Origin: Naegleria gruberi | Taxonomy: Eukaryota | Length of the DNA stretch: 64,000 nucleotides | Reading direction: 5' to 3' (one strand) | Assembly (NCBI GenBank): GCA_000004985.1 | Contig: GG738880.1 | Shown here: piece by piece, positions 1-64,000 of the stretch | Layout of the letters: each line of letters starts with the position of its first letter | Numbering within the stretch: position 1 is the stretch's first letter | Program-made: the position numbers and the translations under genes | Notes under the pieces: generated by a model | Database searches by the model: none | What the model was told of the DNA's origin: nothing | The model's input: the letters and a program-made list of their open reading frames with translations, nothing else

Positions 1-605
1 AATATCAAACTAATTTAGTTCCATATCCAAGAATTCATTTCATGTTATCTTCATTGGCTCCAATGATTTCACGTCAAGAAAATTATTATCATGATAATAA
101 TGTTGCAGAGTTGACTTCATCTGTTTTTGAAGCTGATAATATGATGGCTAAGTGTAATCCAAGAGATGGAAAGTATATTGCTTCTTGTTTGATGTATAGA
201 GGTGATATTGTTAATAAGGAAGTTACTGATGCTGTCAAAAATGTCAAATCAAAGGCAAATATTCAATTTGTTGATTGGTCTCCATGTGCTTTCAAGATTG
301 GTGTCAATTCTCAAAAGCCAACTGTTTTGCCAGATTCTGAATTTGCTCAAGTTGACAGATCATGTGCCATGATTTCGAATAACACTGCCATTTCACAAGT
401 ATTCGAAAGAATGAACGACAAGTTTGATTTACTTTATGCTAAACGTGCCTATGTCCATCACTTTGTTTCTGAAGGTATGGAAGAAGGTGAATTTGCTGAA
501 GCTCGTGAAGATTTGGCTGCCTTGGAAAAGGATTATACTGAACTTGCTTCCAATTCAGTTGCTGAAGAAGATTCCATGTTGGATGAAGGTGAAACTTTGA
601 ACTAA
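1..605 (+). CDS. alpha-tubulin, 3' portion; the 5' end lies upstream of the window
   Basis: The reading frame is open from base 3 and reads [13 protein letters not shown]...[16 protein letters not shown]...[32 protein letters not shown]. This is the conserved alpha-tubulin C-terminal half with a divergent tail. The stop is at 603-605. Confidence 0.85.
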
Positions 606-992
606 ATGTTTTTCTAACACAAATGTTGGACAAGAAATTTAATATTTAAATTAGGTTTTAAATATCAACTTGTTCAAATAATTAAAACAAATAAATTATT
701 TAACTTATTCAATATTCACTCTCTATTATGCCTACCGATTATAGTTAAACTCGCAAGCGTAGCAAGAAAATTATTACTAAACTACTTTCAAGTGGTGGTG
801 GATGTGTTTAAGGAGGAGATTGATATGGTCGTAGCGAAATTTCCATTCAGGGGGTGAAGTCAGATTCTGAAATTGAATTTTTAATGAGAAATGGATGCTG
901 GTAAGACATGACACAAAATCTTTTCCAACCCAGCTTACGTGGTACCAAAGCTTTTTGTTACTTTGGGAGTATACATTTATTATGAATGTGAA

Positions 993-1051
993 GCGTCGAT
1001 GGTTTAGTGGTAGAATACGGCGTTGCCATCGCCGTGACCCGGGTTCAATTC
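993..1051 (+). tRNA. tRNA-Gly(GCC) 5' fragment: acceptor, D arm, anticodon arm, and T arm up to the T-loop. The gene is interrupted and is probably a pseudogene
   Basis: GCGTCGATGGTTTAGTGGTAGAATACGGCGTTGCCATCGCCGTGACCCGGGTTCAATTC has a GGCG/TTGCCAT/CGCC anticodon stem-loop with anticodon GCC. The 3' T-stem and acceptor complement is absent here and appears ~750 bp downstream. Confidence 0.7.
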
Positions 1052-1217
1052 ATTTTGATAGTATGAATTATTGTGATTGTGTTTCAATTTGGGAATTTCA
1101 TTTCCCGTTCTCCAACTCTATGTAGGATTTTACTTTTATTAATATTAATTCTTTTTGTTCAAATTTGTGTGCGTCGACCAATTATCAAATTGTCAACATA
1201 CTAGTACATGTATTAAA

Positions 1218-1290
1218 ATCCGTTACCCGATGGTTAATATTCAATTTGTTTATTATGTGTCAATTTCCGTTACCCGATGGTTAATGTTCT
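1218..1290. repeat. Two direct copies, ~44 bp apart, of a ~22-bp motif ccgttacccgatggttaat(a/g)ttc inside the insertion
   Basis: Read directly: 1222-1244 and 1266-1288 are near-identical. The core TTACCCG resembles a Reb1-type site. Confidence 0.6.
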
Positions 1291-1654
1291 ATGTTAATTT
1301 TGTAATATAATGTTTTGAACTGTTTCATCATGTAATGTGTTAATTCAAAGTTTGTGAACATCATCAATGAATAAATAATAAATTTTATTGTGATGACTCC
1401 CAATTAGGAAATTCCGTTTCCCTATACCCAATCATCAATATCTTTAATATTACATTATCAAAATTAATGTGTGAAATACATTTAAATAATAATAATTTAA
1501 AAAACATTGTATTAATTCAATTTCAAAATTGAATTCAATTTCCACATTAGGTAATTCCATAACCCGTTACCTAACTTCCAACTTTTATTTCCAACTTTCC
1601 AATATTTCCAACATTCAATGAAAGAACAACATTCAATGAAAAATTGAAGAACAA

Positions 1655-1726
1655 TTCAACATGATGTTTCACATCATGAATTAAAAATAATGAACAGAAT
1701 TCAACGTGATGTTTCACATCATGAAT
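1655..1726. repeat. Two tandem ~44-bp units, each carrying a perfect hairpin palindrome catgatg-tttca-catcatg
   Basis: ttcaacatgatgtttcacatcatgaat at 1655-1682 and ttcaacgtgatgtttcacatcatgaat at 1699-1726. Each has a 7-bp stem and 5-nt loop. Confidence 0.6.
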
Positions 1727-1795
1727 AATAATAAAATACAACATTCATATTTCCATCATAAAATTAAAAGTTAAATGATTCCAAAAAAAGGAAAT

Positions 1796-1815
1796 TTCAA
1801 TTCCCGGTCGACGCA
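1796..1815 (+). tRNA. tRNA-Gly(GCC) 3' fragment: T-loop remainder, T-stem 3' strand, acceptor 3' strand and discriminator
   Basis: ttcaattcccggtcgacgca complements the 5' acceptor GCGTCGA. It is followed by a TTTTT pol III terminator at 1821-1825. Confidence 0.65.
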
Positions 1816-1820
1816 AGAAA

Positions 1821-1825
1821 GTTTT
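1821..1825 (+). terminator. Pol III oligo-T terminator after the tRNA-Gly 3' fragment
   Basis: TTTTT lies 6 nt after the discriminator base. Confidence 0.4.
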
Positions 1826-2094
1826 TAAGTTCTCCCTTTTTTGTTTATTATTTTATATCACAATAAGTAGACATAGTTCTCTACAGTATTCTGAAAAATT
1901 ACCAGTTGACTTATATTCAGTGAGATAATCAACGCAGTTTTGACTCCATAGCAAACCTTTAGACTGATATTATTGCTGCTCTTGAGTTCAATTAGTTCTC
2001 CCACATCAACAAGCCAAATAATCCTTATCCTAATTGTATGAACTTGATAAAATATTAAACTTGAAATTGACAAAAAATCTCAAAAATACTTTAT

Positions 2095-5070
2095 TTACAG
2101 GGTAAGTTTGTTAATGTTATAGTCAATGCCTTGTTGCAACTTTGGTGGATTGAGTTCAAAAAGTTTCTTAATTGCAGAGGCACTTGTTCCAACTTGTTGT
2201 GGAGGGAGAGACTTCTTCGACCTTATCAAGGAATTTTCGAAAAGGTTGAAAAGTTTCAAATCACACTTGCCTTCTTGTGTTTCAAAATATTCTGGATTTC
2301 CATTCTTTACAGTTTCATAGAATTGATGGAGATCTTTCAAACTCTTAAAGATGACATCCTTCTTGGAACTTGAAGTATTAGTTGTGAAGAGAGATTGCAG
2401 TGAGGATTTGAGGCTGACCTTGAAACCATTCTCACCCTTTGATAAACTCTTGAGGCATGACTTGGTTAATGATTCTCCAAAAAATTCGGTATACTCCTTC
2501 TTCAATTCTAATACATCAATGAGGGAGGAAACGAAATGTTGTGAGTTACATGTCTTGGCATCGAAGAGTCTTGTCGAATTCCATTCACAACACATCTTGG
2601 CAAGTTTTTCAACTGTTGAGTAAACAGTGTCAATACCATAGACAGTTGCAATATCAAATGTTACAGCAGAATCTAAAAGATCTTCACTTCTCACCATTGC
2701 AAAGTCATTTCTCCATTCAATAAAGTATGGACCAACAATAACAGCAACAGAAATATCAGTTGGCATTTCAAGGGAGGAATCCTTTTGTGTGAGACTAGAA
2801 TCATAGATGGCAACCTTGACTTTGACAAATGTTGAATCTTGAGAGACCATTTGTTGTTGAGTCTTCATGGTTGTCTTCTTTGAGAGAGTCTTCTTGAAGA
2901 ACTTGGCAATGAATCTATCCTTCATGATCAAATCGAGACCAATAGTTTCAAAATATTGAGATGCAATTGGTGCCTTCAATCTCTTTAACTTTTCAATAAC
3001 GTTGGAGAGGTTGGATTTGGCTCCTTCGGTCAACTTTTCAAGTTCAGACTCTTCTACAAGTTTCATGGTTGATTCCTTATTGATAAAGTGTGTTTCTTGT
3101 ACGTGTTGTCTTTCACATTCTTGTTTGGCAGCATTAATAATTCTCAAAGCAGATCCAGAAGATAAACCCATTTGAATAAGCTTGTTCTTGCCATACTCGA
3201 ATAATTTTCTACCAGTCAACTTTTTCTTGGAGAGAAGTGAGATGATTCTATCAGAAATGAAAACGTCTCTCATCCATCTGGTCAGCTCCTTATTGTCATA
3301 GTTGAGGAAGGCACATTCTGGAATGGAAGTTTCTTGAACCTTTGAAGGTTGAGGCTTCTTGATATTCAATGAACTGAAAGCTTGAGCCAAGTCAGTTTCA
3401 TCATCGAATGGGAATCCCATACCTTCGAGTTCCTTCTTGATCAATCTCTTCAAGTATGAAACAATTCTTTCATTGAATCCTCGTCTATTGTACTTGACAG
3501 AGAGGTCCAAACAGAGTTTACCTTCAACTGATTCCAAAATACATGGTAAACCTCTCTCATTAATAACATTGCATGCTGATTCAAAGTCACCTCTGGCAAA
3601 TGCGAGATGAAGTGGGAAATTGGCAAAGAATTCAAAATCAGTATCAGAAATTGAATTGTAATGACCTTGATTACCATCTCCATTAGAACTTCCACCACTA
3701 CTACTTCCTCCGCCATTATTACCATCTCCTCCATAGGATCCATCGAAATTATTGAAAAAGTCATTTCCATAGCCATGTCCACCACCGGATCCCTGAGTAT
3801 CTAGTACAATTTGTTGAACTACAGATGGAGGTACATAGGTAAAACCAACTTCACCAGAGAAGTGTTGCATTCTTCTCTTGTGATACAGTTTGACTCTACG
3901 AGAAAGATCACCACCATTATATTTTGGAATGAGGAATGAAATAAATCCAAAATCATTTCTCAATTCAATATTGAAAGGTTCCAAAATATCGAGTGGTTTT
4001 TCACAGCCACTATCGAAAAATACTTGAATATTGCCAACACAATCCTCAGGTTTTGGTAAATTATTATAATTAAATCCAACTTGAACAAGAGTATTTTCAA
4101 TACCCATACTTGGTCTAATCCAAACAGTTTCTGGCATTGTATTTGCAATATCGTGATAGAAAATCAATGAACATATTTTGAATAGTTCTTCAGCTTTTTC
4201 TGGTGATAAATTAAACATGGAAGCGAGTTTGTTTTGAGGGATGGCATTAGAGATACTACCACCAGAGGATGGAGAAGAAGGATAACCATAATGTGATTGT
4301 TGCATTTGTTGTTGTGGTTGTTGGTGATATTGAGGTTGTTGTTGGTAGTACTGATTATTATTGTAGGAAGGAGAAATATTATCTTGCATGTATTCATTAC
4401 TGCTAGCAGAATTTGTTGGTGACATTGAATTAGATGGACTTGATTGATAACAATGTTGTGGAATGACGTAAGGAGTTGCCAAATTTGATTTCTTAAAAGA
4501 TGATGGTGAATTTGCAGTACTTTGATTATGAACAATATTAGTTGTAGTGGTAGGCACATCTTGCATAGTTGCTGCTGATTGTACCTTCTTTTGTGTCTTC
4601 TTATTGGCAAAATAGGATCTCTCGGTCAGGACGTAAATACCTGTTGTTCTCAATAGAATTGATCTCATCATTTGTTGTGTTGATGTTGATGAGGTTGTTG
4701 TTGATGATGAATTTAAACTATTAGGACTGTTGGTGAGTGATTCCTGTACTAATTCAAAGACAATTTTCAGCTTCTTATTAGCAACCTTGATTTGTCTATC
4801 TAATACAAATTCTGCCACACATTCACATGATTGTGGTGAGAAGGTGGCTACAACAACTTCCTTTTGACTTTGTTCGGCATTCTTGTAGAGAATCATGTAT
4901 CGCATGTTAGGATTTGGATTTTCGACAATGGCATTGATGAGAACTTTTTGATTTTCATACCAGGTGATTTCTTCAGAATCAACAGAAGGTGATGGTGGAT
5001 GAGCATCGACAAAACCCACACAATCTGCCTTTCTGTGGTCACAATTTGATACTTTCATAAAGCACTTCAT
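2095..5070 (-). CDS. Large (~990 aa) low-complexity protein with ankyrin-like (PLHLAFARGDFESACNV) and SAM-like (LTRWMRDVF...LFEYGKNKLIQMGLSSGSALRI) segments. It is otherwise uncharacterised
   Basis: A single long ORF. The probable start is MKCFMKVS at 5070; the 5' part of the listed ORF up to 5151 runs into AT-rich upstream sequence. It carries N/Q/S/T-rich tracts typical of dictyostelid proteins. Confidence 0.6.
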   Translation of the reverse strand: MKCFMKVSNCDHRKADCVGFVDAHPPSPSVDSEEITWYENQKVLINAIVENPNPNMRYMILYKNAEQSQKEVVVATFSPQSCECVAEFVLDRQIKVANKKLKIVFELVQESLTNSPNSLNSSSTTTSSTSTQQMMRSILLRTTGIYVLTERSYFANKKTQKKVQSAATMQDVPTTTTNIVHNQSTANSPSSFKKSNLATPYVIPQHCYQSSPSNSMSPTNSASSNEYMQDNISPSYNNNQYYQQQPQYHQQPQQQMQQSHYGYPSSPSSGGSISNAIPQNKLASMFNLSPEKAEELFKICSLIFYHDIANTMPETVWIRPSMGIENTLVQVGFNYNNLPKPEDCVGNIQVFFDSGCEKPLDILEPFNIELRNDFGFISFLIPKYNGGDLSRRVKLYHKRRMQHFSGEVGFTYVPPSVVQQIVLDTQGSGGGHGYGNDFFNNFDGSYGGDGNNGGGSSSGGSSNGDGNQGHYNSISDTDFEFFANFPLHLAFARGDFESACNVINERGLPCILESVEGKLCLDLSVKYNRRGFNERIVSYLKRLIKKELEGMGFPFDDETDLAQAFSSLNIKKPQPSKVQETSIPECAFLNYDNKELTRWMRDVFISDRIISLLSKKKLTGRKLFEYGKNKLIQMGLSSGSALRIINAAKQECERQHVQETHFINKESTMKLVEESELEKLTEGAKSNLSNVIEKLKRLKAPIASQYFETIGLDLIMKDRFIAKFFKKTLSKKTTMKTQQQMVSQDSTFVKVKVAIYDSSLTQKDSSLEMPTDISVAVIVGPYFIEWRNDFAMVRSEDLLDSAVTFDIATVYGIDTVYSTVEKLAKMCCEWNSTRLFDAKTCNSQHFVSSLIDVLELKKEYTEFFGESLTKSCLKSLSKGENGFKVSLKSSLQSLFTTNTSSSKKDVIFKSLKDLHQFYETVKNGNPEYFETQEGKCDLKLFNLFENSLIRSKKSLPPQQVGTSASAIKKLFELNPPKLQQGIDYNINKLTL

Positions 5071-5796
5071 GATGATGATGATGGTAATAGGAAGAAAATA
5101 ATAAAGATAAGGATATAGGAGAGAGAGGATGATGAATTGGTACCGAGGCAAGGCAGGTTATATAATTTAAAAAGGATCACTCAATATAAGTATATTATAC
5201 CTAGGTTGTGGATAGAGGTGATCTCTTCAAATTCTTTGTTGTTGGAGTGTGGTGTTGTTGGTTGGACACAGACTTCAAATCTTGTCTTTTTTTTATAATG
5301 TTGTGATGGATTAAATTATTGCTTCGGAACTGAAACACAAACATGTTAATGAAAGAAACTGAAGGAGAAGAGCGTACCTGAAAGCCAACAAGTCTTCCAA
5401 AAATATTGGTTGACTGAAGAGTGGCTTCAGTAAACTATCAGTTGCAACGAGTAGTAGAATTAGTTGTTGATGAGGTTTAACTTTGACTTGGATGATGAAG
5501 AAGAATGAACTGAGGTTGAATTAATTTTACGTCAAATAGTGAAAATGAATTAATATGAACTGTAAGTATAGGATAATTTAAGTGAACTGTAATGAATTAT
5601 CTACAAAGTTGTTTATTGTAGTTTGATATTTAATTATATACTCAAAGAATACACAATTCTATTCTGACTCATTTATTACCCAACCACATCTTTCTTTTTA
5701 ATACTTGTTCAGCATTATCTTAATACCCTCTAAAGAACAAGTCAAGTTTTGCCCGCCAAAATTGTAGTTTTCTAAAATACAACAATTAAAAAAAAA

Positions 5797-7716
5797 ATGT
5801 CTTCTCATCCTCAATCAGAATCTTCATCAACAAGGATTGAAGAAGAACATTGTGACAATTTAAAGATGGAGGAGTTGGATGTCGCTGTTTTAAAAAAGGT
5901 TAATTCAGTTGAGGAAGTTGTAGGGTGGAAACAAATCTCATCGGAGGATGTAATCTTGAGAAGAATTCTCAGTTTTTGTAGTTTCCAAGAACAATCATCA
6001 ATGGAACTTGTCAACAAACAATGGAGGAAGTGTGTCAATGTTGAGGGGTTTGTATTGGAAAATAATAAGAAGAATATTGAAAAATTCGATTCGGAATTAT
6101 TTCCAAAACTCTTAGCAAGACATGGCTCAAACCTGAAATCGTTCAAAGTCACAGCTTCTTACTGGGAACAAAAGAATACAAAATTGATAACACCCCAAAT
6201 ACTTGTGCAGCTGTCTAAATATTGCCCAGATCTTGAGGAGCTTCATATTCCAATGTGTCACAATCTTACAGAATCTGATATCAATCCATTGAGAGGACTG
6301 ACCAAGTTGAACAAACTTGAGAAATTGGATTTGAGTGGATGTAACCTCACTGATGATCATTTGAAGAGTCTGACTGGTCTGAGAAATATCAGGGAACTAA
6401 ACTTGAGCATAAATCGATATGTGTCAGACTTGGGAATCAAGTATCTTTTCCAAGCTTCTGATAGTCTTATTGGAAGTAAGATTGAAGCTTTGGATTTGAG
6501 TTTTACTTCAGTCTCTGACAATTCTCTTCTCTGCCTTAGATCTTTGACCAACCTTAAACAATTGCACTTGATGCAGTCCTCCATTTCTCCGAAATGTCTT
6601 TCCCAACTTTTAACCTCCGAGGGTGGCCCAACAATTGAGAAATTGAATCTCCTCAATTGCACCAACATTACCTCCTTGAACTTTTTAAAAAATTATTGTA
6701 AATTACGAGCACTTATGGTTTCCTTTTCTCAAAAGGACCAAAGATCAATCAATGATGATATTGACTTTATTGAAAAACAAACTTCCCTGAAAGAATTAGT
6801 TCTAGTTGAGGTAAATTTACTAAACTCTCCACTATTGGAAGCTATTTCAAAACTGTCACAACTTGATACACTCAGTTTGAGATGTAAGAGAATTGAACTC
6901 AAGAGCAAGCAACTTCCAGACCTCCTTTCCAAATTGACAAACCTCAAAAAACTTGATATTTTATGCGAACAAGTGGATCCTATTGAAGAAGGAATTTTGG
7001 ATATCATTTCTCGTATTCCTGAATTAGAAGCTGTTTCAGTACAGTGCCACAGAAGGGCAAAGGCCATTAACTTGTTAGATGAAATTTTAGGCAAGCTATC
7101 TCTCTCAAAAATGGGCCACGCCCTTAAACACTTCTCAGTTCAAGTTCCTGGATATACTCTTGGCGAGTCTGGTTTCAGATTCCTCTCCAAATGTTCAAAT
7201 CTCGAAGCATTGGATGCTCCAATAGGCGATAATATTAGAGTTTCTGCAGAGACTCGTTTCAACAATCTTAAATCACTTCAAATTCAACAAGTTACGCCTT
7301 CCAAAGCAATCTCTCAGTCAACATTCGATTCTCTTATCAAAAGTACCAATGGAAAGCTAGAAAAATTAGTAGTCAAATCTGGAAAAGGCCTTTTATCAAT
7401 CATTGATAGTCTTGCCATCAGTTCCCAACAATTGCAAGACTTGGAGCTAGATCTCGAGATTATGAATGGCAAGGATAATTTATGTTGCAGTCTCGATGCT
7501 TCCTTGACCTCTTTAACAAAAATGTTAAATCTTGCCAGACTTTCCCTCACAGGGTGTGACAAGTATTGGTCTATTAACAAGTCAATTGTACCTTTGGCTA
7601 GAAATTTGAATTACCTTACTGAGTTGGCCCTTCCATCAGCAAAGATTTCCTCCTCTTCACCTCTTCTTTTCGAACGTCTCTTCCCCCAAACCACCATCCA
7701 ACAATCCTCTCAATAA
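5797..7716 (+). CDS. F-box/LRR-repeat protein (FBXL-type)
   Basis: An A-run precedes the ATG. The F-box reads ILRRILSFCSFQEQSSMELVNKQWRKCV, followed by about 15 cysteine-containing LRRs (LEELHIPMCHNLTESD..., LDLSGCNLTDDHL...). Confidence 0.8.
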   Translation: MSSHPQSESSSTRIEEEHCDNLKMEELDVAVLKKVNSVEEVVGWKQISSEDVILRRILSFCSFQEQSSMELVNKQWRKCVNVEGFVLENNKKNIEKFDSELFPKLLARHGSNLKSFKVTASYWEQKNTKLITPQILVQLSKYCPDLEELHIPMCHNLTESDINPLRGLTKLNKLEKLDLSGCNLTDDHLKSLTGLRNIRELNLSINRYVSDLGIKYLFQASDSLIGSKIEALDLSFTSVSDNSLLCLRSLTNLKQLHLMQSSISPKCLSQLLTSEGGPTIEKLNLLNCTNITSLNFLKNYCKLRALMVSFSQKDQRSINDDIDFIEKQTSLKELVLVEVNLLNSPLLEAISKLSQLDTLSLRCKRIELKSKQLPDLLSKLTNLKKLDILCEQVDPIEEGILDIISRIPELEAVSVQCHRRAKAINLLDEILGKLSLSKMGHALKHFSVQVPGYTLGESGFRFLSKCSNLEALDAPIGDNIRVSAETRFNNLKSLQIQQVTPSKAISQSTFDSLIKSTNGKLEKLVVKSGKGLLSIIDSLAISSQQLQDLELDLEIMNGKDNLCCSLDASLTSLTKMLNLARLSLTGCDKYWSINKSIVPLARNLNYLTELALPSAKISSSSPLLFERLFPQTTIQQSSQ

Positions 7717-7744
7717 ATTAAGTTATTTATTCTTCATTGGAATA

Positions 7745-10700
7745 TTATTCTTGAATTCGGGTCGAATCCCATCTCTTCAAGAATAGGACGTTAAGCTTTG
7801 ATGCATTGAGATTGTACTTCTTCATGACATTGACTCTAACCTTATCAAATACAAATTGATTTGTAATATCAAAGAAGGATCTATCATATGATTCTGGATC
7901 AATGACAAATACTCTACGGTCTCCATAAAAGTGTGAATTGGCATCTACCAAATCTTGGAACCAAGGAGATTTATCAGCATGTAAACAACTGTAAACTGGC
8001 TCTGAACTAGTCTTGAATTGGAAGTCACACAAGATATGTTCTCCATTGTGGTGAGCATAACCGAACACCACCAATAATACATAGTCTTTGAAAATAGATC
8101 TGGCAGCAAAGCAAAATTGGAACATTGAGTCATCTTGTTTCACCTTGGTGGCTTCATCCAATTGTTGAATTTCACAAAAATGTAAACCTGACATTAATTG
8201 TGAAATGAATTCCTTAGCTTTGACAATTGTTGATTTGTTCTTACCAGTTCCTTCAATCTTTGGAATAGCCATTTTAAGGTGGAAAGAAGACTCGAAATTT
8301 TCCCACAATGTCAAAAAGTTTTCATGAAGTAAATTAATTGGCTTTGTGAGAACGTGAGCCATTTTGATCTTGAATGGTTGGCATCTAATTGTTACAAGTC
8401 CTTCTTGCTTGTTGCCTTCATCCAAAAGATCAATGGTTCCTGAGGACTTGAGATGTGTACATTGTATAATAATATTAAAACAATAGTGTCCAAGTTCTGA
8501 CATTGTAAATTCCAAATCAAATTCATAGGATTGATTTACAGACAAGTCACCAATATTACTTGATGCTTGTTGAGTCTTTTCAAAGAGAGTAAGTGGACCT
8601 TCGAGGCCAACTTCGGCTGTTGTTTTGAAAATATCACATGGTGAATTATTATGTACCTTAACGTGGAGGAATACAGTATATGAGTCAGGCATAACAGAGT
8701 AGGAAGCTGTTACACAGATAGGATCACTTGGTTGGGAGATAATTACAGAGTGGAACTTGGATTCAATGTTAGTTTGTCTAATCTTTGTATTGGCTGAGGT
8801 GGCTGTCAAGAGTTGTTTACCCTTCTTGAGTTGGTAGAGATCTTGTTCGTGCAAATTTGAAATAATAGAGTTGAGTTGTTGAATGCCTTCAATGTAGGAG
8901 GTGAGAATTCTTTCATCTTCTTCCGAGTAGTATGACTTGAAGATTGGGTGATCCTTGTTAAATACCTTACCATAAATAAGTTCAATATCTGACTTGGAAG
9001 CATTATCTCTTGTTATATTGTACTTCATAGCATAATCAACTTTCAATAAAGTTTTTCTGATCAAATCGGCAATATCATCCCTAGTATCGAGTTGTTTCTC
9101 CATCAACATTTTCAAATATTCAAAAGTATCTCTAAGTTTTGGAGTAAATCTCAAACAAACACTGAGTAAACAATAGAGGAGAGTTTCAATCTTTTCCTTA
9201 CTGGACATTCCACCAGAGTTTTTAAGAGTTGAAGAAATCATAAATCTGGTATGGTCAAATACCAAATCACCACTTTCTCTTCCAGCAGCTTGTTTTTGTA
9301 ATTCAACATAATTACTAAGAATACACATGGACATGACTTCAGCAAATTCAGTCTTCATCTTGAGAATGATATCCAAACACTTGTTCAAAATCTTTTGAAT
9401 CTTCTTTCTTTGATCTTCATTTGTATTGAATGATGTGTAGGATTCTCCACACAAATCTGTCAAAACGAGGGCGAACTCTGAAATACTTGCAATTAACCCA
9501 TTAGAGTCTTTCCACGTGAGAGAATTCATTGCAAATTCACAAATGCCAATTCCAACATCCAACCAAGCATGAATGAGTGAATAATCAATGGCAGAGTCTG
9601 TATTCTTTTCAACATTATTGTCATTCTTTGGTGTAAATGGCTTTTGAGTCAAGTATTCACGACACAAACAGAAGAGAAGTTCATTTCTGATTTGTTCTTC
9701 AAATTGTGATTCTGGAACAGTTACAATCTTGGAAATGAACCCTTCTCTCAAGAAGAGGTCAATTTCAACAGGTTCATTCAATTGATCTAAAAGTTTGAGG
9801 AAGTGTTGTTTTGTTCTTGTGTTAATACTGCATTGAATAAGAGTTCTGACTACACTTGATAATATGTACATTCTATTTACGTTGTCACTAACTTTCAAAA
9901 TATGTTCCACAAGTTTCACACAAACAGTATACTTATCACGAACAGTATTTAAAACTGAACAAATATCTTTCATAAGATCATCATAGAAGAAGGATGATTC
10001 TTCTCTGTATAAAAGTCCAAGATAGGCATTTGTTGCATCATCAATTAAATTATTAGTACAAGCTGTCAAATCGCTTGTCATTGAACTATCCATAGCAGTT
10101 AATAAGATACAGTGTGCTGTTTCCAAAACTGTGGCACATTCAACACTTTGAAGCATTGGTCTCAAAACATTTGTTACACTAATCATGACTATTTTCACAA
10201 TAATAATTATAATTACACTATTGTCAAAACCTACCATTATCAAAGGATGAATTGGAACGATCCAATAATTGTTGATGTGAATATTCGTCTTGTAAATATA
10301 ATGAAATGAAAGTAATTGGTCTCAAGGCAGGGTATCTTCTTCTCACATCCATACACTTGAGTCTTGACAAGAGGATGGTAAAATGTGGCTTCATTGCAGC
10401 AATCCATTGCATACTTTCCTTGGTGACAGAAATTGGCAAAGATTCCGCATGAAGATGACGAGCACAATCTCCACAAATAAATTCTCTCAACTAAATTCCA
10501 CACACACCCAATATTATTATCATCATCATCACAACAATATAATAAACCTACCACTTCAAATCCAACAAATGCAATTTCTTGATTATCATCTTTAATAGAT
10601 TTAATCACCCAATCAGAGAAATACTTTGCTGTTGATGATTCACTTGTATTTTGTTGGAAAGCTGTTGATCGTAAAGTCTCGGATTGTCTCAACGAAATTG

Positions 10701-11412
10701 CCAAACACTTTAAAAAGTGAAGAGCAGCAATTCTAACATGATCATATCCATACTTGAAAAGACATTCCTATTTATCATTATATGATGATGAAGATTATTT
10801 TGTATTATTATTATAATAATTAATATATTATCAAAACACGAATATTCCAAGTATTGTTTGTTTAACATTGTTATTATATTCACATCATCCGTATGATCCA
10901 AAAGATGTGTTATTTGATGATGATGAATAATTTGATGAGTTGTTAGAGTGATAGATGATGAATTAATTATCAAATTTAAAAGATGATCAAAGTACGCTCT
11001 CCAATCAATCTGCACATATAAATTAACTACATACTTCTATTTGTCTACGATTCTTTACGAAAAACTCTTGAAGTTGAGTGCTAATACCACACAAACCAAC
11101 CACTGTTCTAAAAGCCCAGACACACAAATCAGGATTTGCTGATGAATTGGTCATATCATCAACTACAACTTTCATAACAAAATTCCAATCGTGTCTACTC
11201 GTTATGGCACATCCTTTAATTAACTGATAACAAAGTTTCTTCACCAATGGATCGGATGTCTTGACCAAAACAGCATTAATCACAGTAGATACATAATTTT
11301 GTATATCCTTTCCGGCTGTATAGAGACGATGAAGAATCAGCAGGGCATTGGTCTGTTTTGTTGGATCGGAGGAACTTAACTCTGCAGCAATACTAATATT
11401 CTCCAATTCCAT
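7745..11412 (-). CDS. ARM/HEAT-repeat protein, possibly an adaptin or trafficking-complex subunit; multi-exon, ~1150 aa
   Basis: Proposed model is join(7745..10188, 10235..10490, 10552..10767, 11035..11412) on the minus strand. The introns are 46, 61 and 267 nt with GTAGGT/GTATGT donors and TAG acceptors, and the frames stay open across each junction. The N-terminus MELENISIAAELSSSDPTKQTNALLILHRLY is helical-repeat-like. The C-terminal ~450 aa looks like a beta-sandwich. Family assignment is weak. Confidence 0.5.
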
Positions 11413-11787
11413 TTTTTTTTTAAATAATAAAAAATTTGATAATTTTTAAAGAAATCTCACAAGAATTTCAAAGATGCAAGAGAATTGCAATTTGGTTTCT
11501 TGTAAAATAATTACAATAGTATTGGAGAAAAGGAATTTAAATTAGAGAGATAATCTGTCAATGAAGGATTTTAGTTAATTCTTAAGAAGCCATCTTCTGT
11601 TCCAAATATGCATGTTGTCAATTGGCAGAATGCTCTTAATTCATAGTGAGAAATGTGCTTTGAAAATTGTGAATAACAGTTCACAAGCTGCCTTTCAATA
11701 AAATTCATTATTGCACACTCTCACTTTGAAATAATAACTCACTTTATTTTCTCACAAAAACTCTATAATTTCATTCTTTCTTAATAA

Positions 11788-14172
11788 TTAAACTGAAGAT
11801 AAATGTTGGAAAGCAAATAAGGCAAATGATTGGAAAACCAGAACAAACAATAAAGAAACAACCAAACATTGGAAAATTCTCATAGAACACAAATAATAAG
11901 TTGAGGATTCTTCAGAACAATCTTCATCGTGGTAATCTTGATCGTGTCTTTCATCGTGCTTGGAATTGGATGCGGCTAGGTCAGTATCATGGTTGGATGG
12001 AATGATAATTGGTTGAGAATGATCATCGTGGAGGTTATGGTGGTGTTCATGTTGTTGATTCTTTTTTGGTTTCGTATAGTAAATGCATTCGTCTTCGTTT
12101 AAAATTTCTTCGTCGTCTGCGTCAGATTCTTCAGATTCTGAAGTGAATTCGTAATTAATTACTTCACATGGACTCTTCTCTTCTTCTTTCAAATGTTGAA
12201 TAACTTCTTTCGGATTTGAAACTTTATCTGAAATCAATTCTTGTTTTGGCGGGAATTTCACAATGGAAAGTTTGGATGGTCCACTAGCTCTGAAAGGAGG
12301 ATTGACTATTTCTTTTGGTTGTTCTGGTGGAAATTGGAGAGGTGGAATGAAAACAGAATTGCAGATTATTTCATCACGATGCTTTGGAATCATCATCTTG
12401 GTTTCTGTTTCAGGTTTCTTTTCGAATATAATCTTGTCACTTTCTTTCTTATCTTCTAGATGAATCATTGGTTCATCCTCAGTTGCAACTTGTTGTTGCT
12501 CATCTGCACTTCCATCAGGACCAATAACTATCCAATGAATCACCTTATGAAGAATCAACCAATAGTAAAGCAAATTCATTGCAGTTGACTTGATGAAATT
12601 TTCAATTGGAGACAAACCACAGTGATTCATCTTGTACTTATCAATAAAATCTCTCTTCTTATTGAATTGAAGAAGTAATTGACGAAGTACGAGCATACTT
12701 TCCTTATGAAGATCATTTCTAATTAATTCAAAGTCTTCAATTCCTTCTTTGGATTTTCCTGACATTCCAATGGTGAGAATATCGAATGATCTCATCTTGA
12801 GATGCTTGGCCAATTCTCTCTTTTTATCAAGAATATTTCTGTCATTGCCAACTAAATCAGTTTTTGTGGCCACTACCAAATATGGAATTCCTTTCGAATC
12901 TAAATAGTGTTGAATTGATTTGGTAATTTGCAATTCTTTTTCATTAAATTCAATTGGAATGGTTAGCATTACCAAATCATGGCACATCACTTGTTGAATC
13001 CTGCCACCTGCCTTAATATTCTCGAATCCATACTCAACCATCTTGTCGCTCATTTCACTTGCAAACATTCCAACATATAATTGTGAAAGTAATTTACAAT
13101 AATTTGGACATTGGTCTTGAGAATCAATTCCTGGCATGTCTGTAAAGATAATTCTTTGAGTAGTGATTTGATCTGAAATGTCAGAATCTATTGGTTGAAA
13201 CATGACAGAACATCTGGAGATGTTTTCATCCCATTTGTAATAGGAAAGTTGGGATTCGTCTTGTGTGACTTGGTGGGTTCTGGTACCATGATCTAAATTT
13301 CTATAAATTGGTCTGAAAACAAGTTTAGGATATGATTCAGAGTTTGGAAGAATTCGTTCACTTTCGAATTCCATAACTGAGGAAAGCAAGGACTTGAGTT
13401 GTGATTTTCCACTTGATGAGCAACCAGCCATGATAACATTCAAAGAAGGAAGTTCTTCACTCATCAATTGTTCCATTTTCCTATTATGGATGTTCAATTC
13501 ACAATTGACTTGCTTTCGTAAAGTTTCCAATGATGGCAAATGATTCATTCTTACATTATTCTTCATTTTAGGATTCAACAATCTAGGAGATGATCTTTCT
13601 GAACGAGGAGTCATTTCACAATCTGAACTAAATGAGGAATAAGCCATTTCGAATAGAGATTGTTTTGGAATTTGGACTTCTAAAGGAGATCTCTCAATTT
13701 CTTGAGTACATTCAGATGAGGAAGTTGAAATCTCAGAAACACATGAATCTAACCTTTCCAATTTGAGATTAGTTTGGAAAGATGACGAATCTTTCAAATC
13801 TTCCTCAGGAATAATTAATTGTTGTGAATTAAACAATAAAGGATCTTCTGAGGAGTATGAATCAGAATCTAGATTGAATAGTAAATTATTACAATAAACT
13901 GGATACTGGTTGAAACCAACATCACTTGTGCTGTTGAGTGGCATGTAACCTAATCCGAAACAAGTATTCGAATCACGAAGAGAATTACTCAATCTTTGAC
14001 TTGTGGAGAAGGTTTCTTCAATAGTGGTGGTGTTACTAATTTGAATTGGAGAGGCAATTCGTTGGAAATTCTTATTCGAATTTGATGATGGTTGTTCGAA
14101 AGTAGAAGAATTCAAACTTTGTTTAGCTTGCTCTTCATGAAAGTAATCTGAAACAATGATTTTATCTTTCAT
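11788..14172 (-). CDS. Tail-anchored P-loop GTPase (paraseptin / IRG / AIG1-like) with an S-rich N-terminal region, an acidic linker and a C-terminal TM helix
   Basis: G1 is MAGCSSSGKSQLKS, G3 is FTDMPGID, and G4 is VVATKTDLVG (a T-K-x-D variant). The C-terminal hydrophobic segment is QCLVVSLLFVLVFQSFALFAF. Confidence 0.65.
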   Translation of the reverse strand: MKDKIIVSDYFHEEQAKQSLNSSTFEQPSSNSNKNFQRIASPIQISNTTTIEETFSTSQRLSNSLRDSNTCFGLGYMPLNSTSDVGFNQYPVYCNNLLFNLDSDSYSSEDPLLFNSQQLIIPEEDLKDSSSFQTNLKLERLDSCVSEISTSSSECTQEIERSPLEVQIPKQSLFEMAYSSFSSDCEMTPRSERSSPRLLNPKMKNNVRMNHLPSLETLRKQVNCELNIHNRKMEQLMSEELPSLNVIMAGCSSSGKSQLKSLLSSVMEFESERILPNSESYPKLVFRPIYRNLDHGTRTHQVTQDESQLSYYKWDENISRCSVMFQPIDSDISDQITTQRIIFTDMPGIDSQDQCPNYCKLLSQLYVGMFASEMSDKMVEYGFENIKAGGRIQQVMCHDLVMLTIPIEFNEKELQITKSIQHYLDSKGIPYLVVATKTDLVGNDRNILDKKRELAKHLKMRSFDILTIGMSGKSKEGIEDFELIRNDLHKESMLVLRQLLLQFNKKRDFIDKYKMNHCGLSPIENFIKSTAMNLLYYWLILHKVIHWIVIGPDGSADEQQQVATEDEPMIHLEDKKESDKIIFEKKPETETKMMIPKHRDEIICNSVFIPPLQFPPEQPKEIVNPPFRASGPSKLSIVKFPPKQELISDKVSNPKEVIQHLKEEEKSPCEVINYEFTSESEESDADDEEILNEDECIYYTKPKKNQQHEHHHNLHDDHSQPIIIPSNHDTDLAASNSKHDERHDQDYHDEDCSEESSTYYLCSMRIFQCLVVSLLFVLVFQSFALFAFQHLSSV

Positions 14173-14384
14173 TTTATTTTCTAAGGCTAAAATACAAAAA
14201 TGTACTTTCAGTTTTTGAATGAAACGTTTTTAGAGAATTTCTAAAAATGGAAATTGGTAAAATTTACAAAAGAATTAGAAAATGGAAAGAGAGTCGACTA
14301 TCTGTGTCCATTCTATAACAAAGGCAAGTATAATTCCATAATAGAATTTGGGTTGTTGGATGACTGTTCTATTCGAAACTTCCT

Positions 14385-14630
14385 CTACTTTCTGATAATC
14401 ACATAAATTAGAACGAAAGGAGCAAACACAATCACTATTGGAAAACATAAAATTCCCAAACTCACTCCAATAATCCAAATTGCAACTGTCTTTCCAATTT
14501 CATTATTCGAATGTTGCCGATTTGCAACAGGTGCAGATGATGTCGAAGGTGAAACTAAAAAATTCGATAAATCACCACTACTCTGATTATTCTGATTCTT
14601 TGCATTCATCATCGAGGCCTCTGTCACCAT
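14385..14630 (-). CDS. Small (81 aa) single-pass membrane protein
   Basis: An A-run precedes the ATG. An N/S-rich N-terminus is followed by the hydrophobic helix IWIIGVSLGILCFPIVIVFAPFVLIYVII and then RK-stop. Confidence 0.4.
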   Translation of the reverse strand: MVTEASMMNAKNQNNQSSGDLSNFLVSPSTSSAPVANRQHSNNEIGKTVAIWIIGVSLGILCFPIVIVFAPFVLIYVIIRK

Positions 14631-14814
14631 TTTTTTATTTGTGAGATCTTACTTCTGACATTTTGACAGCATGTGTGGTCGAGTTCATGGTGGGAATTGG
14701 GCTTTTAGAAAATTGTAATATTTTTGGAGGAAACTTGCAAATTGGGAATTATTGTAAATCCACAGTGTTCTAATTTAGTAAATTAAATTGTTAACAACAA
14801 TTGAAAGTTTCAAC

Positions 14815-16191
14815 TCAGAAATTAGCTATCATTTCGATATCATCACTAATAGCATTACCACCAATATCTAGCTTAGTTAATTGAGTCATTGTGTTAATGT
14901 ATTTAGCTCCTTCATCACTAAGATTATTGTAAGTAATTGAGAGATGAGTGAGTTGATTCAGTTGACTAACATATTTGGCACCTTCGTCGGTAATGTTATT
15001 GCGACCAATATCAAGTTTTCTTAAATTCTTCAATTCACTTATATGTTTGGCACCTTCATCTTCAATGTTGTTGTAAAAAATATCCAAACTAGTTAATTGT
15101 TTCATTTCACTAATAAATTTGGCTCCTATTGATCCAAGACGATTGTAACCAATGTTCAGATTGGTCAGTTGGTTCATTGTTTTTAAATGTCGAGCTCCTT
15201 CTTCACCAATTTTAGCACCACCTATACTAAGATCGGTTAATTGTTTCATTTCAGTAATGTATCTGGCTCCATTAGGACCTATTCCATTTGCTCCAATACA
15301 TAGAATAGTTAATTGTTTCAACTCGCTTACAAATTTGGCACCATTTTCATCAAGCCTGTTGCCTTCAATAAAGAGATAGGTCAGTTTTTTCATTTGGCTT
15401 AAATATTGGGATCCTAGGTTTCCTAGATTATTGTAACCAATATCCAGATGAGTCAATCCTTCCATCTCACTAATGTGACGAGCTCCTTTATCACCAATAC
15501 GATTGCCATGGATGTTAAGATTAGTCAATTGTTTCATTTGACTAATATATTCAGCTCCAGGTTCTCCAATATTATTATTGCCAATATTCATGCAAGTTAA
15601 TTGGCTCATTTGACTAATATATTTGGCTCCTTCGTCCATAATCTTATTGTTACGAATATTAAAATTGGTCAAATGTTTCAATTCACTAAAACATTTAACT
15701 CCTTCATTACCAATCTTATTGTCCTCAACATTAAGATTAGTTAATTGTTTCAATTGAGGAATGCACTTGGCACCTTCATTACGAATCTTACTACGTATAG
15801 TAAGATTATTCAACGATCCCATAAACTCCAATACATGGCAATCAAATGTATTGAAATATTGGTTCACGTTAAGACTTTGAATATTTTGTAAAAATCGTCC
15901 TCCCAATGTCAATTCATTTTCACATTTCAATGAAAGAAATTTACATCTTTCCAACACGACATTCAACCACTGTTTCGAAACCAATGCACAACTCATCACT
16001 ATAAATCTAAAATCATCCCGAAGAAAAGATAAAATTTCATACAATACATCATCGGGCAATATTTCTTTATCAGAATTTAATTTTTTAAATTTTCTTTCTG
16101 ATTGGAAATTGCTAATTATTAATTGATCGTCGGCTACATGCGATTGATCATTGTGATCATCTTGAAAGACTTTTCTATTTCGTTTGCTCAT
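14815..16191 (-). CDS. F-box protein with 13 ribonuclease-inhibitor-type (NLR-like) 24-aa LRRs
   Basis: The F-box reads LPDDVLYEILSFLRDDFRFIVMSCALVSKQWLNVVL. Tandem units follow of the form LTxLNIxxNxIGxEGAKYISxMKQ. Confidence 0.8.
   Translation of the reverse strand: MSKRNRKVFQDDHNDQSHVADDQLIISNFQSERKFKKLNSDKEILPDDVLYEILSFLRDDFRFIVMSCALVSKQWLNVVLERCKFLSLKCENELTLGGRFLQNIQSLNVNQYFNTFDCHVLEFMGSLNNLTIRSKIRNEGAKCIPQLKQLTNLNVEDNKIGNEGVKCFSELKHLTNFNIRNNKIMDEGAKYISQMSQLTCMNIGNNNIGEPGAEYISQMKQLTNLNIHGNRIGDKGARHISEMEGLTHLDIGYNNLGNLGSQYLSQMKKLTYLFIEGNRLDENGAKFVSELKQLTILCIGANGIGPNGARYITEMKQLTDLSIGGAKIGEEGARHLKTMNQLTNLNIGYNRLGSIGAKFISEMKQLTSLDIFYNNIEDEGAKHISELKNLRKLDIGRNNITDEGAKYVSQLNQLTHLSITYNNLSDEGAKYINTMTQLTKLDIGGNAISDDIEMIANF
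14830..15775 (-). repeat. About 13 tandem 72-bp coding repeats (the RNI-type LRR array) within the F-box gene
   Basis: The periodic protein repeat is visible in the translation, and nucleotide periodicity is visible by eye. Confidence 0.6.
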
Positions 16192-16289
16192 TTTTTTTGA
16201 ATATTTATCAAATAAGAAATAGTCAACTGGAAAGCTTATGGAATCAGTTGTTCAAGTGAGTGATTAATTGTTCTGCAATCGTGTTGTAA

Positions 16290-16362
16290 TCCCCCTTAGC
16301 TCAGTCGGTAGAGCGTCAGACTGTTAATCTGCAGGTCGGTGGTTCGAGCCCACCAGGGGGAG
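16290..16362 (+). tRNA. tRNA-Asn (anticodon GTT)
   Basis: The sequence TCCCCCTTAGCTCAGTCGGTAGAGCGTCAGACTGTTAATCTGCAGGTCGGTGGTTCGAGCCCACCAGGGGGAG has a 7-bp acceptor, a GCTC/GAGC D-stem, anticodon loop CTGTTAA, and T-arm GGTGG/TTCGAGC/CCACC. Confidence 0.9.
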
Positions 16363-16368
16363 TTGTAA

Positions 16369-16373
16369 TTTTT
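16369..16373 (+). terminator. Pol III oligo-T terminator after tRNA-Asn
   Basis: TTTTT lies 7 nt after the tRNA 3' end. Confidence 0.4.
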
Positions 16374-16515
16374 GTTTCTGACATTTTGAACCAAATATTT
16401 TTCAAAGAAGAATGTTCTAAACTATGAAGAATTAAGCTGAATATTCTTCAATAAGGGAGTGGTTCTTTTGCAAAATCAATTTTGAGCTAAGAAATTTTGG
16501 AGTTTCTTTTGTTTA

Positions 16516-17241
16516 TTAACACAACAACTCTGAAATGGAAATTTTCATTCGTCTTGTAGTGGAGGAGGACCTTGTCGAGATCAATTGCTTGTGAGGTTTC
16601 GACATCTTGTGTTGTTTATGTATCTTGCTGTTATTTGTCTGAAGAGTGAATGAATCAATTTGATCCCACAATTTACTGTACAAGTCTTCCTTTTCTGGAA
16701 AGTGAACATTCGAATAGGTTCTACTAGGTGAATGTTCTACTGTAGTGGTCGTTGTAACAGTTGTTGTTGGTGAAGAAGGACAATTTGGAAAGTTAGCAAC
16801 AATATTCGAATAGACAAGTTTCGTACACTTATTACCAACAAGTGGTGATGGAGGTGAAAGTTTAGAAAGATGAGCTGGTCTTGGATAGAATGAGGCTGTG
16901 TTAGTAGTTTTGATTGTGGTTGGTGCGTAAGGCATGAGTAAGTTAGCAATATTGGTATGTGAAAGATTATTCGAAAGTGGACTATTTGTTGGATTAATGT
17001 GAGGAGATCTTGGAGAATTGGTTTGGGGTTGATTGTGAGTGATGGAGGTGGATGTTGAGGTTGTGGAAATGGTTGGAGGTGAAACGCAAGCTGTTTGTCT
17101 TTGAGCTGAAACAGTATTCGAATCATTAGAAGACGAAACTTCTGATCTTGTAGGTGATGCAGGACTGCCAGTTGTCAATTGACCATTCTCTGTTGACAAT
17201 GTTGAAGCGTAGAGTTGAAATAACTTTTTGTTTCTCTTCAT
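16516..17241 (-). CDS. S/T/P-rich low-complexity protein (241 aa), function unknown
   Basis: The ORF has typical codon usage and TTTTT/SPSP tracts. It has no recognisable domain. Confidence 0.4.
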   Translation of the reverse strand: MKRNKKLFQLYASTLSTENGQLTTGSPASPTRSEVSSSNDSNTVSAQRQTACVSPPTISTTSTSTSITHNQPQTNSPRSPHINPTNSPLSNNLSHTNIANLLMPYAPTTIKTTNTASFYPRPAHLSKLSPPSPLVGNKCTKLVYSNIVANFPNCPSSPTTTVTTTTTVEHSPSRTYSNVHFPEKEDLYSKLWDQIDSFTLQTNNSKIHKQHKMSKPHKQLISTRSSSTTRRMKISISELLC

Positions 17242-17884
17242 TTCGTATTATTATTGTGTAGACGAAAGTAATTTCACTTGTTTCACTTTTTTTTGTTGGT
17301 GAGATTCGTGCTTATGCATTAGAAAGGGTGAATTTAGAATGAGAAAAGCGATTGTTTTTTTGCGTGTCAAATGGTTGACATCCGACAGTTGGAGTTAGGA
17401 TTCGGCTGATGTGAAGATGAATAGTTTGCCGAATCTCTTTATGATTGTAAAGTTTGAATGACACAAACACGAATCCATAAGTCATCAACGAATCCGTAAC
17501 GAATCACCATCACCAATTGATTAATACCATTTGTGTAATTTGTGTTTGTGTTTGGAAGTAAACAGTTTTTTGATATTGTAATCAAACTATACAGCATTCA
17601 GTTACATTTTTGATTATTGAAAATGCAATTACATTGATATGTGTTTGTATTGTATACTCACAATTATTATTGGCACAACCAACTTTCTAATTGATAAATC
17701 AAAAAGGAGTTAAAACTCCGTCATGCTGAAATTGTTATTTCTTAATACTCCAAGCTACATTTTTCAAAAAAAAACTCAATAAGTCATCTCCGAAGAAGAA
17801 AATTTCAAGCTCTATTTCTCTACTACTAACCAGTAACAATGTACTAAGATTCACAACATGACCTTACTTCTAATTTAAAAAAAA

Positions 17885-18572
17885 ATGAAATCAATAAATT
17901 CTTCCAGTCTGTTTGCTGTTGTTGCAATGATGCACTCCTTAATCCTTCTGATGATAATGGGAGAGTTAAAGTTCTTCATTCTGGAATTTCTTCTGGAGAT
18001 GGTGTAACAAGACAATTTTCAATCTCCTTGACTTGTGATGTGAATGGTCCTGAACGTCCAACACTCACAACTTCTGGTGAACCAAGAGAGGGAGGCACTA
18101 CAAACTACACACCTCAGAAAGATACTAAAGCAAGAAATGAGCTAAAACAAAAAATTAGCGTGAAACAAAAAACATGTGCGACGAGAAAAGCAAGCCAAAA
18201 AGAATCGTTTCCTAATCCTTGCTTTGGGTGCGAATAGATTGTAGTGATATTATCACTTATCAATTCAGTGGTTCCTCAAAGATTGCTTGTCCTGGTGCTG
18301 TTCCAATGCCAGTTCCGGGAGGAGATGATTTGCCATTACGTCAATTCGGATTTGGAGGATTGATTATGACATTGGCTCTTATTGCTCTTGCGCTTTACTT
18401 TATCATTGGATTCCTAGTGATGAAATTCAAATTGCAAAAGACTGGATTGGAAACTATTCCACATGTTGCTTTCTGGAAGGATTTGCCATTCCTTTTCAAA
18501 GATGGTGTCATGTTACCTGTTGATCTCATTAAGGGACTTACTGGAAAAATGAAATATCAAGATGTTGCTTAA
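17885..18572 (+). CDS. Putative type I membrane protein with a signal peptide, a Cys-containing lumenal region, a TM helix and a short cytosolic tail (M6PR/Atg27-like topology). Probably 2-3 exons, structure unresolved
   Basis: ATG at 17885 gives MKSINSSSLFAVVAMMHSLILL. Frames switch near 17930-18010 and 18175-18238; a candidate 62-nt GT..AG intron lies at 18176-18237. The last exon encodes ...IDCSDIITYQFSGSSKIACPG...GGLIMTLALIALALYFIIGFLVM...KYQDVA. Confidence 0.35.
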
Positions 18573-18780
18573 ACTAGATAGCAAGTTATTCGAATATGAT
18601 TGAGAATATTTGTAAAATTAACGTTTTTTTGTTTGGATGGATTAATAACTCTAATACTGATTCAGTCATAACATTAAAGTTTTAATCCTTCATCTCTAGC
18701 TGTTGCCATTATTCACACTGAAACCCTATTAATACATTTTCAACCTGTCAAACTTCAATAATAAAATAAAAAACCCCAAA

Positions 18781-21700
18781 ATGCCATCCAAGAAGAAGAA
18801 GCAGCCAAAAACGCCTTCTTCCTCCTCTTCAGAAGATGAAGATCATCTCCAACACAACAACAACAACACTTCACCGCTTCCCTATGTTTCTTCTTGGTTA
18901 CCTCCTTCATTGTTGCATTCTCCGTCATCACCAACGACAAATTCATCATCACCGACTACGATTTACGCGCCAACAACGTCTCAAGGTGTTGTAGGAAAAT
19001 CAAACTCTAAGAATAAGAAGAAGAATAATCGGAATGATGATGCTGATGAGAATCATGATGGAAGAAATATTAATATTAATAATTTGAATAATTTGAATAG
19101 TAATAATAACGTTGATAATAATGATGAGAAAACACTCTCTGATATGGACGATGAGTGGAATCACATCATTGAACAATATCACTCCCTCATCAGGAATAAG
19201 CAAAATAATGAACATGAGGCTAATCATGATTTATTCAATATTATTGAAGGAAATTCGGCCACACCAAATTATGGAAGTTATGATGATCAATATAATTTAC
19301 CTTCATATGCTGATAGGAGAAAATCAATGCTCGTCTTTCCAACATCAACCATCCTCTCTTCATCACCAAATAACAACAATAATAATAATAATAAGGAGAA
19401 TGATAAGAAGAAGAAGAGAAAGTTTGCATCACTGAGGAGGAAGAATAGAAATCAACAAAATTTACCAAGTGATGAAGAAACAGAACAACAACTCCATCAT
19501 CATCACTATAATGAAACAGTGCAGCCAACAGATCCTGACTTTCCAACATTGTCCTTCTGTGATTTAATGTTAATTGGAGCTGCCACTCAACAACATCCGC
19601 ATGGATTATTGACAAGTGCCACAACAGCAACAACAACAACAACTTCTGGAAGTGTTAGCACGACTCAATCTCCTTCATTGCCGATGGGAATGAGAAATAA
19701 CATTGGAAGTAATTTGCTGGGTTATTACGATCATCATCATCATGCATTATCTTCTTCTCCAATGCTTGGTGGTTCTCCTTCTCTCTCTTCACCAAATGTG
19801 ATTGGAAAAGGTAATGGAGATTTTGGTGGTGGATTTTCACAAGTTGACAAGTCGTTGAATCTAATGCTATTTCCAAATACAGCATCCACAACTCCACTAT
19901 CACCTTCATTTCCAACAAGTACTGCGCTCAGCACTAAACCACTTTCATTGGATTTATCAAAATTAAAAGCAAAATCAGCAGCTAGTCAGGCAGCTAGTTG
20001 TCAAACACCTGAAGTTTCGGATAAGAAGAAGATTTTTAAACGAAGAGAAAGGTCTGCATCATCATTTTCATTAGGAGGCAGTAAACAACATCCAGATAGT
20101 CCAAGTCAGAGACATCACCGATTGAATAATTCAGATTCAAATTCAAATTCAAGATTACAACAAGGAATGTCATTCACAAAGTGGTCGGAACTCATTCAAA
20201 ACAATGGTGCATTTGCGAGAATTAATAACATTTCGCCCTCTTCACCTGCTCTGGGACAGAATGATGAAGATTCACAGAGTAATGGAAATGCAAATGATAT
20301 TCTTTCACATGATAGTACGGAAATTTTCGATCAGTTGGAGGATATTCTTTCCTATCAGCTGCCAATCAGCCCTAGGTATAGAACCTATTCTAAATCATCG
20401 AATACAAGGAGGGATACCTCCGAGACACTCAATGATGAAGAGCAACAACAACAGCAGCAGTCACAACAACATGATGAAACACGAACGAGTGAGGATATTA
20501 TTGGAGATGAGGAAGAGGATGAAATGGACGATCTCATAGATGGAGCCATTAGTAATTTCAATCGAGCCACTGACAGTAGCACTGAACAAGGAGATAAATC
20601 CTCTTCAAATAATCCTGTGGATTTACAATTTGCATTGATTGGAAGTCGTGGAAAGATGGCCGATTGGGTCAAAGAAAAGGAGAAGGAAAAGGAGACTCTT
20701 CCACAAAATTTGCCATCTCTTAGGGAGGGAAGATCTCCACAAGAGACTAGAAAGGGAGACCCCTCACGACAACACATTTCAAAAACTAGATTTTCATTCA
20801 CTTCACGCTCTGCAGTTAATTTGAATTCTGTTAACAATAATCAAAAATCACTTATTGAAGATATCGATTCTGAAAAATCGACATCATTTACTGAGGGAAA
20901 TTCTCCTCAATTTAGACCAAAGGGAAGAAAGAGAAGTTTAAGCCATATGATGGTTAATGCAAGTGTTTGCTTGCATTTTGCAATTGACAAGTAAGTAATT
21001 TGTTATACTTTCATTTTTTAACATTTCTAATTATTATAATACTTTCGTGTTTTTTATAATATAGTTTTAAGGGAATTGATGAATTTATCAAGGAAGAACA
21101 AGAGAAGGTCAATCTTAGAAATGAAAATAATTCAACCACTGATGATCAATCATTCTGTGTCCAGTTACATGTCTTGCACAGAGTCAAGAAATCTAACAAT
21201 ACCTATGCATGGATTTCACTCATTCACACTCAAAATGTAAACCTCCTCGATTTGGAATCATTCAACTCATCAGACAAGAGTAAAATCACATCTGATGTTG
21301 TCCATTTCGAAACTAGTGCTACCTTACCATTCAATTTTGAAAAGATTACACCACTCCTCTTTGCACTCATCAGTACACGAACAAATCAAGTGCTAGGTTC
21401 CTATGAGGGTTGTTTGGCAGAGATTTGTGGAAGTCAGCAGCTAATGATACGAAGAAAACTCATCAAGCAAAAGAAACACTTTTGTGATTTGGTAGTCAAG
21501 GCATCCATACCACCAGGAAATGAGAAACGACTCTCAGTTTTGGAAAATCTTGGAAATACCGTAAGGGAGCAACTCTCGCTGGCTCCACCTCTCGATTTAT
21601 TCAATGATATTCCCACAACAGAGTCTCCTCTCATTTCAGATTCGAGCTCTTCAGTAACTCCTGATATGAATAATGATGGTTCACTCCTGAGAAAGAAATT

Positions 21701-24138
21701 AAGAGTCGAAAGAAAGAGAAAGAAATCAACAAAAATTGAGGAAATTTATTTGGATTTTGATGAAATACAAGCCAAATTGGAAAAGAAGTACAAGGATTCT
21801 TTCCTTGTAGTGAGTCAACAATTCTACACTGATAAGAATCAATTGGGATCTTTCATTCCGCTCTACACTAGTGAAACTAATACCAAACTCACAAAAACAC
21901 CCTCCTTTGAACCATTTTCTATCAAACCTACTTTAGAATTCACCAATATCACCTTCAGATTCGAACTGTTTTATTGGGTATCAATCGACAAGCAACAATA
22001 TGACGATTTGGATGTAATGTCACCACGACAATACAAACAATCACCAATTGACGCAAAAAAATCATCAAACACCAGAACAACCACCATAGGTCACTACAGA
22101 AGATTAATTGGAGCAACAGAAGTTACCTATACTGATTTTATCAAATTCTTTGATTTACCCTCTGTTCCAACACCTGAATCGACAAGTTCTTCCTCCACTA
22201 GTAAACCTCTCAAAGGGGATAATGATCTATTGTTGGGACCATTCTTCCACATTTCTAGCTCTGGACTCACCGAAGCTACCAATAGCACAACCACACCAAG
22301 GAAAACAAGAAAATCCCTGAAAAATGTTACATTTGAATCAGAGGAAAAGTCCAACAATTCGAATAGTGGACCCCCAACGAATAGAGTTTCTCCTCTTACA
22401 ATGAAATTACTAGTCGATCGTAGAATTCACATTATCAAAGAGGAAACACTTGCTCCACAAGGAATGGATCCAGTAGAAGATGAAAATAATCCATCAGTTG
22501 TTCACAGAAGAAGAAAGGTTCTCACTGTAGTAAATGTTCAGAGTGGATCTCTCACATTCAAGAGTGTCAAGGAGAGAAAGGTCTTTATTGAAGAACAATC
22601 GGATTTGGATGTGACCTATACATTCCTTGATTATATGAAAACTGGATTGAGATTTAAATGTTACTTTGCTCTCGATTTTACCAAAGATAATACGTAAGTT
22701 TCATTTAACTTTTTAAATCTTTACAATTTAGTGAGCCGAGAAATGAAGGAAATTTACACATTGCTCCAAAAGGACAAAAATCCATCTATGAACAATGTAT
22801 TGACAGCATCAGTAAGAGAATATTCCAATATGATCCAAATATGACCGATTTCCACTTGGTTGGATTTGGAAATGATACACAGGAACCAGTTTTCAATTTG
22901 TACAGTAAGGGAGACGACCTTCTCGAGGAGGAAACTTCATCTTCTTCCATGTATTTTAGAGATGACAATGCCTCTGCAAGCTCTGAGGATAAGTCACAAA
23001 ATTACATTTACTCTGTATTATATCCAAGATATTATCCTCCTTTGAAAATTCATCAACTTTCACCAGTAAGTTTTTCACAAATTTTAAAATTTTACAATTA
23101 ACACTTGTAAAATTCTTGTAATAATTTGGAATTTAATAGATTTATCGACAATATATTTCGAGCACGGGTGGAAATTTCAAGCTCACCATGCAAGATTGTG
23201 TCAAAACTCGTCATTATGCCTTCACAGAGACAAACGTTCACAAGGGCACCAGAGATTTGACAAATGCCAATAGATTTAGCTATGATGATGGTTTGAAACA
23301 TGAGAAATTGAAACGAATGTCCTCTCCAGAATTTATTCACCTCAATTATATTGATTCTCCAAAGGTAACAACCTCTTCACTTACCCACCAAGGCAACAGT
23401 TTCTCAAGCAAATCACCAATAGTTGGCTCTTCCTCTATGGAAAGTGAAAAGAAATCAGCAAGCAAATCGAGTCTTTTCAAAAATAACATTTTCGAATCAC
23501 AAAAAGTAACCTCCAAATATGCTCCAAATGATTATTATCCAGTAATTTCTGATGTTATTGATTTGAGTTGTAATTTGAAGAATGAGGAAAGTATTGCCCA
23601 AACTCTTCTCTATCTCTACAGAGAACAGCAAATGTCAAAGATGGGTCATAGAAATTCAACCTCTTCCACACTCTCCTCTGATAGTTCTACCATGATGAAT
23701 ATTACACCAGTTCTGTACAATATTTTGGTAATCTTGATACCGAATGACTTTATTCATGTTGAGGAGACAATTTACAAATTTGTGGAGGCTTCACATAAGG
23801 CTGCTCTCTCAATTATTGTCATTGGAGTTGGAAGTGGATGTGGATTCAAAACTCACAGATCTATCAATACGAACACTGATTATGTTAGTAATAATTCTAC
23901 CTCTGGATCTGGAGGAAGAACTCTCCAATACAGAATTCAAACCATCATTCCAACAACAACTGATTTACAATATAGAGGATTGAGAGCTGCTCGTGGTTGT
24001 GTAACATTTGTAAGATTGAACGATCATGAAACTGTAAATGAGGCAGTGGAAGCAGCTTTGCAACACATTCCAAAACAAGTTTGTCGCTACATGAAGATGA
24101 AAGGTAGAGAAATATTATCATCCGGAAATAATCAATAA
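18781..24138 (+). CDS. Copine-like vWA-domain protein with a ~740-aa N/S/Q-rich N-terminal extension; 4 exons
   Basis: Proposed model is join(18781..20990, 21065..22693, 22732..23065, 23140..24138). GTAAGT donors sit at 20991, 22694 and 23066 with TAG acceptors, and the phases are consistent. Exon 2 is open from 21060 but has no in-frame ATG for ~380 nt, so it is internal. Copine-like motifs are YFALDFTKDNT (MIDAS-like), FHLVGFGNDT and ALSIIVIGVGSG. Confidence 0.6.
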
Positions 24139-24444
24139 GCACTTTCATTGTGTGGCTGGAATTCAGGACCAATAGCTTGATGTATATTCCTTTAAATTAT
24201 TCCTGTACCATTCCATAGTAACTACACTTACGTCCTACTGGACACAAGAATAACAGAGCCAAACTTGTAGTCCATATTGTTGAATAACCACTCATTTTGT
24301 GAGGAACAGTGGGGTTGATATCCGTTCGCATTGAATGGAAAAGTTGATAGACTCTATTGTTGTGAAATTTCTCAGCTAATTCAAAAAAGGGCTTCCCAGT
24401 GAAATAATAAACTGATAATTGTTTGAAAAAGTGATGTGCAAGTG

Positions 24445-25083
24445 TCAAATTCTTCTTTCCAATATGAAATACGAAAATCCAAATGGTTTCGTTTCAATAT
24501 ACTGTAAGACTTGTTCCCAGAGTGAAAAGAAACTATCCAATGTTCTCAAATCTGGTATACTAGTAAAGGTACTAAATTGAAATATCTGTATATTCATGAA
24601 TGTGGTCATTATATGATATATCACTTTTCTTCGTTTCATATTCAAAGTAATGATTGGCAATAATTTCTTTGCAACTTGATTGACCATATCCTTTCGAGTG
24701 GCATTCAAATTGTTCAACATTGATTTTAAATATCTTTCAGTTTTAGTCATCGAATTAAGTATCCAAACATTTGAATATAAGTAAATATTCTCCAAACTTC
24801 TATATCGTGAAATTGTTTTTTTTCGTAAATAACTGCTCGCCATGTTGGCTGCCATTTCACATTCCACTTGTGGATGATCTATGTATTGATGAAACTTTAT
24901 CAAATTCCTAAAGGAAACCTCCCAAAAATTGGTATCATCATTGTCCATTATTAATCTATTCAATCTTTTACAGACACACAACAAATTCCTTCCCGAATAT
25001 GAAATCATTAAAAAATCACCAATAATATTAAAGAGAAGAATGTGATCGGGTATTCCCTTGATAATTTCTGTCATTTTTTTCAT
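24445..25083 (-). CDS. Hypothetical protein (212 aa). An adjacent ORF at 24197..24448 may be its 3' exon or a frameshifted continuation
   Basis: The ORF has typical codon usage and a weak F-box-like N-terminus (IPDHILLFNIIGDF). It has no confident domain. Confidence 0.35.
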   Translation of the reverse strand: MKKMTEIIKGIPDHILLFNIIGDFLMISYSGRNLLCVCKRLNRLIMDNDDTNFWEVSFRNLIKFHQYIDHPQVECEMAANMASSYLRKKTISRYRSLENIYLYSNVWILNSMTKTERYLKSMLNNLNATRKDMVNQVAKKLLPIITLNMKRRKVIYHIMTTFMNIQIFQFSTFTSIPDLRTLDSFFSLWEQVLQYIETKPFGFSYFILERRI

Positions 25084-25149
25084 CTATTTCAAAAACGTGC
25101 GATTATTTCAAATCTCAATCTTTACAAAAATAACCTTTATTTTAAATAT

Positions 25150-27573
25150 TTATTGAATTTCCTTAGCAAAGAAAGTAGCATCTGGTCTATCAGCTCCAAG
25201 TAATTTGGTGATAGATTCGAGTGGCTTAGTAGCTGCTTCAGTTGACAAGACAGACTTCAAAGATGATGAGAATTTAGACATGTCACTTCCTGACAATCCT
25301 GAGGCAAAGATGTGGGCAGCAACAATTTCAGTATAGAGTTCAGAATAGTATGGTTGGCTTTCAAGGTTGAACAATCTCTTAGAGAAGAAGGAAATGTTTG
25401 GAATCAATTGTGTGTATGGCTTGCAAAAACGTGACTCAATGGAGGAGAGAATTTCGATTGGTGTACTTTGAGAAGCATCGATTGGTTTGAAAACTTCCAA
25501 TTCGAACAGAGAGTAAACCATTTGTTGAACTAATTCTAATGGATATTGTGTTGGAGTTGTAGAAAGTTGTCTGGCATATTCTTCAGGTATTGGTTGTTTT
25601 GAACCTCTGTGTGAAAGATTTGCCAAGAGGAATTCGGTATTTTGTGGTAATCTTTCAAAAACTTTACGAACAACCTTGGACAAGAGATTAGTTTCAGAGA
25701 CAGCAGATGAACTTTGGCTGAGAATGTGGAAGAGAGCTTGACCAAAAGCACCAGACAAACTCTTGAATTGTTTGAGATTGAGTGTGTTTGAAACACTGTA
25801 GATGTGATCTCCCAAGTTCATTTGAATAACAGCACTCTTCAAGCCGTTTTCTCCAGAAATTGGATGGAGCTTAGCCTTATCAGAGGCATAAGCATCAAAA
25901 TGTTGAGTCTTTTCTCTTTCAAAGAGATCGAGATAAATGTGACCAACAACCTTACCATTTGAAACAACGTTGAGTTTCTTGATATTGAGTGGTGACCAGG
26001 TTTCAGATGGAGCCAACTTTTCTGGAACTACCTCAACACCGAAAGCTTGAGAAGCAACAGTCTTTGTTAAACCGTCCAAAACAGAGCTCAATGACATGTA
26101 GTTTTGAATATCAGATGGCAAGTAATTAACTCTAACACGGTTATAGTGGAGATTTGACAATTGCATAATATCAAAACCTGGAGTGAAAAGCTTCAAATCT
26201 TCAGCAGTTTGCTTTGACTTGTTGTAGAAACATCTCTTAAGAACTGGATCAGTCATTCTGGTAATCTTCAATTCAGACAATTTTTCAACTTCCTTCTTGA
26301 TATCGATTTGTTCCTTCAATTGACCAATAACTTTAACAAAGTCATCAACCTTTGGTACGTTATTATTGGACATGTTGACAGTAGCAATCTTCATTTCAAC
26401 AAATGATTGATATCCAAGAGTCTTGGCAAAAGCATTGGAAGCATCAATAGCGGAAGCAACCTTTGAGTTGAATTCATTATCAGCTGAACCAGTAAAGAAT
26501 TTCTTGGTAGCTTCATCAAACAAATCGGTTCTGAGACTTTCTTCAGAAACATTTGTAAGAATAGCTTCCAAATCCTTTTCCAAGTTGAGAAGAATAAACT
26601 TCTTCTTCTTTTGAACTTCCATCTTTAAAGACTTGCTGTGAGCTTCTGGAAGTTCATAAATTCTCATAGATCCTCTAACCTTAGTATTAACATGAGTTTG
26701 AATATAATCGTTCAATTCTTTAACTCTCTTTTCAAAATCTTCCTTAGCTTCAGTGAATTTTTCACGGCTAGATTCCACACCATAAATATTTCTAACTTCA
26801 TTAGCGAGTGGAGTATCCAAAACGAGTGATTGTGTGGCCTTTCCGAACTTTTCATTTGTGAGAGCACGTTGAGCAAAGAATTGTGAAAAGTTATCATGGA
26901 TTTCTTGAGCGGCAACAGCAAGGTCTTCAAATGGATGCAATTGAATAAAAGCCTTCAATGACGACAAGTAAGAGAATCGCAAATTAGTTAATTCGAGAGT
27001 ATTTCTAGAGACATCTTCTCCCTTTTCTATACTACTAACCAAATCATCAACTCTTCCTTTAGCAAGAACCAATGAATCTCTCATTGATGAAGCATCCTTG
27101 AAATGTTTCAATCCAAAATATCCGGTTTGTTCAGAGAGCTTGGAAACATCAATATTCTTGCTAGTGTTCACAAATTCAGCCAAAGATGGTGTTTTAGCCA
27201 ATTCAGCGATATATTTTCCTGTAACTTTCTTCTTTGGGTAGAGTTTTTCAATAGATGGTGGTTTTGGTTTATCGAGTTCTGAATCTTTAGAAGCTCTCTT
27301 CATGGCTAACTTTTCCTTATTTCTTTGTTCGAGAGCAGCCTTCTTTTGGTCCATTCTCTTTTGGTGTTCCTTTTGTTGATTTCTCTTTACTAAATCCTTC
27401 TTTCTACCACCGGCAACATCCTTTTTGGATCTGCTAATTGTTGATGAAGCAGCAGCATTGAAGAGGATGTGATTGGAAGTCAAGTGAGAGGTAATAGCAA
27501 CAGAATTTGAAGGAAGTGAATTTCCTAATAATGTTGTAGTCTTTGAAAGACCGTGTTTCCAGACAGAGAACAT
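25150..27573 (-). CDS. M3-family metallopeptidase homologue (thimet oligopeptidase / mitochondrial intermediate peptidase-like) with a degenerate HEXXH zinc motif; likely a pseudo-peptidase. It has an N-terminal basic, presequence-like extension
   Basis: The conserved M3 blocks are present: GHIYLDLFEREKTQHFDAYA (compare YLDLYPREGKYGHAA) and the C-terminal LLGADRPDATFFAKEIQ (compare FLGRDPKQDAFLLSKGL). At the HEFGH position the sequence reads SGAFGQALFHILSQ, so both His and the Glu are replaced. Confidence 0.7.
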   Translation of the reverse strand: MFSVWKHGLSKTTTLLGNSLPSNSVAITSHLTSNHILFNAAASSTISRSKKDVAGGRKKDLVKRNQQKEHQKRMDQKKAALEQRNKEKLAMKRASKDSELDKPKPPSIEKLYPKKKVTGKYIAELAKTPSLAEFVNTSKNIDVSKLSEQTGYFGLKHFKDASSMRDSLVLAKGRVDDLVSSIEKGEDVSRNTLELTNLRFSYLSSLKAFIQLHPFEDLAVAAQEIHDNFSQFFAQRALTNEKFGKATQSLVLDTPLANEVRNIYGVESSREKFTEAKEDFEKRVKELNDYIQTHVNTKVRGSMRIYELPEAHSKSLKMEVQKKKKFILLNLEKDLEAILTNVSEESLRTDLFDEATKKFFTGSADNEFNSKVASAIDASNAFAKTLGYQSFVEMKIATVNMSNNNVPKVDDFVKVIGQLKEQIDIKKEVEKLSELKITRMTDPVLKRCFYNKSKQTAEDLKLFTPGFDIMQLSNLHYNRVRVNYLPSDIQNYMSLSSVLDGLTKTVASQAFGVEVVPEKLAPSETWSPLNIKKLNVVSNGKVVGHIYLDLFEREKTQHFDAYASDKAKLHPISGENGLKSAVIQMNLGDHIYSVSNTLNLKQFKSLSGAFGQALFHILSQSSSAVSETNLLSKVVRKVFERLPQNTEFLLANLSHRGSKQPIPEEYARQLSTTPTQYPLELVQQMVYSLFELEVFKPIDASQSTPIEILSSIESRFCKPYTQLIPNISFFSKRLFNLESQPYYSELYTEIVAAHIFASGLSGSDMSKFSSSLKSVLSTEAATKPLESITKLLGADRPDATFFAKEIQ

Positions 27574-28110
27574 TTTTTTTATATTATTAACTACACGTTA
27601 CGGAAGAAGGGAGTGGTGTTGTTGATGTTGTTTTACGAATAATTCACTGTTGTTGTTATATTGTTGTGTGAGTTTGTTCGAGGATGAAGGCAAACAACAG
27701 CAAAATATTTTTTTTCTCGTGCTTCAAAAAATGCCTTGCTGTTTTTTACAAAATTATTCTCTTCTTTATCATTTAATTAATTAATTTATTATTAATGATA
27801 GAGACTTACCAGTCTTCCCTCCTTATTTACATCATTATTGAAAAAACAATACAATTCATCATCCTAGTCATCATCAGGCTATTTTCTGCTATAACCAAAT
27901 TGGACTCGCTACCTTATTAATACAATTTTTGTGAGTTCGAATCACTGCATGATTTTAATAACCACCAAAAAACAAAATCAAAAAAATCAACAACATTTCA
28001 TCTTTTGCTGCATCATCATCAGAAGCGCACTTATTTACCCCTACACCTACTACCGCGAAGAAAAACATCACTGATAATCAAACTCTCAACAACAAAAGAA
28101 ATTCTATAGA

Positions 28111-28875
28111 ATGCATCATCAATTTGATACTACAACAGAACATTCTCAACCAATTGTTCCATTGGATAATGACAATTCAATCGATCTCAAAAACAAGCAG
28201 ATCATTGATGAAGAAAAGGATGAAGCTTCTACAGCTCCAATGTGTAAAGAATTGAAGGAATTTACTCAAGAATTGGAAGATTGTTTTAAAGAAGGAGAAG
28301 GAAAAGTCAACCCGGAACATGTCAAACAAATCTTCAGAAAATATCTTGATAAGATTGACTTGAGTGATTTGGAAGCCTATTGTTTGGCTGATACAAGAGC
28401 TACCTATACTAGAAATTTAATATTTAAAAATCCATACTTTTCATTGATTGTTCTCGCATGGAATCCACAACAACACAGCTCTATTCACAGTCATGCTGGA
28501 TCGCAATGTTGGTTCAGATGTATGAGAGGACAAGTCAAGGAATGCAGATGGATGATTGACCCAACTCATGACCAATCACTCTGTCCTTCAGAACCAACAA
28601 AGGAATTTATTGCCAATGTTAATTCTATTGGTTATATTGATGATAACAATGGTGTTCACTGCATTGTGAATACACGAGATGAAATTAGTGTCACTCTCCA
28701 CTGTTATGCTCCTCCATATGATTCATGTGCATGCTACTCTGAAGAAACAGGTGAAGTCTATAGAGGAAAAGTAATGTTTGACAGTATTGGAGGTGTTATT
28801 GATACATCACATCCTTCAAAGGAATCAGTTGTAAGTAGTACAATTTCCAAAATTGAAAAATTTCTAATTATGTAA
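28111..28875 (+). CDS. Cysteine dioxygenase type I (cupin)
   Basis: LIVLAWNPQQHSSIHSHAGSQCWFRCMRGQVKE matches the CDO core [33 protein letters not shown], including the metal-binding His residues. Confidence 0.8.
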   Translation: MHHQFDTTTEHSQPIVPLDNDNSIDLKNKQIIDEEKDEASTAPMCKELKEFTQELEDCFKEGEGKVNPEHVKQIFRKYLDKIDLSDLEAYCLADTRATYTRNLIFKNPYFSLIVLAWNPQQHSSIHSHAGSQCWFRCMRGQVKECRWMIDPTHDQSLCPSEPTKEFIANVNSIGYIDDNNGVHCIVNTRDEISVTLHCYAPPYDSCACYSEETGEVYRGKVMFDSIGGVIDTSHPSKESVVSSTISKIEKFLIM

Positions 28876-29387
28876 ATAGTATAATTTTTTGAAAGAAGAA
28901 AAGGAATTATAGATATATGGTAACTAAAAGATGTTGTTCAATTGGAACAATCGTTTATCATTTCTAAAAATTCATTGAATTTGTCAAATTCTCCCTCCTT
29001 TCATTGTACAGTAATTAACTACCAAAATTTAATATTTATTGATTTTACAAAACGAGTCTTGTAAATTTTTATTTCCAAATAAACCATTTATCTTAACTAA
29101 ACTTTCAGTCCTCAAGCTTTTCAAATCGATGCTTCCAATAAATCTGGTTCAATTTCAATGAGGTTAAATTATCCCTTAGTAATTGAATTACCAGCAATGC
29201 ATCTCTTTCATCTCCATGGCTAGAATATATTCTGGACGTCCAACACCAAGTGCTTATTCAACATTATTCAAGACATTGGTAAAGCTCTTTGAGCTTTTTA
29301 ATCTTCTTAGAAGTAGATGTAGTGATTGAGGTCTCCGCAGAGTTTGCAATGAGGGCAAGGTCGAATTGTATCATTTCAAACAAAAAA

Positions 29388-31477
29388 ATGTCTGAAGCAA
29401 AGAAAAGGAAGGGAGGAACCCACGAATCAAAGAGAAAGAACCGAAAAAAAAGCTACAGTGATCGGGTTGTAGTATCAGCACAATTAGACATTCTCACTAG
29501 TATTTATATCGATAAAGAACCATCTGAAAAAGACTTGGAATGTGAATTAGCTGTAATAGAGAAGGTGGTTTCCCTTACCAAATTGGAGGGAAATTGGGAT
29601 CCTCCAAAACAAAAAGAAAGAACTTTATTCATCTATTTTCTATCGGCCTTTGGAATTAAACTTAATACTTCCCCTGATTGTTTTTCAAATGTTCAAAAAG
29701 AAATGATTTCTAACATTCATGAGTTGTTGACTAATTTTGTTAATTGTAAACAGGACATAAAGTCACTACTTTTGAACTTTAAAGAATTGGGTTTATGTAT
29801 TGAAAAGAAAAGGGATTGTTTTATGGAAGTTTACAAACCCAAACTGGATTTGGAATCAGTTGACCATTTAACAAATCTCATGATAGAATCGCGTATTTTG
29901 TCTGCTCTTGCACCTCCACATAGAGATTCAACAACCAAAACGGAACAAGAACTTACCAGACAGGTATTTGGACCATTATTTGAATTTACAGCTCTGTTTG
30001 AAGGTTGCTCTGGAAGCTCGTAAGTAGATGAAATATTGAATGGTTATTCATGTTTTCTTAAGAAATTCCAGTATTACTCCTTTTGTATGTTCTGGAAATG
30101 AAGGGAGTAACTTGAGTAAAATTATCCCCAATCTCCAACCAGACGACTTTACATGTGTTCAATATAACTCTAAAAAACTCATTAAGATTATTAGAGAAGA
30201 CTCTCCTGAAGAATATAACCACCACACTATGCACAAGGATTTTATTCCATTACTAACAGAAATGAAACTATGTTTAGCTCTTCTTGTGAGAGAATTAGTG
30301 AGGGATTCAGAGGAAGATTGGCACAACCAATTAATGGTATTGGGCGTGGCAGGAGAATTGAATCAATGCAATTTATATGCACTTTCGTGTGTCCCAGAAT
30401 TTAAAGAAGATAGTATTGAACTTGAATATAGATTAACACATGTTGGATCATACCCTCACTATGACATTAACAAACGAATCGAACTTGTTTCCATTTTAAT
30501 TTCAAATTTATTGCCTAATAGGGAAATGGTGAAACAAACCATTACCACTTCAACGCCTACAATCAATACTCCTTCAAAGAATAAGGAAAGACAATTGTTT
30601 CCAACTGTTTTGGGTTATAAGGAAGATACTTTCAAAATTCAATACGAGGATGGTGAAGAAGAAGCTAAGGTTAGATGCTGCAAAGTTAATGCTATTGAAT
30701 GTGTTGTAAAACGATCTTATTTACAAAAAGAGGAAATGGGCTTTTTGACTTTAAATTTACCAGTTGACTTGTACTGTTTGGATTTTTCAATCTCTTTAAA
30801 AGGAAAGTGCCTTGCAAAAATGTTGCTAGATGAAGAAGAGATTGAGGTAAGAGCATTACTCAATAATATCATGGCAATTCTTTTAAGATTAGAAAGAAGA
30901 AAGTACACACATAACGATATCAAACCAGAGAATATTGTTTTATATGATGGACATTGGTTTTTAATAGATTACGAAACCCGTACACCTTTTACCGATTTTG
31001 ATGAGCAAAATAAGTGTTACTTGAACGGAAAAGATTTATTGGTTAGTAGGTGGTTTTCAAAAGGTAAGTGCAACATATTTCAATAGAAAATTCAATGTGC
31101 TAGGCTATCGATGTCCTGAAAGACTCGAATATTTCAAATTCAATGGTATATCCTATAAGGGAAGAGTTTCACCCCAGAGTGATGTATATTCTTTAGGATT
31201 GGTAGTATTGGAAGTACTTTACAAAAAAAATTTACCTAATTTGGAATTTTGTAAGGAAGTTGAAAAGTATCTGAACTCACTCAAAAATACATGTCGAGAT
31301 GTTAGTCTTTTGAATGTTTTGACTTTGATTTTAAAAAAGGAATTCAATGAAAGACCAAAACCTTCAGATCTTAAGGAATTTTTTAATTCTGAACCATTCA
31401 AGCAATATTATTTACTTTTAGATAACAAATATCACTATATGAATCTATTTCCCACTTCTGCTAATGATATATTTTAA
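29388..31477 (+). CDS. Divergent protein kinase-like protein (atypical or pseudokinase); 3 exons
   Basis: Proposed model is join(29388..30019, 30063..31063, 31104..31477) with 43-nt and 40-nt GTAAGT..AG introns and matching phases. The kinase motifs are HNDIKPENIVL, IDYETR (in place of DFG), GYRCPERL (APE-like) and SDVYSLGLVVLEVL. No glycine-rich loop is recognisable. Confidence 0.6.
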
Positions 31478-32109
31478 GTATATGAGTTTTTCCTTAATTG
31501 ATTTTTCCAATCCAATCTCTAAAACGTTGATTTCAACCATTATTCCTTTCACGTTATCACTTCTAACAGGTGTGTATTGGGCCTTTACAAATCCCATCAA
31601 ACACTTATGTGAAAGAGTCGTAGAGCTTCCCTTATTGCCATTTTCAATAACTACAGAGCTGTCAAATTGGGAAAAGGAAACGAAAGAAGGTCCACTTGCA
31701 CCATTGAAAGAAATTAACTATTCGATAATGGAATTACCTTCAATTACTCCATAATATTCACCAGAAACGCTTAACTTTCCTCCAATAATTGGATTACCGA
31801 TCATGTTTACATTTTGATGGATTGTGGGCTTGAATAGGATTAGTTCTAATAAATGTTTAAATTCTCGATATTGTTTGAACTTAAATCCAAAACTCTCAAC
31901 AATGGAAATTCAACTTAAGAATGAAACAAACCTTGAGGTGCAACTGTTGCAGGCATTTTTTCTAAGTGTTACACAGTAAATTTATTTAGTTTGAGGTTGT
32001 GTGTTTTGTGCAACCATCTAGACAAACTTTTCAAAGTAACAGAACAGGTACCTTGAAAAGATTACAATAACAATCAGGTGTCCTTTAACTCTTTAAAGCA
32101 ACAAATCTC

Positions 32110-32120
32110 CTGATTGGCTG
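32110..32120 (+). promoter_or_regulatory. Inverted CCAAT box (CTGATTGGCTG) ~170 bp upstream of the receptor-kinase gene
   Basis: Read directly. It lies in a relatively GC-rich upstream segment at 31990-32230. Confidence 0.3.
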
Positions 32121-32288
32121 GCAGACCCTATAATTTTGAAACCATTCATTTTGCATTGTTGTTTTGCATCAAAACTCAACAACCATAAAAATTGTCCTCA
32201 CAATAAACTGCTGCCCATAACAGAGTCCGACAAGAATACATGAGGAATTTGATAGAAATTTTGATAATGTTATTGATGATGAATAATT

Positions 32289-35200
32289 TTGCACAGAGTA
32301 TTCATCATCCTAATTAATCATCATCATCATGATGGAGGAGGAATATTGAGAATGTATGAAGCATCATCTTTGGCTTCATCGGAGGAATATAAAACGAGTA
32401 GAAATATTGGAAATTATTATCCGTATAGAACAAGTATGAATATTGATGAAGTTTTAGAGTCATCATCATCAATTCAGAGGTCAACTAGAAGCAGGTCACC
32501 TATGAGTGGTGGTATTCAACCAGTAGCAATGATTTATATTAATGAAAAAGTTAGTTATGACAATACATCAACATGTAACATTACTTTTCCATGTTCAAAT
32601 CTTGGACAAGCTTTGGATTATTTGGCATCATTGGATGAGGAATCGAGATTGGGAATAATCATATTACAAGTGTATTTTATGAGTGATGTGACGACTTGTG
32701 AGAATAGGTGGAGAAATGAATTGAATCCTACTATGGAAGTGTTTTTTTTAAACTATCCAACTAGAGAATCTAGAACATTTGATTGTAAAGGACTTAAATA
32801 TTTTATTACGGATTTTGTAAACTCGAATTCTAAGTTGGGTATTAACATTTTTGAAATGAGGTTTGAAAATACATCATTTAAACATGCATTGGATATGATT
32901 GGGTTCTCTGGATGTGTTTTGGATACAGTTTCTATTATTGTTGGAAAATCTTCAAAGGTGACTATTACCGACTCATTAGTTCTCAAATCAGGTATTAATT
33001 GTATAGAAGGATATTTAGAAACCTCTAATTCTGTATTTAGGAGTACTCAAATTCATGGATTTAATAACATTGGATCAGCAGTAGTACACCCAATCATAAT
33101 GCAAGATACAAAATTGTTGGAAAAATCAACACTTAGTCTCATATCATTTAGAATAACTATAAGCCAGTTTACCATTTCGGATTCTTCACTTGAAATTAAC
33201 TCAGCTCCATATATTGGAATTACTAATTTCACGGCTAGTAATTCACTTTTGAAATTTGAAGTTGTCAATAGAATGGAAATGAGCGAATTTGAAATATTCA
33301 ATAATGTGATACCAGTGCTATTCTCTGGTATAAACATACTTATAATGAATAATGGAACAATTAGAGATTGTGATGTGACTTCTGATGGTGCCCTTGCATT
33401 CAGAACTATTCTTTCAATGAATTTTCAAAAGTTAAAATTTATTAGAAATAGAAGAGGAATGTTTGCTGATAATGTTAGAACCATGTCATTGAAAAGATGT
33501 GAATTTTCACAAAATTATCAAGGAGTTAATTTACAAAACTTTGAAAATAATAGTCATGCAACATCTTCGTTTTATTTCTGCACTTTCATTGATAATTATT
33601 ATCCAGATGGTAATGGAGGTGCTGTTCAAATGATTAGTCAAGATTCTTTGCGTTTTTTTGCTTGTAAATTTGAGAATAATTATGCAAGAAATGGTGGTGC
33701 CATCTATTCAACTTCAGAGACCTCCATTGAGGCTTCTACATTCCGAAATAACAGTGCTGTATTGTACGGAGATTGCTCTGAAATTACTTGTGGAAATGGA
33801 GGCAGTTTTTACGGCAAGTCCTTTATCACATTGGAAGATGTCGAGTTTTCAGACAATAGAGCTATTAAGGGAGGTGCCTGTTTTTTCAATCATGTCACTA
33901 GATTAGACAGTTTTGGGAATCAATTGTTTCACAATAATGTTGCCTCTTTTGGAGGTGATGATATTTTCCTTCATGATACCTTTACTCAAGTTATGCCATC
34001 AGCCAAGTTTGCCCAATCAAATATTGGAAGTTTGAAATTGAAGTCAAACTATGAATCAAGCAAGAATATTTCTGTAGAGGATAGCTATTTGAAATTGTAT
34101 CCTGGACAATCTATTTCTTTCAGATTTGAACTATTTGACATGTATGGAAATCAGATTAGAAAAATACAATCTAGTCCAAGATTTGTATCCAGCAACCATG
34201 GTATTGTCGTAAAAACAGTGGTCAATTCAACAACCAATATTTCATTGAATTCATTTTCCTATGAGGTCAATGAGAAAATACCAAGTGATGATTTCCAAGT
34301 CCTCGTTTCATTTGACGAAAATTTCAAAGATTATATATTGAATATTCGACCAACTCACTGTCCATTTGGATATTCATTCAAACGACAATTTGAATCAGAG
34401 TTTAGTCAATATGCTTGTGTGAAAGAAAATTATGAGGCCATAATTGCATCATCTGTTATGGGAACGGTGCTTATTGTAATAGTATTGACTGGATGCTCAA
34501 TTGCTGCCTATTTTATTGGAACTCGTATGCATAATCTCTACAAGAGAGAACAAGCTGAAAAAAGTTTAGCCAAGAAACTCATAGATAAGCAATTTATATT
34601 TGGGGAACAGTCAGAGTTGACTGAAAGTTTATTGCACTCCAATGGAAAGGCAAAGCAGTTAAAGAGTCAATGTGATAATATGATTATTCCTCTTACAGAT
34701 ATTGAAATTATCAGCAAGATTGGAGAAGGTAGTAATGGTGTTGTGTATAAGGCTCGTTGGCATGGAACTTTTGTTGCATTGAAAACACTCAAAATTAACT
34801 CACTCTCAGAGGAAGAAAATGAAGAATTTGAACATGAAGCTGCATTATTATCAAGTTTGAAACATCCTTCTATTGTTTCATTTTATGGAATTTCAGTTGG
34901 GGTCAATGTCAAGTACATGATTGTTGAATTTATGCCGAATGGAAGTTTGGATCATTTAATTAGAGAATGTAAAAGTGGAAAGGTACATATAACTCTGCGA
35001 CAAAAGATTAATATAATTCTTGGTATTGCCAATGGATTACTCTATTTACACAATCTGAAACCTCTCTCAATCATTCACAGAGACATCAAACCTGGAAATA
35101 TTTTACTAGATCATTCATATCAGGCAAAAGTGAGCGACTTTGGATTATCCAAGCTCACTTCAAATAATGGTTCCTCAACCATGACTTCAAACTTGGGCAC

Positions 35201-35639
35201 TGTTCTATATATGGCACCAGAAGTAATCATGGAGGGTGAATATGACATTTCACACAAATTGGACGTCTACAGCTTTGCCATAATCATGTATGAATTATTC
35301 TTTGAGGAAGCTCCATTCAGTTCAGGTAGCTCCAAACTAAATAGATTTTCCAAAGATGAAAAGGAAGTGAAAAACCTATTGAGTATTCCATGGCTTGTAG
35401 CTAAGGGTGAAAGACCCAAAATTCCATTCACCACAGAGGAGGAACTATCAATGTGGATTGAGGAATTTATAAAGGATGAGAAGGATTTGAATGGTAATGT
35501 TTCACTTTTCAAAGCAGTGCAGGATTATATTGATTTGATGAAGAAGTGTTGGACACAAAATCCCTCCGAAAGACCTACCTTTGCTGAGGTTGTAATTATA
35601 CTTTCGAGAATGTTGTCAAATTATTGGAAAGGAATTTAA
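32289..35639 (+). CDS. Receptor-like TKL protein kinase. The extracellular domain carries Pmp-type parallel beta-helix repeats (GGA(I/V)..., F..N motifs), followed by a single TM and a cytoplasmic kinase
   Basis: Repeats include NGGAVQM...FENNYARNGGAIYS...FRNNSA...FSDNRAIKGGACFF. The TM is IIASSVMGTVLIVIVLTGCSIAAYFIG. The kinase motifs are IGEGSNGVVYKA, VALK, HRDIKPGNILLD, DFGLSK and MAPE. A candidate upstream signal-peptide exon (ATG 32240, MRNLIEILIMLLMMNNFAQ) is spliced by a 43-nt intron at 32298-32340. Confidence 0.8.
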   Translation: MHRVFIILINHHHHDGGGILRMYEASSLASSEEYKTSRNIGNYYPYRTSMNIDEVLESSSSIQRSTRSRSPMSGGIQPVAMIYINEKVSYDNTSTCNITFPCSNLGQALDYLASLDEESRLGIIILQVYFMSDVTTCENRWRNELNPTMEVFFLNYPTRESRTFDCKGLKYFITDFVNSNSKLGINIFEMRFENTSFKHALDMIGFSGCVLDTVSIIVGKSSKVTITDSLVLKSGINCIEGYLETSNSVFRSTQIHGFNNIGSAVVHPIIMQDTKLLEKSTLSLISFRITISQFTISDSSLEINSAPYIGITNFTASNSLLKFEVVNRMEMSEFEIFNNVIPVLFSGINILIMNNGTIRDCDVTSDGALAFRTILSMNFQKLKFIRNRRGMFADNVRTMSLKRCEFSQNYQGVNLQNFENNSHATSSFYFCTFIDNYYPDGNGGAVQMISQDSLRFFACKFENNYARNGGAIYSTSETSIEASTFRNNSAVLYGDCSEITCGNGGSFYGKSFITLEDVEFSDNRAIKGGACFFNHVTRLDSFGNQLFHNNVASFGGDDIFLHDTFTQVMPSAKFAQSNIGSLKLKSNYESSKNISVEDSYLKLYPGQSISFRFELFDMYGNQIRKIQSSPRFVSSNHGIVVKTVVNSTTNISLNSFSYEVNEKIPSDDFQVLVSFDENFKDYILNIRPTHCPFGYSFKRQFESEFSQYACVKENYEAIIASSVMGTVLIVIVLTGCSIAAYFIGTRMHNLYKREQAEKSLAKKLIDKQFIFGEQSELTESLLHSNGKAKQLKSQCDNMIIPLTDIEIISKIGEGSNGVVYKARWHGTFVALKTLKINSLSEEENEEFEHEAALLSSLKHPSIVSFYGISVGVNVKYMIVEFMPNGSLDHLIRECKSGKVHITLRQKINIILGIANGLLYLHNLKPLSIIHRDIKPGNILLDHSYQAKVSDFGLSKLTSNNGSSTMTSNLGTVLYMAPEVIMEGEYDISHKLDVYSFAIIMYELFFEEAPFSSGSSKLNRFSKDEKEVKNLLSIPWLVAKGERPKIPFTTEEELSMWIEEFIKDEKDLNGNVSLFKAVQDYIDLMKKCWTQNPSERPTFAEVVIILSRMLSNYWKGI

Positions 35640-35944
35640 GTTCCTTCTCAATATATTGTTATAAAAAATTAAATATTTAAATAATAATCACAACATTGCA
35701 ATTCCTTTGCAATTAGATCCAATTGCCGACATTCGGCTCTCTACTTCAATTCTTTTATGTGTGTGTTCCTTCCCACACAGCACAATATCCAATACTACCG
35801 GTAAGCACAATACAACAACAGCGCTGGAATAAAATAGCACAAAATAATAACAAAATAACATCACAGCAATTCTATTGTTCCCGCTCAAAAATTCTACAAT
35901 CAGAGAAAGGGCCACACTTTTTGGGCAAATATTTCATCTAATAG

Positions 35945-38900
35945 ATGCACACGACGACGAAGGTAGTAACAACGTCTTCGTTGGTGGTAGGAGGGATGCA
36001 ACAGCATGAGTCGTCAATAGCTTGCTGTAGTAATGATCAGATAGTGGTTGATGAAAATCATCAGGAACACTACAATCATCATCAGCATCATCAATATGAT
36101 ACAAATCTTGTTCTTTCCTCGGAGCATTATCAGCAACATGTACATCCTATAGTAACAACAACAATGATAAATAATCATTCATCACCAATAGCCTCCCAAA
36201 GTCATCATCACAATAATACCTCTTCATTCGAACAACAAAATAGTGCCACCACACCTGTTCATTATCAAAGTAATTGTAATAACATTCATTCGGAAGCTTT
36301 GTCTTCATCACCCAATTCATGCTCATCGACGACAACCAATAGAAAAAAGTCTATCGGATCAACTTCAACAGAACAAGTATTTGCAACTAATATAATAACA
36401 ACACCAACACGACAACAGGCTATTATTATTGCCACAAATTTTAATGAGGATGATAGCAGCTATACCCGAAGTGAGAGTAGTGACAATATTGTTGTAGATG
36501 TGGATAATATTATTGTGGATACTCTGGACCCAAGACAGCCAGTAGATGATGATAATTTATTGGCCACTACAATTCATGAATTACCTACCTCTCTAAGGAT
36601 TCCTTCATCTCATCAAATTTCAAATCTTCAAAATCAAAACATGTATACTATTCCACCAACAACTAACTCGACCGATTTTGCAACTACCATAATTGTAAAC
36701 AATTCTTCACCAAATCATCAACCAAATGAAACTACTAATCATATTATTGAGCTGGACAGATTACCAAATCCTCCAAAAAGAGCTCACCCAACTCACCCTT
36801 CAATTTATAGGCAAACCAATGAAAATTTTCTCCTTACAATTTATTCGGAATTAATCTATTGGGGAAAGGCAATAGCTGTTGGTCACAGAGATAACCCTCA
36901 CTCGAATAATGAACACTTTATCAGATCTATACCCTATCTTTCCGAATATCCTCATCACGATACAATTCCGAAACAATATCCAAGGAGTTCTACCAATTTT
37001 CATCTGTTACTTGCTGACATGCTCCATATAATATTAGGTTTTTTGGATTGTGCTTCAATATTACGATTTTCTAGGTGTACTACCTATTACTATCACATTT
37101 CACATGCTAATGCACTGTGGGATGAGTATATTTATCTCGAGTGTTATATCAAATTTTCAAAAATTACTCTACCTGAAAGATTTGCAAACCTGTACAATAC
37201 CAAACCAGAGAGAAGACGAGAGCTACTCCAAAACATTGATACTGATGAAAATGCTGATTTAGATTTTCGTCAAAAAAGGCTTTTGAATGCCATCGACAAA
37301 TTCTTGACATTCTATCAGCCCTCAAAAGAAGAATCACTCTATAACAAGTATTCTGAACTGAAAAATGAATATCAACAAAAACTAGTCATTCCTCACTCGA
37401 GAGAAATTGTAGCCATTGAAAATAGTGACCACGAAATAACCATCAGAGAGGTTGAAGAAGAAATGGACGAAGAAGAAGCAGAAGCCAACCAAAGTGCTGA
37501 TGAATCCATCAATATTGAGACAGACTATGATGAAGATATCAATCACTTTTTTGAAACTTTAAATAGTGTTTTTAGAAGAGACGAGCACAGCCAAAACTTG
37601 CAAAGTATTAGAACAACAATTTCTCGAGAGGATTCCTCAAAAAGTAATAACAGTAGTAATAGAAGGAATAGTTTCATGGTGGATGAAAGCTCCAATATTC
37701 CTGTTCCAATAATTATTAATAGAGCCTCTACTGACATGCCATCAACACCAGTTCAGATAGGCAGCAATGCCACTGCCTTTAAAACAGATCTGGTCATTCC
37801 AAATAAGCATTTCAGTATCACATCTGAACAGTTGGAGAATGTTAAAATTTGCCCACCAGAAGAAGAACAACCTCAAGTCTCCTGGTTTGTCAGGTGTAAG
37901 GAAACCATCTCACAATACTATAAGAACTTTTCAGCAGAGGCAACCACCAAGAGAAAAGCAGCATCATCTCACGTAAGACATGCTAGAAGTGCTGTCGATA
38001 GATATTATTCATCTTACTGTATTTTCAGACAAGAGAAAATAAGAAACCCATTCATTAGAAGTAGACTGATGAAGCTCTATATTAATCAAATCAAGAGACG
38101 TTACAGACCAATTACCAGATGGATCAACCATGTGAAAATGAGTTCTTGGCTCTTACTAACCATCTTTGCAGTTCTCTTATTCTTGAAATTGGATGAATAC
38201 ATTAATTGGCCATGGTTTGTTGTTTTTGCTCCAGTGCTTGGTTCCAGTTGTTTATCCATCCTGATTTCTTTATTAGTTTGGACTCCAACCATTGGTTGGC
38301 CAATTGTGCTCTATCGATGGGTTTCAGGAGATGCTGTTGGATTCTGGACAGCCTATGCCTACTGTTTAACACCCAGAGGTAGAATTGTTCAGCTTATAGT
38401 TGCAATCCTGCTGGCCCTAACACCTTGTTGTACCTTTTTCATTTCACTATTCCCCGATGTTCCCCAGTATTTACCTTGCATTATTGTGGCAGCTGCTTGT
38501 CTCATTTGGATGTACACTTGCACACAGATTATTTACAAAACCGGAAAGAGAGTCTATCCTTATTTACTTTTCCTTGTTTGGCTTGGAATGGGAATGTTTT
38601 GTGGAGCGATTATTTTGAAATTTGCCATTCCATTCTTTACAGCTAATGTAAAATGGTATTTAATTTGCTCTCCACTGTACATTGTAGTAATTTTGATTAT
38701 CAGTAAGTTTTATTCATAACTTGAAGCTAACATGTATAGTTTATCAAATCAAACTTTCCATCGATTTGAGCGCAGCCTCATCCAAGACCTGTGTGGGTCT
38801 TATATGGTCAATGACATTCTTTGGTTTCATGTCAGTAATTGTCCTCACAATGGTACTTCTTATTTTAAGAATTGATGAAATTGTGAAATGGCAGTATACC

Positions 38901-39062
38901 TTAATATTTACTCCTGGATTCTTAATTTTTCTAATTGGATTAATGTACTATTCTGTCAGGGCATTTACAAGCAAGCTTTCTCCAACCATTCTCAAAAATC
39001 CATTCTCCCTTTTCACTAATGGTATGAAAAATAATGCTGATATGGATACTTATATTTTGTAG
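35945..39062 (+). CDS. F-box protein with an N-terminal Q/H/N-rich region and a C-terminal multi-pass membrane domain; 2 exons
   Basis: Proposed model is join(35945..38702, 38740..39062) with a 37-nt GTAAGT..TAG intron and matching phase. The F-box-like segment is LADMLHIILGFLDCASILRFSRCTTYYY. The C-terminus has about 8 hydrophobic helices. Confidence 0.55.
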
Positions 39063-39187
39063 TAGATCCATAAACACTTTCACTTTCGAATTTGAAAGTT
39101 ATTGAATTACCAACTCTATTTTTACTTTATTAAAAAAAAAAGCCAAACATCTTCTAAGAGAATTGTTCCCTCCAATAAATACTAAGA

Positions 39188-40102
39188 ATGAATGACAGAT
39201 TCAATAGAAGAATAATGAATCATTCTGAACATTTGGAATTTTCACTCTACTCCCAAAATTTGCTAGCTGGATGTTGGTCCACTGATTTAAACGAATATTC
39301 GTATGTTGAAGAGCCAAAAGAAGAACACTTGGAATGGAGTGGAAGGGTGAAGAAATTGGTGAGGGATTTTACAATTCATCAGCCTGATATAATTTGTTTA
39401 CAAGAAGTTGAAACTCTATGTTTTGAAAAGGACATTTTGAAACCATTGCAACAAATTGATGAAAGCTATCGAGGAGTTTTAAAGAAAACACTTGGAGATT
39501 TTCCTGTAGGAGTTGGATGTATTTTTAAGGAAAACGTATTTGAACTAGTTCGATTTTTTGAAACAAGTTGTTCCATAATTCTAGTTTTGAAATTCAAAGC
39601 CAACAATTCATTGATTTATGTTACATCATGTCATTTATTTGGAGATCCTAATCAACCTTACACAAGAATCAATCAATTGAAGTCAATATTCAAGAATTTG
39701 AAAAAATATCAGAAAGGAAACCATTGTTCCACCATTATTTGTGGAGATTTCAATGCAGAACCCAATTCTGCTACCTATAATTTTGTGGTCAACTCACAAT
39801 TGAAATCAAAATCAGAGGAGAATAATGTCATTGCCACAGAGACAGATATTCAACATCAGTTTAAATTCAAAAGTGCCTACAAGGAAATTATTGGAAATGA
39901 ACCTGAGTTTACCTTCAGACCAATTGAAATTGCACTAACGTGTGATTATATTTTCTACAGTTGTGATCCTTTAGAAATTGGTGGAATCATGTCACTTTAT
40001 GAGAATGAACAAGATAGAGAAAGGATACACCAAGTGGGATTACCCAATTCAAAATATGGATCTGATCATTTAGGTCAACAAGCATACTTTTCTTTCAAGT
40101 AA
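39188..40102 (+). CDS. Endonuclease/exonuclease/phosphatase (EEP) family protein (CCR4/nocturnin/angel-like)
   Basis: Motifs are PDIICLQEVE, ICGDFNAEPNS and GSDHL at the C-terminus. Confidence 0.75.
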   Translation: MNDRFNRRIMNHSEHLEFSLYSQNLLAGCWSTDLNEYSYVEEPKEEHLEWSGRVKKLVRDFTIHQPDIICLQEVETLCFEKDILKPLQQIDESYRGVLKKTLGDFPVGVGCIFKENVFELVRFFETSCSIILVLKFKANNSLIYVTSCHLFGDPNQPYTRINQLKSIFKNLKKYQKGNHCSTIICGDFNAEPNSATYNFVVNSQLKSKSEENNVIATETDIQHQFKFKSAYKEIIGNEPEFTFRPIEIALTCDYIFYSCDPLEIGGIMSLYENEQDRERIHQVGLPNSKYGSDHLGQQAYFSFK

Positions 40103-40154
40103 TTCCTAGGAAACTTATCACAGCATAAGATGACCAAATAAATAACACTACCAT

Positions 40155-41873
40155 TTAATTATCAAGGATCATGAGAATTGCCTTTGGAAACAGCTTGCCT
40201 TGCTCAAGAGTAATACTATTATCATCAAAGAAGGTGTTTGGAATGGCTTTCAACCTAAATGATGAATTATTCTCCATTTCAACCATGAGCAATCTCCTGA
40301 GGTCTTCAATGGTTTTAGACTTGTGTATGGTGACAATATACTGCATTGTTGAAGACTTTAACTTGATAGTGCACAATTCCTTTGGATTCAGTAATGCAAT
40401 GCCAACATCTTGTATCTCAATGACAGAGGGATTGTCCTGAGAGGCACTTTGAGTTTCCTTAGTAATAACCTTTTCAATTTCCTCTCTGATTGGAATGACT
40501 TTTCCATTCTTTATCACTTGCTTTGGAAGTTTATCTAAAAGAGCCTTCTTATCAAGTGGGGGTTGTTCCTTTCCATTCTCTTCCACATGTTTTAAATAGT
40601 CCATTCCTCGAATGTTGTTTCCCTCATGTTCCTTCAAATAACTGCCCATTCCAACACTTCTCTCGACTTGTCTTGAAAAGTCCTCACTCGTCTTGTCTAT
40701 GATTTTTAATTTTACTCCATCTGGGTGTCTTTCCTTAAATTCATACGGGAAATATCCATCCACTGTTGTTTGGGAAAATTATCATTGCAATTATCATTCT
40801 GAATGAAAAAAACTTACAAATGTCAGTCAAGAAGGCCTTTGTAATATCCCACTTGTAAGGCTTGAATGGTCCACCCTCAACAACAATTCCATTCTTCCAA
40901 AAGGTAACTCTACAAACTGGTTTAGGTTTCAATTGTTTGATATTTCCATTCTTTGAAACTTCTACTAATTCTTCCTCGTCAATCATCTTGTTAAGTGCTT
41001 CCACTCGCTGTTCCAAAACTTTCATATTGATTCTAGATCCTAGGTCATCATCACTAAGTGGTTTAGGAGATTTGCTTCTTCGTTCCTCTGGAGGCTGAGG
41101 AGTAAATCTGGTATTTTCTGGTCGTGGTTGAGATGATGAGCTACTAGAACTTCCAACATTACTTTGCTCGGATGAAAGCGATTTGAAGGAATGTTTCAAC
41201 CCAGCATTATCCATAAACCTCACGAGAGTATCAATGGTCGATTGTTGCTTGTCCTTCTCCGCTGAAAGCAATTCCATCTTTGTTTTTTGTCTCCCAACAG
41301 TGAGTTGAAGATCCTTAATTTGTTGATCTTTGGTGGATAGCTCAGTTTTTTGTTCGGCACACAATTGCTCCATCTTCTTCAAACGAACTATTAAAGTTGA
41401 GGTAAGATCATCTGTAGCTGCTGTGCTCTCAGGTATCACCTCTGTAATAATGTCAAAATAAATTAGGTCATTAAAAACATACCGTCATCTTCACTATTTA
41501 CAAATATTGGAGGTCTTTGAATGGATGAAGAAGAATCATGAGATAACAAACTCGGTCTACTCGGAGCTATTGGCCTTAGGTTTGAACTTGGGTGGTGTAT
41601 CACTGATGGCTTCATAAATAATTTAGAATTGAGACTCTTCTTATTATTCAATACTTGAATATTATGTTTGCTGTACAATCCATTAGTGACCTTATCACCA
41701 TTGTTACTATTACTACTGTTGCTGCTTATTGCATTATTTGGAGGACCTCCCGAAGAAGAGGGACGAGAATTAGAAGCTCCCTCTCCTCCCAAATAGCCAT
41801 TATTGTTGTTATTATTGTTGATACTATTCGGCGATCTCTTCTTGATCAGCAAATTGTTGTTATCTGAGGACAT
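40155..41873 (-). CDS. SEP and UBX domain protein with a coiled coil (p47/UBXN11-like p97 cofactor); 3 exons
   Basis: Proposed model is join(40155..40761, 40817..41441, 41483..41873) on the minus strand, with 55-nt and 41-nt introns (GTAAGT and GTATGT donors). The SEP domain reads VTFWKNGIVVEGGPFKPYKWDITKAFLTDI. The UBX domain reads CTIKLKSSTMQYIVTIHKSKTIEDLRRLL...FPNTFFDD. Confidence 0.7.
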
Positions 41874-42084
41874 TATTTACAAGTAGTACTTGATTTTTCT
41901 CTTATATCTTTACAAATAGAAAGATAGGTTCTTTCCCTCTCTTAATAAAAAAACCAATATTAATAATTGATAGTGATGAACCTTATTTTGCGTTAGCCCC
42001 TCAATGCGAGTTCATGCAATTTTTTAAAAATTAGAACTTGGAAAAACGTAAACGAGAACTTGATTTTGGCGCCAAATAAATTTT

Positions 42085-43918
42085 TCATTTCTTTTTATTC
42101 GTCTTCTTGTTGGGTTTCTGTTTGTTCGCAGAAGCATTTGATGTGGAGTTTCTTCTCTTTTTCTGATTGGTTTCAGAACTATTTCCTATGGAACTTTCTT
42201 CACCAATTGGTTTTTTCTGTTCCATTTCCCTCTTTGTCTTACTTCTCTGCCATAATAACTCGGATCTGTAAAGTATATCGCCCGAATCTCGATCAATGAG
42301 GAGGAGAAAGATTATTTTCTTGGGAGCCGATTCTCCTTTCTTTTTCTTTTTTGGAGAGGAGGTGTATTCAATGAAGGAGGAGCTATTGTCAGAGTCGTCA
42401 GAGTGAGGCAATTTGTTATTGTTGTTTGGCGAGGAAGAGCTTGCAATGACAGAGTTTAGTTTCTCCTTTCTTTTACCTCTTTTGGAAGTATTATCCCTCT
42501 TAATTGGTACCTTAATTGAAAAACCAGAAGGGAGATTAGGATCTTGAAGATTGGAAACGAAACGACTATCTGATAAATTCTCATAAAATTCCAAAGCAGT
42601 GAGGTGATCAATTTGTGAAATGTTATTAATCACTTCATTTGGATTCTCGACAACGGAAGAAACTAAATAGCTTCTCATTTGGAGCTGCACTCTATCACAG
42701 AACAAATCCTCAATTCTATTCGAATCAAATCTTGGAATATGCACCAAAATATCATCATTCACAAAAACACTATGAGTAGCTCCCAGTGGCTTGTGATAAA
42801 TATTAATTGTAAATTTTGGATTACATGTCAAAATTATACTTGTTGGAGCTTGTGTGAAAAACCATCCTCCAAACTCTTCATCTTGCAGAATTGACCTGCA
42901 TTCTTCTTCATCATCATCTTGATCTTCTTGCACGACATGGGTTGTGATTTTTTGTAAAGTAGGTTCTGGATTATTTGTTGATCCTTGACTATTGGAACCA
43001 CTCGAAAATCTTGAACGTTTTCCATGTGAATTGTTGGTAATCCATGTGGAGGAAGCTGATGATGAGTGATCATCGTTGTTGGAATTTGTAATTGTTGGTT
43101 GGGAGACTGCTGGTGAAACTATGGAGGTGGAATGAGTGGTTTGGAGTGGATTTAGAACTTGGTTGGTGGATTGTGTTTTGCTTTCTTGTTGAAATGTCTT
43201 GCTATTCGAAACTTGTTCTGATTTTTCAGTGTGTTCGATCCAGTTGCATGGATCAAGAAATAAGGAATCAATATCCAGTTTCAGTAAAGAGTTATTCGAA
43301 TTATTGTTTGTTGCATTCAATCCCAAGGAATCTTGAAAACTATCGAATATGCTTTGGTCGAAACTAACATTGTTAGTATTGCATACAATTATTGTTACTG
43401 CCAGTATCTGAAAATAAACTTCTAAAAAGGATATCATCTCGTAAAAACTCTGTATTGTTGTTACCAAAAGAGGAAACTAAACCATTAGACGAAAGTTGTC
43501 GTTCATTATTCGAAGGAGGCACAAAACGATTATTGGAAACAGAAGCATTCGATGGAGGTAGACATGAAGGTTGTTGTTGATTATTAGAGAGGAAGACAAA
43601 AGGAGGTGAGGATTGGAAAGATATTGAAGAAGTTTGAACAGGATTCGAATAAGAATTATTTGGAAACAACATGTTGCTTGATTGTTGCTCATGTTGCTGA
43701 TGTGTTTGTTGCCCATTTGGAATAATCATGTTTAGATTTTGGTGAAGAAACTGATGGTAGGGAATCAATTTGTTTAAAATTGTCATGTTTTCGAAAGAAA
43801 ACGAAAGTAAATTAATATGTTGAAGATCTTTGTAAATCGCCAACGACCGTGATAAAATGTTAACAGAGAAAGGAAGAAACAGTAACTTCTTAGATATGAA
43901 GGTTGTTGATATTTGCAC
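42085..43918 (-). CDS. Hypothetical nuclear-type protein: Q/N-rich N-terminus, a central conserved-looking domain, and a basic C-terminal tail (KKRRNS...KKTNKKK). A frame change near 43380-43470 is unresolved (cryptic intron or sequencing frameshift)
   Basis: Two overlapping ORFs (43373..43918 and 42085..43467) share codon bias. The central block is YHKPLGATHSVFVNDDILVHIPRFDSNRIEDLFCDRVQLQMRSYL. Confidence 0.4.
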
Positions 43919-44007
43919 TACCTTCGTACTTTGTTGTTTTTTTCACAAACACCAACAGACGAATCAAACTAAATAATTAGAAACCTACGAGCAGATCAAA
44001 TATATTG

Positions 44008-44021
44008 AGAGGATTTTAGGC
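44008..44021 (+). repeat. 14-bp motif agaggattttaggc, copy 1 of 2, in the long divergent intergenic region
   Basis: An exact second copy lies at 45002-45015. Confidence 0.3.
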
Positions 44022-45461
44022 ATTGAGTAATAGAGCCTAGCAGATTACTTGTGGAGAGGAAATTGTAAATAGCAAAACGCAGGTTGAAGAGCTCGATACG
44101 AATACGCAAAGATGTCATCATTCAAAACTATTAGAAACTAATTTTTGGTCAGCTAATCAAAATTGGTTATTGGAATTTACAAGACATTAGACGAAAACAA
44201 TTTAAACCATAAACATGAAAGTTATTGGATTAAAATAATATTTAATTTATATTAGAAAAGTTGATTTCAATTCAGCGGCTCATTAACAAAAATTGCTTCC
44301 TGTTGCTTTGGTATCAATTGGGAGGTTTTACATGAAATGCATGCAATCGTTCACTTGCGAATAAATAATCCATTAAAGAGAATTTCAGTGAATAGTCATT
44401 TTGATTTGTCCCTCTTCCTATGTTGATGACCGAATGTGAAACCAAACATTTGATGAATTATGTAAATTATGTTCAACATGAGAGAACCGTTAAAGAGAGA
44501 GGAGTGCTTTCAAACCCTTATATCCAAAATTCGCTCAAGTTGTCTTCCATCTATCAAGTGCAATGGAATCTGTTTGTGTGGATCGGATAATATTGCAATT
44601 TCCTTTTATGAGCAGGGAGCGAATAGAAATCAAACCTTGCCTTTTAGAAATTCCACCTTAATTGTTGTAAATTCTTGGAATTATTATTTTGTTTTGATTT
44701 TAATCAAGTGATTAATTTTTGCTGGGATGTGAAATACTTCTGTGAAACTTGTGGTTCATTGAACGAAATGGCACAAGTATTCGTTCTGTCTTTGTTCTGA
44801 CGTGGAATGAAATGGGTCATCTCTCAATTTTATGCTGAAGAGTGCCTGAAACTATTGTAAGATGGATTTTTGACACAATTCAACATTAGATCGAGGAACA
44901 AGAGGTAAATTTTCTGTTCAATAAGGAGACTAATTCATTTTGGAAAGTGAGCAGTGTGGTATATGAATCTAAATAAAATTAGTAGATCGATCGAAATAGT
45001 TAGAGGATTTTAGGCTATCCTATCTTGTTGATAAATTTTCCCGCCTTATTCTTGTAAATTTTTTAGATTATTTTATTTTTTAATTAAAAAAAAAGCTGCA
45101 TGTGATAGTCTTTGGATGTTATTGTCTAGTGGGTGCATGGTGTGGTTTACTATTCTTGGGAATTAATTATTATGTTTTTTGTGATATCATGATCAGCATG
45201 ATTCCAAGAATATGTGTCCAGATTATTCTAATCAATTTATGATGATAACAATTTTCCATTAATATTATTCATGGAGTTGATGCACTAAGTGGTCTATATC
45301 CGAGGATCTGGATAACTCGTTACCACATTGATATTTTCGAGTACTACATACGATAAGGACTACGTTCGTTCAACTGGAGTTTATCAACTAATCTAAATGA
45401 ACAAAATAGAATAATTTCCTTTAAGAAAATAAGAAGAAATCTCTTGCACTGTCTTAACAGA

Positions 45462-47921
45462 ATGTTTTCATACGGTGACAATCAACCGAATAACAACAAC
45501 CTTGGCCAATATCAACATCGAAGAGAATCAATAATTGGAGGAAGGACAAAGAAGAAGTCAACTTCACGATCTAAACAATCGGATTTCCCAGTTGCTTTCT
45601 ACTCTGATTTTGATAGTGATGATATTGATGAGGCTCCTATCATTCGTCTAAATAATTCTAAAGAAGAATCAAACGAAACTGAATCAAACATCCAAACAAC
45701 ACCACGAAAGAAAAAACGAAAGAAACGACAATCTTCTTGTGGAGAATGCGGAGTAAACTGTAGAAGATATGGTTTCCGAATTATGAACCTAATTTTTGTC
45801 TTGTTTGTTTTTCAAACATTTTTTGGGATTTTGGCTTCTTTCGTCTTGCTGTTCTCTAGTGGATCCGATATTTACAAAAACACAAATGGATACGAAAGGT
45901 GGCAAATGAGCTACAAACTAAGGATGGGAGTTGTGAAAATTCAAAATTCTGCTAGAACTCTGGTTGACTTGATGTTTTACACTCTCTACATTGGAAGATT
46001 GATGGAATTGGATCATGAAATTGAGTGGATGCGATTATTACGAACAGCTGAGAGAATGATTATCAGTCGACAAATATCTTCCATTCAATTTATACGATAT
46101 GATGATTATTATATACTGTATAGAAACCATCTATTCGAAACGAGCAAACATTTCAATACATCAGAGGGCTTGAAAAAACATTTCGTTTATGCTGTAAGGA
46201 ATAATAGTGCACTCCTATTGTCGTATTATGATTTGCAATTGGTTGATAGAGAACACCATCATATTACTTCACCAACGGATAGTGATTGGTATAGGGAGGT
46301 GCAGAGTTCACGTAAGGCGTCTGAGCCTTGTTGGACTCACGCATATTTGAATGAGGAGAACTTGTATTCAGTTTATTTTGCCTATCCAATTTATAGCCAA
46401 ATTCCAACAAGAAACCTGAGCATGTCAGAGGTTAATGAAACTATTGTTGCTACTCAACCAAAAGATTTAGTGCAGTTTAATGGCACATCTGAGGATTATT
46501 TATTTGGAATTGTTGCATTAGAGTTCAAGATCCAATATGTCAACACCTTTCTGAACACTTCCTCTTCGCTACAATCATTCATAATCAATGGAACTGGATA
46601 TGTTTTGGCAAGGAGTAGTGATAGCGACTCTTCTATTGATGAACTTGCTCGTGAAATATATAATACTGGATTACTAAACATGAATCTGAGTGCCAACGAA
46701 TCGTACATTTTTGATTATAAGGGGAAAGTAGTGGAGATTTCAACAGTTAGAGATAATTACAATTTAACTTGGGCTGTTGTGACAACGAGTTTGGAAAGAA
46801 GTTATTTCTCAGAAGTCATATCCACGGGTGTTGTTTCCGTCATTTTATTTATTATCTTATTTGTATTAGAAACCTTAATTGTATTGTGTATTGTTCAATC
46901 TATTAACCAGCCTCTGATAGATATTACCAAACAAATGAATAATCTCATTTCATTTAAAGGCTTGGAATCTCCATACAAGAAACATGCAACAGTATTCAAT
47001 GAAATTAGAGAAATGGATGAAAATATACAAATTACACAGAGAGGAATATTTGCATTCAGCAAGTATGTTCCACACATTGTTGCCAAGATGATTGTCTCAA
47101 ATATGCAAGAGTATGGGAAAATTGGTTTGGAATTAGAACCTAGCATGACAGTCATGTATTGTGGAGTCAATAATTTTGCAGCACTTGCTGAAAAAACCGA
47201 AACCACAGCATTTATTCGAGTCATTACCGAATATTATAGCTCTATATCACAGGTAATTGAAGCTCATTATGGAATTATTGATAAATTCATTGAAGGTACT
47301 ATTATGATATTTTGGAATGAAAAATCATTCAGATGTGCCAATCATGAATCGCGAGCCTGTAAAGCTGCCATTGAGTGTATGGAAATATTAGAAGGTTTAA
47401 ACACTAAATGGAATAATTTAATGGGTATTCAATTGAGTATTTCTATTGGAATCACATGTGGTGAAATGCTTGTTGGTTGTCTAGGAAATAAGAGTAGAAT
47501 GTCATTTACTGTGATTGGTGATGCCTGTAATATTGCATTAAGATTACAATCCCTAGCTCCAAATTATTGTGCCATCCTTGTAAGTGGCGAGATTGTTGAG
47601 AGAGTGAAGGAAGAGTTTGTTTTGTATTTTGTTGATCTAATCAAATTGAGAGGAAAGAGTAATCCAACATGTGTTTACAATCTAGTAGCATTCAGGAGTG
47701 AGGCTTCTGATTTGGAGAAAAAGTTGGAAAATGACTTGTTGCAAGCCAAAGAGCTTCTCTTCGCTGGTCAGTATCTCCAATTTTATAGTGTTTGTGAAAG
47801 ATTGGCTGATGTGTGGAGTGATTCGGCAATAGTTGTAAAGTTGTTCGAAAGAGCTAAACGATTGGTTGCATCAGAAGAGAATATAAGCGATTCAGACAAG
47901 TCTGATAGTGTCTTTTTATGA
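45462..47921 (+). CDS. Transmembrane class III adenylyl/guanylyl cyclase with ACG-like topology: TM, a ~330-aa extracellular sensor region, TM, then the cyclase catalytic domain
   Basis: The N-terminal TM is ILASFVLLFSSG and the second TM is VVSVILFIILFVLETLIVLCIVQSI. The catalytic-domain motifs are EPSMTVMYCGVNNFAALAE, DKFIEGTIMIFWNE and FTVIGDACNIALRLQSLA. Confidence 0.8.
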   Translation: MFSYGDNQPNNNNLGQYQHRRESIIGGRTKKKSTSRSKQSDFPVAFYSDFDSDDIDEAPIIRLNNSKEESNETESNIQTTPRKKKRKKRQSSCGECGVNCRRYGFRIMNLIFVLFVFQTFFGILASFVLLFSSGSDIYKNTNGYERWQMSYKLRMGVVKIQNSARTLVDLMFYTLYIGRLMELDHEIEWMRLLRTAERMIISRQISSIQFIRYDDYYILYRNHLFETSKHFNTSEGLKKHFVYAVRNNSALLLSYYDLQLVDREHHHITSPTDSDWYREVQSSRKASEPCWTHAYLNEENLYSVYFAYPIYSQIPTRNLSMSEVNETIVATQPKDLVQFNGTSEDYLFGIVALEFKIQYVNTFLNTSSSLQSFIINGTGYVLARSSDSDSSIDELAREIYNTGLLNMNLSANESYIFDYKGKVVEISTVRDNYNLTWAVVTTSLERSYFSEVISTGVVSVILFIILFVLETLIVLCIVQSINQPLIDITKQMNNLISFKGLESPYKKHATVFNEIREMDENIQITQRGIFAFSKYVPHIVAKMIVSNMQEYGKIGLELEPSMTVMYCGVNNFAALAEKTETTAFIRVITEYYSSISQVIEAHYGIIDKFIEGTIMIFWNEKSFRCANHESRACKAAIECMEILEGLNTKWNNLMGIQLSISIGITCGEMLVGCLGNKSRMSFTVIGDACNIALRLQSLAPNYCAILVSGEIVERVKEEFVLYFVDLIKLRGKSNPTCVYNLVAFRSEASDLEKKLENDLLQAKELLFAGQYLQFYSVCERLADVWSDSAIVVKLFERAKRLVASEENISDSDKSDSVFL

Positions 47922-47932
47922 GTGGAAGCCAT

Positions 47933-50900
47933 CTAACTAATGATTTTAAATTGTTTGGCTAGTAATTGTTGCATATTTAGCAATACACTTGCAAATTCCT
48001 TATTTCTGCCAATTTCTAACAGTTGAGGATGAAGGAAAATATCGCTGGTTATGCACGTCTCTCCAGGAACATGTGATTCAAAGATTGTATCCTTTATCTT
48101 TGTGCATGATTCATAACTGTGATTGGCTATGAATAGTTTGTCCTCGACAGAAATAGTTGGATGGGACAATAATGTTTCAATCAAGGCCTTCCACTCATTA
48201 ACACAAGAAGAGTTGGCAGAGTCAATTAACTTTCTAAAGAAATCTCTCTTGAAATACGTTTCAAATAATTGATGAAATAAAGGAGGACATGCCCACATTA
48301 TTGAACACATGTAAACAACAAAGGATGGCCGAAAAGTTTCCTCATTTCTTATATCATTCATAATGGAAGAAACAATAAATTCGTTCCACATACTCTGAGC
48401 AAGTATTGATTCTGACATATTCCTCTTAATTTCCAACAAGTAAAGAGATTTTACAGAATAAAGTGCCAATAAATCTTCATTCTATACATAGGTATCAAAA
48501 AATATTAGTCGACACTGAAGATATGATTGTACTTACACTTAAAATATTATTCAGTAATGAATAAGCCAAGGTAAAACTCCAAACTTTCGAATGATCAATC
48601 TTGCTACTTGTTGACAATATTGTGTGGAATGTACATGTTGAAAGAATTCTTAAAAGTGGAGAATCATTATTCAAATATTGAATGGTAAATTTCAACAATG
48701 TTTCACAAATTTGGGAATTCTCTTCGCTTGATCCCACCATACTACGAAGCAAGGCTGTTATGAGTTGAAAGATGCTAATAATAAAACCACTTGCAATATT
48801 CTCTGAATCAAATAAAGTGAGTAATTTCTCTATGGATTGAAGTGACCTTGTCAAGTTGGATTTGACTTGAAAGCTAGAGAGTCTCTGTAAAGAAATGCCA
48901 TTATCATCTGCTGATCTTATCAAGTAGATAATTTTCGTTAGTATATTCATAGTGAGGCCAATAGTCTTCAAATCTAGCTTTAGGTCTGAAAGAGAATGAA
49001 ATATTTTAGAATAGTGATTAAAAATAGTTGAGAGATAAACAACACTTCTCGAGAAATCCAATATGATGCTAGTGCATTTAGTAATCTCATCAAGAGTTGA
49101 TGTAAGGTTGGTGTTACATCCCTTCTTGAGTGAAATATAAATATTACTCAAAGTAGGTTCTATTATTTTCTGAATGACAAGTGTAGAGTCCTTCTCATGA
49201 ACCAGTGCTTCTGTTGTGAAGTATTCGCTCAGTATTCTCAAGAATTGGGTAGTTGAATTTTTCGATGTTGAATTTTCCATAAAGAGTGAAACTAGAGTTG
49301 GTACAAGATCCACTCTGGCATCCTTTAAAATACCAAGCAAATACGACTCTTGGCTATGTGATTGCATGTTGATAAGACCAGATAATAAGGTACGTGTAAT
49401 ACCACTTGTTGTGCTCTCCTGTTGAGAAGCCCATTTTACAAAGAGTGAGGTTCTCTCCTTGAAGGAAAAATTTGTCAACTTCATACACTCCAGATACCAA
49501 CCCAGAACCAAGTTAGATATTGTGGAGGGAATTGTGCCGAAAGAATAATGTAAGGAAAGACCAACAAAGAGTTCGGAAAGTCTGAGCCTGGAAAGAGTGC
49601 TCAAATTACTAAGGCTCTTATCAAGAATCATTGTTGAAATAGTGGACAATAATGTATTCAGTGGTGTAATAATTTCATTATTAAAAAGGGTGTAATGTAA
49701 AAGAGCAATTCCTAATGCACAAAGATCACTTCGTAACATACCAACAATGCTAGTTGGAGAAAAATCAATCTGATCCAATATGGAGCTCTCTACAGGTGAA
49801 TCCAATAAATCACTAGAGTGCAATACTAGGACTAATAGCTGTTTGTGAGCAAGTGTCATTTCACAGGATGAATTAATAGATAATGATACAAATTTCTTTT
49901 GCAATAGATAATCAAGAATACTGGCCCTTTTTTGTTGAACAAGTCTTTGATAGAAATAGTCGTGACATGTTCTCAAAAATCTTTCATGAAGACTCTCAGA
50001 GATATTAACATGCTCAAGAATGAGCTCATCAATTCTTGATAACAAATCTGATTGTTGAAATTCACTCAATCTTCCAAGCCCAATAGCACAAATCATAAAA
50101 GTAGCAAGTCCCTCTTCAACTTCATCCAAAACTCCATTTTTCAAAATAGTGCTAAATAATACTGTTAAATGGTGTACCAGTTTACTCGTATCGAGTGTAG
50201 ATTGTTGTATGAACATATAGCAAATCTCACAGAGAGTCTTGAAATTCAAGCCAATTGTTGTAACCATCTCCTTTACAACATCACTAGGAAAATTAATTAT
50301 TGTGATACTGATCTGTTCGCACAATGAATTGAAATTATTTTGAAAGTCTTTCTGGGTAGTAAGGCCAAATTCTACACTATTCAAATAGTACATGTAAAAT
50401 ATGCTCAGAATATTATTTGACAAATTCAAGTGGTCAATAGTTTCAACTTTGGATGGAAAAATCTTTAACAATGCTGTAATACCTAACTCTTGGAAATTAT
50501 GCAAAAAATTAGTACCAACCAAATTGTTTCCAGAAACCAAAAGGGAGTGAAATATGGCTAAAATTGATGGGCTTATTTCTCCAGTAGCATCCTTGTTAAG
50601 AGCTTCAAAAAGAAAGTCACTAATATCTGAATTTAAAAATTGAACTCTGGCATCTTGACTTTTTGTTGAGCATTCCAGTATGAGTTGGTTGCAAATAATT
50701 TGTATGGAAATGTTTGGAGAGAGAATCACTGATATGAGAGCATTAATTAATCTTTGGTAGTCAATGATGGAGAGTACATCAAGAGCCTCCCTGTCAAACC
50801 TAACAAGACAATGCAAAACAGCCAAAGCATTAATATGAAGATCTTCATCCTCAGCCTTCAACAAACAAGCAAGAACAGTGTCAATGAATGTCTCATTGGA

Positions 50901-51891
50901 TTTGTTGTTCCACACACCATGTGCAATTCGAGTACAATCACTGTGTAGTTGAATAATTTGGCATAATTTCAATATGATGAATAGAACATCAGACTTTTGT
51001 TCATTTTCCGTCTTGTTGAATGATAGCTGATTGGAAGTAAAGTTGTTGATGAGGATGATGAGCAGTGAAGAGAAGGCTTCCACAGGTATGTTCACTACAT
51101 TCCAACAATCTTCAGATTGAAGACTTCTACAAATCTTGTCAACTAATAAACAGAGAAAGTTGGCACAAACATCACCAAATTGTTGTTGTTCTTCACTTAT
51201 TCCACACATCTAAAAGAACATCACATCCAGGTGGATTCGAATATTGAAGTTTAGAATATAGAGTTTAAAGCAAACTTACCACTTGCACAATTAGAGGAAA
51301 ATCTCTGGAAAGTAACTTATCAGTTGGAACAATTTCCAACCATAAGCGAATAACCTCTTCAAGTATGTTGTTCTCTCCCAATGATGATGCTTGGTATGCT
51401 GATTTAGTCTTCAAGCCTCCTTGACTATTGTCCAACACGAGTGATGATGAAGCAGGAAGGATAGCTTTCAAACAAGTGGAAAGTAACAAAGGACCTACAT
51501 GATCCAAATCATTGACCATTGAATTGATTTTAGGATTCATCCCAGAGGCTAGTGAAGATATAATCATGGCCGAGGAAGAAGGACAAAGAAGTTGCTTCAA
51601 CACATCTAATAGTTTAATCTTCCTCAACGATAATTGGCTCTTATCAAACAGGAATGCCAAGGCACATTCAAGACAAATTGCTTGTTGTGTTGCTTGTTGT
51701 CCAATAGGAAAAGCACTAGTTACATTGTTATGGATTGATGTTGTTCCTCCTATGGTAGATGGTAATGAAGATAGGATGGAGAGAGGATTATGTAAATGAT
51801 GAGAGGAAGCAGCCATTGATGATGAAAGTAGACTACTCGGAAGGCTTGTTGTTGTGGATGATCCAGAAATTGTCTTGTAGTTGAACATCAT
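47933..51891 (-). CDS. Large (~1290 aa) alpha-helical repeat (ARM/HEAT-like) protein, uncharacterised; 3 exons
   Basis: Proposed model is join(47933..48481, 48537..~51209, ~51280..51891) on the minus strand, with 55-nt and 70-nt GTAAGT..TAG introns. Both junctions are in phase: ...LNNILS|NEDLLALYSV... and ...PLIVQV|MCGISEEQQQ... Confidence 0.55.
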
Positions 51892-52404
51892 GCTGTTCTA
51901 TTTCTTTTTTAATTTTGATCATTGTAGTGAAATATACAAGTTGTAGTGTTGTACAAATAGTTACTTGTAGAAGGCTTTTAAAAGCAAGGCTTGTTTTCTT
52001 CTTTGAAAATTAAGGCTACGACGCAAAGCTTCCGAACATTTTTTATAAAAACCGCGGATAAATTTTACTCGAAATTTATTTTATTAATAAAATCTGATGT
52101 GTGTTTGAGGTCAAAACAATTGGCTACAAGCATATTTTATATATAGTGTTAAAGATTTGACTCTTTCAACCTGATTTCAATACAGATAGTATCCAAAATT
52201 TGAATAATACTTCCAAATAATCATGATATCAATCCCTCCTCATATCATGAAGTGAGGAATCATATTTATTTGAAGAATAACCTCAGGATAATTCGTAAGA
52301 TTTCAAGATCCTAAATACACCAAAGAACCCGTTCTTGAACAGTTGTAAAGTTCTTGTTGGGTGTTATGGTTGATTAGTTGTGTGAAAAGATACCAAAAGT
52401 AAGT

Positions 52405-53520
52405 TTATAAAAATATTAATACGAAACAAATCATAAACACAATGATTTGATGACCAAATGCTTGAAGAGTCAATTCTCCATTTTCCATTGAACTATTTCT
52501 TATAGATACATTTCTGAATGGTGGTGAAATTGAAGTTTTTGGGTTTGATGTTCCATTGTAAAATTGTGGAGCCCAGCTCATAAGAGGAGTTCCACCACCA
52601 GAACCCATTGAACCATTGGATGCAGCTACTTGTTGCCACATTCCCATATTCCAATTATCAACAACTGAAATATTTGAAAACAATAATTTCACATCGAGTG
52701 CCCACTGATTACCACGTGATCCAAATTTTAGACCATATGCTTTTTCAAACTGATCATTATAGCTTCCCTCAGCTGATATTTCAGTACCAATATTGATTGC
52801 ATTCCAAAAGGTGTCATCCACTAGATAGACTCCATAATTTTGAAGTGTCCCATAGAATAAATATCAATATTACTATTGAGAGCGAGTAGAGATCCTTTCT
52901 AAAATAATTTTTGGCTGCCCATAAATCAGCTTTTAAGGCATGACGTACTGGATGAACTGTTCCATTAGCATCTGGAATTAACTCTCCCAATCGAAGAGCT
53001 CCTCCAATAGATGACAATCCAGATCCTCCATGAGATCCAAGTCTTCCATCTCCATATAAATTAACCTTGATAATATTGGTCATGGAGGTTACATTTGATG
53101 TGGCAGTACTATTTGTACAATGACACAATGGTTGTGTCTGTACCAATGTCTGTCCATCTTGCATCAATATGGCAGCAGCATAATTAGCCAAACTAGATGG
53201 CAACACAAGATCACTTGGAAATGGAACAGTGGCCAAAACCTTTGGTGGATTCACAATATCACAACGTGCATTTCCTCCATTCCAAGAACCTGTCGAATAG
53301 TAAATTGGAGTGAGTGGATAACTAGAATTCATAATGAGCACATCTTCATCTGGTAGAATTATAGTACCACTATCAATGTTACGAATATTGGCAGGAACAT
53401 AGATTGCATTCTTTCCAATTGGTAAATTCTATTGTAATCTGCGAATGGCCATTTGAGTGCAGAACGAGTGGAGGGAGATGGAGTAACTTGGAATGAATAG
53501 GTAGCAGTAGCTTTTCTCTA
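52405..53520 (-). CDS. Hypothetical, probably secreted, G/S/N-rich protein; exon structure unresolved (ORFs 52405..52821 and 52814..53341 plus an upstream segment)
   Basis: There are coding-like ORFs on the minus strand (NGGNARCDIVNPPKV..., YGDGRLGSHGGSGLSSIGGALRLGELIPDANGT..., GSRGNQWALDVKLLFSN...). It has no confident family. Confidence 0.3.
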
Positions 53521-53989
53521 AACATAATCTAAAACTTCTGATAATCTATTCCAACTTAAATTCAAGCATTCCATTAGAAATCCCTTGTCGTCTTTGCTCG
53601 TTTTCATTTCATTGAAGAAATAGGAAAATATTTTATATTTTTTAAAAAAAAATTATCTAAACCAAAATGATGTTTGATAACACACCAAGTTTGCTTCCTG
53701 AGCGAAAGATGCACTTGTTCTTCCTTCGACATTTGCTTGTTGTTTGTAATCTGTGCACTTTAAAAACTCTAACCTGATGATTAATCATTTGACCTCCACC
53801 GAGGTTGTACTGATGTAACTTGATTGAAAAAGTGATTCCCCTAACTGATAGAGTAGATTTTATTCACCAAATGAAACATTCTTTTTTGGCACATTTTGAA
53901 TCCAAAGATAAAAACCTTTGATATTTGGGTGTATACTGAAAAAAGAGCGCCAAATAATCAGTACTATTTCTTAAAGCATTAGAAAAAAA

Positions 53990-55840
53990 ATGAATCTCCC
54001 ACCTTCTTCCTCAAACTTGAGCCTTACATCAATACCCACTATTTCATCGAGTACTAGTAGCTTGGCACAAAATGATGAGGATTTTCTTCAATATGGTGGA
54101 GGAGGTGGCGATAATCAAAAGAATAATTATCAAGATGATTTGGCAAGTAGTAGTTCGGGTGATGAATCGGAATTATGTTCAGGATTGAATACAAGAGCCT
54201 CATTGAATGACTCTATTCAAGCTCCATTAACTTCAAGGAGGATTGCCTCAGTCACAAACATTATTGATGATGAATCGCCTGATGTTGTTTTACATACATC
54301 GGTGAGTGAGGATTCCTTTCTGAGGTCATCATTGACAAGTAGTAGACCAAAAGTTCCAACAAGGGAGACATCGTCACTGATGAATTCCATTGACGATTTT
54401 AATTCAATCACATCCCAAATGTATAATGTTAATAGTAGTATTCCAGATATCAAATTGAAATCACCGAGAAGTACAACAGCAGTTCTTAAGAACCCAACAC
54501 CTCCAATGCCTATCGATTTACAGCAACAACAGCAACAGGTACTCAACAGACCAACATATAAGGGAAATTTATTATTTGATTCATCTTTTGAGAGTGGAAA
54601 CTTGGAGAAGGTAATTCGTGTCGATGAGAATGAGTATGATCTTTATGTGAGAGGAGATACTTACAATCCAGGAAAGAGGATGTGGTATTATTTCAAAGTA
54701 TCAAATGTTTTGAAAAATCAAAAAGTCTTGTTTACAATTACAAATTTGAGTAAGAACAAATCACTCTACAGACAAGGAATGACACCACTTGTGTCAAGTA
54801 CTAGCAGACCCAAGTGGGAGAGAATTCCTGAAAAACAAGTTTACTATTACAGAAAACCTGCAAAATATGCCAATATTGCAACAGCACCCAATTTGTTATC
54901 ATTTGTTTTTGTCTTTGATAGAGATGAAGATGAATATTACTTTTCCTATTGCTATCCTTATACTTATACCGAGTTGCAAAAATTCCTTTTCGTTATTGAA
55001 TCCAAGAACTTCAATTATTTTCATAGATCAGAGCTCTGTAAAACAGCCCAAAACAGGAGGTGTGACATTTTGACAATTGCCAGCCCATCTCTTCTGGCTG
55101 ATACTACCATCAAGAAGAAAAAGATTGTCTTTATCACCTCAAGAGTCCATCCAGGAGAAACTCCTGCCAGCTTTGTTTGTCATGGATTTATCAGTTTTAT
55201 ATGTTCCAACCATCCTGTTGCTGTACAGTTGAGAGAAAAGCTAATTTTCAAAATTGTTCCAATGTTAAATCCTGATGGTGTCGCAATTGGAAATTACAGA
55301 ACCTGTAGTATGGGATTCGATCTTAATAGACATTGGCTGAGTCCTCAAGAGTGGAGTCAACCAACTATTTATCATGTGAGAAAGTACTTGCTCGAATTGA
55401 GAAACGATCCAAATTATCAAATCGATTTCTTTATGGATCTACACTCTCACTCAGCTGCAAACAATGGTTTCATGTATGTAAATTATGGAAACAAACCAAA
55501 CAGTTCCACAATGGATTCGGATCAACTCAGATTCCCAAAACTTTTAGATTATAGAGCTAAAGAATTTTCTATGAGTGACACTAAACGATGTAAAGATCCA
55601 TCCAAACTCGGTGCAAGTAGAAGAGTATTGGGAGAGGTTCTCAATGTTGCAAAGTATTGCTACACCTTGGAGGTTTCTTTCTTTAGTTACAAATCCAGTG
55701 CAGAATCAACGAAAATGAGCCCCTTCACAATGGAAAATTATTGCAATCTTGGAAAGAATATGTGTATGGCTTTGGCTGATTTTTATGGTCTAGATACTGC
55801 TAGCATTGTCATTCCTTCAGCTCAAGAATCTAAAGATTAA
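53990..55840 (+). CDS. Cytosolic carboxypeptidase (M14 CCP/Nna1 family; tubulin deglutamylase-type)
   Basis: The N-domain reads FESGNLEKVIRVDENEYDLYVRGD. The M14 motifs are ITSRVHPGETPASF, NPDGVAIGNYR and FFMDLHSHS. Confidence 0.8.
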   Translation: MNLPPSSSNLSLTSIPTISSSTSSLAQNDEDFLQYGGGGGDNQKNNYQDDLASSSSGDESELCSGLNTRASLNDSIQAPLTSRRIASVTNIIDDESPDVVLHTSVSEDSFLRSSLTSSRPKVPTRETSSLMNSIDDFNSITSQMYNVNSSIPDIKLKSPRSTTAVLKNPTPPMPIDLQQQQQQVLNRPTYKGNLLFDSSFESGNLEKVIRVDENEYDLYVRGDTYNPGKRMWYYFKVSNVLKNQKVLFTITNLSKNKSLYRQGMTPLVSSTSRPKWERIPEKQVYYYRKPAKYANIATAPNLLSFVFVFDRDEDEYYFSYCYPYTYTELQKFLFVIESKNFNYFHRSELCKTAQNRRCDILTIASPSLLADTTIKKKKIVFITSRVHPGETPASFVCHGFISFICSNHPVAVQLREKLIFKIVPMLNPDGVAIGNYRTCSMGFDLNRHWLSPQEWSQPTIYHVRKYLLELRNDPNYQIDFFMDLHSHSAANNGFMYVNYGNKPNSSTMDSDQLRFPKLLDYRAKEFSMSDTKRCKDPSKLGASRRVLGEVLNVAKYCYTLEVSFFSYKSSAESTKMSPFTMENYCNLGKNMCMALADFYGLDTASIVIPSAQESKD

Positions 55841-55870
55841 CTTTTAAACAATAGAACACGAACTTTCACT

Positions 55871-56836
55871 TTAATGGTAGCGAATCTTTAGGTAATCTTT
55901 GAGTTGAGGACTTTCAATTTGCGATAATGTTTCATAAGATAATGTGGACCAAGTAAGAAGAGAATATAATCCCCTATCTGACCTACTAGACACTTCCTCA
56001 ATTGCTATCTGTAAGAAATCAATCCTTTCATTGAATAATCTTGCTAAATTCGTGTACATGGGTAATTTGAGACGTTTCATCATTTCTCGAAACAATTCAC
56101 AACTAACTGTTTTTGGATTCATGTTTTGGATTAGATATCCACGTACTTGAAACGTTGGATTTTTCATTAAAATCTCTATACATTCTTGATCAAATTTAAC
56201 CTTTTCCAAAAGTCCTCTTTGAAATTCTATGGCACGTTCACTTTCCAACACTCTTGAAACTTCTTTCGAATAGGTTTGAGATTTTTTAACAAAACTTTCC
56301 ATAAAGCTCCTCATACATACTTCTGCATCTTTAAATTGAGGCTTATAACTCAAATTCCTACAAATCAGAATTTCCTTAACATCCTCACTAGTCAAACCAT
56401 ACTTTAACTCATCAAATCTATTACAAAAGTTTTGAAATAAATAATACCATTCATGAGCAATAATTCGTATCAATATCTCCCTACTCGATGTTGCAACATG
56501 TTGCAATCCATTTCTCTGTGCTTTTCTTCTCAATTGTTTGGCTCTCTTTTTATAACATATTCTCATTCCCTTCTTGAAATTTGTGAGCATCACCTTTTTA
56601 GAATTCTGTTCAAAATTTAAATTTTCTTGCCTCGATTTTGAATAAAGTTCTTCATAGTGATGAGCAGTTTGTTCTAGAAAGTATCGAATTTGAATTGTCC
56701 AAGTGTTGTTCGGTAAATTCTCAGTAATGAAGAACCAATTCTTGCAAACGAGTGATGCTCCGAGAAGTAAATCAGCAAGTGGAAGAAACGAAAATACTTC
56801 ACCAACACAATCATCATGCAAGTAGTTGTTCATCAT
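55871..56836 (-). CDS. F-box domain protein (321 aa)
   Basis: The N-terminus reads DDCVGEVFSFLPLADLLLGASLVCKNWFFI. Confidence 0.6.
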   Translation of the reverse strand: MMNNYLHDDCVGEVFSFLPLADLLLGASLVCKNWFFITENLPNNTWTIQIRYFLEQTAHHYEELYSKSRQENLNFEQNSKKVMLTNFKKGMRICYKKRAKQLRRKAQRNGLQHVATSSREILIRIIAHEWYYLFQNFCNRFDELKYGLTSEDVKEILICRNLSYKPQFKDAEVCMRSFMESFVKKSQTYSKEVSRVLESERAIEFQRGLLEKVKFDQECIEILMKNPTFQVRGYLIQNMNPKTVSCELFREMMKRLKLPMYTNLARLFNERIDFLQIAIEEVSSRSDRGLYSLLTWSTLSYETLSQIESPQLKDYLKIRYH

Positions 56837-56962
56837 TTTTTTAAATATTTGCAGAAATTATTACAAAAAACTTTAATAATATATTTAACATTTAAATATA
56901 TTGACATTTAATATTATCCAAATCATAATGACGGATTTCATTTAAAAACTCCGTTAAAAAAA

Positions 56963-58645
56963 ATGACTCAACAAGCAGCAGAAGAAGAAATCACACTCGT
57001 TGTGAATGACAATGATTCGGGAGTTGTAGCTGTTGAAGATCAACAACATTCCGAACAGCAAAAACAATTAACCGCCATTGATAATTATTCTCTTAATAAT
57101 AATGATCAGAACCTCATTGGATTCAAGCCAATTACATTAGATTCCAACCTCCGATATCGAAATAAGAAATTCAAAGCAGAGTTGAATGGTGATTTTCTGA
57201 TATTGCGAAATTTGGAGGGAAAGAAGAGCAACGACAATTTGGTGCCTCTCTTGACGATTGAAATGGAATCTATATTTGCTGTTCATAAGAAAACGGATCA
57301 ACCTCTTGTGTTTGTTGTGTTTACATTTAGGGCAAAGGATTGTAAGAAGATTGTTTATGAATTTGAGGCTTTGGGGAATGAAGAATGTGCAGAGTGGGTT
57401 GATAGTATTAGATCGAATGCTTTTAAAACTAATTTAATCATGTCGGGATCTAAATCATTTGGAAATCGTAGAGTTTTGCTTTTTATTAATCCATTCAGTG
57501 GAAAGAAGACTGGAACCAAGATTTTTGAGAAACAAATCAAGCCAATGCTTGATGTTGCTCATCTTTCATATGATGCAATTATTACAGAGAGGGCAGATCA
57601 TGCATTTGAGTTTTGTTCTACCTCTGATAAGATTTTGGAATATACAGATATTTGTGGAATGGGAGGAGATGGTATTATTTATGAAATAATCAACGGAATT
57701 GGAAAGAGAAAGGATTGGAAGAATGTATTTGATCGTGTCAGGATTGGTCATATTCCAGGAGGAACTTCCAATGCTTTGGCTGTATTTTCTGGATCTCAAG
57801 TTAAAAGTGGAAAGCCAGCAGTTCCTGAAATGGCCGCCTTTATTATCGCCAGAGGGTTCCATCAACCTATGGATCTTTTATCCTGTTTTCAAGAGGCCAA
57901 TAAGAGATACATCTCATTCCTGAGTATTACTTGGAGTGCTATTGCAGATGTGGATATTGGCACTGAAAATATGAGATGGCTGGGTGCAGCCAGAAACACG
58001 GTCGGAGCTATCAAACAAATTATGAACAAGAAGGCATACAGAGGAAAGCTTAAATATGTTCAACAATCTCAAGAATTGAAACGTGTAAAATCTCTGAAAA
58101 ACATTCGAGAGAATGAACAAAGGTATTCATCCTATACAGAGAGTAGTATTGAATTTTTACAAGGAAAGGAAAATGAAAAGGGTCAACTAAGTTGTCCACT
58201 CTTGGAACAATATTTCCATGAGGAATTTAAGAAATTGGCTCCAGAATATTGTTCTGAAAAGGAACCAAATATCACTGAGGATTCCACCAATTCTCACTTG
58301 GAAGTCAAAGAAATTGAGGACAGATTTTGCATGTTCCTGGCCGCCAATATTTCACACATTTCCTTTGATTTCATTGCCTCACCAATGGCTCACCATCATG
58401 ATGGTTACATTGATTTGGTCTATGTGAAGGATGACATTTCAAGAGGAGATTTCCTCAATATCTTTTTGGCAGCAGAGAAGGGAGATCATATTTTTGAAAA
58501 GTGTGTTGATTTGTCGAAAGTGAAGGCATTCATGCTTACACCAATTGATACTGGATCGTTTGTTGTTGTGGATGGAGAGGCTGTTGATTATAGTCCAATA
58601 CTTGTAGAGGTTCATCCTTCTTGTTGTAAACTTTTAACTTTGTAA
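56963..58645 (+). CDS. Sphingosine kinase-like lipid kinase (DAGK catalytic domain)
   Basis: Motifs are RVLLFINPFSGKK, CGMGGDGIIYEIINGI and GHIPGGTSNALA. Confidence 0.75.
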   Translation: MTQQAAEEEITLVVNDNDSGVVAVEDQQHSEQQKQLTAIDNYSLNNNDQNLIGFKPITLDSNLRYRNKKFKAELNGDFLILRNLEGKKSNDNLVPLLTIEMESIFAVHKKTDQPLVFVVFTFRAKDCKKIVYEFEALGNEECAEWVDSIRSNAFKTNLIMSGSKSFGNRRVLLFINPFSGKKTGTKIFEKQIKPMLDVAHLSYDAIITERADHAFEFCSTSDKILEYTDICGMGGDGIIYEIINGIGKRKDWKNVFDRVRIGHIPGGTSNALAVFSGSQVKSGKPAVPEMAAFIIARGFHQPMDLLSCFQEANKRYISFLSITWSAIADVDIGTENMRWLGAARNTVGAIKQIMNKKAYRGKLKYVQQSQELKRVKSLKNIRENEQRYSSYTESSIEFLQGKENEKGQLSCPLLEQYFHEEFKKLAPEYCSEKEPNITEDSTNSHLEVKEIEDRFCMFLAANISHISFDFIASPMAHHHDGYIDLVYVKDDISRGDFLNIFLAAEKGDHIFEKCVDLSKVKAFMLTPIDTGSFVVVDGEAVDYSPILVEVHPSCCKLLTL

Positions 58646-58674
58646 ATACAAGATTGATTCAACACCACACTATT

Positions 58675-59358
58675 TTATTGTTGAGGTTTGGACAGATTTA
58701 CAATTTCTTCAAGTAAATTTTCAAATGGCAAAATAGCTTCTGGTTGAATTTCCATATTGTCTCTGTTTTCATGGAGCATGATAAGACTCTTTTCAATGGC
58801 ATTCTTGGCCTTTTCCAAAGATTCTCTTCTTGCATTCAAATCAGATGATTCCATTGCTAGTTCTCTATAAAGTTTGGCAAGGAAATAATTTGCCTTTGGT
58901 TGAAATTCAACAGCATTAATAATTAAATCATCCATTTCTTCTGCAGTTGTGTAAACTTCTGGAATTTTAGTTAATTCAATAACGTGCTCCAAGTGTGGAA
59001 TGGCTTCCAATTTTCTATTCAATTCAAATGCAAGAATATATCCAATTTGAAGCATTGCAAAAATTGAATCTGGTTTCATTTCCACAATTTCCTGATAAAC
59101 TTTAATAGCTTCCTCGAATCTTCCAAGTTTTTGATTAGTTATGGCCTTTGATGAGAGTTGTCCTAATTTTTGAACTGCCAAAAATTCCTTTCTTCTCTTT
59201 TCTTGTTGTTCCGATGTTGATGATGATGAAGAATATTTCTTTGCATTATTAGAACAAGAATTATTAATAATTAAATGATGAGAGTAAAATAAATTCTTTT
59301 TAATGTGATAATTTTTCACAACAGCTGATGTGAAACACCTTGAACCAATTCTAAACAT
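58675..59358 (-). CDS. TPR-repeat protein with an N-terminal presequence-like region (227 aa)
   Basis: MFRIGSRCFTSAVVKNY is followed by TPR-like helices (GRFEEAIKVYQEIVEMKPDS...). Confidence 0.5.
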   Translation of the reverse strand: MFRIGSRCFTSAVVKNYHIKKNLFYSHHLIINNSCSNNAKKYSSSSSTSEQQEKRRKEFLAVQKLGQLSSKAITNQKLGRFEEAIKVYQEIVEMKPDSIFAMLQIGYILAFELNRKLEAIPHLEHVIELTKIPEVYTTAEEMDDLIINAVEFQPKANYFLAKLYRELAMESSDLNARRESLEKAKNAIEKSLIMLHENRDNMEIQPEAILPFENLLEEIVNLSKPQQ

Positions 59359-59458
59359 TTTTTTTGATTTGTTTTGTAATCTTTATTCCTACTTTGAATA
59401 AATTGTTATTTCACATTGCGAAAAAGTTGGGTGTTGGTTAGTATTATTTACAAGTTTC

Positions 59459-60811
59459 TTAAAGGAAATATTGAGAAACATCAAAACTGGACTCATCACC
59501 ACCATTGATAGAGGTTGCCACTTTGAAATCTCCATTGCCATTCTTTGGCTTGATGAGTTTCATTGTACTCTTGTGGAGTTTACTATCCACAGTGCATTCT
59601 CTTGCGTGTGAAGGAGCATCTTCAAATATATTGAAAAACATGTTCAATTCCTGGTCAATTTCCAGAACTGATGCCTTATTACCACATCGATAACAGTAAT
59701 TTGGTGCGCTCCACACTGTACTGAGTCTATCATCGAAGAGTAATCGATAGCCAGCATCACACAATTGGTGAGCTCTGCACATGTGAATGGCACTATTGAA
59801 ATGGAGGAACTTTTTAACAATATCACCTCCGAATAAATAGCCAGCCCCTCTTGAATTATTAGTTCCGAATCCTTCACGATCTGGATCTGGATCAGACCAC
59901 AATAAATCCACAAGTGGACCCTCCATTCCAGGTTCTCCAAATCTATCCAAAACTCTTATCTGATCCAGAGAGGTAATTGCAGGAGAAAGTCCACCATGTA
60001 CACAGAAAATCTTTTCATCCACCAATGCAGCCACTGTTAAATAATCAAAAAGATCAGTAAAATAATTCCAAGTATTTGGACTTCCATAATATTCCATACA
60101 TTCCTTATAAAAACCATAAGTTCTAGAAATTCCTCTAGTTTCATGATTACCTCTCAATAGAGTAATCCTTTGTGGCCACTTTAATTTATAACACAGCAGT
60201 AAACTCATTGTCAATACAGAGTGTTTTCCTCTATCCACATAATCTCCCAAAAACAAGTAATTAGTATTCGGTAAAGGTCCTCCAACTCTAAACATTTCAA
60301 TTACATCCCAAAATTGACCGTGAATGTCTCCAACAACTGTAACAGGAGATGAAACTCTCACAATATTACTTTCATTCATCAAAACTTCCTGTGCCTTGAT
60401 ACATAATTGTTTAATTTCAATTTCTCTCAAAGGAATTCCCTTCTCCAATCTTTCAATACAACTGTTTATAAAATCCGATGAATTTCCACCTATTGATGAT
60501 GATGTAGTATTCATCATCGTCATCATATTATTATTATTAATTAATTGTGATGAACATGAAATACAAGAAGCCTCTGATGAATAATTAGCATCACAGGAAG
60601 GCTCTATAGCTGTACAATAATCAACATTTCCCAAATTCCTTGCCCAGGTAAATGGCGATTGGTGTAATGTTGAAACTCTATTCAATATTTGCTGATAGGA
60701 AGAGTTTGTAGTTTTTAGTTGGTTGAAGATTTTAATAGAGTCGGGATCTTCTTCGATAGTTTGATTGGTGGATTTCTTCTTTCTTCCGTAGGCAGGAGTG
60801 GGTGAGGACAT
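59459..60811 (-). CDS. PPP-family Ser/Thr protein phosphatase catalytic subunit (PP2A-type) with a ~130-aa N-terminal extension
   Basis: Motifs are GDIHGQFWD, GDYVDRG, LLRGNHE, HGG and SAPNYCYRCGN. Confidence 0.8.
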   Translation of the reverse strand: MSSPTPAYGRKKKSTNQTIEEDPDSIKIFNQLKTTNSSYQQILNRVSTLHQSPFTWARNLGNVDYCTAIEPSCDANYSSEASCISCSSQLINNNNMMTMMNTTSSSIGGNSSDFINSCIERLEKGIPLREIEIKQLCIKAQEVLMNESNIVRVSSPVTVVGDIHGQFWDVIEMFRVGGPLPNTNYLFLGDYVDRGKHSVLTMSLLLCYKLKWPQRITLLRGNHETRGISRTYGFYKECMEYYGSPNTWNYFTDLFDYLTVAALVDEKIFCVHGGLSPAITSLDQIRVLDRFGEPGMEGPLVDLLWSDPDPDREGFGTNNSRGAGYLFGGDIVKKFLHFNSAIHMCRAHQLCDAGYRLLFDDRLSTVWSAPNYCYRCGNKASVLEIDQELNMFFNIFEDAPSHARECTVDSKLHKSTMKLIKPKNGNGDFKVATSINGGDESSFDVSQYFL

Positions 60812-61038
60812 TTTCTAATTAGTTAAATATTAGTTAAATAGTTAAATAGTTAAAGTATTTAAATGATGAAGAAGGAATGGATGATTTATATATTTTGTAC
60901 AATGAATTGATGATTCAGAAGAGCAACAGGTTTTGGCTTGTTGCTATTTTTTTTTAATATTTTGTTGTTACTTTAAATACTATTTAATATTTAAATATAT
61001 TTTTACAATAATATTATTCAAGAGGTAGAGAATCAACT

Positions 61039-62031
61039 TTACTCAGCATTGTCCTCCACATGTTTTAAAATAATTTCATAAATTTTGAATAACAAATTTG
61101 GAGAAACAATCTTTTCATCCTCAATTCTTGTAAGGAAATTGGAAAATACTTTCGGTATGGCAAAGTAAGTATTCGATTTAGCATTGGCGGTATTTGTTGC
61201 TGGAGTTGGAGTGTTTGCTTGCTTTTTGTCTCCCTTTTGATCAATCTCAATCAAATGTTTGAGGAATTTTCTCAGTTGACTTGCATTTTCTCCCACAACT
61301 TTATCAGCCGAATCAATAGTTGCAAATTTAATCTTACACCAATCGTGAATGGCTTGATAGAAAATTCCTGACGACAATTCAGATGCCATGTTTGGTAAAA
61401 ATTCATTGATCATGAAATTTAAATCCCATCCACTAATTATTTCAGGAGAGAATGAATCTTCCTGACTTTCCACAATGTATTTCCTCAAATTATCAATCTT
61501 GGAATAATCTTCGTGATCCTTTGCGAGATTCTCTGAGAAATTTTGCACAATGAATGGCCACATATTCACATTCAAATAATCATCGTGAATGCAATCCAAT
61601 ATTCTACTCTTCACTTTTGGGGAACACTCAAATAGTGTGAGCAATGTGAGAATAATCCTAAAATCAGTCATTGATAAATCTCTCGTCAATGAAACTCCAT
61701 AAATTAATTGTAGAAATGTAATGACAATGAAGGATGGCAAAAAGAAGGTAATTTCCTTCTTATCCGGTGATAGTGCCATCACTTTGGAAATATCCTCCCT
61801 CCTACTCGTAGCAATATCATCATTAAATAATTGTTTAAAAACAGATGCTGATTCGGAAAGTTTTTCCATGTTTAAATAAAAGACTCTATCCTTTACTTGT
61901 TCACTTAAAATTCCAAGTTGATCATACTCTGTCTTACAAATACATTTAATATCCTTCTCGGGTGTTGCTGAGTGATCATTCCAGCCAGCACATGTGAATG
62001 AAGTGTGCGGAAGGTAAACTTTTCCTGGCAT
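61039..62031 (-). CDS. Hypothetical protein (330 aa)
   Basis: It is a clean ORF with typical codon usage and no recognisable domain. Confidence 0.4.
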   Translation of the reverse strand: MPGKVYLPHTSFTCAGWNDHSATPEKDIKCICKTEYDQLGILSEQVKDRVFYLNMEKLSESASVFKQLFNDDIATSRREDISKVMALSPDKKEITFFLPSFIVITFLQLIYGVSLTRDLSMTDFRIILTLLTLFECSPKVKSRILDCIHDDYLNVNMWPFIVQNFSENLAKDHEDYSKIDNLRKYIVESQEDSFSPEIISGWDLNFMINEFLPNMASELSSGIFYQAIHDWCKIKFATIDSADKVVGENASQLRKFLKHLIEIDQKGDKKQANTPTPATNTANAKSNTYFAIPKVFSNFLTRIEDEKIVSPNLLFKIYEIILKHVEDNAE

Positions 62032-62040
62032 TTTTTTCTA

Positions 62041-64000
62041 TCATCTTCTTACAATATCGAGCACTAGCTGTCTGATATCACTTAACCTGGTTGGCTTTGA
62101 CATGAAGTATTTTACACCATTGTTTAAGAGTTGTTCCTCTTCCTTCTTATTTACAATGTTTGCTGTGAGGAGTACAATGTTTGGAGCATTTTCTTTACAG
62201 GTTTCATGAATGATTCGAGACGTGTCAAACCCATCGAGTCCATCCATGAAAAGATCTAAAAAGATAATGTTAAAGCAGCTATTCTTGACATATTTGATAG
62301 CTTCCTCACCACTTGAAGCTATTGAAATCTTTTGTAATCCAAGTTTGATTAGCATGTGTGAGAGAACCTTTGAATTAATCATGTTATCATCCACAATGAG
62401 AACAGAAAAGTGACCAGCAATGCTCAGTAATTCGTCCTCAGGTACAATTGATCGTTTCTCTATAGGTTTGACCTCTTCAATTAGGTGCGATTTGAGGGCC
62501 TGTGTAAAATCGGCAAGTTTGAAAATTGGCTTGCTTAAATATGGACCTTCTTTCAGGCAAGAAAATTGAACCATGGAAGGCAGTATATGAATCTTGTTGT
62601 GATTCAATGGCAAGTTCAATTCATGACAAATACTTTCAACATTCGAAGATTGTAAAGCTTCCAATAAATTTAAATCCACCACTATTATTAGCTTATCCAA
62701 ACTGTCCAATTTAGATAATGAGCCTTCTAAGGATTCAATAAGTGATTGTTTTGAATTGCATATTACGAAATTCTCCTCTTCATTGTAACCCGTTGCAACA
62801 TTGAAACCCCTGGAGAAATTTTTCAAACTCTGTGAAAATAAATCATTCCTATCCAGTACCATATATTGAGTATTGCGAGGAGAGCTTGTATTCTTCCACT
62901 TTGAAAAAAAGTTTACATGTTTGGAGTTATTCTTTTCCATGTTGGCACGATCTTCAAGTGAAAGTTCCTCAATTTCCTTGAAAGTTGTCTTACATGTAAA
63001 GATGAATTTTGATCCCTTATTTAATCCTTCACTTTCTGCCTTCAAGCTTCCCCCGAGCGCGTTTGAAATCATTTTTGAAATGGAGACACCTAGACCTGTT
63101 CCTTTTGGTGCATGCTGGGTGTTAAATTGGAGGAATGGTTGGCCAATTTTTGTTAAATTTTCCTTTTCAATTCCAATACCCGTATCACAAACTTGAATTT
63201 AATGTCTATGAATAATGATATTATAAATATTACAAACCTTCTATTTCCAAGTGGGCTTGTTCAGCATCAATTTTGACCAATTGTACACCAATATAAATAT
63301 AGCCAACCTCTGTAAATTTCACAGCATTAGACAATAAATTGAGTACAACTTGCTTTAGTCTCCCTTTATCACTATTTAGAATTATATTAAAAGGAAAATC
63401 TGGTTTGTAGTCAACTATGAGATCAAGTTTCTTTTTTGTACATTCCAAAACTACAAGGTCAATAACCTCTTCAATTGGTTCATTAGCATAAAAATATTCT
63501 GAATTGAGTTTCATATGTTGCTCCAATTTCATTAAATCGAGAAAATCATTTATCAATGAGAGCATAGTCTCTCCACTATTCTTAATCATGGTCAGATATT
63601 CATAATGCTCATTACTGATATTCACTGATGATCCAAGTAATAAATCAGAAAGACCCAAAACGCACACAAGTGGAGTACGTAGATCATGTGATGTATTTCT
63701 CAAAAATTGCTCCTTCTCCATAATGACTTTCTCTGATATTTTTCGTTGCTCCAACAATTCTTGCTCCACTTTTCTTCTCTGTTCCACTTCCTCTTTAAGT
63801 TTAATATTGCTACGTAATAGCTCCTCGGTTCTTTGCTCGATCCTTTGTTCGAGATTTAAATTTGCCAACTTGAGTTTTTCCTTTGCCTCTTCTCTTTCCA
63901 AATAATACTGCCAAGAAACAATGATCGTGGAACAGGTTGTGCAAATTGGCTCCAAGAATGAAATATCCTCCTCACGAAATCCTCCTTCTTTATTGGCCAA
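62041..64000 (-). CDS. Hybrid histidine kinase (HisKA + HATPase_c + receiver domain), 3' part; the N-terminus lies beyond the window end
   Basis: Proposed model is join(62041..63191, 63238..64000) on the minus strand with a 46-nt GT..AG intron. The H-box is RNTSHDLRTPL. The spliced junction gives LEIEVCDTGIGI (G1 box). The G2 box is GTGLGVSISK. The receiver domain reads VLIVDDNMINSKV...IIFLDLFMDGLDG. Confidence 0.75.

Follow-up and report, generated by a model that had tools for sequence, protein, structure and literature searches.

The tRNA-Gly(GCC) gene described here is split by a 744-bp insert that lies within its T-loop. The analysis covered a 64,000-nucleotide stretch of Naegleria gruberi DNA (the window), and it places the two halves of the gene at 993–1051 and 1796–1815. 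These are exactly the coordinates given in an earlier note that was made from the sequence alone. The components of the split gene are listed in order along the + strand.

993–1051, + strand: tRNA-Gly(GCC) 5' fragment, GCGTCGATGGTTTAGTGGTAGAATACGGCGTTGCCATCGCCGTGACCCGGGTTCAATTC, nt 1–59 of 71; holds the 5' acceptor strand, the D arm (A box), the anticodon arm, the 5' T-stem strand, the T-loop, and the first base of the 3' T-stem strand
Left junction: B-box region GGTTCAATTC, 10 of 11 positions retained in the 5' fragment
1044–1051, + strand: left copy of the duplication TTCAATTC, T-loop nt 54–60 plus nt 61
1052–1795, + strand: 744-bp insert, 25.4% GC, non-coding and internally repetitive
1796–1803, + strand: right copy of the duplication TTCAATTC
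1796–1815, + strand: tRNA-Gly(GCC) 3' fragment, TTCAATTCCCGGTCGACGCA, nt 52–71; holds the T-loop, the 3' T-stem strand, the 3' acceptor strand, and the discriminator A
1822–1826, + strand: T5 run that originally served the tRNA gene as its pol III terminator

The duplicated segment comprises the 7-nt T-loop plus one further base, the first of the 3' T-stem strand, and it is in register with the tRNA in both fragments. It is therefore a true 8-bp duplication and not a chance match, and it occupies both junctions as first described. Excision of 1052–1803 in silico produces a 71-nt tRNA-Gly(GCC) that ARAGORN folds into a perfect cloverleaf with the acceptor, anticodon, and T stems all paired; the restored pairing that had been claimed for the excised gene thus held on recount. 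With the insert in place, ARAGORN forces a poor tRNA model at 992–1063, and the locus scores 21.2 bits against the Rfam tRNA family, which has a gathering score of 29. The excised tRNA is identical at 71 of 71 positions to an intact tRNA-Gly(GCC) at 207–277 of L002, an independent, Naegleria-like metagenome contig. The 5' fragment is identical to L002 207–265 and the 3' fragment to L002 258–277. The native pol III terminators are T5 and, for the tRNA-Ile on L002, T4. The tRNA-Gly(GCC) gene is multicopy in N. gruberi, and one copy has been struck.

The ORF adjoining the split tRNA is NAEGRDRAFT_80454 of N. gruberi with 100% identity, and four further ORFs in the window are exact N. gruberi NEG-M proteins. 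The dictyostelid framing of the earlier note was wrong on these identities. Because the host is Naegleria, comparison with the elements TRE5, TRE3, and DGLT-A is an analogy only. A Pfam search of 30 window ORFs identified host-type domains only, with no transposable element (TE) domain, no autonomous partner, and no recombinase gene.

Composition and repeats of the insert

The GC content of the insert was compared to 31.2% for the remainder of the window outside ORFs of at least 150 aa and to 28–31% for the immediate flanks. No ORF longer than 57 aa lies wholly within 1052–1795, and the insert has no match to an Rfam family. Terminal inverted repeats (TIRs) were not detected: the termini match at no more than 10 of 20 positions in any of nine registers, and local alignments of the ends score at the level of shuffled sequence. 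A search of the insert for sub-terminal inverted repeats gave none that is significant. These data bear out the original description of an AT-rich, non-coding, repeat-rich insert without TIRs in the T-loop/B box. The features of the insert are as follows.

1053–1056, + strand (tRNA sense): first run of four or more T residues (T4+), starting 2 nt past the junction; predicted pol III terminator
1128, 1134, 1152 (T5), 1298, 1313, 1383, and 1583, tRNA sense strand: positions of the remaining T4+ runs, eight in all, each a predicted pol III terminator
1091–1110, + strand: GGGAATTTCATTTCCCGTTC, which matches the 3' junction of the insert itself, GGAAATTTCAATTCCCGGTC, at 17 of 20 positions; a small hairpin is possible
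1170–1179, − strand: TGCGTCGACC, identical to the reverse-complemented tRNA 3' end GGTCGACGCA (1806–1815)
1208–1245 and 1255–1292, + strand: two 38-nt direct repeats, 84% alike, 47 bp start to start
1407–1426, + strand: motif copy GGAAATTCC...CCC / CCGTTNCC, reading GGAAATTCCGTTTCCCTATA; a hairpin is possible
1550–1571, + strand: motif copy GGTAATTCCATAACCCGTTACC, a further member of the CCGTTNCC motif set
1586–1641, + strand: short tandem arrays with roughly 3.5 units of TTTCCAAC and two of CAACATTCAATGAAA
1653–1726, + strand: two hairpin units with 47-bp spacing
1660–1678, with a variant at 1706–1725, + strand: hairpin CATGATGT-TTC-ACATCATG
1783–1795, + strand: A-rich 3' end of the insert, AAAAAAAGGAAAT, abutting the right copy of TTCAATTC

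The repeats of the insert are 66–90% alike among themselves and include two duplications with a 47-bp period. The exact 20-mer TCCGTTACCCGATGGTTAAT is common to the two 38-nt direct repeats. A 22-bp direct repeat had been reported; the repeat is present, with this exact shared 20-mer at the 47-bp spacing. All four + strand CCGTTNCC sites in the 64-kb window are located inside the insert (1220, 1267, 1414, and 1564), compared to 0.05 expected for the insert at the window frequency. The hairpin repeats seen previously are the two units in 1653–1726, and the A7 tract was located at 1783–1789. This tract, 6 nt from the insert 3' end, is the only run of A or T of at least seven residues in the insert, and the A-rich 3' end is short and impure. 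At the left junction the sequence is TTCAATTC-ATTTTGATAG, which does not restore the tRNA 3' end.

The idea of a pol III-associated element did not survive. There is no tRNA-like head at the insert 5' end, where the score of the first 75 nt was reached by 205 of 1000 shuffles. The eight T4+ runs on the sense strand mean that the insert is not a plausible pol III transcription unit. The same two results led us to reject a tRNA-derived SINE or other pol III retroposon.

Target-like motifs and searches for further copies

Two motifs in the insert, at 1091–1110 and 1170–1179, resemble the target, and both are less than 130 bp from the insert 5' end. The first is the sole match of at least 15/20 to the 3' junction on either strand of the window. 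Around the second, 1161–1179 matches the inverted tRNA 3' end plus its 3' flank at 15 of 19 positions. With all junction-spanning 20-mers tested, a 17/20 junction-like copy was reached in 40 of 1000 and 73 of 3000 shuffles. An exact 10-mer of the tRNA 3' end was reached in 31 of 1000 and 116 of 3000, and both motifs occurred together in 3 of 3000. The motifs were chosen post hoc, and each alone has a frequency of approximately 2–4% by shuffling. Matches to the tRNA 5' flank are at chance in the insert (8 of 100 shuffles reach the observed sum of the top eight scores), and its other tRNA-like or flank-like matches are also at the chance level. The insert had been said to carry degenerate copies of the B box and tRNA 3' end. 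The internal repeats are real, but their tRNA origin is only marginal on these shuffle counts. The B-box positions corresponding to tRNA G53 and A58 are conserved. Both are altered in the B-box-like motifs, so these are not the good B boxes that had been supposed. The target-like motifs may be relics of past residence in tRNA-Gly genes, and they hint at a target preference, short of demonstrating one.

Further copies of the insert were sought in several sequence sets. BLASTN against the 64-kb window gave only matches of up to 38 nt at the chance level, and nothing similar is located nearby. A second copy was not found by an exact scan of the JGI metagenomes with an internal 24-mer, by an exact-pattern scan of the GTDB genomes, or by blastn against phages and plasmids. 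Three exact patterns run against IMG/VR also gave no second copy; the single match (L003) is a chance match of 19–26 nt. Single-copy status thus applies to the window, the JGI metagenomes, IMG/VR, GTDB, phages, and plasmids, with the N. gruberi genome outside this scope, and on this basis the insert has the status of a candidate mobile element. An orthologue contig (L001, 53% identical) contains no tRNA and shows no synteny. A strain with 98% DNA identity is present in run ERR1078381 of PRJEB11402 (contigs L004 and L005). No contig with its tRNA-Gly locus was reached using the neighbor protein, the tubulin C-terminus, or a chimeric query that joined every spurious ORF from the filled allele and from the empty one.

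A recent insertion as the preferred reading

The locus probably records a single recent insertion of a 744-bp non-coding segment into one tRNA-Gly(GCC) copy, the segment most likely being an unclassified, TIR-less, non-autonomous mobile element; we hold this with confidence somewhat above even. The two halves and the duplication rebuild a perfect tRNA identical to the intact gene, which indicates that the event was clean and recent compared to the decay among the insert repeats. Eight bases in register in both fragments are what a staggered-cut insertion would leave. The motif copies inside the insert are only 70–85% alike while the tRNA halves and duplication are unmutated, so the internal repeats are older than the insertion. 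This order of events disfavors locally generated tRNA 3'-end duplications, offered in the earlier note as a second option, as the source of the whole insert. The low GC content, the separate repeat system, and the lack of similar sequence nearby appear to set the insert apart and would support the insertion reading. The reading also draws on the two target-like motifs, which occur together in 3 of 3000 shuffles, and on Dada as a precedent for TIR-less insertion within tRNA genes. Counting against a mobile element, one copy is known in the searched sets, the insert has no coding capacity, no recognizable termini, and no partner in the window, its A-rich end is short and impure, and the TE content of N. 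gruberi is reportedly very low (0.28% according to one preprint). In a compact genome, tRNA genes make up a non-negligible part of the DNA that is not essential, and a random strike therefore requires no targeting.

The duplication suggests a sequence of steps. The target would have been cut with an 8-bp stagger across the T-loop, the element joined in the same orientation as the tRNA, and the 8 bp doubled by gap repair. We lean slightly toward target-primed retroposition, the source being a retroelement sequence that is pol II-derived or 5'-truncated, because the insert has no inverted termini and its only A7 run is 6 nt from the 3' end, against the duplication. With regard to target-primed reverse transcription, AAAAAAAGGAAAT directly precedes the right repeat and TIRs are absent; the tail is short and impure, and it has no known reverse transcriptase partner. 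A TIR-less DDE transposon of the Dada type would be the second option. The 8-bp duplication is longer than the 6–7 bp typical of Dada, which may count against it, and the absence of the Dada sub-terminal inverted repeats does count against it.

The A box and 10 of the 11 B-box positions are kept, and TFIIIC and pol III could still load on the split gene. Transcription would end at the TTTT located 2 nt into the insert, giving a product without the 3' T-stem and acceptor strands. The early T4 run and the truncated product mark this gene copy as a pseudogene, and it is most likely dead. The locus is a well-documented tRNA pseudogene produced by a clean insertion, and the genome around it reportedly holds very few TEs. 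The pseudogene is useful as an indicator of recent insertional activity in N. gruberi, and the insert is a good presence/absence marker between strains.

Known short elements share some of these properties. Protist non-LTR retroposons and SINEs (e.g., Entamoeba SINE1) and 5'-truncated LINEs are a few hundred bp long, AT-rich, non-coding, and TIR-less. The protist retroposons and SINEs have internal repeats, target duplications of variable length, and an A-rich 3' end. The insert is likewise short, AT-rich, non-coding, TIR-less, and repeat-bearing with an A-rich 3' end, but it differs in having no pol III head, many sense-strand T runs, a short and impure A tail, and no known LINE or reverse transcriptase partner. 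An 8-bp duplication, a short non-coding AT-rich body, and sub-terminal repeats are shared with hAT-type MITEs. However, hAT elements have TIRs, whereas the insert has none in any register, and a hAT-like MITE was rejected. TRE5, TRE3, and DGLT-A encode reverse transcriptase and integrate at fixed distances outside tRNA genes via the pol III complex (PMC5006619, PMC5391098). They also link mobile DNA to tRNA genes in a compact, gene-dense protist genome, but they belong to another supergroup, and the insert is intragenic and non-coding. Membership in these families was rejected based on the N. gruberi host and the position inside the T-loop.

Alternative explanations

The explanations that compete with a single mobile-element insertion are taken in order of falling confidence. 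The insert may be a non-autonomous member of an undescribed, TIR-less Heterolobosea family specific to the tRNA T-loop/B box, Dada-like, recombinase-driven, or otherwise new, that recognizes its target via element-borne target-like motifs. We consider this idea, put forward in the earlier note and here carried over to Naegleria, unlikely. The insertion is exactly in the conserved T-loop and in the sense orientation, and the joint occurrence of the 17/20 junction near-copy and the inverted 10-mer in so few shuffles argues for such a family. GGRAATTTCAWTTCCCGKTC and the inverted tRNA 3' end would then serve to guide insertion or, alternatively, be traces of earlier insertions. Against it, each motif alone is marginal and selected post hoc, and a second insertion was not observed in the searched sets.

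To our knowledge, no eukaryotic DNA transposons other than Dada are known to insert within tRNA genes. Dada are TIR-less and produce duplications of 6–7 bp; the 8 bp apparent in Dada-U1 and Dada-tIA was re-read by the authors as 6 bp (PMC3706591, PMC8869645). Their tRNA sites are nt 8–13 (A box) and the anticodon region, and their defined sub-terminal inverted repeats each lie a fixed distance away from the duplication (PMC3706591, PMC8869645). The superfamily includes internally deleted non-autonomous derivatives, and its members have been found in protists (Perkinsus) and are unreported from Naegleria or Discoba (Kojima & Jurka 2013, PMC3706591; Kojima 2022, PMC8869645). Sub-terminal motifs of Dada also include short stretches identical to the target, and ancestral flanks of the target are sometimes carried along, which favors the family reading. 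The insert resembles Dada in its position within a tRNA gene, lack of TIRs, short duplication, and target-like motifs. It differs in its location in the T-loop/B box, never a known Dada site, in its clear 8-bp duplication, and in having no significant sub-terminal inverted repeats, no transposase or link to an autonomous copy, and one known copy in the searched sets. The segments at 1091–1110 and 1170–1179 are target-like, but they fall outside the Dada geometry.

If the insert were multicopy and T-loop-specific, the B-box/T-loop position would join the "safe-haven" strategies, which at present consist of retrotransposons that insert next to tRNA genes and of Dada, with its sites in the A box or the anticodon region. 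Such targeting would also gain a deep-branching eukaryotic lineage and a sequence-defined target-recognition system open to dissection. If true, a T-loop-specific Heterolobosea family would make this the first eukaryotic element with T-loop specificity, and Discoba would gain their first transposon that targets small-RNA genes.

One-off repair of a double-strand break, with no mobile element involved, is also unlikely. A staggered break in the T-loop would have been filled in and ligated to unrelated or patchwork filler in which the tRNA 3' end had been copied in short templated stretches, both direct and inverted. The presence of one copy in the searched sets, the lack of transposon hallmarks (TIRs, ORF), and the direct and inverted tRNA 3'-end copies at 1091–1110 and 1170–1179, which look like templated insertions, are all consistent with this scheme. 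However, 744 bp is very long for templated filler, and its source is absent from the surrounding 64 kb. The 66–90% similarity among the insert repeats beside unmutated tRNA halves indicates that the structure of the insert predates its insertion, and transposition is the more usual source of a clean 8-bp duplication.

It is improbable that a circular DNA, either a tyrosine-recombinase remnant or eccDNA, was integrated by a single crossover in an 8-bp core TTCAATTC common to the donor and the T-loop. The event would be site-specific or microhomology-mediated, with the inverted stems of the T-arm forming a symmetric recombinase site, and the flanking repeat would be the crossover core and not a repair-made duplication. 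The duplicated 8 bp are almost exactly the T-loop between the inverted T-stem strands, and the insert has no TIRs. The joined ends, GGAAAT-TTCAATTC-ATTTTG, form a further member of the insert motif family GGRAAT-TYCNNNNC. Prokaryotic integrative elements with tyrosine integrases reportedly use the tRNA T-loop sublocation, as Williams is said to have described in 2002 (Nucleic Acids Res). The similarities to these elements are a crossover or duplicated segment that is the 7-nt T-loop, symmetric T-stem flanks, and direct-repeat bounds. In contrast, the present locus is a eukaryotic nuclear gene with an 8-bp identity block and no integrase, and the insert supplies no replacement 3' end, so the tRNA is destroyed. 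Tyrosine-recombinase retroelement-like sequences have been reported, unconfirmed, in N. gruberi (PMC3266345), and they count in favor of a circular donor. Against it, a recombinase gene is absent from the insert and from the 30 window ORFs, the common core is only 8 bp, and the left junction does not restore the tRNA 3' end as classical tRNA-integrating elements do. Literature searches gave no eukaryotic precedent for T-loop integration. A tRNA-integrating tyrosine-recombinase element was rejected because there is no ORF or integrase and the TTCAATTC-ATTTTGATAG junction leaves the tRNA unrestored.

It is extremely improbable that the arrangement is functional, whether as a giant non-canonical intron of the tRNA or as a split tRNA with halves that are joined as RNA. 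Both halves are perfectly conserved and the exon order is collinear, but the position is the T-loop and not 37/38, and the 8-bp overlap is a DNA-level duplication that splicing does not need. With native terminators of T5 and T4, pol III would be stopped by the eight sense-strand T4+ runs, the first of which is 2 nt into the insert. Minimum-free-energy folding, applied to mini-intron constructs and to the complete precursor, gave no bulge-helix-bulge at the junctions; together with the T runs, this shows that the insert is not an intron. A related genome also carries the identical gene uninterrupted (L002). The T-loop position, the missing bulge-helix-bulge, and the T runs from 1053 led us to reject both forms of the arrangement. 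An assembly artefact that joined unrelated reads can be given equally little credence: nothing direct supports it beyond the origin of the window in a draft scaffold of 416,450 bp, and a chimera would not give two in-register, same-strand tRNA fragments that overlap by exactly 8 bp and lie 744 bp apart.

The interrupted tRNA-Gly(GCC) gene

The earlier note described a tRNA-Gly(GCC) gene split in its T-loop/B box by a repeat-rich insertion. The sequence at 993-1815 is as it described, and both tRNA halves and the 8-bp duplication are confirmed.

993-1051, plus strand: tRNA-Gly(GCC) 5' fragment, the tRNA's initial 59 nt
1052-1795, plus strand: insert, 744 bp
1796-1815, plus strand: tRNA-Gly(GCC) 3' fragment, the tRNA's final 20 nt
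1044-1051 and 1796-1803, plus strand: 8-bp duplication TTCAATTC, present in both tRNA fragments

The two copies of TTCAATTC cover identical tRNA positions, the 7-nt T-loop and the initial base of the T-stem's 3' strand. After in silico removal of 1052-1803, the remaining 71-nt gene forms a perfect cloverleaf in ARAGORN, which bears out the claim that excision restores the tRNA. From the unexcised locus, ARAGORN yields only a badly paired, forced model (992-1063), and the Rfam tRNA model scores 21.2 bits versus a gathering score of 29. An exact-pattern scan of the JGI metagenomes, using the 3' end of the tRNA 5' fragment as the query, returned a single Naegleria-like contig (L002) with an uninterrupted tRNA-Gly(GCC) at 207-277 followed by a T5 terminator. 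The excised sequence is identical to this gene at 71/71 positions, thus neither the tRNA halves nor the duplication carries a substitution. The native T5 terminator is also still present at 1822-1826, behind the 3' fragment. The TTCAATTC repeat is a genuine 8-bp target-sequence duplication, and the locus is a real insertion inside the T-loop. On L002, the intact tRNA-Gly gene lies 87 bp from a tRNA-Ile(AAT) gene (47-119) on the same strand, and its 5' and 3' flanks are completely unlike those in the window.

The left junction retains the A box and 10/11 B-box positions, and pol III loading on the split gene may still be possible. The insert begins with ATTTTG, and its sense strand holds eight runs of T4 or longer, one a T5 at 1152-1156; the native terminators observed are T5 runs, apart from the T4 run of the tRNA-Ile on L002. 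The predicted product would be a truncated RNA of ~60 nt without the 3' strands of the T-stem and acceptor stem, which would make the split copy a pseudogene. The sense-strand T4+ runs and the lack of a bulge-helix-bulge at the junctions led to the rejection of an intron or a split tRNA. An intact tRNA-Asn(GTT) gene (16290-16362, plus strand; Rfam 67.9 bits; T5 terminator at 16369-16373) was the local reference for an undisturbed pol III gene.

Composition, repeats and target likeness of the insert

The GC content of the insert is 25.4%, compared to 28-31% in the immediate flanks and 31.2% in other window DNA not covered by ORFs of at least 150 aa. No ORF wholly within the insert exceeds 57 aa, and an Rfam search of the insert gave no match. 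Terminal inverted repeats (TIRs) were not found in any of the nine registers permitted by the duplication, and no sub-terminal inverted repeats of the insert exceeded the shuffle level. The insert holds two 38-nt direct repeats, 47 bp apart, that share an exact 20-mer, two hairpin units with 47-bp spacing, and the short repeats TTTCCAAC and CAACATTCAATGAAA. The CCGTTACCCGATGGTTAAT repeat (1208/1255) and the hairpin unit (1660/1707) are unrelated duplications of equal 47-bp period. The same-strand motif GGRAATTYC...CCGTTNCC is also present; CCGTTNCC has four sites on the plus strand of the 64-kb window, 4/4 inside the insert, versus ~0.05 expected.

Two sites in the insert resemble its target.

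1091-1110: junction-like sequence GGGAATTTCATTTCCCGTTC, a 17/20 match to the insert's own 3' junction GGAAATTTCAATTCCCGGTC
1170-1179: inverted tRNA 3' end, exact reverse complement of GGTCGACGCA

The first is the window's only match of at least 15/20 to GGAAATTTCAATTCCCGGTC on either strand. A 17/20 match was reached in 0/1000 shuffles when the single, already picked 20-mer was tested, and in 40/1000 and 73/3000 when all 76 junction-spanning 20-mers were tested. An exact 10-mer common to the tRNA occurred in 31/1000 and 116/3000 shuffles, and both features jointly in 3/3000. The many other stretches resembling the tRNA 5' end or its 5' flank were at chance level. On modest, post hoc sequence evidence, short remnants or mimics of the 3' portion of tRNA-Gly are probably present in the insert. 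The pol III-type element suggested in the earlier note is disfavored: the initial 75 nt have no tRNA likeness, and the "B-box-like" motifs are poor B boxes because they differ at the conserved positions equivalent to tRNA G53 and A58.

A second copy of the insert was not detected in the window, JGI metagenomes, IMG/VR, GTDB genomes, phages, or plasmids. Metagenome ERR1078381 holds a strain with 98% DNA identity to the window. Its tRNA-Gly locus was not recovered via protein handles in a search that included a chimeric query of all spurious ORFs from the filled and empty alleles (the locus with the insert and its in silico excised form). One contig of this strain (L004; ENA ERZ929261) is 98.4% identical to window 15163-17671, and its positions 142-329 (~190 nt) stand in place of window 17672-17691 (~20 nt), an intergenic replacement or indel. 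By sequence, this difference separates two N. gruberi-like strains that are very closely related.

Origin of the insert

We propose that the insert arrived in one discrete event at a staggered cut in the tRNA-Gly T-loop. The clean, in-register 8-bp duplication, the unmutated tRNA halves, and the foreign composition argue for such an event. The internal repeats are far more diverged than the tRNA halves, indicating a repeat system older than the insertion, which argues against the piecemeal local duplication of tRNA 3' ends also considered earlier.

With a single copy, several element classes are candidates. Target-primed retroposition, other than of a pol III SINE, fits the lack of TIRs and the A-rich 3' end adjoining the duplication: an A7 tract, the insert's only A/T run of at least 7, lies 6 nt from the insert 3' end, directly 5' of the right duplication copy. 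By analogy, a Dada-type DNA transposon is a candidate. Dada elements are the only eukaryotic DNA transposons known to insert inside tRNA genes; they also lack TIRs, bear short motifs identical to the target or flanks from an ancestral target, and make duplications of 6-7 bp, at times apparently 8 bp as here (PMC3706591, PMC8869645). However, their known target sites are tRNA nt 8-13 or the anticodon region rather than the T-loop, they have defined sub-terminal inverted repeats that the insert lacks, and there is no report of them from Naegleria. A third possibility, likened to prokaryotic T-loop integrases, would be integration of a DNA circle by one crossover in an 8-bp core with the T-loop at its centre, but the locus has no recombinase and the insertion left the tRNA unrestored. 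One-off break repair with filler DNA may instead explain the insert, though it fits poorly with the insert size and the pre-existing repeat structure. A hAT-like MITE is excluded by the missing TIRs, although the duplication is 8 bp.

We regard the locus as a tidy but unremarkable tRNA pseudogene, created by insertion of an unclassified element. tRNA genes are a small, non-negligible part of the dispensable DNA of a compact genome, so a lone random hit suffices. It is unlikely that the insert represents a new family targeting the T-loop.

Genomic surroundings

The comparison with dictyostelid tRNA-targeting elements is only an analogy because the host is Naegleria gruberi.

2095-5151, minus strand: tRNA-adjacent ORF, 100% identical to N. 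gruberi NAEGRDRAFT_80454

Four further window ORFs match N. gruberi NEG-M proteins exactly, and the scaffold concerned measures 416,450 bp. The split tRNA lies within a 1.5-kb interval flanked by two convergent genes. The window has the usual make-up of compact eukaryotic DNA and encodes tubulin, F-box/LRR proteins, a kinase, a cyclase, and a phosphatase. Pfam detected no transposon-type domains among 30 ORFs. A 304-aa ORF (39188-40102, plus strand) has an endonuclease/exonuclease/phosphatase domain (PF03372, E=1e-9), a fold used by LINE endonucleases and likewise by many host enzymes; it is probably a host gene since no reverse transcriptase is close by. The C-terminal 187 aa of an unusually divergent alpha-tubulin are encoded at 42-605 (plus strand). 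Its best match among 5.8 billion protein clusters is 68% identical, with the N. gruberi protein not among the returns, and by sequence it may belong to the divergent tubulins of Naegleria. Long ORFs (500-920 aa) without any Pfam match lie at 7745-10243, 11788-14172, 18781-20994, 21174-22697, 25150-27573, 35945-38719, and 48495-51209; at least two of them, 11788-14172 and 25150-27573, carry the N. gruberi annotation "predicted protein".

What the first reader, a model, noticed from the sequence alone, without database searches (positions are those of the whole stretch)
11788..14172. Tail-anchored paraseptin/IRG-like GTPase
The G motifs are GxxxxGKS, DxPG and a T-K-x-D G4, the variant characteristic of IRG/septin-like TRAFAC GTPases rather than N-K-x-D Ras-like ones. 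The protein also carries a long acidic linker and a single C-terminal TM anchor. That topology is shared with GIMAP/AIG1, Toc34 and membrane-targeted IRGs, which act in organelle or innate-immunity contexts. The gene sits next to a small TM protein gene and an F-box protein with NLR-type (ribonuclease-inhibitor) LRRs, which hints at a cell-autonomous defence neighbourhood. Eukaryotic genes are not operonic, so the neighbourhood is only suggestive.
Basis: partly seen in the sequence, partly recalled or inferred. Interest (0 to 1): 0.5.

Follow-up and report, generated by a model that had tools for sequence, protein, structure and literature searches.

The report
Tail-anchored orphan GTPase of Naegleria
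This is a real, uncharacterised Naegleria gruberi gene for a GTP-binding switch protein held on a membrane by a C-terminal anchor; its closest detectable relatives are similar anchored proteins in Acanthamoeba and the animal interferon-induced IFI44 family, not the IRG or septin families first proposed.

Summary
Window 11788-14172 (- strand) is one uninterrupted 794-aa ORF, identical to Naegleria gruberi NAEGRDRAFT_69806 ('predicted protein'). The organism is a heterolobosean, not a dictyostelid.

The family assignment is only partly right. No Pfam model matches, including Septin, IIGP, AIG1 and Dynamin_N. A family profile finds no septin, IRG, GIMAP or Toc chain in the PDB. An exhaustive HMMER search of 1.84 billion proteins finds only Naegleria/Willaertia-type sequences plus two marginal outsiders:
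- a tail-anchored GTPase family of Acanthamoeba;
- bivalve 'interferon-induced protein 44-like' GTPases.

Reciprocal HMM and profile-profile tests support both links. All three groups share T-K-x-D, a hydrophobic residue after DxxG and an unusually long G3-G4 spacing of about 90-104 residues. The IFI44-like profile itself matches septins.

The 'defence neighbourhood' is not conserved in other species.

Verdict: a divergent tail-anchored GTPase family of modest interest. Its function is inferred, not shown.

The parts
11788..14172 (-). Complete single-exon CDS, 794 aa plus stop = N. gruberi NAEGRDRAFT_69806 / XP_002675145.1 / UniProt D2VLJ8
13465..14172 (-). Residues 1-236: Ser/Thr/Asn/Gln-rich (38%) N-terminal region with no domain match, barely conserved between species. 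No hydrophobic N-terminal signal segment.
12673..13443 (-). Residues 244-500: G domain with a TRAFAC P-loop GTPase fold (beta1, P-loop, alpha1, variable switch-I insert, beta2/3, G3, alpha2 plus extra helices, beta4, alpha3, beta5, G4, alpha4, beta6, alpha5)
13402..13425 (-). G1 / P-loop GCSSSGKS (250-257), inside the family block AGCxxSGKSQLKSL
13276..13293 (-). Candidate switch I / G2 region DHGTRT (294-299). D294 and R298 are invariant; the Thr is not (Asn in one or another member).
   Evidence: low pLDDT in this region
13129..13140 (-). G3 DMPG (345-348), followed by Ile rather than the catalytic Gln of Ras (hydrophobic in all members: I/L/V)
12856..12867 (-). G4 TKTD (436-439), preceded by the invariant P-Y of IPYLVVAT. 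G3-to-G4 spacing is 94 residues.
12763..12792 (-). RSFDILTIGM (461-470): beta6 and the G5-position loop; R461, F463 and ILTIGM are invariant in the family
12523..12585 (-). Residues 530-550, TAMNLLYYWLILHKVIHWIVI: aromatic hydrophobic segment just after the last G-domain helix. KD 1.33, below the 1.5 used here for a TM helix. Orthologues carry Trp/Cys-rich equivalents, and Acanthamoeba proteins a Trp-rich helix.
11899..12522 (-). Residues 551-758: acidic linker (D+E 24%, Pro 9%, His 6%, pI 4.65); neither length nor sequence is conserved
11809..11880 (-). Residues 765-788: C-terminal TM helix RIFQCLVVSLLFVLVFQSFALFAF, with only 6 residues after it. R765, Q768, V771, L775 and Q781 are invariant in the family.

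Best explanation
The gene encodes a tail-anchored GTP-binding switch. A divergent TRAFAC-class G domain has all three nucleotide-binding motifs intact. It is joined to a single C-terminal transmembrane helix by a roughly 200-residue acidic, probably disordered tether, and preceded by a low-complexity N-terminal region.

It belongs to a small orphan family found so far only in Naegleria, Willaertia and a few environmental sequences. The nearest detectable relatives of its G domain are a family of short tail-anchored GTPases in Acanthamoeba and the G domain of animal IFI44/IFI44-like proteins. That places it in the septin/EngB-like region of TRAFAC, but in none of the named families (septin, paraseptin, IRG, GIMAP/AIG1, Toc, dynamin).

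Inferred mechanism (none of these steps is shown):
1. The protein is inserted after translation into an endomembrane, with the G domain facing the cytosol. The ER or an ER-derived membrane is most likely, because the TMD is very hydrophobic and the luminal tail is short and carries no net positive charge.
2. It binds guanine nucleotide; the Asp of T-K-x-D gives guanine specificity.
3. It lacks the Ras-type catalytic Gln (hydrophobic residue after DxPG), so hydrolysis would depend on nucleotide-dependent G-domain dimerisation or a partner, as in septins, GIMAPs and Toc34.
4. The conserved polar residues in the TMD (R765, Q768, Q781) and the aromatic/Cys-rich juxta-G segment would help it self-associate or lie on the membrane.

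The cellular process it controls is unknown.
For: Gene and organism.

Motifs and TM helix: present in all five full-length homologues despite 26-31% overall identity; never found in 20,000 shuffles.

Orphan status: no Pfam hit. The exhaustive profile search of 1.84e9 representatives gave seven hits at E<=1e-3.

Nearest relatives:
- The two out-of-family hits are P0007, an Acanthamoeba castellanii ACA1_031580-type protein; the full-length relative P0016 has GPSKAGKT, DLKG, TKVD and a C-terminal TM.
- And P0008, whose relatives are named 'interferon-induced protein 44-like' in bivalves, some with a TLDc domain.
- hhalign: Naegleria vs IFI44-like 98.1%, E 1e-13, 203 columns from G1 to beyond G4; vs Acanthamoeba 97%.
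- Shared G3-G4 spacing: 90-104 (Naegleria family), 95 (Acanthamoeba), 94-96 (all but one of the IFI44-like domains measured; that one, P0011's second domain, measures 76). All have TKxD and a hydrophobic residue after DxxG.
- One multiple alignment runs coherently across the three groups, with an extra invariant Gly after G3 and an invariant Pro before G4.
- IFI44-like and combined profiles match septins over most of the domain.
- Published for human IFI44/IFI44L: GXXXXGKS, and DxxG followed by Leu (bioRxiv 10.1101/2020.02.24.963900).
Against: - The links to Acanthamoeba and IFI44-like proteins are marginal in the unbiased search (E 2e-4 and 4e-4).
- hhalign probability is not family-specific. 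The Naegleria profile also scores 92-95% against single bacterial EngB and IF2 sequences, though over only 57-80 columns around G4. The IFI44-like profile scores 97% against EngB.
- Structure searches do not single out any family. The AlphaFold database, where IFI44 models could have been compared, was unavailable.
- The G2 threonine is not invariant.
- The models have low confidence in the switch I insert and part of the G3-beta4 insert.
- Nucleotide binding, topology, target membrane and dimerisation are all untested.
- The post-G hydrophobic segment reaches KD 1.59 in the N. fowleri-type orthologue P0003, so a two-pass topology is not excluded there.
Confidence: 0.6

Rival explanations
1. 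One reading: a member of the paraseptin/IRG (or GIMAP/Toc34-like) GTPases acting in cell-autonomous defence, placed in a defence gene neighbourhood.
For: - DxPG and TKxD motifs and a C-terminal anchor like GIMAP/Toc34.
- IFI44-like relatives match septins.
- IFI44 is an interferon-induced antiviral gene.
- An LRR gene lies upstream.
Against: - No Pfam Septin, IIGP, AIG1 or Dynamin_N match in any of the five members.
- The family profile finds no septin, IRG, GIMAP or Toc chain in the PDB at E<=10.
- hhalign vs septin-2 gives 2% (memory-typed control).
- TKxD also occurs in bacterial EngB and IF2.
- The LRR and small-TM neighbours are absent from the N. lovaniensis, N. fowleri-type and Willaertia loci. 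They lie in a roughly 28-kb interval separating the gene from its conserved upstream neighbours, an interval that is about 4 kb in N. lovaniensis.
- No PADLOC hit.
- No expression data were found.
Confidence: 0.1
2. A generic Era/EngB-type GTPase that became very divergent and acquired a TM anchor on its own. On this view the resemblance to Acanthamoeba tail-anchored GTPases and IFI44-like proteins is only the shared background of TRAFAC GTPases plus convergence.
For: - NCBIfam YsxC is the family most often hit (3 of 5 members, E 1e-3).
- PDB profile search: EngB E 0.19.
- The bacterial EngB sequence pulled from a metagenome shares DLPGYG and IPYIVVATKVD.
- hhalign probabilities above 90% arise between many GTPase families.
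Against: - In the exhaustive search, only P0007 and P0008 among out-of-family proteins reached E<=1e-3; no EngB/Era-type protein did, although these families are very large (general knowledge).
- Matches to EngB and IF2 cover only 57-80 columns around G4, against 120-203 columns for the other two families.
- The G3-G4 spacing of 90-104 is shared with IFI44-like and Acanthamoeba proteins. It is about 70 in the EngB sequence and 62 in Ras (my count).
- The tail-anchor architecture is shared with Acanthamoeba.
Confidence: 0.2
3. A dynamin/mitofusin-like membrane-remodelling GTPase with two membrane segments: the post-G hydrophobic segment and the C-terminal helix, with the acidic linker in the lumen.
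For: - DLPG and TKxD are also the dynamin G3 and G4 motifs (general knowledge).
- OPA1 is the best PDB sequence hit (E 0.073).
- Mitofusin, Fzo1, BDLP and IniA appear among structural hits.
- The post-G segment reaches KD 1.59 in the N. fowleri-type orthologue P0003.
Against: - The OPA1 hit is not significant.
- No Dynamin_N Pfam match.
- hhalign vs dynamin-1 gives 4%.
- No helical bundle or stalk region: what follows the G domain is one helix and a low-complexity linker.
- The post-G segment is below the TM threshold in N. gruberi (1.33) and is short and polar in Willaertia.
Confidence: 0.07
4. A pseudo-GTPase or decaying lineage-specific gene that has no nucleotide-dependent function.
For: - Very fast divergence: 26-31% overall identity between species.
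- No invariant G2 threonine.
- In human IFI44, deleting G1 did not abolish antiviral activity.
Against: - The functional residues of G1, G3 and G4, together with many core residues, are invariant across Naegleria and Willaertia, while the flanks are free to vary. That is the signature of purifying selection on the nucleotide site.
- The ORF is intact in every species found.
Confidence: 0.03

Closest known systems
Acanthamoeba castellanii uncharacterised proteins ACA1_031580 / ACA1_386090 and relatives (P0007, P0014-P0018)
   Same: - G domain with GxxxxGK[ST], DxxG followed by a hydrophobic residue, and TKVD.
- G3-G4 spacing of 95 residues.
- A Trp-rich helix after the G domain.
- A single TM helix at the extreme C-terminus.
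- Reciprocal HMM hits of 38-41 bits and hhalign 97%.
   Different: - Only about 330 aa: no long N-terminal region and no acidic linker.
- G3 is DLKG, not DxPG.
- About 21% identity to the Naegleria protein.
- Different eukaryotic supergroup (Amoebozoa vs Discoba).
- Equally uncharacterised, so they give no functional information.
IFI44 / IFI44L (interferon-induced protein 44) family G domain, here represented by bivalve IFI44-like proteins
   Same: - GxxxxGK[ST], DxxG followed by a hydrophobic residue, and TKxD.
- G3-G4 spacing of 94-96 in all but one of the domains measured.
- An extra conserved Gly after G3 and a conserved Pro before G4.
- hhalign 98.1% over 203 columns.
- HMMER 43 bits and reciprocal 38 bits.
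   Different: - IFI44-type proteins are soluble. Some carry an N-terminal TLDc domain (PF07534 is on record for P0009 and P0011), and the bivalve ones have tandem G domains.
- The Naegleria protein has no TLDc domain and is membrane-anchored.
- Identity is about 17-20%.
- The role of GTP binding in IFI44 itself is unclear.
Septins (Pfam PF00735)
   Same: - TRAFAC fold.
- A long G3-G4 region.
- Indirect link through IFI44-like profiles.
   Different: - No direct sequence or profile match.
- No septin match extends into the region after the G domain.
- Septins are not TM-anchored (general knowledge).
Tail-anchored GTPases of the AIG1/GIMAP and Toc34 families
   Different: - No PF04548 (AIG1) match and no PDB sequence match to GIMAP or Toc34.
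- The similarity is one of architecture, not demonstrated descent.
EngB/YihA/YsxC ribosome-assembly GTPases
   Same: - Local motif identity: DLPG...IPY(I/L)VVATK(V/T)D.
   Different: - The match is limited to the G4 region (57 columns).
- The G3-G4 spacing is shorter.
- EngB proteins are soluble and about 200 aa long.
- All scores are far below family cut-offs (18.6 vs 124 bits).

Membership tests
TRAFAC-class P-loop GTPase | G1 GxxxxGK[ST], G3 DxxG and G4 [NT]KxD in that order | tested here: met
   GCSSSGKS 250, DMPG 345, TKTD 436. The motif-defining residues are invariant in five homologues. 0 of 20,000 shuffles reproduce the pattern.
TRAFAC-class P-loop GTPase | GTPase fold of the region | tested here: met
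   [not shown]
TRAFAC-class P-loop GTPase | Conserved G2 threonine in switch I | tested here: inconclusive
   The DHGTRT region has invariant D294 and R298, but neither Thr is invariant. The model has low confidence there.
GTPases lacking the Ras-type catalytic Gln ('HAS-GTPases') | Hydrophobic residue in place of the catalytic Gln immediately after DxxG | tested here: met
   DMPG-I, DLPG-L/V in all members.
Septin / paraseptin | Match to the septin family model (PF00735) or to solved septins | tested here: not met
   No Pfam hit at E<=1 in any member. No septin in the PDB profile search at E<=10. hhalign vs septin-2 gives 2%. Only an indirect link via IFI44-like profiles.
Septin / paraseptin | Septin unique element after the G domain; AKAD-type G4 | tested here: not met
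   G4 is TKxD in all members. After the G domain come one helix, a hydrophobic segment and a low-complexity linker.
IRG (p47 immunity-related GTPases, PF05049 IIGP) | Match to the IIGP model or to solved Irga6/Irgb6; helical N- and C-terminal domains around the G domain | tested here: not met
   [not shown]
AIG1/GIMAP and Toc34/159 | Match to PF04548 (AIG1) or to solved GIMAP/Toc34 | tested here: not met
   [not shown]
Dynamin superfamily | Dynamin_N (PF00350) match; enlarged G domain plus helical stalk or bundle | tested here: not met
   No Pfam hit. OPA1 E 0.073, not significant. hhalign vs dynamin-1 gives 4%. No helical stalk or bundle follows the G domain: one helix, then a low-complexity linker.
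IFI44 / IFI44-like | G-domain homology | tested here: met
   Marginal but reciprocal: E 3.9e-4 in the exhaustive search; 43 and 38 bits in the two directions; hhalign 98.1% over 203 columns; shared G3-G4 spacing and extra invariant Gly and Pro. Caveat: hhalign probability alone is not family-specific.
IFI44 / IFI44-like | TLDc domain N-terminal to the G domain; soluble protein | tested here: not met
   No TLDc (PF07534) or any other Pfam match. The protein has a C-terminal TM helix. It is therefore a relative of the G domain, not a member with the family architecture.
Tail-anchored membrane proteins | Single TM helix within about 30 residues of the C-terminus and no N-terminal signal sequence | tested here: met
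   TM at 765-788 of 794. It is the only segment with KD >1.5, so there is no hydrophobic N-terminal segment. Conserved in all homologues.
Tail-anchored membrane proteins | Post-translational insertion (GET/TRC40 or spontaneous) with the N-terminus in the cytosol | not testable with these tools
   Inferred from the topology rules for tail-anchored proteins. No localisation data were found.

The most novel reading that the evidence does not exclude
The Naegleria family, the Acanthamoeba tail-anchored GTPases and the animal IFI44/IFI44L G domain are one ancient eukaryotic GTPase lineage that predates animals. In free-living amoebae of two unrelated supergroups it exists as a membrane-anchored protein. 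If so, the G domain of an interferon effector of unknown mechanism would have a pre-metazoan, membrane-bound ancestor or cousin. The amoeba proteins might then act in cell-autonomous defence against intracellular bacteria or giant viruses.
Probability: 0.2. Interest if true: 0.65.

Novelty: new variant of a known kind. Interest (0 to 1): 0.4.

Why it matters
The protein is a clear GTPase that no curated family model recognises. I found no paper that names it; the text search covers only part of the literature.

If the distant links hold, they define a small clade of tail-anchored GTPases in two unrelated groups of free-living amoebae, one of which includes the genus of the pathogen N. fowleri. 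They would also connect that clade to the G domain of IFI44/IFI44L, an interferon-induced antiviral factor whose biochemical mechanism is still unclear. Amoebae could then serve as simple systems for learning what this type of G domain does.

If the links do not hold, this is one more lineage-specific membrane GTPase, of local interest for Naegleria cell biology.

Tried and rejected
- Pfam on the protein and on four homologues: nothing relevant.
- phmmer of the protein vs PDB: nothing.
- Family profile vs PDB: nothing significant (OPA1 0.073, EngB 0.19).
- PADLOC: nothing for the Naegleria or Acanthamoeba proteins.
- Foldseek against AFDB50, which could have tested IFI44 models directly: the library was not installed.
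- First hhalign run: I accidentally used global mode, so I repeated it in local mode.
- Viral contig scan: the mixed alignment was too diverse to derive patterns; the family alignment gave no viral relative, so there is no support for a giant-virus link.
- Metagenome contig scan: it returned only bacterial IF2 and EngB genes that share the IPY(I/L)VVATK pattern. They were useful as controls, not as relatives.
- Literature search for the locus tags and accessions: no paper. No paper in the ranked list connected IFI44 with amoebae.
- Conserved neighbourhood: rejected. The neighbours differ in N. lovaniensis, the N. fowleri-type contig and Willaertia, although macro-synteny supports orthology.
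- Paralogue in the window: none.
- Exact look-up of the 81-aa TM ORF and the 458-aa F-box/LRR ORF: neither is in the collection.
Full report
**What is there.** Window 11788-14172 on the - strand is one uninterrupted ORF of 794 codons. It is identical over its full length to the NCBI model XP_002675145.1 / NAEGRDRAFT_69806 / UniProt D2VLJ8, a 'predicted protein' of Naegleria gruberi. The gene has a single exon, so the C-terminal hydrophobic stretch cannot lie in an unspliced intron.

**The observation.**
- G1 GCSSSGKS at residues 250-257
- G3 DMPG at 345-348
- G4 TKTD at 436-439

An ordered G1...DxxG...[NT]KxD pattern with GTPase-like spacing never appeared in 20,000 shuffles of the protein. 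The other features also hold:
- Residues 551-758 are acidic (D+E 24%, pI 4.65).
- Residues 765-788 (RIFQCLVVSLLFVLVFQSFALFAF) form the only strongly hydrophobic segment (Kyte-Doolittle 2.54). Six residues follow it, and there is no hydrophobic N-terminal segment.
- Residues 1-236 are Ser/Thr/Asn/Gln-rich and match no domain.

**Conservation.** The large protein search found only four other proteins:
- N. lovaniensis C9374_006575
- Willaertia magna ABK040_002980
- a Logan sequence in the same 90% cluster as N. fowleri FDP41_006886
- one environmental sequence

Overall identity is 26-31%. Even so, the following are invariant: AGCxxSGKSQLKSL, F-x-D-x-P-G, LTIP, P-Y, T-K-x-D, R-x-F-x-ILTIGM, E-G-x-x-D-x-E, and in the C-terminal helix R765, Q768, V771, L775 and Q781. 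All five proteins end in a TM helix. The flanking N-terminal region and the linker are not alignable. This pattern points to selection on a nucleotide-binding site and on the anchor.

**Fold.** Two AlphaFold models of the core gave a Rossmann-like P-loop fold:
- five sequences in the alignment: pLDDT 63.9, pTM 0.66
- ten sequences: pLDDT 65.8, pTM 0.67

**Family tests.** None of the proposed families passes a direct test.
- Pfam gives no hit at E<=1 for the N. gruberi protein and nothing relevant for the four homologues.
- NCBIfam gives only sub-threshold, mutually consistent hits (small_GTP 6.8e-4, YsxC 1.2e-3, Era, EngA) over the beta4-G4-G5 region.
- A family profile against all PDB sequences finds no septin, IRG, GIMAP, Toc34 or dynamin at E<=10. 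The best hits are OPA1 (0.073) and EngB (0.19).
- The T-K-x-D form of G4 is not diagnostic of IRG/septin. Bacterial EngB (TKVD) and IF2 (TKID), recovered in the metagenome scan, carry it as well.

**Nearest relatives.** An exhaustive HMMER profile search of 1.84 billion representative proteins gave only seven hits at E<=1e-3. Five belong to the family itself; the other two are outsiders, P0007 (E 2e-4) and P0008 (E 3.9e-4).

P0007 is 99% identical to Acanthamoeba castellanii ACA1_031580 over the aligned part. Its full-length relative P0016 (330 aa) has GPSKAGKT, DLKG, TKVD, a Trp-rich helix after the G domain and a TM helix at the very C-terminus. This is the same architecture as the Naegleria protein without the long flanks.

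P0008 belongs to the bivalve proteins named 'interferon-induced protein 44-like'. Some of these carry a TLDc domain and tandem G domains.

Support for both links:
- HMM searches scaled to the same database size are reciprocal. Naegleria profile to IFI44-like P0009: 43 bits, E 2e-6. Naegleria profile to Acanthamoeba P0014: 41 bits. IFI44-like profile to Willaertia P0005: 38 bits, E 8e-5. Acanthamoeba profile to P0005: 40 bits, E 2e-5.
- Profile-profile comparison gives 98.1% (E 1e-13, 203 columns from G1 to beyond G4) for Naegleria vs IFI44-like, and 97% for Naegleria vs Acanthamoeba.
- One multiple alignment runs coherently through all three groups. Besides G1, G3 and G4, it shows an invariant Gly about 20 residues after G3 and an invariant Pro before G4.
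- The G3-to-G4 distance is 90-104 residues in the Naegleria family, 95 in Acanthamoeba and 94-96 in all but one of the IFI44-like domains measured (that one is 76). Every member has TKxD and a hydrophobic residue after DxxG.
- Published annotation of human IFI44/IFI44L notes the same GXXXXGKS, and DxxG followed by Leu.
- The IFI44-like profile, and the combined profile, match septins over most of the domain in the PDB (Septin-3 E 2e-4; Septin-9 E 3.5e-5).

**Caveats on that link.**
- The unbiased E-values are marginal.
- hhalign probability is not family-specific. The Naegleria profile scores 92-95% against single EngB and IF2 sequences, but over only 57-80 columns around G4. The IFI44-like profile scores 97% against EngB.
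- The specific evidence is therefore threefold: the ranking in the exhaustive search, the length of the alignments, and the shared spacing and architecture.
- The AlphaFold-database fold library was not available, so IFI44 models could not be compared.

**Neighbourhood.** The upstream 458-aa ORF (14815-16191, - strand) has strong RI-type LRRs (LRR_6 E 1e-41). Its F-box matches fall just under Pfam's thresholds. The 81-aa TM ORF (14385-14630) has no support beyond being an ORF.

In N. lovaniensis and the N. fowleri-type contig, the gene is flanked by a cathepsin-type peptidase and unrelated genes. In Willaertia it is flanked by SWIB and Spec3 genes. Two genes upstream of the N. lovaniensis orthologue have homologues in the window, at 42241-42882 and 48164-51083, in the same order and strand. 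This supports orthology. It also shows that the LRR and TM neighbours lie in a roughly 28-kb interval that is about 4 kb in N. lovaniensis. There is a second LRR gene at 5797-7716, so LRR genes are simply frequent here. The 'defence neighbourhood' is not supported. PADLOC finds nothing.

**How it most likely works.**

Shown:
- an intact, conserved GTPase-type nucleotide site in a GTPase fold;
- a conserved C-terminal TM helix with conserved polar residues;
- a non-conserved acidic linker.

Inferred from established knowledge of tail-anchored proteins and of GTPases that lack the catalytic Gln:
- The protein is inserted after translation with the G domain in the cytosol. The ER is the likely target, because the helix is very hydrophobic and the luminal tail is 0-6 residues long with no net positive charge.
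- It binds guanine nucleotide through the Asp of TKxD.
- It hydrolyses GTP on G-domain dimerisation or with a partner.
- The acidic linker acts as a flexible tether.
- The aromatic/Cys-rich segment after the G domain and the Gln residues in the TMD could promote membrane apposition or self-association.

The biological process is unknown. No expression or localisation data were found.

**Verdict.** The gene encodes a tail-anchored GTPase of an orphan heterolobosean family. It is not a demonstrable paraseptin, IRG, GIMAP or Toc member. It is distantly related to Acanthamoeba tail-anchored GTPases and to the IFI44-like G domain. I rate it a new variant of a known kind, of modest interest.

Noticed in passing
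P0015-P0018 (Acanthamoeba castellanii ACA1_031580, ACA1_386090 and Logan relatives); loci L004-L006: Acanthamoeba has a small family of ~330-aa tail-anchored GTPases (GPSKAGKT, DLKG, TKVD, C-terminal TM). The NCBI models look truncated or mis-spliced: P0015 ends in a different, TM-less C-terminus and P0017 is a 154-aa fragment. The transcript-derived P0016 is complete.
   Followed up: partly
window 12523-12585 (residues 530-550) and the equivalent segments of P0002-P0004: An aromatic, Cys/Trp-rich hydrophobic segment directly after the G domain (e.g. MGWIEWFVFWLCLWVVG in the N. fowleri-type protein, LFCLCNVIRCFCDF in P0002). It could be an in-plane membrane helix, an S-acylation region or, in some species, a second TM pass.
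   Followed up: partly
window 11809-11880 versus the C-termini of P0002-P0005: In the other species the TM helix is preceded by a strongly basic cluster (KKKRKFHRLEKR, KKKR). N. gruberi has an acidic stretch (HDEDCSEESS) there, and six extra residues after the helix.
   Followed up: no
window 42241-42882 (-) and 48164-51083 (-) versus L001 1-5743: Homologues of the two genes that lie 4-10 kb upstream of the N. lovaniensis orthologue sit 28-37 kb upstream in N. gruberi, in the same order and strand. The interval between them and the gene is much longer in N. gruberi. In N. lovaniensis a DDE_Tnp_4 transposase gene sits immediately upstream of the GTPase gene.
   Followed up: partly
window 7745-11412 (-): The downstream neighbour appears to be a multi-exon gene. 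A 129-aa ORF has a weak Adaptin_N match (E 3.5e-5, below cut-off). Further ORFs follow, including an 832-aa one with no Pfam match. It may be a divergent adaptor-complex large subunit.
   Followed up: no
window 5797-7716 (+), 23188-24138 (+), 28111-28875 (+): Other genes nearby: a second LRR protein, a copine-like protein and a type I cysteine dioxygenase. Several large ORFs (2095-5151, 18781-20994, 21174-22697, 25150-27573) have no Pfam match.
   Followed up: no
P0008-P0013 (bivalve IFI44-like proteins): The bivalve IFI44-like proteins carry two tandem G domains after the TLDc domain. P0009 gives a weak hit to the bacterial LeoBC dynamin-like defence GTPase model in PADLOC (E 4.6e-8).
   Followed up: no
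window 14385-14660 (-): The 81-aa TM ORF upstream is not in the protein collection as an exact sequence. An in-frame-looking ATG and a GTAAG sequence lie just upstream, so if it is a gene, the true model may have an extra short exon.
   Followed up: no

What the first reader, a model, noticed from the sequence alone, without database searches (positions are those of the whole stretch)
25150..27573. M3 metallopeptidase homologue with an ablated HEXXH zinc site: candidate pseudo-peptidase
The protein aligns along its length with thimet oligopeptidase / mitochondrial intermediate peptidase. The conserved blocks are the YLDLFEREK.. region and the C-terminal LLGADRPDATFFAKEIQ. At the position of the catalytic HEFGH the sequence is SGAFGQALFH, so both zinc-ligand His residues and the catalytic Glu are replaced. 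The downstream third-ligand Glu region is also divergent. Together with a basic presequence-like N-terminal extension, this suggests a catalytically dead M3 fold retained for a non-enzymatic role, for example as a mitochondrial matrix scaffold or presequence-binding factor. Inactive M3 homologues are not a well-described class.
Basis: partly seen in the sequence, partly recalled or inferred. Interest (0 to 1): 0.65.

Follow-up and report, generated by a model that had tools for sequence, protein, structure and literature searches.

The report
Dead mitochondrial peptidase paralogue in Naegleria
This Naegleria gruberi gene encodes an abundant mitochondrial protein that keeps the whole shape of the presequence-trimming enzyme MIP but has lost every residue needed to hold zinc and cut peptides, so it must be kept for a job other than proteolysis.

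Summary
Window 25150-27573 (-) is one uninterrupted 807-codon ORF, identical to Naegleria gruberi XP_002675148.1. The organism is a heterolobosean, not an amoebozoan.

- **Lost catalytic residues:** HEXXH has become GAFGQ, the third zinc-ligand Glu has become Lys633, and two further conserved C-terminal positions are replaced. No HEXXH occurs in any reading frame.
- **Conservation of the loss:** N. fowleri, N. lovaniensis, Willaertia magna, Acrasis kona and about ten unnamed protist sequence clusters share it. Most of these group as one clade beside canonical MIPs in a rough NJ tree.
- **A working gene:** dN/dS is 0.14-0.17. Published proteomics finds it in N. gruberi mitochondria with 45 peptides, about 11-fold more intense than the canonical MIP, which keeps HELGH.
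- **Family-specific addition:** a presequence followed by a strongly basic helix.

I rate it a new variant of a known kind, of moderate interest.

The parts
25150..27573 (-). Complete single-exon CDS (807 aa plus stop) of the dead MIP paralogue, NAEGRDRAFT_80457 / XP_002675148.1
   Evidence: ORF list. 100% identity and coverage to the annotated N. gruberi protein. 45 unique peptides and 61.6% coverage in the mitochondrial proteome.
27424..27573 (-). aa 1-50: presequence-like N-terminus. It is Ser/Thr-rich, has four Lys/Arg, and has no acidic residue before D52.
   Evidence: Read from the sequence. Disordered in the model, pLDDT 29-51. Published predictors give PSORTII 48 and MultiLoc 82 for mitochondria, but TargetP gives 40 against 50 for 'other'. 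Mitochondrial location rests on the proteomics.
27283..27402 (-). aa 58-97: long, strongly basic K/R/Q/E helix (KKDLVKRNQQKEHQKRMDQKKAALEQRNKEKLAMKRASKD). It is specific to this family.
   Evidence: Helix 58-97 with pLDDT 84-93. The first 130 aa have pI 10.3 against 6.75 for the rest. An equivalent module is present in N. fowleri, W. magna, Acrasis kona and the unnamed P0012, and is absent from the N. gruberi MIP P0090.
27226..27261 (-). aa 105-116: short conserved linear motif PPSIEKLYPKKK in the low-confidence linker
   Evidence: aa 101-120 are 60% identical between N. gruberi and Willaertia, against a 37.5% mean. Low pLDDT.
25153..27186 (-). aa 130-807: full two-domain M3A (neurolysin/MIP-like) fold
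25909..25935 (-). aa 547-555: YLDLFEREK, the best-conserved M3 core block. Y547 is invariant and L548 and D549 are nearly invariant across the dead family.
25726..25755 (-). aa 607-616: SGAFGQALFH, the former zinc-site helix. The canonical FHExGHxxH has become S-G-A-F-G-Q-A-L-F.
   Evidence: phmmer against neurolysin, MAFFT, hhalign, coordinates.
25651..25680 (-). aa 632-641: SKVVRKVFER, the former third-ligand helix. The zinc-ligand Glu of DFVE(T/V)PS is replaced by K633, and the downstream Glu (E640) is kept.
25333..25356 (-). aa 740-747: QPYYSELY, a remnant of the canonical GAGYYSYLY loop. Y742 and Y743 are kept. The MIP-invariant Tyr (P0090 Y672) has become E745, and the upstream MIP-invariant His (P0090 H661) has become F729.
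   Evidence: hhalign column mapping. MIP invariant columns. Alignments.
25153..25203 (-). aa 791-807: C-terminal block LLGADRPDATFFAKEIQ, shared with canonical M3 peptidases
   Evidence: G793, P797, D798, K804 and E805 are invariant among the heterolobosean orthologues. The block aligns with the canonical LG..P motif.

Best explanation
**What it is (shown).** This gene is an old duplicate of the mitochondrial intermediate peptidase gene (MIP/Oct1, MEROPS family M3A). It keeps the complete two-domain clam-shell fold but has lost all three zinc ligands and the catalytic Glu. Two further positions that are invariant in MIPs, a His and a Tyr near the C-terminus, are also replaced. It therefore cannot work as a metallopeptidase.
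- It is a real, expressed, selectively maintained protein.
- It is found in the N. gruberi mitochondrial fraction, where its signal is about 11-fold higher than that of the intact MIP encoded elsewhere in the genome.
- The dead state and a family-specific N-terminal module (presequence plus a strongly basic helix) are shared by Naegleria, Willaertia and Acrasis. The loss is therefore old within Heterolobosea.

**How it probably works (inferred, roughly 0.35-0.4 for this version).** The rigid M3 body serves as a non-catalytic scaffold, and the basic N-terminal helix tethers it to a polyanionic partner. The most plausible partner is mitochondrial RNA or the mitoribosome. Residues lining the former cleft are conserved only among close relatives and drift across the wider family. 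That fits a structural role better than a conserved peptide-recognition role.

The confidence value given (0.85) is for the identity claim: a dead, retained, mitochondrial MIP paralogue. It is not for the inferred mechanism.
For: **Identity and gene model.**

**Homology and fold.**
- Pfam Peptidase_M3 matches the orthologues over profile positions 2-452 of 457.
- The family profile hits neurolysin at E 1.8e-39.
- hhalign against 31 MIPs gives probability 100%, E 2.3e-68, over 624 columns.

**Dead site.**
- H->G608, E->A609, H->Q612, E->K633, H->F729, Y->E745.
- Only 2 of the 12 positions of the published M3 signature survive (signature quoted from PMC5919513).
- No H[ED]xxH in any frame or in any of 15 family members.

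**MIP affinity.** Nearly all canonical hits to the family profile carry the SRTxxQHxSGTR signature that the N. gruberi MIP (P0090) also shows. In a rough NJ tree the dead clade sits beside these MIP-type sequences.

**Paralogue, not orthologue.** N. gruberi XP_002673512.1 (P0090) is a canonical MIP with HELGH.

**Selection.** dN/dS is 0.17 and 0.14 at dS about 0.35 between N. fowleri and N. lovaniensis. Synteny CDO - gene - copine is conserved.

**Expression and location (PMC8134430 Supplementary Data 2).** 45 unique peptides. log2 LFQ is 25.5/28.5/30.7 across increasingly pure mitochondrial fractions, against 22.4/25.1/27.2 for MIP.

**Scaffold lean.**
- The basic helix is conserved in Acrasis and P0012.
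- Family-wide invariant or nearly invariant residues are few: F511, E524, Y547, L548, D549, L598, H655. Most belong to blocks shared with canonical M3 peptidases. None replaces a zinc ligand.
- Size-normalised LFQ equals that of the best-detected mitoribosomal proteins mS29, uS9m, uL3m and uL23m.
Against: - Nothing here tests function directly.
- The M3 body is near-neutral (pI about 7; net charge -0.6 against -5.8 in canonical relatives). It is not basic like a typical RNA-binding protein.
- The abundance argument is weak. Size-normalised LFQ of N. gruberi mitoribosomal proteins spans about 20.6-24.4, and other matrix proteins overlap that range.
- The fractionation profile is shared by all matrix proteins, so it does not discriminate.
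- The link to mL70 is structural only: 6% identity, sequence E 1.9. It is no closer than the links to the M32, M2 and M3B peptidases.
- Among Naegleria and Willaertia the former active-site helix and the adjacent segment are well conserved (QF[KR]SL[SC]GxxGQxLF; SxVIQMxL). This leaves room for a ligand-binding role in the cleft.
- The NJ tree is crude, and long-branch attraction could inflate the apparent monophyly of the dead clade.
- I did not have model coordinates, so the geometry of the dead site was not inspected.
Confidence: 0.85

Rival explanations
1. It is a non-catalytic peptide or presequence binder. It would act either as a substrate-recognition partner of an active processing peptidase, much as zinc-site-lacking MPP-alpha partners MPP-beta, or as a matrix holdase or buffer for N-terminal segments. 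It would use the retained clam-shell channel.
For: - The complete two-domain channel architecture is retained with high model confidence.
- Within Naegleria and Willaertia the former zinc-site helix and the adjacent segment SxVIQMxL are among the better-conserved segments.
- Two Tyr of the YY loop (Y742, Y743) are kept.
- The protein is mitochondrial, and the source proteome files it with the processing peptidases.
- The MPP-alpha/beta precedent is described in PMC9291397.
Against: - The cleft residues are not conserved across the wider family. Acrasis has TRSFLSTFYH and other members differ again.
- The roughly 11-fold excess over MIP argues against an obligate 1:1 partnership.
- From general knowledge, M3A peptidases are monomers.
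- This reading does not explain the conserved basic N-terminal helix.
Confidence: 0.25
2. It is a genuine mitoribosomal large-subunit protein. On this view it is the heterolobosean counterpart, and possibly the orthologue, of kinetoplastid mL70, an L1-stalk protein with the same zincin clam-shell fold. A dead MIP copy would then have been recruited to the mitoribosome early in Discoba.
For: - mL70 is described as an L1-stalk component in PMC8998825.
- The conserved, strongly basic N-terminal helix resembles mitoribosomal protein extensions.
- Size-normalised LFQ is 24.17, against 24.0-24.4 for mS29, uS9m, uL3m, uL23m and uL13m.
- Heterolobosea and Kinetoplastea both belong to Discoba (general knowledge).
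Against: - Identity is 6% and the M3 profile scores mL70 at only E 1.9. There is no evidence of specific common ancestry beyond the fold.
- mL70 is much shorter (457 aa).
- From general knowledge, Naegleria mitochondrial rRNAs are not reduced like kinetoplastid ones, so there is no obvious gap to fill.
- The LFQ range of mitoribosomal proteins is broad.
- The M3 body is not basic.
Confidence: 0.2
3. It is still an enzyme. It would be a hydrolase using a non-canonical metal or catalytic site that replaced HEXXH.
For: - Strong purifying selection and high abundance show that the protein does something.
- E640 and H655 are nearly invariant across the alignments.
Against: - Every conserved catalytic position of M3 is replaced by a residue that cannot ligate zinc or act as a base (G, A, Q, K, F).
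- The replacements differ between lineages. No alternative His/Glu/Asp/Cys constellation is conserved family-wide.
- E640 and H655 are also conserved in canonical M3 peptidases, where the zinc ligands are other residues.
Confidence: 0.03
4. It is an annotation or assembly artefact, or a decaying pseudogene of MIP.
For: The N. gruberi sequence alone fails the Pfam threshold. The N. lovaniensis copy is split by a 1-nt frameshift in the assembly.
Against: - The ORF is intact at 807 codons.
- Full-length intact orthologues exist in N. fowleri, W. magna and A. kona.
- dN/dS is 0.14-0.17 on both sides of the N. lovaniensis frameshift.
- 45 peptides cover 61.6% of the protein.
Confidence: 0.01

Closest known systems
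Mitochondrial intermediate peptidase (MIP / Oct1 / MIPEP), MEROPS family M3A
   Same: - Full-length homology: hhalign E 2.3e-68 over aa 148-807.
- Same two-domain fold.
- Mitochondrial location.
- Its nearest canonical relatives carry the SRTxxQHxSGTR signature seen in the N. gruberi MIP.
   Different: - No HEXXH and no third-ligand Glu. The MIP-invariant His and Tyr near the C-terminus are also lost.
- It carries an extra basic N-terminal helix.
- It co-exists with an intact MIP (P0090, HELGH) and is about 11-fold more abundant than it.
- Identity to the N. gruberi MIP is only 20%.
Thimet oligopeptidase, neurolysin and organellar oligopeptidase (M3A; PDB 1S4B, 1I1I, 4FXY, 4KA7)
   Different: They are active zinc peptidases with HEFGH. 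Sequence identity is 13-15%. The profile search favours MIP-type sequences over the thimet type as the nearest canonical relatives.
MPP-alpha and the bc1 core proteins (M16 pseudo-peptidases)
   Same: Conceptual parallel only. These are mitochondrial processing-peptidase paralogues that lost the zinc motif and are kept for substrate recognition or a structural role (PMC9291397).
   Different: They belong to an unrelated fold and family (M16, HXXEH). No partner or complex is known for the Naegleria protein.
mL70, L1-stalk protein of the kinetoplastid mitoribosomal large subunit (PDB 7AIH chain BM)
   Different: Identity is 6% and there is no significant sequence match (E 1.9). It is about half the length (457 aa). 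Ribosome association of the Naegleria protein is untested.
Other M3 homologues lacking HEXXH: Flabellula baltica EP01129_P002327 and Coemansia reversa PIA18895.1 ('zincin')
   Same: They are M3A-fold sequences without the zinc motif, found in the same profile search.
   Different: They fall outside the heterolobosean dead clade in the NJ tree and lack its N-terminal module. They look like independent losses.

Membership tests
Peptidase family M3 (Pfam PF01432, MEROPS M3A): homology and fold | Significant full-length sequence match to the M3 profile | tested here: met
   The N. gruberi protein alone gives no Pfam hit. Its orthologues score 57.6 and 66 bits (gathering score 27) over profile positions 2-452 of 457. 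The family profile hits neurolysin at E 1.8e-39. hhalign against MIPs gives E 2.3e-68.
Peptidase family M3 (Pfam PF01432, MEROPS M3A): homology and fold | Two-domain neurolysin-like clam-shell fold | tested here: met
   [not shown]
Peptidase family M3: active enzyme | HEXXH zinc-binding and catalytic motif | tested here: not met
   The aligned residues are G608-A609-F610-G611-Q612. No H[ED]xxH occurs in the protein, in any frame of the locus, or in any of 15 family members.
Peptidase family M3: active enzyme | Third zinc ligand: the Glu of D-x-x-E-x-P-S | tested here: not met
   It aligns with K633. The Pro and Ser of the motif align with V635 and R636.
Peptidase family M3: active enzyme | Signature F-H-E-X-G-H-(X)2-H-(X)12-G-(X)5-D-(X)2-E-X-P-S-(X)3-E, quoted in PMC5919513 | tested here: not met
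   Only G611 and E640 survive, 2 of 12 specified positions. Mapping; signature text.
Peptidase family M3: active enzyme | Conserved His and Tyr of the C-terminal F-x-H...G-Y-Y-x-Y loop | tested here: not met
   The MIP-invariant H661 and Y672 of P0090 align with F729 and E745. Y742 and Y743 are retained. Assigning the last Tyr as the transition-state residue (thimet Y612) is from memory, not tested.
Peptidase family M3: active enzyme | Zinc content and peptidase activity | not testable with these tools
   Needs recombinant protein, metal analysis and a peptide cleavage assay.
MIP / Oct1 orthologous group | Being the organism's MIP orthologue | tested here: not met
   N. gruberi has a separate canonical MIP, XP_002673512.1 = P0090. 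Its best BLAST hit is Phytophthora MIP at 1e-116 and it keeps HELGH. The window protein is only 20% identical to it.
MIP / Oct1 orthologous group | Closest canonical relatives are MIP-type rather than thimet, OpdA or Dcp | tested here: met
   Canonical hits to the family profile are overwhelmingly SRTxxQHxSGTR-type, the signature also shown by P0090. The NJ tree places the clade next to them, but that is a crude method. The published BLAST best hit is also a MIP.
MIP / Oct1 orthologous group | Mitochondrial localisation | tested here: met
   Not computed here. Taken from published organelle proteomics: it is in the 946-protein N. gruberi mitochondrial set and is enriched across the three fractions (PMC8134430).
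Mitoribosomal protein mL70 | Same fold as mL70 | tested here: met
   [not shown]
Mitoribosomal protein mL70 | Detectable sequence homology to mL70 | tested here: inconclusive
   The M3 profile (A3) scores 7aih_BM at E 1.9, 10 bits. The dead-family profile (A2) gives no hit at E <= 10. The mL70 sequence could not be retrieved for a profile-profile test.
Mitoribosomal protein mL70 | Physical association with the mitochondrial large ribosomal subunit | not testable with these tools
   The only evidence is an abundance compatible with the best-detected mitoribosomal proteins. That does not discriminate.
Pseudogene | Disrupted reading frame, relaxed selection, no product | tested here: not met
   Intact ORF. 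dN/dS 0.14-0.17. 45 peptides.

The most novel reading that the evidence does not exclude
The heterolobosean dead-MIP family and the kinetoplastid mitoribosomal L1-stalk protein mL70 may descend from one recruitment event. On this reading, a duplicated and inactivated mitochondrial intermediate peptidase was built into the mitoribosomal large subunit in an early discoban. The Naegleria protein would then be the little-diverged form that still shows where mL70 came from. That would give a dated, traceable example of a processing peptidase turned into a ribosomal protein. It would also predict an M3-fold subunit in the still-unsolved Naegleria mitoribosome.
Probability: 0.15. Interest if true: 0.75.

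Novelty: new variant of a known kind. Interest (0 to 1): 0.5.

Why it matters
Pseudoenzymes derived from mitochondrial processing peptidases are known for family M16 (MPP-alpha and the bc1 core proteins). I found no description of one derived from MIP (family M3) in the searchable literature.

This one is a good candidate for study for four reasons:
- It is not a marginal relic. It is among the more abundant matrix-fraction proteins of N. gruberi.
- It is conserved across Naegleria (including the pathogen N. fowleri), Willaertia and Acrasis.
- It is under purifying selection.
- It carries a lineage-specific basic module.

It therefore marks an unknown, probably structural, function in heterolobosean mitochondria that can be tested directly by complexome profiling, mitoribosome purification or knock-down.

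There is also a practical point. Current annotations ('Peptidase M3A/M3B catalytic domain-containing protein', 'mitochondrial intermediate peptidase Mipep') wrongly imply activity. Surveys of import and processing machinery that count it as a second MIP will overestimate processing capacity.

The fold match to kinetoplastid mL70 offers a possible evolutionary origin for that ribosomal protein.

Tried and rejected
- **Pfam on the N. gruberi protein alone:** no M3 hit. This was resolved through the orthologues and profiles.
- **Five-sequence Naegleria/Willaertia profile against PDB:** only noise. The 14-sequence profile worked.
- **Word-indexed homologue searches with alignments A2 and A4:** The taxa of P0006-P0016 remain unknown. 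Their contigs have 40-51% GC. Literature searches for their SRA and JGI accessions found nothing.
- **afdb50 fold library:** unavailable, so no taxon-labelled structural neighbours.
- **Andalucia godoyi 'additional MIP-like protein':** checked as a possible jakobid member. Rejected, because it keeps HEFGH and matches canonical MIPs best.
- **T. brucei MIP paper:** that protein keeps HEXXH and is not a dead homologue.
- **N-terminal 114 aa against PDB sequences:** only low-complexity noise.
- **Retrieving the mL70 sequence or a description of its fold:** failed, so no profile-profile test of mL70 homology was possible.
- **Bacterial promoter/terminator scan of the upstream intergenic region:** irrelevant for a eukaryote and disregarded.
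- **Size-normalised LFQ as a stoichiometry test:** the first six mitoribosomal proteins clustered tightly around the value for this protein. A further sample showed a broad range (20.6-24.4), so I downgraded the argument to 'compatible'.
- **Small neighbouring ORF at 24445-25083 against the N. fowleri neighbour:** no similarity.
Full report
**1. What is at the coordinates**

Window 25150-27573 on the minus strand is one uninterrupted ORF of 807 codons. It lies in DNA of about 34% G+C. Its translation is 100% identical, over its full length, to the annotated Naegleria gruberi protein XP_002675148.1 / EFC42404.1 / D2VLK2 / NAEGRDRAFT_80457. The window is therefore N. gruberi nuclear DNA (Heterolobosea, Discoba), not amoebozoan, and the gene model has a single exon.

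The neighbours are a copine-like gene (23188-24138, +) and a cysteine dioxygenase gene (28111-28875, +). The same order, CDO - this gene - copine, is found in N. fowleri and N. lovaniensis. The orthologues are therefore positional.

**2. Checking the observation**

- YLDLFEREK at aa 547-555.
- SGAFGQALFH at aa 607-616 (window 25726-25755).
- LLGADRPDATFFAKEIQ at aa 791-807.

Three independent alignments put GAFGQ opposite the catalytic HEFGH:
- phmmer against neurolysin.
- MAFFT alignments with up to 82 M3 sequences.
- hhalign of the family against 31 canonical MIPs.

The hhalign mapping onto the N. gruberi MIP (P0090) is:

| MIP residue (P0090) | Role or status | Window protein |
|---|---|---|
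| H525 | zinc ligand | G608 |
| E526 | catalytic Glu | A609 |
| H529 | zinc ligand | Q612 |
| E554 | third zinc ligand | K633 |
| H661 | invariant in MIPs | F729 |
| Y672 | invariant in MIPs | E745 |

G611, E640, Y742 and Y743 are retained. Of the 12 specified positions of the published M3 signature (F-H-E-X-G-H-X2-H-X12-G-X5-D-X2-E-X-P-S-X3-E, quoted in PMC5919513), two survive.

No H[ED]xxH exists in any of the six frames of the locus plus 300 bp on each side.

**3. Homology and fold**

The N. gruberi sequence alone is too diverged for Pfam and hits neurolysin only at E 0.023. The family evidence is much stronger:
- The N. fowleri and N. lovaniensis orthologues match Peptidase_M3 over essentially the whole profile, at 57.6 and 66 bits against a gathering score of 27.
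- A 14-sequence family profile hits neurolysin at E 1.8e-39.
- The profile-profile comparison with MIPs gives probability 100%, E 2.3e-68, over 624 columns covering aa 148-807.
- An AlphaFold2 model built on an 82-sequence alignment has mean pLDDT 85.1 and pTM 0.82. It shows a disordered N-terminus (aa 1-56), a long helix (aa 58-97) and a confident M3 body from about aa 130.
- Foldseek against the PDB returns only M3A peptidases at the top: OOP E 8e-21, thimet oligopeptidase TM 0.78.

**4. The loss is old and shared**

All five close relatives lack the motif: N. gruberi, N. fowleri, an unnamed ENA Naegleria-like sequence, N. lovaniensis and Willaertia magna.

An exhaustive HMMER profile search of 1.84 billion representatives found 108 hits.
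- The best ten outside Naegleria and Willaertia (P0006-P0014, P0016) all lack HEXXH.
- Almost every hit below them has HE[FMLW]GH.
- In a crude neighbour-joining tree these dead sequences form one clade with the Naegleria proteins. The clade sits next to sequences carrying the SRTxxQHxSGTR signature that the N. gruberi MIP also shows.
- Most are unnamed Logan, JGI or ENA sequences.

One more member, found outside the tree, is named. Acrasis kona KAL0485816.1 is 757 aa and is annotated 'mitochondrial intermediate peptidase Mipep'. It has TRSFLSTFYH at the site, no HEXXH, and 23% identity to N. gruberi at E 2e-34. The family therefore spans at least Naegleria, Willaertia and Acrasis.

Three other M3 sequences without HEXXH fall elsewhere in the tree and look like independent losses: Flabellula baltica, Coemansia reversa and one unnamed sequence. 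The extra MIP-like protein reported for the jakobid Andalucia keeps HEFGH and is not a member.

**5. It is a paralogue, and a working gene**

N. gruberi also encodes a canonical MIP, XP_002673512.1 = P0090, with HELGH intact, and a thimet-like peptidase. The window protein is only 20% identical to that MIP.

Selection:
- Between N. fowleri and N. lovaniensis, where dS is about 0.35 and not saturated, dN/dS is 0.17 for the C-terminal 493 codons and 0.14 for the N-terminal 299 codons.
- Between N. gruberi and N. fowleri it is 0.14, but dS is saturated there.

Expression and location come from the published mitochondrial proteome of N. gruberi (Horvathova et al. 2021, PMC8134430, Supplementary Data 2):
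- The protein was identified with 45 unique peptides and 61.6% coverage.
- Its log2 LFQ rises 25.5 / 28.5 / 30.7 across increasingly pure mitochondrial fractions.
- The canonical MIP gives 22.4 / 25.1 / 27.2 with 16 peptides. That is about an 11-fold lower signal.

Expression, stability and mitochondrial location are thus experimentally supported, though not by me.

**6. Family-specific N-terminal module**

- Residues 1 to about 50 are Ser/Thr-rich, carry four Lys/Arg and have no acidic residue. This is presequence-like.
- Residues 58-97 form a predicted helix with a large excess of Lys/Arg. The pI of the first 130 aa is 10.3, against 6.75 for the rest.
- A short motif, PPSIEKLYPKKK (aa 105-116), is conserved as far as Willaertia.
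- Equivalent presequence-plus-basic-helix modules occur in N. fowleri, Willaertia, Acrasis and the unnamed P0012. The canonical MIP lacks them.

The module is therefore a shared derived feature of the dead family.

**7. What it probably does**

Nothing here tests function, so this section is inference.

Points favouring a scaffold or tether role over a conserved peptide-recognition role:
- Across the whole family the invariant or nearly invariant residues are few: F511, E524, Y547, L548, D549, L598, H655. Most lie in blocks that canonical M3 peptidases share. None replaces a zinc ligand.
- The former active-site helix varies freely between lineages.
- The conserved addition is a polybasic helix.

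The protein's size-normalised LFQ (24.17) equals that of the best-detected N. gruberi mitoribosomal proteins: mS29 24.20, uS9m 24.07, uL3m 24.20, uL23m 24.17.

The caveats are substantial:
- A second sample of mitoribosomal proteins spans 20.6-23.5, so abundance is merely compatible.
- The M3 body is near-neutral. It is less acidic than canonical relatives by about five charges (p = 0.0006), but it is not basic.
- mL70 shares 6% identity and scores only E 1.9 against an M3 profile. It is no closer structurally than the M32, M2 or M3B peptidases.
- Within Naegleria and Willaertia the old cleft elements are well conserved. A cleft ligand therefore remains possible, for example in an MPP-alpha-like recognition role.

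**8. Comparison with what is known, and novelty**

By homology and fold the protein belongs to the M3A family and derives from the MIP branch. It fails every tested defining feature of an active M3 peptidase, and it is not the MIP orthologue.

The closest conceptual parallels are the M16 pseudo-peptidases (MPP-alpha and the bc1 core proteins). The closest structural parallel outside peptidases is mL70.

Full-text searches found no description of a dead MIP paralogue. The only prior record of this protein that I found is its row in the proteome table, labelled by its BLAST hit to MIP.

I therefore rate it a new variant of a known kind: a pseudo-peptidase from a family where none has been characterised. 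Interest is moderate. It is solidly real and testable, but pseudoenzymes are common and the function is still open.

Noticed in passing
L007:2880-3010 (N. lovaniensis PYSW02000028.1): The N. lovaniensis orthologue is annotated as two genes, C9374_006609 (299 aa) and C9374_006608 (493 aa). A single-base deletion at ...AFEK|AVKDL... shifts the frame. Both halves show dN/dS of about 0.15 against N. fowleri, so an assembly indel is more likely than a real pseudogene.
   Followed up: partly
window 23188-24138 (+), 25150-27573 (-), 28111-28875 (+); L005, L006, L007: The gene order cysteine dioxygenase (CDO_I) - dead MIP - small ORF - copine is conserved between N. gruberi, N. fowleri and N. lovaniensis. 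The small ORF next to the gene (window 24445-25083, 212 aa) shows no similarity to its N. fowleri counterpart.
   Followed up: partly
[not shown]
   Followed up: partly
P0041 (Flabellula baltica EP01129_P002327), P0055 (Coemansia reversa PIA18895.1), P0065 (unnamed NCBI): Three further M3A homologues lack HEXXH but fall outside the heterolobosean dead clade. They look like independent inactivations in an amoebozoan, a kickxellomycete fungus and one unknown organism.
   Followed up: no
L002:1485-3295 (JGI metagenome 3300062135, Ga0606108_1029): P0087 (189 aa) and P0008 (415 aa) are adjacent, overlapping calls on one contig. Both match the Acrasis kona dead-MIP (36% and 33% identity). They are probably one gene split by the prokaryote-style gene caller, from an acrasid-like organism.
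   Followed up: partly
PMC7050145 Supplementary file 1 (Andalucia godoyi _06015 and _07597): The Andalucia entry annotated 'MIP (Oct1)' (_06015) looks thimet-like by eye in the stretch shown. The 'additional MIP' (_07597, 521 aa) is a short, divergent protein that keeps HEFGH and matches canonical MIPs best.
   Followed up: partly
PMC8134430 Supplementary Data 2, category 9 rows: The N. gruberi mitochondrial proteome also lists a second, highly divergent PreP-like protein (XP_002682703.1, BLAST E 1e-10 to presequence protease). It might be another degenerate processing-peptidase paralogue. I did not examine its active site.
   Followed up: no
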